Positions 1 through 32,000 are shown, numbered from the stretch's first letter. The stretch is DNA of 32,000 nt from Paracoccus suum (GCF_003324675.1 NZ_CP030918.1:2490001-2522000), one strand, 5' to 3'. A program made the numbers and translations. Notes: generated from the sequence alone by a model not told the origin.

Positions 1-1139
1 CCCGAGAAGATGGTCCCTGCGCCGAACATCAGGGCCGACCAGGTGACGATGTGCAGCAGGCGCTGGGCGAGGTCCACGACCTCCGGCTCGGTGATGAAGA
101 GCGACACGACGCTGCGCGAGAACAGCGTTACCAGCACCACCAGCCCGCCGGTCAGCACAAGGTTCATCAGCATCGCAGTGCGCACCACGGAATCGAGGCG
201 CTGTGCCTGACCCGCGCCGATCATCTGCGCGCCAAAGATCGAGGCCGCGATGGCGATCGACAGCGCCGGGAACTGGACATAGGCCTGCACCTGGCCGACC
301 GCGCCATAGGCCGCCGTGGCGTCGGAGCCAAAGGCGTTGACCAGCCCGACGATCACCAACCCTGATAGCGAGCCGACGACGATCTGCACCCCGGTCGGCA
401 GGCCGACCCGCAGTATGGTCATCAGGAGCTTCGGATCCGGCCGCAGCCGGCGAAGCATCCTGGCAGAGGGCGCGAGGGGGTGGTCAAGCGCGCGCAGCCA
501 CAGCGCAAGTGCGACGAAGGCGGCGAGTTGGGCCGCGCCTTGGCCAAAGGCCGCGCCCCGGATCCCGAGGCTGGTCCGCGTCACCAGCAGGTAGGTCAGC
601 GCCGCCGACACCGCAGTCGCTACGATCTGGATCAGCAGCGGGCGCACTGTGTCGCCCATCCCGCGCAGCAATGCCCCGCCCAGGATGAACAGGAACAGCG
701 CCGGCATGGTGATGAACGAAGCGCGCGCGTAAGCGGTCGCATTCGCGAGAATGTCGGGCGGCGTGCCGAGCAGGTGCAGGATGCGCGGCGTCAACGCGAC
801 GCCGAGGACGGCAATGACCAGCCCGCCGAGGGTCGAGACCGTCAGTGCGGTCCCGGCGATGCGGCGCACCACGCTCAGCTTTCCGGCGCCATAGGCCTGG
901 CCGATCAACACGCTGGCGCCAGCGGTGATGCCGATCAGGAAGGCGATGAAGAAGAACACGACTGGCATGAAGGTGGCCGCGGCCGCCAGCTCCCGCGTGC
1001 CCAGCGTGCGGCCGACGATGATGCTGCTGATGGTCGCCGACAGCGACTGCAGGATGTTCTGCGCCATCAGCGGCAACAGGAAAACCAGGAAGGCGCGCCA
1101 CAGCGGGCGGCTCTCATCAAGGGTCGGTGCGCGGGACAT
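1..1139 (-). CDS. MATE-family efflux transporter (N-terminal ~380 codons; 3' end lies beyond the window start)
   Basis: Uninterrupted minus-strand frame from ATG 1139-1137 to the window edge; absent from the ORF track because there is no stop in the window. Own translation: MSRAPTLDESRPLWRAFLVFLLPLMAQNILQSLSATISSIIVGRTLGTRELAAAATF...IGQAYGAGK...TMPALFLFILGGALLRGMGDTVRPLL. It is multi-TM with a MATE/NorM-DinF-like pattern. Plus-strand ORFs 51-365 and 480-1319 are Arg/Gly/Gln-rich shadows. Confidence 0.85.
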   Translation of the reverse strand, partial: MSRAPTLDESRPLWRAFLVFLLPLMAQNILQSLSATISSIIVGRTLGTRELAAAATFMPVVFFFIAFLIGITAGASVLIGQAYGAGKLSVVRRIAGTALTVSTLGGLVIAVLGVALTPRILHLLGTPPDILANATAYARASFITMPALFLFILGGALLRGMGDTVRPLLIQIVATAVSAALTYLLVTRTSLGIRGAAFGQGAAQLAAFVALALWLRALDHPLAPSARMLRRLRPDPKLLMTILRVGLPTGVQIVVGSLSGLVIVGLVNAFGSDATAAYGAVGQVQAYVQFPALSIAIAASIFGAQMIGAGQAQRLDSVVRTAMLMNLVLTGGLVVLVTLFSRSVVSLFITEPEVVDLAQRLLHIVTWSALMFGAGTIFS

Positions 1140-1517
1140 GGCGGGACTCGATACGGGGGGAGGCACGGCTCGGGGGCGGGCTTGCCACCTAAGCGCAGGG
1201 CGGCGCAAGAGGGGGCGGCTTTTGCAATTGGCGGGGTGTGGCGGGCCGAGGGAAGAGGCAGCGTGTCAGCGGGCCAGTGGATTCGAGGCGCCGACTCCTC
1301 GGTGCAACCGAAGCTTTGACCAAGCTCCCAGAGGCTTTTGGTTGGGGCAGGTGATCGTCACGCAGCACCGCCGCGAAATATTCGGGGCATCGGCCAAATG
1401 AACTGACGCACGCCGCCTCAAGAGAAACCAAGTCGCGGGACAGGGCGATTCCGCACCTCGAATGTTCACGTCCGAGAGCTAATCCTCACGTAGGCTCGCG
1501 ATCCTGTGATCCCGCCC

Positions 1518-1545
1518 AAAAAACCGAAAGCCCCGCCGGCGAGGC
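1518..1545 (-). terminator. Candidate intrinsic terminator downstream of the mepK-like gene
   Basis: Minus strand reads GCCTCGCCGGCGGGGC (6-bp GC stem, 4-nt loop) followed by TTTCGGTTTTTT, about 40 nt after the stop at 1583. Confidence 0.45.
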
Positions 1546-1582
1546 GAGGCTGTGCAGTGGTCTCTCAGGAAGATGGTTAGCC

Positions 1583-2143
1583 TCAGCCGCCCCAGTGGCG
1601 CATCGGGCCGCAGTCCATGTGCACAAAGTTCGAGCGTGAATATTTCCCGACCCCGCCACCCCGGCAGGCCGCCGCGGCCTGGTACATCTGCCCGACCGAC
1701 CGCGATTTCAGCCGCAGGTCCGCGGCCTTGCCGACCATATGCAGCGAGTTGCGTGCGACGCCCGACGACTGCGAGCGCAGCATCGCGTTGGTCTGCGGCG
1801 AGCGGTAGCCCGACAGCATCATGTAGGGCTCATTGGTCTGCAAAAGCCGGTGCGAGGCGGTTGCGATGTCGATCGTGCGCGGGTCGATGCCGACCATCGT
1901 GCCGGTCCGCCAGTCGCGCATGAAGATGTTGATCTCGTTCAGGGCGTCGCGGATGTACTTGCCATCCACCCAGTACACGGTGTCGATGCTCTCGCCCGTG
2001 CGGCCGGAATACATGCTGATGCGCCGGTAGTTGCCGGCACCACGCGAGATTCCGAAGGCGTTCGCCATTACCGGGGCCGCAGCCACGGTCGTCGCCGCAA
2101 AGATACCAAGGATCCCGCGCCGGGAGATGCTGTCCAGAGTCAT
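1583..2143 (-). CDS. mepK: DUF882 / peptidase M15A family protein, YcbK (MepK)-like, with twin-arginine signal
   Basis: Track ORF 1583-2179 begins at a TTG. The ATG at 2143 gives MTLDSISRRGILGIFAATTVAAAPVMANA (Tat-type SRRxxL signal) and 186 aa, the size of E. coli YcbK. The C-terminal ...HMVGKAADLRL...GGGVGKYSRSNFVHMDCGPMRHWGG is the DUF882 zinc-peptidase signature. Confidence 0.85.
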   Translation of the reverse strand: MTLDSISRRGILGIFAATTVAAAPVMANAFGISRGAGNYRRISMYSGRTGESIDTVYWVDGKYIRDALNEINIFMRDWRTGTMVGIDPRTIDIATASHRLLQTNEPYMMLSGYRSPQTNAMLRSQSSGVARNSLHMVGKAADLRLKSRSVGQMYQAAAACRGGGVGKYSRSNFVHMDCGPMRHWGG

Positions 2144-2312
2144 GTTAGATCGCCTGTCCACTGCATTTGTTTTTGCCAACCTTGTGGATGGCCCGCCCCG
2201 TCCTGACCGGGGCTTGCTGACACTATGTCACCAAGACGCGAGCGGTGGAACCTTTTAGTGCCCGTCCGCCGGAGGCCACCGCTCCTATGCGCGTCATTTC
2301 GCGCATCAACCG

Positions 2313-2328
2313 TTAAGCGAGTATTAAC
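2313..2328 (+). promoter_or_regulatory. Perfect CtrA full-site motif TTAA-N7-TTAAC in a divergent promoter region
   Basis: gTTAAgcgagtaTTAACa lies 53 nt upstream of the ATG at 2381 and 170 nt upstream of the mepK-like start at 2143. It is the only full match I found by eye, and this 9-position AT-only motif is improbable by chance in DNA this GC-rich. Confidence 0.5.
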
Positions 2329-2380
2329 ATCGCACGGCCTGTTGCCGCCAATCCGCACATGAGGCGCGATCTTTGCAATT

Positions 2381-4138
2381 ATGCCGCACTCACTGGACGG
2401 GCCGCGGGGCCGCTGCGACTATTCTGCCATGGCCCAGACAGCGCAGATCACCTCCCGGATTTCCCCCTTGCAGCGACTCGCCACCCGAATCGCCCACCGC
2501 TGCAGGCACGCGCTAATGCCGGTTTGGATCGGGCTGGCGCTGCTCGGCGGCACCGGTTGGGCGTCGGCACTCGCCGTCGCGCCGCGGCTGACCTTTTCCC
2601 CGGAGGAGTTGGCCTTGGCCCAAGGCGTCGTGCGCTCGCCGGGTCTCGCGGCATTCTATGGTGCGAACGGTCTGCGTCCGGTGTTCACCGGACCCGAGGC
2701 GCGGGCGCGCCGCGCGGCTCTGCTGGCTGCGGTCGAGACCGCGCCGCAGCACGGACTGCCGGCCTGGCGCTATCATCCCGAGGTCCTGCGCCAACACCTC
2801 GACGACGACCGTACCGACCCGGCGCTCGAGGCGCAGCTGGCGGGGATCTTTGCCCTTTGGGTGCAGGACGTGTCTGCCGGCATTCTCGATCCGCGCAAGC
2901 TGTCCCCGGCCATCAAGCGCGCGGGCGAGGGTGCCAACCTTGCCCCCGTCTTGGCCGAGTTCGCCGCGGCGCCCGATCCAGTGAGCGTGCTGGCGGCAGT
3001 TGAGCCCTCTGCACCGCAATACATGGCGCTGCGCGAGGCACTCGCCCGGGCCCGCGGCGTAAGCGCGCCCGAGGGCACGCCCGAGGCCCCAGCGGCGCCG
3101 GGTGGCGCCGCCTGGCGCGCGGGCGATCGCGACCCCTCGCTGCCTGCCTTGCGCGCCCGCCTTGCCGCGACCGGCTTTGACGCGGGCACGGCAGCCGATC
3201 CGACCGTCTATGACGAAGGCCTCGCCCAGGCCGTCGCCGCATACCAGAAGGCCGTTGGCCTGCCGGACGACGGCATCGCCGGGGCGCGAACGATCGCCCG
3301 CCTGAATGCCCCGCCCAGTGCCGGGCCGCGGGACTTGCTGGTGGCGATGGAGCGTTGGCGTTGGCTGCCCGACGATCTGAACGAGGGCCAGTCGCGCCAC
3401 ATCTGGGTCAATCTGCCGACCTTTACCGCTGCCATTGTCGACCAAGCGGACAAGGTCACCTTCCAGACGCGGGTCGTGATCGGCAAGACTGACGGCGACA
3501 TGCAGACGCCTGAGTTCAGCGACCGCATGGAATTTGTCGTCGCCAACCCACGCTGGAACGTCCCGCGCTCGATCACCGTCAAGGAATACCTGCCAAAGCT
3601 GAAGCAGAACCCGAGTGCGGCCAGTCATCTGGATATCGTCAACGGCGCGGGCAAGGTGATCCCGCGCAGCCAGATCGATTTCGGCCGCTACACGGCGGCA
3701 AACTTTCCCTATCGGATGCGCCAAAAACCCAGCGAGGACAATGCGTTGGGCATCGTGAAGTTCCTGTTCCCCAATCCCTGGAACATTTACCTGCACGACA
3801 CCCCGTCCAAGGGCCTGTTCAGCGCCGGGCGCCGGGCGTTCTCGCATGGTTGCGTGCGGATCGGCGATCCGGTGGACCTTGCCCGTGCGCTGCTCTCCGA
3901 GCAGTCGGCGGACCCCGCCAAGACATTTTCCGCGGCCCTGCGCGGCGGAAACGAGCGGTATCTGACGCTGAAACCTTCGGTGCCCATCCACCTCGTCTAT
4001 TTTACGGTCCTGCCGGACGCGAATGGCATGATGCGGCGCTATCCGGACATCTATGGCCGCGATGCGGCTGTGTGGGCGGGTCTGTCGCGGGCGTTGACCC
4101 CGCCGACGGCGCCCGAGGCAATGGCTTCGAACGACTGA
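2381..4138 (+). CDS. ldtD: L,D-transpeptidase with peptidoglycan-binding domain (YcbB/LdtD-like)
   Basis: PG_binding_1-like segment: LRARLAATGFDAG...VYDEGLAQAVAAYQKAVGLPDDGIAGARTIARLN. YkuD catalytic domain: HIWVNLPTFT...YLHDTPSKGLFSAGRRAFSHGCVRIGDP (HxC active site). Start is uncertain: ATG 2381, 2429 (MAQTAQ...) or 2516 (MPVWIGLALLGG..., directly at the hydrophobic segment). Confidence 0.9.
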   Translation: MPHSLDGPRGRCDYSAMAQTAQITSRISPLQRLATRIAHRCRHALMPVWIGLALLGGTGWASALAVAPRLTFSPEELALAQGVVRSPGLAAFYGANGLRPVFTGPEARARRAALLAAVETAPQHGLPAWRYHPEVLRQHLDDDRTDPALEAQLAGIFALWVQDVSAGILDPRKLSPAIKRAGEGANLAPVLAEFAAAPDPVSVLAAVEPSAPQYMALREALARARGVSAPEGTPEAPAAPGGAAWRAGDRDPSLPALRARLAATGFDAGTAADPTVYDEGLAQAVAAYQKAVGLPDDGIAGARTIARLNAPPSAGPRDLLVAMERWRWLPDDLNEGQSRHIWVNLPTFTAAIVDQADKVTFQTRVVIGKTDGDMQTPEFSDRMEFVVANPRWNVPRSITVKEYLPKLKQNPSAASHLDIVNGAGKVIPRSQIDFGRYTAANFPYRMRQKPSEDNALGIVKFLFPNPWNIYLHDTPSKGLFSAGRRAFSHGCVRIGDPVDLARALLSEQSADPAKTFSAALRGGNERYLTLKPSVPIHLVYFTVLPDANGMMRRYPDIYGRDAAVWAGLSRALTPPTAPEAMASND

Positions 4139-4232
4139 CGCGGGGGATCCCGCGCGGCGGGCGTCGCGCGGTCGGCATCTGGATTTGCCGATGGGTTCAG
4201 GATAAGGCGATGCCCGAAAGGATCGCCCGACA

Positions 4233-5351
4233 ATGTCGATCACCATCTCTGAACTGGCCCATGCGCTCGGCGCCCGATTCTGGGGCGACGGCAGCCTGAT
4301 CGTGACCGGCGCGGCCGAGCCGGCCGAGGCGGGCCCCGGGCGTATCGCATTGGCACTGAACCCAAAATATGCCGCGGCCTTGCAGCCCGGCGCGGCGGCG
4401 ATCATCAGCGAGGGGATGGACCCTCAGGCGCTTGGCCTCTCTGCCGCGATCTTTGCGGCACGCCCACGGTTGGCGATGGCCGGGCTGACGCAGGCGTTTG
4501 ATCCCGGGCCCGACATCGCGCCGGGGATTCACCCCAGCGCCATCATCGACCCTTCCGCGCAGGTCCCCGCGGACGCCGCCATCGGCCCGTTCGCGGTCAT
4601 CGGTCCCGACGTCACCATTGGCCGCGGCGCGCGCATTGCCGCGCATGTCAGCATCGGGCGGCAAACCAATATTGGCGACGGCGCCCTGATCCTCGCCGGC
4701 GCGCGCATCGGTGCGCGGGTCACCGCGGGGGCCGAGTTGATCGTCCAGCCCGGCGCGGTGATCGGCGCCGACGGCTTTTCCTTTGTCACCGAGGTGCCCT
4801 CGGCGGCCGAGGATGCGCGCGCGGCGCTCGGGCAGGGCGCTGTCCGCAGCCCGGAGGCAGCGCGGTGGCACCGGATTCATTCGCTCGGCAGCGTCGTCCT
4901 CGGCGACCGGGTCGAGGTCGGCGCCAACAGCACCATCGACCGCGGCACCATCCGCGCGACCCGCATCGGCGATGGCACCAAGCTCGATAACCTCGTTCAG
5001 GTCGGCCATAACGTCGAGGTCGGACGCGACTGCCTGCTGTGCGGGCAGGTTGGCGTCGCCGGCAGCGCGCGGATCGGCGACCGGGTGATCCTCGGCGGGC
5101 AGTGCGGCGTCAGTGACAATATCTTTGTCGGCAGCGACGTGGTCGCTGGCGGCGCCACCAAAATCTATAGCAACGTGCCCGCCGGGAGGGTCATCCTTGG
5201 CCACCCGGCGATGCGCATCGAATCAGAGATCGAGATCCGCAAGGCCCTGCGCCGGCTGCCGCGCCTGTTCCAGCGCGTCGCGCGGCTGGAAGGCGGCGGC
5301 GCGCAGGTATCAACCGACGAGCAAGACCCCCAGACCGGAGGCGACCGATGA
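4233..5351 (+). CDS. LpxD-family UDP-3-O-acylglucosamine N-acyltransferase paralogue (left-handed beta-helix)
   Basis: LpxD-type N-terminus: MSITISELAHALGARFWGDGSLIVTGAAEPAEAGPGRIALALNPKYAAAL. Followed by hexapeptide repeats and a conserved LDNLVQVGHNVEVG catalytic-His region. AAAGGA RBS about 10 nt upstream of the ATG. The stop overlaps the next gene (ATGA). Confidence 0.85.
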   Translation: MSITISELAHALGARFWGDGSLIVTGAAEPAEAGPGRIALALNPKYAAALQPGAAAIISEGMDPQALGLSAAIFAARPRLAMAGLTQAFDPGPDIAPGIHPSAIIDPSAQVPADAAIGPFAVIGPDVTIGRGARIAAHVSIGRQTNIGDGALILAGARIGARVTAGAELIVQPGAVIGADGFSFVTEVPSAAEDARAALGQGAVRSPEAARWHRIHSLGSVVLGDRVEVGANSTIDRGTIRATRIGDGTKLDNLVQVGHNVEVGRDCLLCGQVGVAGSARIGDRVILGGQCGVSDNIFVGSDVVAGGATKIYSNVPAGRVILGHPAMRIESEIEIRKALRRLPRLFQRVARLEGGGAQVSTDEQDPQTGGDR

Positions 5352-5611
5352 GCCAGACCAGGGACCGCATCATTCAGATCATCGCCGAGCAGGCGATGCT
5401 CGATCCCGGTGAGGTCGACATGGCTATGACGCCGTCCGACCTTGGGATCGACAGTCTGGGACTGGTAGAGGCGATCTTCGCGCTCGAGGAGGCGTTCGAC
5501 ATCACCGTGCCCTTCAACGCCAACGAGCCGGACAAGTCGGATTTTGACATCTCGTCGGTCGGAGCGATCGTAGGTGCGGTCGAGCGGCTCGTCGCCGCCA
5601 AGGGCGCATGA
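5348..5611 (+). CDS. Acyl carrier protein (dedicated, NodF/AcpXL-like size)
   Basis: 87 aa with the phosphopantetheine attachment motif LGIDSLGLVEAIFALEEAF. ATGA overlaps with both neighbours (5348-5351 and 5608-5611). Confidence 0.85.
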   Translation: MSQTRDRIIQIIAEQAMLDPGEVDMAMTPSDLGIDSLGLVEAIFALEEAFDITVPFNANEPDKSDFDISSVGAIVGAVERLVAAKGA

Positions 5612-6936
5612 GCGAGGGCGCGGACGTCGCGGTGGCCGACGCGGAGGGCGCTGCGGCAGGCGCGCCGAAGGCCACCATCAGCCTCGCCGCGCCCACGGTC
5701 GCGCACCATGAGGAGTGTCCCGCCGGGCTGCGCCGCGTCGCGATCACCGGGACGGGCACCATCAATGCGCTGGGCCACGACGTGCCAGCCACCCTCGCCG
5801 CCTTTCGCGAGGGGCGCTGCGGCATCAGCCAGCTGAACTTCCGCGACGTCGACCGGCTGGCGATCCAGATCGGCGCGCAGATCCACGACTGGACTCCCGA
5901 AGCCTATTTCAACCGCCAGCAGATCACCCTCTACGACAAGTTCACCCAGTTCACGCTGCTTGCAGCCAAGCAGGCGGTGGCCGAGGCCGGCCTGACCTTC
6001 GAGGGGCGGATCGGGCTCACCTCGGGCGTGATCCTGGGGACTGCAGGCGGCGGCCTGAACACCTGGGATGAAAACTACCGGGTGGTCTACGAGGAGGGTA
6101 AGAACCGCGTTCACCCCTTTGTCGTGCCCAAGCTGATGAACAACGCCGCCGCCAGCCATGTCAGCATGGAGTTTGGCCTTCGTGGCCCCGCCTTCACGGT
6201 CGCGACCGCCTGCGCCTCCAGCAACCATGCCATGGGATTGGCCTTCCAGATGATCCGCTCGGGCGCGGCGACGGTCATGCTCACCGGTGGGTCGGAGGCG
6301 ATGCTCTGCTTCGGCGGTGTCAAGGCGTGGGAGGGGCTGCGCGTGATGTCCCGCGACGCCTGCCGCCCGTTCAGCGGTAACCGCAACGGCATGGTCCAGG
6401 GCGAGGGCGCCGGGGTCTTTGTGTTCGAGGACTGGGATCACGCCCGCGCCCGCGGCGCGAACATCCTGGCCGAGGTGGTGGGCTTTGCCATGACCGCCGA
6501 TGCGCAGGACATCGTCATGCCTTCGGCCCAGGGTGCCGAGCGCGCCATTGCCGGAGCGATGGAGGATGCCCGCATCAACCCCGAGGCGGTCGGCTATATC
6601 AACGCCCATGGCACGGGCACGGCGGCCAATGACAAGACGGAATGCGCGGCGGTCTCGCACGCCTTCGGTCATCATGCCGACAAGCTGATGATCAGCTCGA
6701 CCAAGGCGATGCATGGCCATGTCATCGGCGGGACCGGCGCGATCGAGCTGTTGGCGTGCATCATGGCGCTGCGCGATGGAATCGTCGCCCCGACCATCGG
6801 CTATGAAGAGCCGGACCCGGAATGTGCGCTGGACGTGGTGCCCAATACCGCCCGCGACGCGCGGGTGGACGTGGTGCTGTCGAACGCCTTTGCCTTTGGC
6901 GGCCTGAACGCGGTCCTGGCCTTGCGCCGGGCTTGA
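5608..6936 (+). CDS. Beta-ketoacyl-ACP synthase, KAS I/II (FabF/FabB/NodE-like)
   Basis: [15 protein letters not shown]; active-site Cys in [14 protein letters not shown]; His-His in [12 protein letters not shown] and [15 protein letters not shown]. If the ATGA-coupled ATG at 5608 is used, an Ala-rich N-terminal extension of about 43 aa precedes the canonical start of the fold. Confidence 0.9.
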
Positions 6937-6998
6937 AGCGCGGCGTTCCCAATGCCGCCACGCTGTGGCATGAGGCGCCAGACGTGAAAGGTGCCGAC

Positions 6999-8255
6999 AT
7001 GCCGCAAGACGCCGCCGAACTGATCCATGACATGGCCCGCGCCGCCCGCGAGGCCGCCCTGCTGCTGGCGAATACCTCGGCCGAGCGCAAGCACGCGGCC
7101 CTGATCTCGGCTGCCGACGCCATGCGCGCGGGCGAGGATGCGATCCTGATAGCCAATGCCGAGGATCTGGTCGCCGCCGAGGCCAAGGGCCTGTCGCCGG
7201 CGATGCTGGACCGGCTGACGCTGGATTCGGGCCGGATCGCCGCCATGTCGGAGGGACTGCGCGCCATCGCCGAACAGCCCGATCCTGTCGGGCGCGTGCT
7301 GGCCGAATGGGATCGGCCGAATGGGCTGCACATCCGCCGCGTCGCGACCCCGATCGGGGCTCTGGGCGTGATCTACGAGAGCCGCCCGAACGTCACCGCC
7401 GACGCCGGCGCCCTCGCGCTGAAGTCGGGTAATGCCGTCATCCTGCGCGGCGGCTCGGAGAGCAGCAATTCCAGCGCGGCGATCCATGCCTGCATGGTGC
7501 AAGGCCTGCGCGCGGCGAACCTGCCGGCGGCGGCGATCCAGCTGGTGCCGACCACGGACCGCGCGGCGGTCGGGGCGATGCTGGCGGCGCAGGGGCTGAT
7601 CGACGTCATCATCCCGCGCGGCGGCAAGAACCTGGTCGCGCGGGTGCAGGCCGAGGCGCGGGTGCCGGTCTTCGCCCACCTCGAGGGAATCTGTCACATC
7701 TATGTCGATGGCGCCGCCGACCCGGACAAGGCTGGCCGCGTGGTCATGAATGCCAAGACCCGCCGCACGGGCGTATGTGGGGCGGCGGAATGCCTGCTGA
7801 TCGATTGGCGCTATTACACCAAGTACGGCCCGGCGCTGATCGAAGCATTGCTTGCGGCGGGGGTAGAGGTCCGGGCCGAGGGCGAACTGGCCAAGGTGCC
7901 CGGCACCACGCGCGCCCGAGCCGATGATTTCGGCCGCGAGTTCCTCGACATGATCATCGCGACCAAGCTGGTCGATGGCGTCGGGGAGGCGATTGAGCAT
8001 ATCCGCCGCCACGGCTCGGGCCACACCGAGGCGATCCTGACCGAGGATGCGGGCACGGCCCAGGCGTTTTTTGATGGCCTCGACAGTGCCATCCTGATGC
8101 ACAACGCCTCGACCCAGTTCGCCGATGGCGGCGAGTTCGGCATGGGGGCAGAGATCGGCATCGCCACAGGCAAGCTGCACGCCCGCGGTCCGGTCGGTGC
8201 CGAGCAACTGACGAGCTTCAAGTATCTGGTCATTGGCGATGGCACGGTGAGGTAA
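6999..8255 (+). CDS. proA: Gamma-glutamyl phosphate reductase
   Basis: Track ORF starts at 6822. The ATG at 6999 (GAAAGG RBS upstream) gives 418 aa: [35 protein letters not shown]...[36 protein letters not shown]...CGAAECLLI...HGSGHTEAI. Typical ProA. Confidence 0.95.
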
Positions 8256-8260
8256 CGCCC

Positions 8261-8283
8261 GACGCCCTTAAGCGCCGGGCGTC
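8261..8283. terminator. Hairpin between convergent proA and the PepSY gene (possible bidirectional terminator)
   Basis: GACGCCC-ttaagcgcc-GGGCGTC, a 7-bp stem. No clear U-tract on either strand, hence low confidence. Confidence 0.35.
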
Positions 8284-8289
8284 ATCAAA

Positions 8290-8634
8290 TCACTCGATGA
8301 CCGGCTCGCCGGTGGTGCCGTTGATCTCGACGGTCGTCTTGCGGCCGCCGGTTCCGAGATATTCGATGTTCCAGGTTCCGTCGCCGCTATCCCATTCGAT
8401 GTCGTCAAACCGCAGGAAACCAGGCTCGCCCTCAATCCCCGACAGAATCTCGGTCAGCTTCTTGCCTTCGGCGGGTGCCTCGGTTGTCGGCTTGTCCGTG
8501 CTCGCGCTCGGCGCGGCCTCGGTGCTCGCGGCGGGCGGTGCTGCGGGTGCATCAGTCGCTGGCGCGGTCTGGGCAAAGGCGGGACCCGCGAGCATTACGG
8601 CGGCAACGGCAGGGATCAGGACAAGACGATACAT
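8290..8634 (-). CDS. Secreted PepSY-domain protein
   Basis: Signal peptide MYRLVLIPAVAAVMLAGPAFAQ, a Pro/Ala/Thr-rich linker, then a PepSY-like C-terminus LTEILSGIEGEPGFLRFDDIEWDSGDGTWNIEYLG...VEINGTTGEPV. GGGAG RBS upstream. Confidence 0.75.
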   Translation of the reverse strand: MYRLVLIPAVAAVMLAGPAFAQTAPATDAPAAPPAASTEAAPSASTDKPTTEAPAEGKKLTEILSGIEGEPGFLRFDDIEWDSGDGTWNIEYLGTGGRKTTVEINGTTGEPVIE

Positions 8635-8774
8635 CGGAAACTCCCGTCAGATGGATGGTTCGCATAGGAACGGGCGGGGCGGGGCGCGGTTCCGCCGACG
8701 CCCGTGCGGCCCTCGCTTGACCCGCGCGGCCCGCCGCCACAGGCTGGCCGCAATCCGTAGGGGGAGCGCGCAAG

Positions 8775-9500
8775 ATGATCCGCATTGGCGTCGGCGGCTG
8801 GAATTTTCCCGAATGGCGCGGTGGCGCCTTTTACCCGGACGGCCTGCGCCAGGCGGACGAGTTGGCCCATATGGCCAGCCGGCTGAACGCGGTCGAGGTG
8901 AACGGGACCTTCTACCGCAGCCAGTCGCCCCAAACCTATCGCGCCTGGGCGGATGCCACGCCAAAGGATTTCAGCTTCGCGCTCAAGGCCCCGCGCTATG
9001 CCACCAATCGCAAGGTGCTGGCCGAGGCCGGGGAAAGCGTCACGCGCTTCACCGAGGGGGGCCTGGCTGAGCTGGGGGACAAGCTGGGTCCGATCAACTG
9101 GCAGCTCGCCCCGACCAAGAAGTTCGAGCGTGACGATTTCGCGCGGTTTCTCGACCTGCTGCCGCAGACTGGTGGCGGGCTGCCGCTGCGCCACGCGGTC
9201 GAGGTCCGGCACGAGAGCTTCCTCGACCCCGCTTTCGCGCCGCTCTGCACCGAGCGGGGGGTGGCCATCATCCTCGACGGGGATAGCACCTATCCGTCGA
9301 TTGACAGCCCGACCGCGGATTTCGCCTACCTGCGGATCATGGGCACGACCGCGGGCGAGGCGCTGGGCTATTCCGAAGCAGCGCTCGACCGCTGGGCCCA
9401 ATACGCGCGCGGGCTGCAAGGGGATGTCTGGATGTTCGTCATCGCCGGCGAAAAGCGGCTGAACCCGCGTGCGGCCGAGGCGCTTAGCGCAAGAATTTAG
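8775..9500 (+). CDS. DUF72 (YecE-like) family protein
   Basis: MIRIGVGGWNFPEWRGGAFYP...LNAVEVNGTFYRSQSPQTYRAWADATPKDFSFALKAPRYATN...: characteristic DUF72 pattern. GGGGGAG RBS upstream. Confidence 0.85.
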   Translation: MIRIGVGGWNFPEWRGGAFYPDGLRQADELAHMASRLNAVEVNGTFYRSQSPQTYRAWADATPKDFSFALKAPRYATNRKVLAEAGESVTRFTEGGLAELGDKLGPINWQLAPTKKFERDDFARFLDLLPQTGGGLPLRHAVEVRHESFLDPAFAPLCTERGVAIILDGDSTYPSIDSPTADFAYLRIMGTTAGEALGYSEAALDRWAQYARGLQGDVWMFVIAGEKRLNPRAAEALSARI

Positions 9501-9934
9501 GCGCGGGGTGCGTCCACGGCTTTCCGGTCGTCGACTTCTCCGGCCGCTGCCGACCACTCGCCGGCGCCGGCGCCGGTGTCCGTGCCGAGGGCGACGGTCG
9601 CCCAGTCGGCGCCGGTGGCGGTTGGCGGCAACTCGCTCCGCGGGGTCGCGCGGTGAATGACGCTCTTGGCGATGAACTGGCAACTGATCGGCGCGGTCAG
9701 CAGCAGGAAGAGGGTGATCAGCAGTTCGTGCCCCCAGGCATCGCCCATGCGGCCGAAGTAGATCATCGAGGCGATCAGCACGCCGCCGACCCCTAGCGTG
9801 GTCGCCTTTGTGGGGGCGTGCAGGCGGGTCATCGTGCTCGGCAGCCGGATCAGCCCCCAGCTGCCGACCAGCCCGAAGATGCCGCCGATCACCAGCAGCG
9901 CGGCAATCAGCAGGTCGGTCAGCCCGGCGATCAT
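9497..9934 (-). CDS. mrpG: Mrp/Pha monovalent cation/H+ antiporter subunit G
   Basis: Real start ATG 9934 (the track ORF extends to 10270 in shadow). MIAGLTDLLIAALLVIGGIFGLVGSWGLIRLPSTMTRLHAPTKATTLG...LLLTAPISCQFIAKS. ATGA overlap with mrpF. The C-terminal tail of about 45 aa is low-complexity Ala/Gly/Thr-rich. Confidence 0.85.
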   Translation of the reverse strand: MIAGLTDLLIAALLVIGGIFGLVGSWGLIRLPSTMTRLHAPTKATTLGVGGVLIASMIYFGRMGDAWGHELLITLFLLLTAPISCQFIAKSVIHRATPRSELPPTATGADWATVALGTDTGAGAGEWSAAAGEVDDRKAVDAPRA

Positions 9935-10212
9935 TCGATCAGATCCCCGCGCAGCATGAAGCGCGAATAGGCGACCGTGCCGACAAAGCCGGTCATGGCG
10001 AACAGCAGCGCGATCTCGAACAGCACGCCGCGGCCGGAGGCGATGCCGGCAAGGACGATCAGCGCGATGGCGTTGACGGTCATGGTGTCGAGCGCCAGTA
10101 CCCTGTCGGGGACGCCCTCGGCACGCATGATACGCCAGGCGTTGAACACGAGGCCGAGGCTGAAGCTGGCAGTGGCGAAATACAGCGCGGCATTGAGCAG
10201 GCCTTGGGTCAT
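9931..10212 (-). CDS. mrpF: Mrp/Pha antiporter subunit F
   Basis: Start ATG 10212, 93 aa: MTQGLLNAALYFATASFSLGLVFNAWRIMRAEGVPDRVLALDTMTVNAIALIVL... ATGA overlaps at both ends. Confidence 0.85.
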   Translation of the reverse strand: MTQGLLNAALYFATASFSLGLVFNAWRIMRAEGVPDRVLALDTMTVNAIALIVLAGIASGRGVLFEIALLFAMTGFVGTVAYSRFMLRGDLIE

Positions 10213-10697
10213 TGCATAAACTCCAGCAGGCGGGCTTCGTAGCGGTTGATGATGTCGTCCCGCACGGCATCGGGGTCCGGCGCGTGCAGGCAGTGGACCA
10301 GCAGGCTGCGTCCGTCGGCCGCCAGGTCGGCGGTCAGAGTGCCGGGGGTCATCGTGATCGTCCCCGACAGGATGATGATCGCTTCGGGGTTGGTCAGGCG
10401 CAACGGCACGGTTACCCAAGCGGGGCGCAGATCGCGCACCGGCATGAACAGCACGATTCGCGCGACCACAACGTTGGCGACGCAGATGTCCCAGAGCACC
10501 AGCATGGCATAGCTCGCAGCGCGGGGCAGGCTGCGGATGCTGAGGCTCTCGGGCCAGAACGGGGCCACGGCGAGGGGGATGATAGCGCCGAGGATGGCGC
10601 CAAAAACGAGCGAGTTGACCGACAGGCTGCCGGCGAGCGCGCACCAGGTTGCGAGGACCAGCAGGCTGAGGCCCGGGTTGGGCAGCCAGCGCCTCAT
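10209..10697 (-). CDS. mrpE: Mrp/Pha antiporter subunit E
   Basis: Start ATG 10697, 162 aa: MRRWLPNPGLSLLVLATWCALAGSLSVNSLVFGAILG...ITMTPGTLTADL. ATGA overlaps at both ends. Confidence 0.85.
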   Translation of the reverse strand: MRRWLPNPGLSLLVLATWCALAGSLSVNSLVFGAILGAIIPLAVAPFWPESLSIRSLPRAASYAMLVLWDICVANVVVARIVLFMPVRDLRPAWVTVPLRLTNPEAIIILSGTITMTPGTLTADLAADGRSLLVHCLHAPDPDAVRDDIINRYEARLLEFMQ

Positions 10698-12160
10698 GAC
10701 AGCACCGCACGGGTCAGGGCGGCCGGGGCGTGCAGCGCCGCCGCTGCTCCGTCCAGCCAGGGCTGGATCACGCCGGCGGCCAGCGTCCAAACCGTCAGTG
10801 CCGCGATCAGCAGGCCGATGGCGACAAAGCCCAGCGGTTGCGCGGGATGTGCGGGCGCCTCGGACGAGTCAGTGGCCCAGAAAATGGTGCTACCGGCGCG
10901 AGCAAAGCCCATGATCGCCAGCAGCGAGGTCGCGAGAATCAGCAGCCACAGGCCCCACTGGTCGGGCAGGGCCTGCAGGATCAGTAGCTTGCCGATGAAG
11001 CCCGACAAGGGCGGCATACCGGCCATGGCGACGGCCGCGGCCATGGTCATCGCTGCCAGAAGGCCGCCCTGCGCCAGCCGCCCCGCCGGGACCAGCCGTA
11101 GCGTCCCGCGGCGCGCCACGATCATGTCGCCCAGCAGGAACAGCACTGCGCCCGCGAGGGTCGAATGGACCAGATAATAGAGGCTGGCGGCGGTTGCCTC
11201 GGGGCGGCCGGCGCTGACGGCCAGAAGCAAAGTGCCGATGGAACCGATCACCGACCAGGTCACCACACGGCCGAAATCGCGCGCCCCGAACAGCCCGACC
11301 ATGCCGGTGATCAGAGTCAGCCCGGCGGCGATCCGCAGCCCCTCGGCCAGCATCGCACCGATGGCGCTGTCGAACGGAAACATCAGCGTCAGGCTGCGCA
11401 GCATGGCGTAGACGCCGACCTTGGTCATGATGGCAAACAGGGCTGCCACTGGGCCCGGTGCATTCTCGTAAGTGGCGGGCAGCCAGAAATGCAGCGGCAC
11501 GACCGCCGCCTTGACGGCAAAGACCAACATCAGCATCACCGCGCCCGCGCGGATCAGCCCGTCATGGGGAACCTCCGCCGCCTTCAACCCGATGTCGGCC
11601 ATGTTGAGCGTCCCGGTCACAGCGTAGACCGTGCCGAGCGCGAACAGGAACAGGGCAGAGCCGGCGAGGTTCACGACCACATACTGCACGCCCGCCTTGA
11701 CCCGCGCAGCGCCGCCGCCATGGACCATCAGGCCGTAGGATGCGATCAGCATCACCTCGAAGAAGACGAACAGGTTGAAGGCGTCGCCCGTAACGAAGGC
11801 GCCGTTCAGTCCCATCATCTGGAACATCAGCAGCGAGTGGAAATGCGCCCCGCGCTTGTCCCAGCCGGTGCCGACAGCATAAAGCGCGACGGCCAGCCCC
11901 AGCAGCGCGTTCAGCGCCAGCAACATCGCGGCCAGCCGGTCGATCTGCAGCACGATGCCGAACGGGGCGGGCCAGTCACCCAGGCGATAGACCAGCGGCG
12001 GTGGCTGCATCAACAGCAGCACGGCGACCGTGCCGAGTAGGATCATCGTCGCGATGGAGAATGTGCGCTTGCCCGGCAGATCGGCACGCATCGCCAGCAG
12101 CATCAGGGCACCGGAGACGGCCGGCAGCACGATCGGGACGACAGGCAGGTGCTGGATCAT
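10694..12160 (-). CDS. mrpD: Mrp/Pha antiporter subunit D (NuoN/ND2-like)
   Basis: Start ATG 12160, 488 aa: MIQHLPVVPIVLPAVSGALMLLA...FNLFVFFEVMLIASYGLM...PLHFWLPATYENAPGPVAALFA. ATGA overlaps with mrpC and mrpE. Confidence 0.9.
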   Translation of the reverse strand: MIQHLPVVPIVLPAVSGALMLLAMRADLPGKRTFSIATMILLGTVAVLLLMQPPPLVYRLGDWPAPFGIVLQIDRLAAMLLALNALLGLAVALYAVGTGWDKRGAHFHSLLMFQMMGLNGAFVTGDAFNLFVFFEVMLIASYGLMVHGGGAARVKAGVQYVVVNLAGSALFLFALGTVYAVTGTLNMADIGLKAAEVPHDGLIRAGAVMLMLVFAVKAAVVPLHFWLPATYENAPGPVAALFAIMTKVGVYAMLRSLTLMFPFDSAIGAMLAEGLRIAAGLTLITGMVGLFGARDFGRVVTWSVIGSIGTLLLAVSAGRPEATAASLYYLVHSTLAGAVLFLLGDMIVARRGTLRLVPAGRLAQGGLLAAMTMAAAVAMAGMPPLSGFIGKLLILQALPDQWGLWLLILATSLLAIMGFARAGSTIFWATDSSEAPAHPAQPLGFVAIGLLIAALTVWTLAAGVIQPWLDGAAAALHAPAALTRAVLS

Positions 12161-12531
12161 GCGCGCCCCTCGGGCTGGGGGGCTTCTGCGGCGGGTTCCG
12201 CCTCGTCCAGATCGACGCGATCGCTGCCCGATTGGAACCAAGCGCCAAGCGACATCATCACGACCACTGCGGTCATGCCAAAGCTGATGACGATGGCCGT
12301 CAGCACCAGCGCCTGCGGCAGCGGGTCGGTCATCGGGCCGGGGCCGGCCACCTTGCCTTCGAGCAGGGGCGGCGCACCGACGACCAGCCCGCCCGTCGCG
12401 AACAGAAACACGTTCACTGCATAGCTGAGCATGGTCATGCCAAGGATCACCGGAAACACCCGGCGGCGCAGGACCAAGTAGACGGCGACTGCAGTGAACC
12501 AGCCAATGGCGGTGGCGAGCAGGATTTCCAT
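12157..12531 (-). CDS. mrpC: Mrp/Pha antiporter subunit C (NuoK-like)
   Basis: 124 aa: MEILLATAIGWFTAVAVYLVLRRRVFPVILGMTMLSYAVNVFLFATGG...PLPQALVLTAIVISFGMTA. Confidence 0.9.
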   Translation of the reverse strand: MEILLATAIGWFTAVAVYLVLRRRVFPVILGMTMLSYAVNVFLFATGGLVVGAPPLLEGKVAGPGPMTDPLPQALVLTAIVISFGMTAVVVMMSLGAWFQSGSDRVDLDEAEPAAEAPQPEGRA

Positions 12532-12534
12532 GGC

Positions 12535-15321
12535 CTAAACCTCCGGCTCGTCACTGCGGGCGGCAACGCCCAGGCGCGACAGCGAGGCGAGGGCCAGCAT
12601 GACCGCGCCCAGAACGGTCACGAAGACACCCAGATCGAACAGGGCGGCCGTCGCCAGTTCGATAGGCTCGAACCCCGGCAAGGTGACGTAGCCGAAGGCC
12701 GAGGTCATGAAGGGCTTGCCGTTCGCCCAGGCGCCGATGCCGGTCGCGGCGGCAATCGCCACGCCGGCGCCGATCAGCGTGTGATAGGGAATCCGCACGC
12801 GCTCCTGCGCCCAGCCAAAGCCCGAAGCCATGTATTGCATGACGAGGCCGATGGAGACGACGAGGCCCGCGACAAAGCCGCCGCCCGGCGCGTTGTGGCC
12901 GCGCAGGAAGATGAACATCGCGACGACCAGCGCCAGCGGCAGCATCAGGCGCGATCCGACGATCATCATCAGCGGGTGGCGATCCCCGGCGCGCAACTGG
13001 TCGGCGCTTGCGGCAATCACCTGGCGGATATGGGCGCGTCCCAGCAGCGATTGCGCCAGCGCATAGATCACGAGGGCGGCGATGCCGAGGACGGTGATCT
13101 CGCCAAAGGTGTCATAGCCGCGGAAATCGACCAGGATCACGTTGACGATGTTGTGCCCGCCGCCGCCCAGATAGCTGTTCTGCGCGTGAAACTCCGAGAT
13201 CGTGGGAAAGGCGAAATCGCGCCGCATCAGCGCGTAGATGAGTGCGGTCATGCCAAGGCCCGCAGCCCCGGCCAGCACCATGTCGGCACGCCGCCGCGGC
13301 CCGCTGTCCTCGACGGGGTCGGTGTTGGGCAAGAAGTTCAACGCCAGCAGCATCAGAACGATCGTCACGACCTCGACCGAGATTTGGGTCAGGGCGAGGT
13401 CGGGCGCAGACAGCCAGGCAAAACCCAGCGAGACCATCAGCCCGACGATGCCGATCATGACCAGCGCCAACAGGCGATCGCGGTGCAGGGCAGCCAAGGC
13501 GGCGGTTGCCAGCATCGCGAGGCCCCAGCCGATCAGCGCCGCCGGTGCCACCGGGGTCAGCGCACGCACCTGTGGGCCGAGGCCCGAGCCGGCGAGCGCC
13601 GCCGCCAGCGTCAGCGCCAGAGCCAGCCCGACGAGCACTGCCAGTGCGCGGGCCATGCTGCCATTCTGCAGCGCCTCGCCGAAGCGGGCTGCCGCGCCCT
13701 CGGCCGCAGGGATGACACGCCAGAACAGGCGCTCGGCATCGGGGACCGGCAACGGGCCGCGCGGGACCGGGCCGCCGATCACCGCCAGCAGCGCGAAGGC
13801 CCCCAGCAGGGCAATCGCCGAGAGGGCCAGCGCCGGGGTCAGTCCGTGCCAGACGGCCAGATGCACGTGCACCGGGCTGTCGGTGACTGCGCCGGCCGCC
13901 AGATCGACCGCGGGCGCGGCCAGCATCGGCTGCAGGCCGACCGCGACCGCGCCGATGACCAGCAGCGCCGGCGCCAACCAAAGACCGACCCCCGGCGCAT
14001 GGGCGTGCGCCGCCCCGTCCGAGCGGGGCCGACCGAGGAAGGTGCCCCAGACAAAGCGGAAGCTGTAGGCCGCCGACAGCAGCGCCGCGACCAGCGCCAG
14101 CACCGTAAAGACAGGCCCGCGCGCCATCACGGCCTCGAGCATCAACTCTTTCGACAGGAACCCGCCCAGCAGCGGCACACCCGCCATGGACAGGGAGGCA
14201 AGCAAGGCCAGCACGAAGGTCAGCGGCATGATCCGCCAAAGGCCGCCCAGCCGGCGCAAATCGCGGGTGTGGGCGGCGTGATCGACGATGCCGGCGATCA
14301 TGAACAGCGGCGCCTTGAACAGGGCGTGGTTTAGGATATGCAGCATTGCCGCCTCGGCCGCCGGCTGGGTGCCAAGGCCCAGCAGCATGGTGATGAGGCC
14401 GAGGTGGCTGACCGTGGACCAGGCGAGCAGACCCTTGAGGTCGGTCTCGCCCAGCGCGAATGCGGCGCCGGCCACCATGGTGATCAGCCCGACGACCGGC
14501 ACGATGGCTTGCCATTCAGGCATGGGCGCGAACACCGGCCACAGGCGCGCCATCAGGAACAGCCCGGCTTTGACCATTGTGGCGCTGTGCAGATAGGCGC
14601 TGACCGGGGTAGGGGCGGCCATCGCGCGCGGCAGCCAGAAATGGAACGGCACCTGCGCCGACTTGGCAAAGGCGCCGGTCAGGATCAGCAGCATGGCCGG
14701 GAGCCGCAGGGACGAGGCCATGACCAGATCGCGCGCGGCGAGGATGCCGGTGATCTGGTAGCTGCCGGCGATGCGCCCGAGGATCAGCATGCCCGCGATC
14801 ATCGCAAGGCCCCCCGCGGCGGTGACCGCCAGCGCCATCCGTGCCCCGCGCCGCGCCTGCTGGTCGTGCCCCCAGTAGCCGATCAGCAGGAAGGACGAGA
14901 GTGACGTCAGTTCCCAGAAAATCAACAAAAGCAGTATGTTGTCCGACAGGACGAGGCCCGTCATCGCGCCCTGAAAAAGCAGCAGGAAGGTAAAGAACCG
15001 TCCCGCCCCGTCCTCGCGCGACAGGTAGAACCGGGCGTAAAGGGTGATTAGCAGCCCGATCCCGAGGATCATGATCGCGAAGAACGCCGACAGCCCGTCG
15101 AGGCGAAAGCTCGCCTCCAGCCCGATCTGCGGCAGCCACGCAACATGTTGCAGAATCACCTCGCCGCGCATCAGGGCGGGCAGATGCAGCATGACGCCGA
15201 GCATGGCGAGGCCGGTCGGCAGGGCCGTGGCCCAAGTCGCGGCATCACGCCCTGACCGCACCATCAGTCCCGGAAAAAGGGCCCCGAGGAACGGAAGAAG
15301 CGCGATCAGCAACGGCTGCAT
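12535..15321 (-). CDS. mrpA: Fused Mrp/Pha antiporter subunits A+B (NuoL-like, group-2 PhaAB type)
   Basis: Track ORF 12535-15603 reads through a tRNA gene. The real start, ATG 15321, gives 928 aa: MQPLLIALLPFLGALFPGLMVRSG...WELTSLSSFLLIGYW...VSAYLHSATMVKAGLFL... The MrpB-like C-terminal half follows (...LTQISVEVVTIVLMLLAL...). Confidence 0.9.
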   Translation of the reverse strand: MQPLLIALLPFLGALFPGLMVRSGRDAATWATALPTGLAMLGVMLHLPALMRGEVILQHVAWLPQIGLEASFRLDGLSAFFAIMILGIGLLITLYARFYLSREDGAGRFFTFLLLFQGAMTGLVLSDNILLLLIFWELTSLSSFLLIGYWGHDQQARRGARMALAVTAAGGLAMIAGMLILGRIAGSYQITGILAARDLVMASSLRLPAMLLILTGAFAKSAQVPFHFWLPRAMAAPTPVSAYLHSATMVKAGLFLMARLWPVFAPMPEWQAIVPVVGLITMVAGAAFALGETDLKGLLAWSTVSHLGLITMLLGLGTQPAAEAAMLHILNHALFKAPLFMIAGIVDHAAHTRDLRRLGGLWRIMPLTFVLALLASLSMAGVPLLGGFLSKELMLEAVMARGPVFTVLALVAALLSAAYSFRFVWGTFLGRPRSDGAAHAHAPGVGLWLAPALLVIGAVAVGLQPMLAAPAVDLAAGAVTDSPVHVHLAVWHGLTPALALSAIALLGAFALLAVIGGPVPRGPLPVPDAERLFWRVIPAAEGAAARFGEALQNGSMARALAVLVGLALALTLAAALAGSGLGPQVRALTPVAPAALIGWGLAMLATAALAALHRDRLLALVMIGIVGLMVSLGFAWLSAPDLALTQISVEVVTIVLMLLALNFLPNTDPVEDSGPRRRADMVLAGAAGLGMTALIYALMRRDFAFPTISEFHAQNSYLGGGGHNIVNVILVDFRGYDTFGEITVLGIAALVIYALAQSLLGRAHIRQVIAASADQLRAGDRHPLMMIVGSRLMLPLALVVAMFIFLRGHNAPGGGFVAGLVVSIGLVMQYMASGFGWAQERVRIPYHTLIGAGVAIAAATGIGAWANGKPFMTSAFGYVTLPGFEPIELATAALFDLGVFVTVLGAVMLALASLSRLGVAARSDEPEV

Positions 15322-15442
15322 GTGTCGGTTCGCCCCCCACGGCATTTGACCCGGCGGCCCTATCTGAAGGGCGCGCGCCCGTTTGTGAACCCCAAACCGG
15401 CGCGATGAGTCAGCGGGATCAACGGGAAACGTGGGTGCGGGA

Positions 15443-15518
15443 TGGTGGGCGGTGAGGGACTCGAACCCCCGACATCCTCGGTGTAAACGAGGCGCTCTAC
15501 CAACTGAGCTAACCGCCC
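15443..15518 (-). tRNA. tRNA-Val (anticodon TAC), CCA encoded
   Basis: Reverse complement: GGGCGGT TA GCTC AGTTGGTA GAGC G CCTCG TTTACAC CGAGG ATGTC GGGGG TTCGAGT CCCTC ACCGCCC A CCA. 76 nt cloverleaf. Confidence 0.95.
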
Positions 15519-15526
15519 GCCGGGGC

Positions 15527-15555
15527 CTTATGCGGTGCGGCGAGCCGCAGGGCAA
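15527..15555 (-). promoter_or_regulatory. Candidate sigma-70-type promoter of tRNA-Val(TAC)
   Basis: Minus strand: TTGCCC-N17-CATAAG, with the -10 ending 8 nt before the mature tRNA 5' end. The same architecture occurs at the other stable-RNA genes in the window. Confidence 0.35.
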
Positions 15556-15663
15556 GCGGGGGAACGACGTCGCGTCATACAGCCCGGGTGATGCGCTGCG
15601 CACGCCGGTTGACAGGTGGGGCAGGGCGGACGACCCTCGCCGACCAATTGGCCGGAGGCACCA

Positions 15664-16689
15664 GTGACTCGCAACAACTTCCCGACCCTTGTGCGAATTG
15701 CGGCGTTGTCGCTCGCCGTCTCCGTGGCGCCCGCGGGGTCCCAGCAGCCGGTCGCCCCGGAGGCTGGCGCTCCGGCGCCGACCGCCGCAGAACCGACTTC
15801 CGCCGGCGCACCCGCCCAGGTACCGGCCCGTCCGGCACCCGATCCGACGCCGCGCATCGCGATCGTCTCGGCCTTTGCGCCGGAATGGCCGCTGCTGAAG
15901 TCGGCGATCACCGATCCGGCGGAGGTGCGCATCAACGGCACGACCTTCGTGACGGGCACACTAGGCGGCAAGCCGGTGGTCCTGTTTCTGTCTGGCGTGT
16001 CGATGGTCAACGCGGCGATGACGATGCAACTGGCGCTCGACCAGTTCGCCATCCGTGCAATCGCCTTTTCCGGCATCGCAGGCGGCGTCGATCCCGCGCT
16101 GCACATCGGCGACGTGGTCGTGGCCGACCGCTGGGGCCAGTATCTCGAGGCGGTCTTCGCGCGCGAGACGGAGGGCAAGTTCGCCATCCCCGGATGGATG
16201 CCCCCGGCCGAGTTCGGCAACTACGGCATGATCTTCCCGAACGCGGTCGAGGTGGCATCGAATCGCACGGCCGAGCCGCAGCGCCAATTCTGGTTCGCCG
16301 CCGACCCCGCCTTGCTGGAGGTCGCGCGCAAGGTCTCGGACAAGGGGTTGCTCGCTGCTTGCGACGCGGAAAAGCAATGCCTCAGTCATCCGCCGCAGGT
16401 GGTGGTCGGCGGCAGCGGCGTCTCGGGCGCGGCTTTCGTCGACAACAAGGCCTTCCGCGAATGGGTGTTCGCCACCTTTACTGCCCGGGTCCTCGACATG
16501 GAGAGCGCGGCCGTCGCCCATGTGGCCTATGCCAACGAGGTGCCGTTCATCGCTTTCCGCTCGCTCAGCGACCTGGCGGGCGGCGGCGAGGGCGAGAACG
16601 AGATGAAAACCTTCATGGCACTCGCCGCCGCCAACTCGGCCGCGGTAGTCGAGGCCTTTGTCGCCGAATTGCCCGCTCTGACGCCCTGA
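15664..16689 (+). CDS. PNP_UDP_1 (MTA/SAH-nucleosidase-like) family protein with predicted signal peptide and Pro/Ala-rich linker
   Basis: GTG 15664 lies 5 nt after GGAGG (15654-15658). VTRNNFPTLVRIAALSLAVSVAPAGS (Sec-like signal), then about 45 aa rich in P/A, then RIAIVSAFAPEW...GVSMVNAAMTM...FSGIAGGVDP...LDMESAAVAHVAYANEVPFIAFRSLSDLAGGG (nucleoside phosphorylase/nucleosidase fold motifs). Confidence 0.75.
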   Translation: MTRNNFPTLVRIAALSLAVSVAPAGSQQPVAPEAGAPAPTAAEPTSAGAPAQVPARPAPDPTPRIAIVSAFAPEWPLLKSAITDPAEVRINGTTFVTGTLGGKPVVLFLSGVSMVNAAMTMQLALDQFAIRAIAFSGIAGGVDPALHIGDVVVADRWGQYLEAVFARETEGKFAIPGWMPPAEFGNYGMIFPNAVEVASNRTAEPQRQFWFAADPALLEVARKVSDKGLLAACDAEKQCLSHPPQVVVGGSGVSGAAFVDNKAFREWVFATFTARVLDMESAAVAHVAYANEVPFIAFRSLSDLAGGGEGENEMKTFMALAAANSAAVVEAFVAELPALTP

Positions 16690-16768
16690 GCCTGCAACCC
16701 ATGCGGTGCGAGGCGCACACCGGCGCATGATTGCCGCAGGTTTTGGCCGGTGCTAGCGTGACGCCAAG

Positions 16769-16789
16769 CCGGGCCGGTAAATGGCCCGG
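16769..16789 (+). terminator. Hairpin downstream of the nucleosidase-like gene (weak terminator candidate)
   Basis: CCGGGCC-ggtaaat-GGCCCGG, a perfect 7-bp stem 80 nt after the stop at 16689. No U-tract. Confidence 0.3.
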
Positions 16790-16812
16790 AACGATCCCGG
16801 AACACCGGGCCA

Positions 16813-16840
16813 TTGAACCGCCGAGCGGCGACACTTATTT
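16813..16840 (+). promoter_or_regulatory. Candidate RpoH (sigma-32)-type promoter upstream of lon
   Basis: TTGAAC-N15-CTTATTT resembles the alphaproteobacterial heat-shock promoter pattern (TTGAA ... CyTATnT). It lies about 75 nt upstream of the lon ATG. Pattern match only. Confidence 0.3.
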
Positions 16841-16914
16841 CATCGCCAAGCAGAGGACGCGACGGCCGCCGAACACTTGGGGCAGCGTCACTCGGGCGAG
16901 AAAGGATACAGGCA

Positions 16915-19356
16915 ATGGACGAAACCACCCGCGCGCCCACCACCGGCGCCACCGCGCACCCGGTCCTGCCGCTGCGCGATATCGTGGTCTTTCCGCATAT
17001 GATCGTCCCTTTGTTCGTGGGACGCGAAAAATCCGTCAGCGCGCTTGAGGCGGTGATGGAGCGTGACCAGCCGATCCTGCTGGCCGCGCAAAAGGACGCG
17101 ACCGTGGACGAGCCGACCAGCGATGGTGTCTTTACTGTCGGGGTTCTGGCCAATGTCCTGCAACTGCTCAAGCTGCCGGATGGCACCGTCAAGGTGCTGG
17201 TCGAGGGGCGCGAGCGTGTCCAGATCGACAGCTTTACCCAGACCGAACCCTTCTTTGAGGCGACCGCGACCCCACTGGTCGAAGAGCCGGGCGATGCCGA
17301 TTCCAGCCGCGCGTTGGTCAAGGCCGTGGCCGAGGAGTTCGAGCGCTATGTGAAAGTGCGCAAGAACATTCCCGAGGAAGTCGTCAGCGCGGTAATCGAT
17401 GCCGACGAGGCCAACCGCCTCGCCGATCTGGTCTCGGGGCATCTGGGGATCGACCTGGCCAAGAAGCAGGACTTGCTGGAAACCCTCGACGTCGCGGCGC
17501 GGCTCGAGAAGGTTTATGGCCTGATGCAGGGCGAGATGTCGGTCCTGCAGGTCGAGAAAAAGATCAAGTCGCGCGTCAAGAACCAGATGGAGAAGACGCA
17601 GCGCGAGTACTATCTGAACGAACAGATGAAGGCGATCCAGCGCGAGCTGGGCGACGGCGACGAAGGCGCGGGCGAGGTTGCCGAGCTGGAAGAGCGTGTC
17701 GCCAAGACCCGCTTCAGCAAGGAAGCCCGCGAAAAAGCGCAGGCCGAACTGAAAAAGCTGAAGTCGATGTCCCCGATGTCGGCTGAGGCGACCGTCAGCC
17801 GGAACTACCTCGACTGGCTGCTGTCGCTGCCGTGGGGCATCAAGTCGCGCACCAAGCGTGACCTGGGCGCGGCCGAGCGCACGCTCGATGCCGATCACTA
17901 TGGACTGGAAAAGGTCAAGGAACGGATCGTCGAATACCTCGCGGTCCAGAACCGTTCGGCCAAGCTGAAGGGGCCGATCCTGTGCCTCGTCGGCCCTCCG
18001 GGCGTGGGTAAGACCTCGCTGGGGCGGTCGGTGGCCAAGGCCACGGGGCGCGAGTTCATCCGCATCAGTCTTGGCGGCGTGCGCGACGAGAGCGAGATCC
18101 GCGGCCACCGCCGGACCTATATCGGCTCGATGCCCGGCAAGATCATCCAGGCGCTGAAAAAGGCCAAGACCACCAACCCGCTGATCCTGCTCGATGAAAT
18201 AGACAAGATGGGGATGGATTTCCGGGGCGACCCGGCCTCGGCCCTGCTGGAGGTGCTGGACCCGGAACAGAACTCGACCTTTGTCGACCACTATCTCGAG
18301 GTGGAATACGACCTGTCCAACGTGATGTTCATCACCACGGCCAACAGCTACAACATGCCCGGCCCGCTGATGGACCGGATGGAGATCATCCCTCTGTCCG
18401 GCTACACCGAGGACGAAAAGCGCGAGATCGCGCGTGGCCACCTGCTGGCCAAGCAGATCAAGGCCAACGGCCTGCGCAAGGGCGAGTTCGGCATCACCGA
18501 TGCCGCGCTGACCCATGTCATCCGCTACTACACGCGGGAAGCCGGGGTCCGCAGCCTCGAGCGTGAGATCGCGAAACTCGCCCGCAAGGCGGTGACCGAG
18601 ATCATGAAGGGCAAGGTCAAGTCGGTCGAAGTGACGCCAGAGAAGGCCGAGGAATACCTGGGCGTTCGCCGGCATCGCTATGGGCTGGCGGAAAAGGACG
18701 ACCAGGTTGGCGTGGTCACAGGCCTCGCCTGGACGCAGACGGGCGGCGATCTGTTGCAGATCGAGGCGCTGAAGCTGCCGGGCAAGGGCCGCATGAAGAC
18801 TACCGGCAAGCTGGGCGAGGTGATGAAAGAGTCCATCGACGCCGCGGCCAGCTTTGTCCGCTCGATCGCGCCGACCCTGGGGGTCAAACCGCCGGAGTTC
18901 GAAAAGCGCGACATCCACGTCCACGTTCCCGAAGGGGCGACCCCGAAGGACGGTCCGTCGGCGGGCGTTGCGATGGTGACTTCGGTCGTCTCGGTGATGA
19001 CCGGCATCCCGGTGCGCAAGGACATCGCGATGACCGGCGAAGTCACGCTGCGCGGCAACGTGCTGGCCATCGGCGGGCTGAAGGAAAAACTGCTCGCGGC
19101 CCTGCGTGGCGGCATCACCACGGTGCTGATCCCGCAGGAGAACGAGAAGGACCTGGCCGACATCCCGGCGAACGTGAAGGAGGGGCTGAAGATCATCCCC
19201 GTCAGCAACGTCCGCGAGGTGATCGCCGAAGCCCTGGTCCGGGCCCCCGAACCGGTGGAATGGGACGAAGCTGCCCATGAGGCCGCCGAGGCCGCCCGCC
19301 AGTCCGCCCAGCGCGGAACAGAGAGCGATCAGGGTCGTTCCTCGGTCGCGCACTGA
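16915..19356 (+). CDS. lon: ATP-dependent Lon protease
   Basis: The ATG at 16915 (AAAGGA RBS) gives 813 aa: MDETTRA...[27 protein letters not shown]... Walker [14 protein letters not shown]; catalytic [14 protein letters not shown]. The track start at 16813 adds an Arg-rich non-homologous leader. Confidence 0.97.
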
Positions 19357-19387
19357 GGTCAGTGGCGCGAGCCGCCGCTAAAAAAGG

Positions 19388-19420
19388 AGGCGCGCGGTTG
19401 ATCCGCGCGCCTTTTCTTTT
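19388..19420 (+). terminator. Rho-independent terminator of lon
   Basis: AGGCGCGCGG-ttgat-CCGCGCGCCT followed by TTTTCTTTT, 32 nt after the lon stop. Confidence 0.8.
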
Positions 19421-19556
19421 GCGTTGGGGTTGGCTGCGTCTAGGAGCGGTCCACGGCCACCGACCCTCCCAGGGAAGGTCGCGGCGCTTGCGCCTCCCTC
19501 GCGCAGGCCACTGCGAGACATAGATCCTGACCGTGTCCGGATTATCCTGGACCCTC

Positions 19557-19585
19557 TTGCACCACCTGAAACCTGCGGCTATCTA
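19557..19585 (+). promoter_or_regulatory. Candidate sigma-70-type promoter of tRNA-Val(CAC)
   Basis: TTGCAC-N17-TATCTA, with the -10 ending 9 nt before the mature tRNA 5' end. Confidence 0.4.
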
Positions 19586-19594
19586 CCCGCCACC

Positions 19595-19669
19595 GGGCGA
19601 TTAGCTCAGCGGTAGAGCGCTTCGTTCACATCGAAGATGTCAGCGGTTCAAATCCGTTATCGCCCACCA
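19595..19669 (+). tRNA. tRNA-Val (anticodon CAC), CCA encoded
   Basis: GGGCGAT TA GCTC AGCGGTA GAGC G CTTCG TTCACAT CGAAG ATGTC AGCGG TTCAAAT CCGTT ATCGCCC A CCA. 75 nt. Confidence 0.95.
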
Positions 19670-19965
19670 TCATTCACGGGGTCGTCCTGCCGGGCGGCCC
19701 CGACTTGATGTCTGGCATCTGCCATTTCGGCCGGTGGTTGCTCGCGCCGGGCGAGGACCGCCAGACGGATGGCGGTCGCCAGCCCGACCTCGACCGGCCG
19801 GCGGCGGTCGATTTCCGCCACCAACTGACTCAGCCCCAAGCCCTCGGATTGCGCCATTCGGCGCAGGCCGGACCAGAACGCATCCTCCAGGCTGACCGAG
19901 GTCGGATGCCCCTCGACCATGACCGACCGCTTGCGCGGACGGTCCATGGGGGGGAGATCAATCAT
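19657..19965 (-). CDS. Ribbon-helix-helix (RHH_4 family) protein of unknown function
   Basis: Start ATG 19965 (or 19947): MIDLPPMDRPRKRSVMVEGHPTSVSLEDAFWSGLRRMAQSEGLGLSQLVAEIDRRRPVEVGLATAIRLAVL... This matches the RHH_4 pattern (RS..v.G..TSvsLE..FW..L..iA...g.s...L...id....nLssaiRl.vL). The last 13 nt overlap the 3' end of tRNA-Val(CAC) on the opposite strand. Confidence 0.7.
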   Translation of the reverse strand: MIDLPPMDRPRKRSVMVEGHPTSVSLEDAFWSGLRRMAQSEGLGLSQLVAEIDRRRPVEVGLATAIRLAVLARREQPPAEMADARHQVGAARQDDPVNDGGR

Positions 19966-20152
19966 CGGCGTCCGGCAACTTGCCCCGCAAATGGCCGTCA
20001 AGGTGACGCCCTGCACGGGCAGCCGCGTCCGCCTCGGCCGATTTCTCGGCCTTGGTGCGGCCGTGCTGCGCTGCGTTCTGTGCGCCCGCGCGCCGCTTGG
20101 CGTCGCGAGCCTGCTGTTTGCGATAGCGGTTGAGGTTGGTGACTTCACTCAT
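19958..20152 (-). CDS. DUF4169 family small basic protein
   Basis: The ATG at 20152 gives 64 aa: MSEVTNLNRYRKQQARDAKRRAGAQNAAQHGRTKAEKSAEADAAARAGRHLDGH... This is the DUF4169 pattern (vNL...RK...R..K...A..N...fGRtKAEr). There is an 8-nt overlap with the downstream RHH gene. Confidence 0.7.
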   Translation of the reverse strand: MSEVTNLNRYRKQQARDAKRRAGAQNAAQHGRTKAEKSAEADAAARAGRHLDGHLRGKLPDADD

Positions 20153-20213
20153 GGGCGCAGAATATCCCCAGCTTGCGCGAAAGTCAGCGGTCCCCGTGTG
20201 CGACGCGATGATC

Positions 20214-20241
20214 GGCAAGCGCACCGGGCGGTTCGCTTGCC
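20214..20241 (-). terminator. Hairpin downstream of fumC (weak terminator candidate)
   Basis: GGCAAGCG-12 nt-CGCTTGCC, an 8-bp stem about 10 nt after the fumC stop. No U-tract. Confidence 0.3.
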
Positions 20242-20249
20242 GAGGTGCC

Positions 20250-21644
20250 TCAATCCTCCGGGCCGATCATCAGCTCAGGACGGACCACCCGGTCGAAAGT
20301 CTCACCATCGACGAGGCCCAGGCTGATAGCCTCCTCGCGCAGGGTGGTGCCATTCTTGTGCGCGGTCTTGGCGACCTTGGTCGCATTGTCATAGCCAATG
20401 GTCGGGGCGAGTGCCGTCACCAGCATCAGGCTCTCCTTCATCAGCTTGTCGATGCGCGCGACATTCGCCTCGGTCCCGACGACCATGTTGTCGGTGAAGC
20501 TGACCGCCGCGTCACCGAGGAGCTGCATGGACTGCAGAACATTGTATGACATCATCGGGTTATAGACGTTAAGCTCGAAATGTCCCTGGCTGCCGGCAAA
20601 GGTCACGGCGGCGTCGTTGCCCATGACATGGGCGCAGACCATGGTCAGTGCCTCGGCCTGCGTCGGGTTCACCTTTCCGGGCATGATGCTGCTACCGGGC
20701 TCGTTTTCCGGCAGGATCAGTTCGCCCAGCCCGCTGCGCGGACCGCTGCCGAGCAGACGCAGGTCGTTGGCGATCTTGAAAAGGCTCGCCGCCACGGTTT
20801 TCAGCGCGCCGGAGAAGAACACCATCGCGTCATGCGCGGCCAGCGCCTCGAACTTGTTGGGCGCGGTGACGAAGGGCAGGCCGGTGATCCGGGCGATCTC
20901 GGCCGCAATCGCCTTGTCCCAGCCCTTCTTGGTGTTCAGCCCGGTGCCAACGGCGGTGCCCCCTTGCGCGAGCTCGTAGATCTGCGGCAGGCACATCTCG
21001 ATCCGCTTGATACCCATACGGACCTGATGGGCATAGCCGCCAAACTCTTGTCCCAGGGTCAGGGGTGTCGCGTCCTGGGTATGGGTGCGGCCAATCTTGA
21101 TGATGTCCTTGAAGGCATTGGCCTTGGCCTCCAGCGCCTCGGCCAGATGCGACAGGCCCGGGATCAGCAGATCGCGCGCGACCATGCCGATGGCGATATG
21201 CATCGCGGTCGGAAAGGTGTCGTTCGACGACTGGCCCATGTTGCAGTGATCGTTCGGATGGACCGGCTCCTTGCTGCCCATCTGGCCGCCGAGGATTTCG
21301 ATGGCGCGGTTGCTGACGACCTCGTTGGCATTCATGTTCGATTGCGTGCCGGAACCGGTCTGCCAGACGACGAGCGGAAACTCGGCGTCCAGCTTGCCGT
21401 CGAACACCTCCTGCGCGGCCTGCTCCATCGCCTTTCCAATGGCGGGATCAAGGCGGCCCTCGGCCATATTGACCCGCGCGGCCGCCAGCTTGATTGCGCC
21501 AAGCGCACGGATCACCGAGGCCGGCTGACGTTCCCAGCCGATCTTGAAGTTGCCAAGCGAGCGCTGCGTCTGCGCGCCCCAGTAGCGATCGGAGGGCACC
21601 TCGAGGGGGCCAAAGCTGTCAGTCTCGGTGCGGGTCGTGGTCAT
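20250..21644 (-). CDS. fumC: Class II fumarate hydratase
   Basis: The ATG at 21644 lies 8 nt after [34 protein letters not shown]...[20 protein letters not shown] (fumarase/aspartase signature). 464 aa. Confidence 0.97.
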
Positions 21645-21728
21645 GCGCGGGGCCTCCATCCGGTGTCGCCGGGGTTCTAGGAGGAAGGTGGCCGCCGCGC
21701 AATCGACGCCGCCCGCTGTGGGCGTCCG

Positions 21729-22208
21729 CTACTTGCGCCACTTGTCGAGGCTGACGACCTCGGCCGAGCCGCGCTCTGCCTCTGGGGCGTCGACCTGGGT
21801 CGGGGCGTCCGGGACCTCCTCCGGGGTCATTTCGGCGTCGTCATCCTCGTCCTCTTCCTGCGTCTCGAACCGCAGGCCGAATTCGACCGAGGGGTCGACG
21901 AAGGTACGCAGGGCGTCGAACGGAATTCGCAGCCGCTCCGCCGCGTTGCCGAAATTGAGCGTGACGGCGAAGGCGTCGGGCGTGATTTCGAGGCCTTCGA
22001 ACCAGTGTTGGATGACGATGGTCATCTCGGCCGGATATCGCGCGCGCAGCCAATCCGCCATCTCGACCCCGTCCTCGCGGGTGTCGAAGGTGATGAAGAA
22101 GTGGTGGTCACCGGGCAAGCCATGCTCTGCAACGCCGGTGAGGACGTCGGAAATGAGTCCCTGCATGGCGCGGTGCATCATGCTGCCGTAATCGATTCCG
22201 CCTGCCAT
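21729..22208 (-). CDS. sspB: SspB-type ClpXP adaptor (alphaproteobacterial SspB-alpha)
   Basis: The ATG at 22208 gives 159 aa: MAGGIDYGSMMHRAMQGLISDVLTGVAEHGLPGDHHFFITFDT...MTIVIQHWFEGLEITPDAFAVTLNFG. An acidic linker follows, then a C-terminal VVSLDKWRK, which resembles the ClpX-binding tail of Caulobacter SspB-alpha as I recall it. Confidence 0.8.
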   Translation of the reverse strand: MAGGIDYGSMMHRAMQGLISDVLTGVAEHGLPGDHHFFITFDTREDGVEMADWLRARYPAEMTIVIQHWFEGLEITPDAFAVTLNFGNAAERLRIPFDALRTFVDPSVEFGLRFETQEEDEDDDAEMTPEEVPDAPTQVDAPEAERGSAEVVSLDKWRK

Positions 22209-22389
22209 GCCGCCCCCGCTGCGTCCCGTTGCGATCCGTCGCGGCCGGCACGGCCGCGCGTTCGATGAACGCCCTTGGGGACGCCCGACTCGCGCACACC
22301 ATAGGGGCGGGCGCCGGGGCGGGAAAGGCCTGCCGCTACGAGTGGCTGCGCACAAAGGCGCGGGCGTGCGGGAGGTCGAAGGGGATGGG

Positions 22390-22709
22390 AAAAGTCCCAG
22401 GCTTCTGTTGCCAGGCGCCTGGGGGCCCCGCCTTACGCTGCTAGGCGCAAGGGCTTAGTTTTCGATCACTCGAACTGCTTACGCAGCAAGGGCGACCGGA
22501 GCACGGTTGTCATTGGCAACTGTACTTTTCGGACCGATAACGGTGGTACCTCACCGGGACAAAGCAAACACCTTTGAACGTCCGTCGATCCTATTTCGAC
22601 CCCATGCACCCCCAATGCGGGTGATTTTGGTGGAGTCGCCGGGTACCGCCCCCGGGTCCGAACCGCCTATTACGTGCGCGTTTATGTCCATAGCCCGGGT
22701 TGCCCCGAA
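22390..22709 (-). ncRNA. ssrA: Two-piece (circularly permuted) tmRNA gene
   Basis: Read on the minus strand. The acceptor piece runs about 22709-22628 and ends ...CCGGG-GGCGGTA-CCCGG-CGACTCC-A-CCA. An intervening segment covers 22627-22604. The coding piece starts at 22603 with GGGGTCGAAATAGGATCGACGG. GGGGTCG pairs with CGACTCC, giving the G3:U70 alanine identity pair. Tag ORF: GCC AAT GAC AAC CGT GCT CCG GTC GCC CTT GCT GCG TAA = ANDNRAPVALAA*. The outer ends are approximate (+/- 15 nt). The 3' boundary was placed after hairpin 22423-22396 plus ACTTTT. Confidence 0.9.
22479..22517 (-). other. tmRNA tag reading frame (resume codon GCC to TAA): ANDNRAPVALAA
   Basis: Direct translation of the minus strand. 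It ends in the canonical ALAA degron and begins with ANDN, as in other alphaproteobacterial tags. Confidence 0.9.
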
Positions 22710-22716
22710 CAGATCG

Positions 22717-22745
22717 AAGATAGGCGGCCGCGTGCGGCGCCGCAA
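22717..22745 (-). promoter_or_regulatory. Candidate sigma-70-type promoter of ssrA
   Basis: Minus strand: TTGCGG-N17-TATCTT, immediately downstream of the stop of the ABM gene (22757). It predicts a transcript start near 22709-22711 and an acceptor piece of about 82 nt. Confidence 0.4.
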
Positions 22746-22756
22746 GTGCCACAGGG

Positions 22757-23035
22757 CTAGTCGTCGCGGGTGATGAGATAGTCGCGGACAAAGCCCGCGG
22801 TGACGCGCCCCCAGTCGCTGGCGGCGGCACGGCGTTGGTGGGCGGCGAAGGCGGCCTCGTCGACAAAGGTTTCCGCCACGCGCCAGCCGCGCGGCCCTTC
22901 GGGCGTGACGGAAAAGGCGACGCATCCCGGCTCGGCGAGCGTCAGCGACAGGTGGGCGGGCAGGTGCTCGCGCAGGACGGCAGCCTCGGCCTCGGTTTTG
23001 CAGCTGATCAGCCCGTTCAGATGGACATTCGGCAT
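22757..23035 (-). CDS. Antibiotic-biosynthesis-monooxygenase (ABM/YgiN-like) domain protein
   Basis: 92 aa, with AAGGA RBS. ...LREHLPAHLSLTLAEPGCVAFSVTPEGPRGWRVAETFVDEAAFAAHQRRAA... fits the ferredoxin-like ABM pattern (EpGCl.f.v......f.v.E.f.d.aAf..H). Confidence 0.65.
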   Translation of the reverse strand: MPNVHLNGLISCKTEAEAAVLREHLPAHLSLTLAEPGCVAFSVTPEGPRGWRVAETFVDEAAFAAHQRRAAASDWGRVTAGFVRDYLITRDD

Positions 23036-23102
23036 GGGTTTTCCTTGGCGATACGGTCGGTGCTCTTGGTGTATTTTTGCCAGCCGACTCGGGCGGTGCG
23101 GG

Positions 23103-23131
23103 TTGAAGCGGTGTCAAGCGATAACTATATA
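23103..23131 (+). promoter_or_regulatory. Candidate sigma-70 promoter of the nrdHIEF operon
   Basis: TTGAAG-N17-TATATA, about 30 nt upstream of the riboswitch P1 helix. Confidence 0.45.
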
Positions 23132-23137
23132 TTGACG
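23122..23137 (+). promoter_or_regulatory. NrdR-box-like operator overlapping the -10 element
   Basis: taaCTATATATTGacg versus the published NrdR-box consensus acaCwAtATaTwGtgt. All 10 core positions match; the flanks do not. Confidence 0.4.
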
Positions 23138-23161
23138 ACTGTCAGGAGCGTGACCCAAGAT

Positions 23162-23330
23162 GCAGGTGCTTTGGTTCCCGAAGGGAAAATTTCCTAACGG
23201 GGTTAAGAGGGAAGCCGGTTCGATACCGGCGCTGCCCCCGCAACTGTAAGCGGCGAGTCGCAGGTCCAAGCCACTGGCGCAAGCCGGGAAGGGGACCCGC
23301 AACGTTTGAGCCGCGAGCCAGGAGACCTGC
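23162..23330 (+). promoter_or_regulatory. Cobalamin (B12) riboswitch aptamer
   Basis: P1: GCAGGT (23162-67) pairs with ACCTGC (23325-30). Conserved core: GGTTCCCGAAGGGAA...AGGGAAGCCGGTTCGATACCGGCGCTGCCCCCGCAACTGTAA...AGCCACTGG (B12 box)...GGGAAGG. A leader of about 150 nt follows before nrdH. Confidence 0.9.
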
Positions 23331-23480
23331 CAGAGCACAGAAAGACGACAGGCCGGACGGCGGGTCCGGGCTGCGTGGAACGGGGCCGTTGGCATCCGTG
23401 ATCGCGCGCCTACCCCCCGCCCCCGACCTGCCGAGGCAGACAGCGCGCCATCACCGCGACGCATAAAAAGAGGATCGACC

Positions 23481-23708
23481 ATGACCAGCGCCATCACCGT
23501 TTATTCCACCCCCGCCTGCGTTCAGTGCACCGCGACGACCAAGGCGCTCAGCGCCCGGGGGTTGGACTACCAGATCGTCGATCTGACGGCCGACGGCGAG
23601 GCGATGTCGATGGTCGCCGGTTTGGGGTATCGTCAGGCACCTGTTGTGGTCGCGGGCGAATCGCATTGGTCGGGCTTTCGCCCCGACCTGATCGGCGCGC
23701 TCGGCTAG
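23481..23708 (+). CDS. nrdH: Glutaredoxin-like protein NrdH
   Basis: 75 aa: MTSAITVYSTPACVQCTATTKALSARGLDY..., with a CVQC redox motif and a WSGFRPD motif. AAGAGGA RBS. Confidence 0.95.
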   Translation: MTSAITVYSTPACVQCTATTKALSARGLDYQIVDLTADGEAMSMVAGLGYRQAPVVVAGESHWSGFRPDLIGALG

Positions 23709-23723
23709 GTCCGGGAGGGGCGC

Positions 23724-24112
23724 ATGGCCGGGGTCTGGTATTTCTCGTCGCGCAGTGGCAACACCCGGCGCTTCGTCGAGGCACTGGGCATGCCAGCGCA
23801 CCGGATTGGCCGCGAGGGCGCCGACACCCCGGATGGCCCGTATGTGCTGATCTGCCCGACCTATGGCGATGGCGAGGGGAGGGGCGCGGTGCCTAAGCCC
23901 GTGATCCAGTTCCTGAACGATCCGCAGAACCGCATCCGGCTTGCCGGCGTAATCGGCGCGGGCAACCGCAGTTTTGGCAGCAGCTTCGCGCAGGCCGCCG
24001 ATGTGATCGCCGAAAAATGCAAGGTGCCGCTGCTCTACAAGTTCGAGCTGGCTGGCACCGAAACCGACCTTGCCCGCGTTGATGCGGGACTGAAGCGCCT
24101 TTGGGGGAATGA

Positions 24113-24131
<19 letters not shown>
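23724..24131 (+). CDS. nrdI: Class Ib ribonucleotide reductase flavodoxin-like protein NrdI
   Basis: 135 aa: [18 protein letters not shown]...[13 protein letters not shown]...VPKPVIQFL...[14 protein letters not shown]. Confidence 0.95.
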
Positions 24132-27730
<3,599 letters not shown>

Positions 27731-27731
<1 letters not shown>

Positions 27732-28078
27732 CAGACGGCGGCGGTGACGATGACCTCGACCTTGTAGTCGGGGGTCGCCAGCTTGGCCTCGCCGGTGGCG
27801 CGGGCAGGGGCGCTGCCGCGCGGGACCCACGCATCCCAGACTGCGTTCATGGCGGCGAAATCGGCCATGTCGGCCAGCCAGATCTGCGCGCTGAGGATGC
27901 GGCTCTTGTCGGTGCCGACCTGCGCCAGCAGCGCCTCGACCCGGTCGAGGCAATCCTGCGTCTGGCCCGAGATGTCCTTGGTCGGCTCGCCGACCTGGCC
28001 GGCCAGATAGGCAACGCCGTTATGCACGACCGCCATGCTCATCCGGGCGCTCGTCTCGAATCGTTTGATATCGCTCAT
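27731..28078 (-). CDS. RidA/YjgF/TdcF (endoribonuclease L-PSP) family protein
   Basis: The ATG at 28078 (AAGGA RBS; the track GTG at 28093 lies in the RBS) gives 115 aa: MSDIKRFETSARMSMAVVHNGVAYLAGQVG...QTQDCLDRVEALLAQVGTDKSRILSAQIWLADMADFAAMNAVW...PARATGEAKLATPDYKVEVIVTA. Confidence 0.9.
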
Positions 28079-28089
28079 CTTGTTTTCCT

Positions 28090-28839
28090 TCACAGAAACA
28101 GTCTTCTAAAGAACAGGGTCGTCATGCCGAAGCCGATCACGGCAATCAACCCGCGCAGTACCGAACGCGGCAGGCGGCGCGCGACAGGTGCCCCCAGATA
28201 GCCGCCCGCGGTGTTGCCGGCCATCATGACCAGCGCCGGCACCCAGACGATCTTGCCGCCCACCGTAAAGATGACCGCCGAAATCACCGACAGCGCAAAG
28301 CTGAGCCAGGTTTTCAGCCCGTTCATCTCGTGCAGGTCGCGCATGCCCCACAGCGCGAACAGCGCCAGCAGCACGATGCCAAGGCCACCGTTGAAATAGC
28401 CGCCGTAGATGGCGACCGGCAACAGCGTGCCCGCGCCAAAGGCGGTGACGCCGCGGCTGTGGCGGGCTGCGTAATCGCGCACCTGCTCGCCGAACATGAA
28501 CACCAGCGTCGCGACCAGCAGCAGGAACGGCACGAGAATCCGGAACGCGGCATTGGACGAAACCAACAGCAGACCAGATCCGATGGCGCTGCCAAGCAGG
28601 GTCCACAGGGTCAGCCGCACCAGCAGACGGCGGTCAAACCTCTGCACCTCGCGGCGAAAGCCGAGGGCGCCGGCCAGGTAGCCGGGCAGGGCCGACAGGG
28701 TCGCCGTGGCATTGGCCGAAACCTCGGGGATGCCGTAAAGCACCAGGGCCGGGAAAGTGACGAAGGTGCCGCCACCGGCGACCGTGTTCATCATCCCGCC
28801 GACGAAACCTGCAACGAACAGCAAGATGAATTCTGTCAT
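28090..28839 (-). CDS. TauE/SafE (DUF81) family anion/sulfite exporter membrane protein
   Basis: The ATG at 28839 gives 249 aa: MTEFILLFVAGFVGGMMNTVAGGGTFVTFPALVLYGIP...AIYGGYFNGGLGIVLLALF... Multi-TM with the internal duplication typical of TauE. Confidence 0.85.
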   Translation of the reverse strand: MTEFILLFVAGFVGGMMNTVAGGGTFVTFPALVLYGIPEVSANATATLSALPGYLAGALGFRREVQRFDRRLLVRLTLWTLLGSAIGSGLLLVSSNAAFRILVPFLLLVATLVFMFGEQVRDYAARHSRGVTAFGAGTLLPVAIYGGYFNGGLGIVLLALFALWGMRDLHEMNGLKTWLSFALSVISAVIFTVGGKIVWVPALVMMAGNTAGGYLGAPVARRLPRSVLRGLIAVIGFGMTTLFFRRLFL

Positions 28840-28973
28840 ATCCCCGCCCCCCGTAGCGCCGACGGATATGAGCCGCGGGCCGCTGGGATAACAAGCCTCG
28901 GCCCCCACACCTTGCGGCGGCGTGGTCCGGGGGGCACAGTCCAGTAGGCATGCGCCGGGACGGAGGGATGGTC

Positions 28974-30064
28974 ATGGCGAGCGATACCGCAGCGACGACC
29001 GGGCTGATGCAGCGCCTCGGTCTGTCGCTGCCTATCATCCAGGCGCCGATGGCCGGCACCTCGACCCCGGCATTGGCCGCGGTTGTATCGGGGGCAGGTG
29101 CCCTCGGCTCGATCGCCGTAGGTGCGGTCGATGCCACCGCCGCGGCGGCGATGATCGCCGAGACTCGCGAACGCACAGATCGGGCGTTCAACGTGAACGT
29201 CTTTTGTCACCAGCCCCTGCCCATGGACCCGGCTCGCGCCGATGGATGGCGTGCCGCCCTCGCCCCCGCCTTCCGCAGCTTCGGCGCCAAGCCGGCACCG
29301 ACGCTGCGCAACATCTATCGCAGCTTTGTCGAAGATGACGACATGCTCCGCCTGCTGCTGCAGGCGCGCCCGGCCGTCGTCATCATTTCGGCCTGCCGCC
29401 CGCGGAGAAGATCTCCGCGCTGAAGGGCGCCGGGATCGGCCTGCTTGCCACCGTTACCAGCCCGGCCGAGGCACAGGCGGCCGCGGCCGCGGGCTTTGAT
29501 GCCGTGGTCGCCCAAGGGATTGAGGCAGGCGGGCATCGCGGGATTTTCGACCCCGAGGCGCCCGATGAAACCCGGGCGATGATGGACCTGCTGGACGCAG
29601 TCCTGACTGCAAGCCCGCTGCCCGTAATCGCCGCGGGCGGGATCATGACCGGCGCCGACATCGCGGCCGCTTTGGCCCGCGGGGCGGTGGCGGCGCAACT
29701 CGGCACGGCCTTTGTCGGCTGCCCGGAATCGGCGGCGGACGCCAGCTACCGCGCCGCCCTGGCGGCGGCAGTGCCCGGTGGCACGCGGCTGACCGACGCC
29801 ATTTCCGGTCGACCGGCGCGGTGCCTTGCAAACCGCTTTACCGCCCTCGGCGAGACCCTGCGGGACGTCCCGCGCGCCGGTTATCCCTACACGTATGACG
29901 CTGGGAAAAGCCTCAATGCCGTCGCCCGCGCCAAGGGCGAGTTCGGCTACGGCGCGCACTGGGCGGGCACCGGCGCGCCGGGGGCGCGGGCCATGCCAGC
30001 GGCCGACATGGTGGCGACACTGGCCGCCGAATTGCGGCAGGCCCAGTCAGCGTTGAACGGCTAA
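28974..30064 (+). pseudogene. Nitronate monooxygenase (NMO / 2-nitropropane dioxygenase family) interrupted by a frameshift near 29382
   Basis: The N-terminal half, in the frame of track ORF 28950-29423, reads ...LGLSLPIIQAPMAGTSTPALAAVVSGAGALGSI...LLLQARPAVV. It then derails (IISACRPRRRSPR*). The homologous continuation HFGLPPAEKISALKGAGIGLLATVTSPAEAQAAAAAGFDAVVAQGIEAGGHRGIF... is in another frame from 29384, the frame of track ORF 29504-30064. Likely start is ATG 28974, 6 nt after GGAGGG. Confidence 0.75.
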
Positions 30065-30087
30065 AGTTGCGCCGCTTGATTTCAGGA

Positions 30088-30161
30088 TGGAGCGGGTGAA
30101 GGGAATCGAACCCTCGTCGTAAGCTTGGGAAGCTTCTGCTCTACCATTGAGCTACACCCGC
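30088..30161 (-). tRNA. tRNA-Gly (anticodon CCC), CCA encoded
   Basis: Reverse complement: GCGGGTG TA GCTC AATGGTA GAGC A GAAGC TTCCCAA GCTTA CGAC GAGGG TTCGATT CCCTT CACCCGC T CCA. 74 nt. Confidence 0.95.
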
Positions 30162-30169
30162 GCGCGCCC

Positions 30170-30198
30170 TGACTAAGGTCCCGCGCCGCGCCGGTCAA
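30170..30198 (-). promoter_or_regulatory. Candidate sigma-70-type promoter of tRNA-Gly
   Basis: Minus strand: TTGACC-N17-TAGTCA, with the -10 ending 8 nt before the mature tRNA 5' end. Confidence 0.35.
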
Positions 30199-30271
30199 GC
30201 GCACGGGCAATCTGATCCGCAAATCGCACCAGCGCGTTTCCCGACGAAATACGCCGCGCACCTGCGACGCG

Positions 30272-30691
30272 TCAGCGCAGGCCCATCTCGGCCAACTCGC
30301 GCAACAGATGCGGCGGCAGCACCGGCTCGGCCGCGCGCTCCTCGGACACGTCCTGCGGGGAATCGGCCTGCCTGAGGTAGCGCCAGCCCTGGAACGGGCG
30401 GCGCGGCATGGCCGAGGTGCGCACCACCCGCCGGTCAAGGATCAGCGCGCAGCGGCGAATGCCGTCGGTGCCTGTGCGCTCGTCCAGCCTCAGCAGCCGC
30501 TGGCGGGCCAGCATCACCCCTTTGAACACCCAGAAGATCGACCCCCCGGCCAGCAGTTCCGCCTCGCGTGTCGGCCACATGCGGGTGACATGTTCTGCCG
30601 GCCCCTCGCCAAAGCGGCGCTGCCACTGTTCCAGCTCGCCGGGCGAGCCGCAGCCGACGCAAAGTTTCATCAGGTTGAGGTGCTGGGTCAT
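30272..30691 (-). CDS. DUF1489 family protein
   Basis: 139 aa: MTQHLNLMKLCVGCGSPGELEQWQ...GGSIFWVFKGVMLARQRLLRLD... matches my recollection of the alphaproteobacterial DUF1489 pattern (hL.KLCVG..s.e.L..W......GGSlYWVikG.i..RQ.il). Confidence 0.7.
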   Translation of the reverse strand: MTQHLNLMKLCVGCGSPGELEQWQRRFGEGPAEHVTRMWPTREAELLAGGSIFWVFKGVMLARQRLLRLDERTGTDGIRRCALILDRRVVRTSAMPRRPFQGWRYLRQADSPQDVSEERAAEPVLPPHLLRELAEMGLR

Positions 30692-30804
30692 GGTCGCAAG
30701 TTATGGACCGGGGCGAGGGCGGACAAGGGCGCAGGGCCTGCCGGACGCTGCGAGCCTTCCGGCATCCACTGGTGCCGGGCGGCCTCATCCGCTATCCCTT
30801 CGCC

Positions 30805-31398
30805 ATGAGCGATTTTCCGCCCCCCGCCGCCGGTCACAACCGCGGTCCCGCGACCGCCGGGGCCTCGTGGCGCGCCACCTGCTGGCGGCACGCGCGGGCC
30901 GAATTGTTGCCGAATCTGCCGATCGAGGTGGTGCGGCTGCAGGTCCGCCGCGCCAAGGCGCTGGGCCTGCCCTACAAGACCTATGCCGGGGTTCGAGCGA
31001 GCACCGGGTGCGATCTGGTGGCCTTCCTGTTCTCGTCCAACGGTTTGGGACTGTTCCGCCAGACCGACCGATTGGCGGCCGGCCGGGCTGGTACGCTCGC
31101 GCGCCTCGCCGTCCGCCGTGATCTGGGGTGCGCGCCGGGCCTCAGCCCCAACAGCCTTGCGGACAGACTTGCGCTAGACGGCACGACCTTTGCCAGCGCC
31201 CGGGCGCTGCCGCCGTTCGGCGCCAGCTGGGGCGCGATGCGCACCGAAATGAAAAACTGGCTGGCTCGCGAAGGGCTGCCGGGTGATGCCGTGCTGTTGA
31301 TCGGCGCGACCGATCACGAGGCTGAAATGGCCGGGGCAGGGGGCCTTGCCGCCTTCCTGCCGGGCGAGACATATTTTGCGGAGGCTTGCCATGTTTGA
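30805..31398 (+). CDS. Hypothetical protein, translationally coupled to ribB
   Basis: Open frame with strong third-position GC bias. The first ATG is at 30805 (the track start at 30703 is a non-ATG start). No family recognised. No clear RBS, so the start is uncertain. The stop overlaps the ribB start (ATGTTTGA). Confidence 0.45.
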
Positions 31399-32000
31399 AC
31401 AGCCCGGCCCGGTGGAGCGGGACTGGTCCGATGCCATCTCGAACATCGAGTCCATCATCGAGGACGCCCGCAACGGCCGGATGTTCATCCTTGTCGATCA
31501 CGAGGACCGCGAGAACGAGGGTGATCTGGTCATACCGGCGCAGATGGCGACGCCGGATGCGATCAACTTCATGGCGACCTATGGCCGCGGGCTGATCTGC
31601 CTTGCCCTGCCGGGGGCGCGCATCGACGCCCTCGGCCTGCCGCTCATGTCGCCGCGCAACTCCAGCCGGCACGAGACAGCTTTTACCCTGTCCATCGAAG
31701 CACGTGAGGGGGTCACGACCGGCATCAGCGCCCATGACCGCGCCCGGACCGTCGCCGTGGCTATCGACCAGGCGCATGGCGCGGCAGACATCGCCACCCC
31801 TGGCCACGTCTTTCCGCTGCGCGCCCGTGACGGTGGCGTGCTGGTGCGCGCCGGGCATACCGAGGCTGCGGTCGATATCGCCCGGCTCGCCGGGCTGAAC
31901 CCTTCGGGCGTGATCTGCGAGATCATGAAGGACGACGGCAGCATGGCCCGGTTGCCCGACCTGATCGCCTTTGCCCAGCGGCACGGCCTGAAGATCGGCA
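31391..32000 (+). CDS. ribB: 3,4-dihydroxy-2-butanone 4-phosphate synthase (RibB, possibly bifunctional RibBA; 3' end beyond the window)
   Basis: Not in the ORF track because there is no stop in the window. Own translation: [73 protein letters not shown]...[28 protein letters not shown]...[33 protein letters not shown]. Confidence 0.93.

Follow-up and report, generated by a model that had tools for sequence, protein, structure and literature searches.

[quoted passage not shown] They make the distinctive N-acyl chain of Nod factors, which is elongated over several rounds; housekeeping enzymes evidently reduce and dehydrate the intermediates bound to NodF, and the transferase NodA attaches the product in amide linkage to the glucosamine nitrogen of a chito-oligosaccharide. 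The Rhizobiales cluster acpXL-fabZXL-fabF2XL-fabF1XL-adhA2XL-lpxXL serves the 27-hydroxy-C28 chain of lipid A; here a private ACP and KAS (beta-ketoacyl-ACP synthase) paralogues are paired with a late, LpxL-family acyltransferase for a secondary O-linked chain, a dehydratase and a dehydrogenase are included, and the system is accessory to viability. Francisella has two temperature-regulated enzymes, LpxD1 and LpxD2, which share a common ACP and vary, at the LpxD step, the acyl chain carried by the glucosamine nitrogen. The canonical, essential lpxD gene lies in the order bamA-skp-lpxD-fabZ-lpxA-lpxB in E. coli and most phyla sampled here.

Amide-linked 3-oxotetradecanoate (3-oxo-14:0), known since the 1980s, is typical of the lipid A of Rhodobacter and Paracoccus. 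3-Oxo-14:0 is reported for R. sphaeroides and R. capsulatus (PMC5923411; for 3-oxo fatty acids also Qureshi 1991), and the gammaproteobacteria Spiribacter and Ectothiorhodospira also have 3-oxo-14:0 (PMC5923411). In full-text literature searches, no study was found that attributes the 3-oxo group to a particular gene, and none on the function of the three-gene unit (hereafter the trio) described below.

The window, which is the whole 32-kb stretch of Paracoccus suum DNA that was analysed, contains the following features around the trio:

1583-2179, minus strand: MepK-type peptidoglycan L,D-endopeptidase (NCBIfam NF053624, 206 bits against a cut-off of 185)
2381-4138, plus strand: L,D-transpeptidase with Scaffold, PG_binding_1 and YkuD domains, upstream neighbour (Pfam and NCBIfam)
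4233-5351, plus strand: lpxD, open reading frame of 372 aa, UDP-3-O-acylglucosamine N-acyltransferase (Pfam and NCBIfam matches)
5348-5351, plus strand: ATGA overlap of the lpxD stop (TGA) and the ACP start (ATG), cgATGAgc in the sequence
5348-5611, plus strand: private ACP, open reading frame of 87 aa (PF00550)
5608-5611, plus strand: ATGA overlap of the ACP stop and the KAS start, gcATGAgc in the sequence
5608-6936, plus strand: FabF-like KAS paralogue, open reading frame of 442 aa (PF00109 and PF02801)
about 6999-8255: proA, downstream flank (NF001221, 550 bits)

A preliminary description of this DNA had reported three genes chained by ATGA overlaps, namely an LpxD-type N-acyltransferase with its catalytic-His region intact, an 87-aa ACP with a DSL site and a Cys-His-His, FabF-like KAS I/II, lying outside the bamA-lpxD-fabZ-lpxA context and without a FabG-, FabZ- or FabI-type gene. 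All of these observations were borne out. No FabG, FabZ, FabI, bamA or lpxA gene was found within the 32-kb window, and the trio is without an accompanying gene for a ketoreductase, a dehydratase or an enoyl reductase. The GC content at the third codon position of the trio genes is 0.83-0.87 in a window of about 67% GC, as expected for real genes. Scans for sigma-70 promoters and terminators over positions 3900-7300 gave nothing useful.

The MepK-type gene is divergent from the transpeptidase gene and is a conserved neighbour in Rhodobacterales only. The L,D-transpeptidase gene is syntenic in most Rhodobacterales loci and absent from the second trio clade described below; it is a conserved Rhodobacterales neighbour rather than an established member of the module. 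Sphingolipid or AcpR-type ACP, aryl-polyene and LuxC-type reductase contexts were considered and discarded; the 'aldehyde dehydrogenase' downstream is plain proA. A split NMO/FabK-family gene lies 22 kb from the trio.

The trio is a variation on the NodF/NodE and AcpXL theme. It shares with NodF/NodE the adjacent genes for a small dedicated ACP and a FabF-like condensing enzyme and, as proposed below, a product amide-linked to glucosamine nitrogen; unlike NodF/NodE, it has the left-handed beta-helix protein LpxD in place of NodA and lies in the core genome. No nod genes were found near the trio, its ACP is only 35% identical to NodF/HsnA, and neither the ACP nor the KAS (best 25 of 33 matches for the latter) reached a NodF- or NodE-specific family threshold. 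The AcpXL cluster resembles the trio in pairing a private ACP and condensing enzymes with a lipid A acyltransferase, whereas the trio has one KAS and the primary N-acyltransferase LpxD; fabZXL, a second KAS, adhA2XL and LpxXL were found neither in the window nor in 20+ orthologous loci. As in Francisella, the glucosamine-N chain may be varied at the LpxD step, possibly with a link to temperature through RpoHI, but with one LpxD and possibly two donors. Canonical LpxDs belong to the same family, and their catalytic His, Asp and oxyanion Gly recur in the trio enzyme; the trio lpxD is relocated, encodes an insertion of 22-27 aa after GFSF as well as G184S and Q197S, and has the ACP and KAS genes directly downstream.

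The window LpxD matched the Pfam LpxD N-terminal domain PF04613 (33.7 bits, cut-off 30.8) and Hexapep (84 bits), and passed the NCBIfam equivalog TIGR01853 (277.2 bits against 242.5) as well as NF002060 (308.4 against 207). Matches to LpxD structures in the PDB included Chlamydia LpxD 2iu8, with an alignment spanning residues 4-353. The window LpxD is 100% identical to P. suum protein P0001. The motif KLDNLVQVGHNV (aa 250-261) aligned with E. coli D232/Q236/H239, so that D252, Q256, H259 and a Gly of the window protein correspond to E. coli D232, Q236, H239 and G257; the catalytic His259 is encoded at nt 5007-5009.

The preliminary description had taken this gene for a paralogue, a specialised LpxD beside a canonical lpxD next to fabZ-lpxA elsewhere in the genome, a reading with which the position of the window gene outside the usual cluster agrees. 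In R. sphaeroides 2.4.1, however, the annotation lists a single glucosamine N-acyltransferase gene, the syntenic orthologue RSP_2775, and it had 0 transposon insertions in 1092 bp in Tn-seq (PMC5513736 supplements). The canonical cluster of that species, comprising BamA (RSP_2711), OMP (RSP_6204), FabZ, LpxA, RSP_2715 and LpxB and given in the order bamA-skp-fabZ-lpxA-lpxI-lpxB, has no lpxD; nor does the fabZ-lpxA-lpxI-lpxB cluster of P. ferrooxidans, in which the only LpxD on that replicon is that of the trio. The second, canonical lpxD that had been expected beside fabZ/lpxA was thus found neither in the annotation of R. sphaeroides nor on the P. ferrooxidans replicon. Because RSP_2775 is the sole annotated gene and free of insertions, and the canonical clusters lack lpxD, the trio lpxD is, on the evidence of these relatives, the housekeeping gene, relocated from the bamA-skp-(lpxD)-fabZ-lpxA cluster. 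A specialised paralogue, against which the equivalog score of the window protein also counts, is contradicted in the relatives and is very improbable; a second full-length lpxD on the P. suum chromosome would revive it there. The finding of a single lpxD in the R. sphaeroides annotation and on the P. ferrooxidans replicon disposes of the paralogue and leaves the coupling of a private ACP and KAS to lpxD unexplained. Annotation of Rhodobacterales genomes should reflect that lpxD does not lie in the bamA-fabZ-lpxA cluster in this order, and that the 'AcpP' and 'FabF' adjoining it are not housekeeping genes.

The second gene encodes a member of the acyl carrier protein superfamily (PF00550, 36 bits, cut-off 20.8) that, judged by its sequence, is not the housekeeping AcpP. 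It fell under every NCBIfam ACP cut-off (for example TIGR00517, 42.4 against 70.45), shares 34% identity with E. coli AcpP, and its nearest non-orthologues in a plasmid collection are about 35-38% identical, with NodF/HsnA among them. The phosphopantetheine site is Ser36 in GIDSLG (nt 5444-5461), invariant in 25 orthologues within a DSL or SSL motif. The signature VPFNAN (nt 5507-5524), inside an insertion of about 9 residues relative to AcpP, is likewise conserved in 25 orthologues. A separate fabG-acpP-fabF set is present in R. sphaeroides (RSP_2461/2463/2464).

Both ketoacyl-synthase domains were recognised in the third protein (PF00109, 145.7 bits; PF02801, 112.2 bits). Cys202, His334, Lys366, His371 and the gate Phe in AFAFGG are kept in 23/23 orthologues. 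The protein failed the FabF equivalog TIGR03150 (444.5 against 493.75) and passed the subfamily NF005589 (425 against 387); its best PDB match is T. thermophilus FabF (351 bits), and its identity with E. coli FabF is 39%. These comparisons mark it as a KAS of type I/II (FabB/FabF) and not the housekeeping FabF. An Ala-rich N-terminal extension of about 40 aa is specific to P. suum.

A genome scan gave, among the matches listed, 80 loci, which are a sample and not a census. In these matches the complete trio was found in 15/18 Rhodobacterales-type loci; of the other three, two run off the end of a contig and the third, a MAG that keeps LpxD-ACP, is without the KAS. The trio was found in none of about 58 loci of other phyla among the matches listed, and canonical lpxD contexts were seen in sampled loci L113-L168. 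Both R. capsulatus and R. sphaeroides (RSP_2775-2777) have the trio, and the trio LpxD and ACP matched P. versutus and P. pantotrophus replicons in the plasmid collection. The lpxD-ACP junction of orthologous loci is a gap of 7-47 nt and not an ATGA overlap; the 4-nt ACP-KAS overlap occurs also in P. zhejiangensis, Frigidibacter, R. capsulatus and Rhodovulum.

The same LpxD-ACP-KAS order was found in a second alphaproteobacterial clade, at 41-45% identity to the window proteins (tblastn), with GGDEF-EAL upstream and MlaC, or EamA with BipA, downstream. Close relatives within that clade keep the flank and lack ACP-KAS, so ACP-KAS behaves as a cassette travelling with lpxD. The presence of the trio in a divergent clade with other neighbours argues for functional coupling, and because the trio occupies 15/18 of the Rhodobacterales-type loci and recurs in this clade, the adjacency of lpxD, ACP and KAS is not due to chance. 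The ACP and KAS genes might still be redundant acpP/fabF paralogues with no specific product, their arrangement a neutral relic of rearrangement, as their dispensability in Tn-seq (below) and the score of the KAS within a FabF subfamily would allow. This is improbable, given that the catalytic residues and the ACP Ser are kept in all 23-25 orthologues in one order and again in the second clade, that VPFNAN is a conserved signature particular to this ACP, and that identities of 55-84% indicate purifying selection.

Tn-seq data for R. sphaeroides separate the three genes. The ACP orthologue RSP_2776 had 9 insertion sites in 267 bp and the KAS orthologue RSP_2777 had 36.5 in 1209 bp, with 0 insertions in the housekeeping fabG RSP_2461 and fabF RSP_2464 (PMC5513736 supplements). 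Since RSP_2776 and RSP_2777 tolerate insertions, the ACP and KAS are accessory, while lpxD is essential, a pattern consistent with an optional decoration upon an essential step. The R. sphaeroides ACP gene is listed alone in the RpoHI heat-shock regulon (PMC3441632), and the supply of a 3-oxo donor may be tuned by this sigma factor.

The same data bear on another explanation, in which the acyl chain made by the ACP and KAS is destined for some other envelope component, be it lipid A in the form of a secondary chain, an aminolipid or a further N-acylated sugar, and the two genes lie near lpxD for co-regulation only. Their non-essentiality, the listing of the ACP gene alone in the RpoHI regulon, the one MAG with LpxD-ACP and no KAS, and the lack of a trio-specific signature in LpxD would all agree with it. 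We nevertheless consider it unlikely: two clades whose flanks are unrelated have the LpxD-ACP-KAS order in common, LpxD is the sole acyltransferase of the unit, no second transferase is conserved nearby, and the 4-nt ACP-KAS overlap with a short or overlapping lpxD-ACP junction points to co-translation.

One turn of a KAS yields, by definition, a 3-oxoacyl-ACP. From the identity, arrangement, conservation and dispensability of the genes we infer the primer, product and transfer as follows. FabD would load malonate onto the private ACP, and the KAS would carry out one decarboxylative condensation on a C12 acyl primer drawn from the housekeeping fatty acid synthase, leaving 3-oxotetradecanoyl on the private ACP. 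LpxD, translated from the same mRNA, would then move the 3-oxo-C14 chain to the 2-amino group of UDP-3-O-acyl-GlcN, giving amide-linked 3-oxo-14:0. Mixed 3-oxo and 3-hydroxy chains would arise through partial reduction of the pool by FabG or through use of 3-hydroxy-C14-AcpP by LpxD as a further donor, and without the ACP-KAS pair LpxD would still work with its ordinary donor. Such a single condensation followed by LpxD transfer would explain the amide-linked 3-oxo-14:0, and we put it only just short of an even chance. Of the earlier interpretation, the extra LpxD beside a canonical one has been abandoned, and what survives is the proposal that LpxD receives a beta-ketoacyl donor from the ACP and KAS.

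Several observations favour this route. The genes are translationally coupled with all catalytic residues intact; only a condensing enzyme and a carrier have been added, with no reductase or dehydratase; the trio recurs in a second clade with other flanks; and the ACP and KAS are dispensable, as for a decoration. The comparison of trio occurrence with 3-oxo-14:0 taxa that the preliminary description had suggested is favourable in that R. capsulatus and R. sphaeroides have both the trio and 3-oxo lipid A, and counts against the route in that the correlation comes essentially from one lineage.

The active site of LpxD also speaks against the route. His259, the oxyanion Gly and Asp252 are conserved, and the equivalent of Gln236 (Gln256 here) varies across the family. 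In E. coli LpxD, D232 accepts a hydrogen bond from the beta-hydroxyl of the acyl chain (PMC6286764), so the retained Asp252 is what a 3-hydroxyacyl enzyme would have. Alignment with LpxDs without the trio revealed no active-site position specific to trio-linked LpxDs. Two candidate signatures of a keto donor were rejected: most Rhodobacterales orthologues have His at the position of Gln236, yet Gln, His and Met vary there in canonical LpxDs too; and G184S, Q197S, F41L, K194R, R315E and the insertion, which separate both trio clades from canonical LpxDs, are common to insertion-type LpxDs without ACP-KAS. The window LpxD is of this insertion type, with about 20 extra residues after GFSFVT (aa 187-211). 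The alignment at the C-terminal ACP-docking residues R293, N310 and R314 was unreliable.

These features would suit an alternative in which the ACP and KAS give LpxD a dedicated saturated C14 pool. FabG, acting in trans, would convert it to (R)-3-hydroxy-C14-ACP, the 3-oxo chain would be a leak or have another origin, and the module would set chain length and saturation where the unsaturated C18:1 branch dominates fatty acid synthesis. LpxD keeps the Asp and mostly the Gln/His that bind the beta-hydroxyl in E. coli, and both the ACP and the KAS can be dispensed with. In NodF/NodE a private ACP is served by housekeeping reductases, a precedent by which a private ACP need not shield a 3-oxo group from FabG and which therefore counts against the 3-oxo route. 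R. sphaeroides lipid A also carries 3-OH-14:0 on nitrogen (PMC7956469). Against a saturated pool, 3-OH-C14-AcpP is already made by ordinary synthesis and most bacteria need no such module; moreover, the 3-oxo chain, exactly what the gene content predicts, is left unexplained. We assign this alternative a low probability.

More broadly, Rhodobacterales and a second, uncultured alphaproteobacterial clade may make 3-oxoacyl lipid A by an undescribed route, in which a one-turn KAS and a NodF-like ACP supply a single LpxD that uses both donors; this is plausible, with the chances somewhat against it. The TLR4 antagonists E5531 and Eritoran copy a pharmacophore that includes amide-linked 3-oxotetradecanoate. 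If the proposal is true, the genes so far missing for the keto group in the lipid A used as template for these compounds would be those of the ACP and KAS. The question would be testable by viable knock-outs, both genes being dispensable in Tn-seq. If ACP-KAS is the source, the trio would offer a small three-gene cassette with which other bacteria could be engineered to make lipid A of weakly agonistic or antagonistic character, and the primary N-acyl chain of lipid A would be diversified through a second, private donor and not through a second LpxD.

[quoted passage not shown]

4233-5351, + strand, LpxD
5348-5611, + strand, private ACP
5608-6936, + strand, FabF-like KAS

The ORFs are joined at 5348-5351 and 5608-5611, where stop and start codons overlap as ATGA, and were accepted as real genes because their third-codon-position GC is 0.83-0.87. 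Profile searches identified the first product as a full-length LpxD with the Pfam LpxD N-terminal domain and hexapeptide repeats, scoring 277 bits on the NCBIfam equivalog TIGR01853 (cut-off 242.5). It is 100% identical to P0001, a P. suum protein on a 3.25-Mb contig, and its closest solved structures are the LpxDs of Chlamydia, Pseudomonas and E. coli. E. coli residues D232, Q236, H239 and G257, whose roles have been reviewed (PMC6286764), align with Asp252, Gln256, His259 and the oxyanion Gly. The ACP (87 aa, Ser36 within GIDSLG) falls under the cut-off of every curated ACP model and shares 34% identity with E. coli AcpP; its nearest non-orthologues in a plasmid collection that includes secondary chromosomes of Paracoccus are ~35-38% identical, NodF/HsnA among them at 35%. 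The KAS contains Cys202, His334, Lys366 and His371 and scores below the FabF equivalog cut-off and above that of a subfamily model. In P. suum it bears an Ala-rich N-terminal extension of ~40 aa (5608-5727) that is missing in orthologues (402-423 aa); one in-frame alternative start, a GTG at codon 9, was seen 5' of the conserved core.

The trio is preceded by an L,D-transpeptidase (Ldt) gene and a divergent MepK endopeptidase gene, and followed after a 62-nt gap by proA. No FabG, FabZ, FabI, bamA or lpxA gene was found within the 32-kb window. The preliminary description was therefore right about the ORFs, their overlaps, the three protein identities and the lack of a FabG, FabZ or FabI gene nearby. 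The sole related item, 22 kb off, is a nitronate monooxygenase (NMO)/FabK-family gene apparently split between two reading frames (28950-29423 and 29504-30064, covering positions 9-125 and 160-330 of the Pfam NMO profile), representing either a frameshift or a pseudogene. A small, secreted-looking Ala/Pro-rich protein, matching PepSY_2 below threshold (17.6 bits), is encoded between proA and a DUF72 gene (8290-8634, - strand). An Mrp-type multisubunit Na+/H+ antiporter operon (9497-15603, - strand) and a class Ib ribonucleotide reductase operon (glutaredoxin-like NrdH, NrdI, NrdE, NrdF; 23481-27225) are ordinary. Adjoining the latter is a RidA-TauE/SafE gene pair (27731-28908, - strand) that in P. 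ferrooxidans (locus L007) follows lpxB, indicating that gene order around lpx has been reshuffled within Paracoccus.

The LpxD had been proposed to be a paralogue beside a canonical lpxD near fabZ and lpxA; the decisive data on this came from Tn-seq tables published as a supplement on R. sphaeroides 2.4.1 (PMC5513736). There the gene order is RSP_2773, RSP_2774, RSP_2775 (LpxD), RSP_2776 ('AcpP'), RSP_2777 (3-oxoacyl-ACP synthase) and RSP_2778 (IalB) (PMC5513736); the first two are hypotheticals whose sizes match MepK and the transpeptidase, and this synteny is that of R. capsulatus and Rhodovulum.

Table. Transposon insertion sites in R. sphaeroides 2.4.1 (PMC5513736).
RSP_2775, LpxD, 1092 bp: 0 in every condition
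RSP_2776, private ACP, 267 bp: 9
RSP_2777, KAS, 1209 bp: 36.5
RSP_2461 and RSP_2464, housekeeping fabG and fabF, 738 and 1263 bp: 0

Insertion densities in RSP_2776 and RSP_2777 resemble those of nearby non-essential genes, 'hydroxymyristoyl' appears in the annotation of RSP_2775 and LpxC (RSP_2115) only, and the canonical cluster comprises BamA (RSP_2711), an outer membrane protein (RSP_6204), FabZ, LpxA, RSP_2715 and LpxB, without lpxD (PMC5513736). The only annotated lpxD, which took no insertions, is thus the trio gene, a single relocated housekeeping enzyme, to which the ACP and KAS add a dispensable pair. Similarly, the P. ferrooxidans cluster fabZ-lpxA-lpxI-lpxB lacks lpxD, and bamA ahead of it; apart from the trio LpxD, the only LpxD-like match on its 1.46-Mb replicon was a weak cross-hit to lpxA, and the trio is annotated as LpxD, acyl carrier protein and ketoacyl-ACP synthase. 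The second, canonical lpxD was thus absent from both clusters. For P. suum, assignment of the trio LpxD as the probable relocated housekeeping enzyme rests on orthology and synteny. The insertion pattern fits an optional donor for an essential enzyme, and also a mixed 3-oxo/3-hydroxy pattern; a rival reading of the dispensable pair is that it is redundant.

By locus context, the trio was found in P. zhejiangensis, Frigidibacter, R. capsulatus and Rhodovulum marinum, with an identical 4-nt ACP/KAS overlap. Species-representative genomes were then scanned with an LpxD alignment, and the 80 loci sampled among the matches listed were searched by local tblastn. In this sample LpxD is followed by the ACP in all 18 Rhodobacterales-type loci (among them Sulfitobacter, Roseovarius, Loktanella, Aliiroseovarius, Actibacterium, Halocynthiibacter, Pseudorhodobacter and Neomegalonema) and the KAS is also present in 15, one other locus being truncated by its contig end; loci from other phyla have the classical order BamA-LpxD-FabZ-LpxA. 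In the alphaproteobacterial MAG locus L162 (6998-10026), with Rhodobacterales-type flanks, MepK-Ldt-LpxD-ACP runs directly into HerA, without KAS and IalB; LpxD and Ldt are each split into two tblastn segments in this assembly. Further alphaproteobacterial MAGs have lpxD behind an ABC-2 ATPase and permease pair, not bamA-skp, and no ACP-KAS (Azospirillaceae MAG L103:1820-4635; related MAG L106:5111-8011), another relocated lpxD context.

Locus L105, labelled Bdellovibrionales, pointed to a large uncultured alphaproteobacterial clade with the trio (L105, L169-L172). By tblastn, identity between the L105 proteins and those of the window is only 42% for LpxD, 45% for the ACP and 41% for the KAS. 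The ACP of the clade has SSL replacing DSL and retains PFNAN. Gene order is kept despite different flanks (a GGDEF-EAL gene upstream, MlaC or EamA with BipA downstream), and in a rough tree the LpxDs of BipA-flanked loci without ACP-KAS (e.g. L108) sit within or next to this clade; the pair thus behaves as a cassette gained or lost beside lpxD. This behaviour is good evidence that LpxD, ACP and KAS work together. A rival reading is that the ACP-KAS product goes to another envelope lipid, adjacency to lpxD being mere co-regulation.

A ketosynthase and carrier without reductase or dehydratase yield a 3-oxoacyl product, the primer plus two carbons, on the malonate-bringing carrier. Lipid A of R. 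sphaeroides and R. capsulatus contains 3-oxo fatty acids (PMC5923411), as the title of Qureshi et al. 1991 also supports. Both species have the trio, and P. versutus replicons contain matches to its LpxD and ACP. The same lipid A type is reported for Paracoccus denitrificans and Thiobacillus (now Paracoccus) versutus, and the keto chain is reported on both nitrogens in R. capsulatus and on one in R. sphaeroides. 3-oxo-14:0 also occurs in Ectothiorhodospiraceae (PMC5923411). Given 3-oxo lipid A in trio-bearing species and LpxD as the only acyltransferase encoded in the unit, the core idea of the preliminary description is preferred: the KAS would hand 3-oxo-C14 to the private ACP, from which LpxD would move it onto the 2-amino group, an ordinary 3-hydroxy donor being used where the cassette is missing or the keto chain is reduced. 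Supply of 3-oxo-C14 by the ACP-KAS pair, with transfer by LpxD, is the best available explanation, favoured tentatively at a little under even probability.

The window LpxD retains the Asp that takes a hydrogen bond from the 3-hydroxyl, which counts against a 3-oxo donor; the pair may instead be a dedicated source of saturated 3-hydroxy-C14 donor. Also against the proposal, the match between trio and chemotype is essentially one evolutionary event. Alignment comparison found no residue specific to trio-linked LpxDs. His for Gln at the Gln236 position is common in the order but occurs in canonical LpxDs too, and G184S, Q197S, F41L and a 22-27 aa insertion mark a broader subfamily in the Alphaproteobacteria, some members of which lack the cassette. 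This insertion-type subfamily (representatives P0235-P0384; window 4794-4868, LpxD aa 188-212), widespread in the closest relatives whether or not ACP-KAS is present, has its extra residues past GFSF and also carries K194R (substitutions in E. coli numbering); the insertion lengthens the loop beside F183, a residue that in E. coli LpxD forms part of the lining of the acyl-chain pockets.

NodF/NodE and the AcpXL cluster likewise pair a private ACP with a KAS for a special acylation. The trio differs in the partner of this pair, which is the Raetz pathway's primary N-acyltransferase, in encoding a single condensation, and in that the cassette is core-genomic throughout an order. A private ACP alone would not shield a keto group from FabG, and the Nod factor precedent suggests the reverse of such protection; this too speaks against the 3-oxo proposal. 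RSP_2776, orthologue of the ACP gene, belongs to the RpoHI-specific heat-shock sigma regulon by expression profiling and ChIP-chip (Table 1 of PMC3441632), a hint that a stress-inducible promoter may lie within lpxD or shortly after it and that temperature may control donor supply. In the full-text literature searched, including reviews of lipid A and its regulation, no assignment of the trio genes or route to the keto group was found. Because mutants of the pair are viable, the proposal can be tested directly, which gives it real interest for specialists in lipid A.
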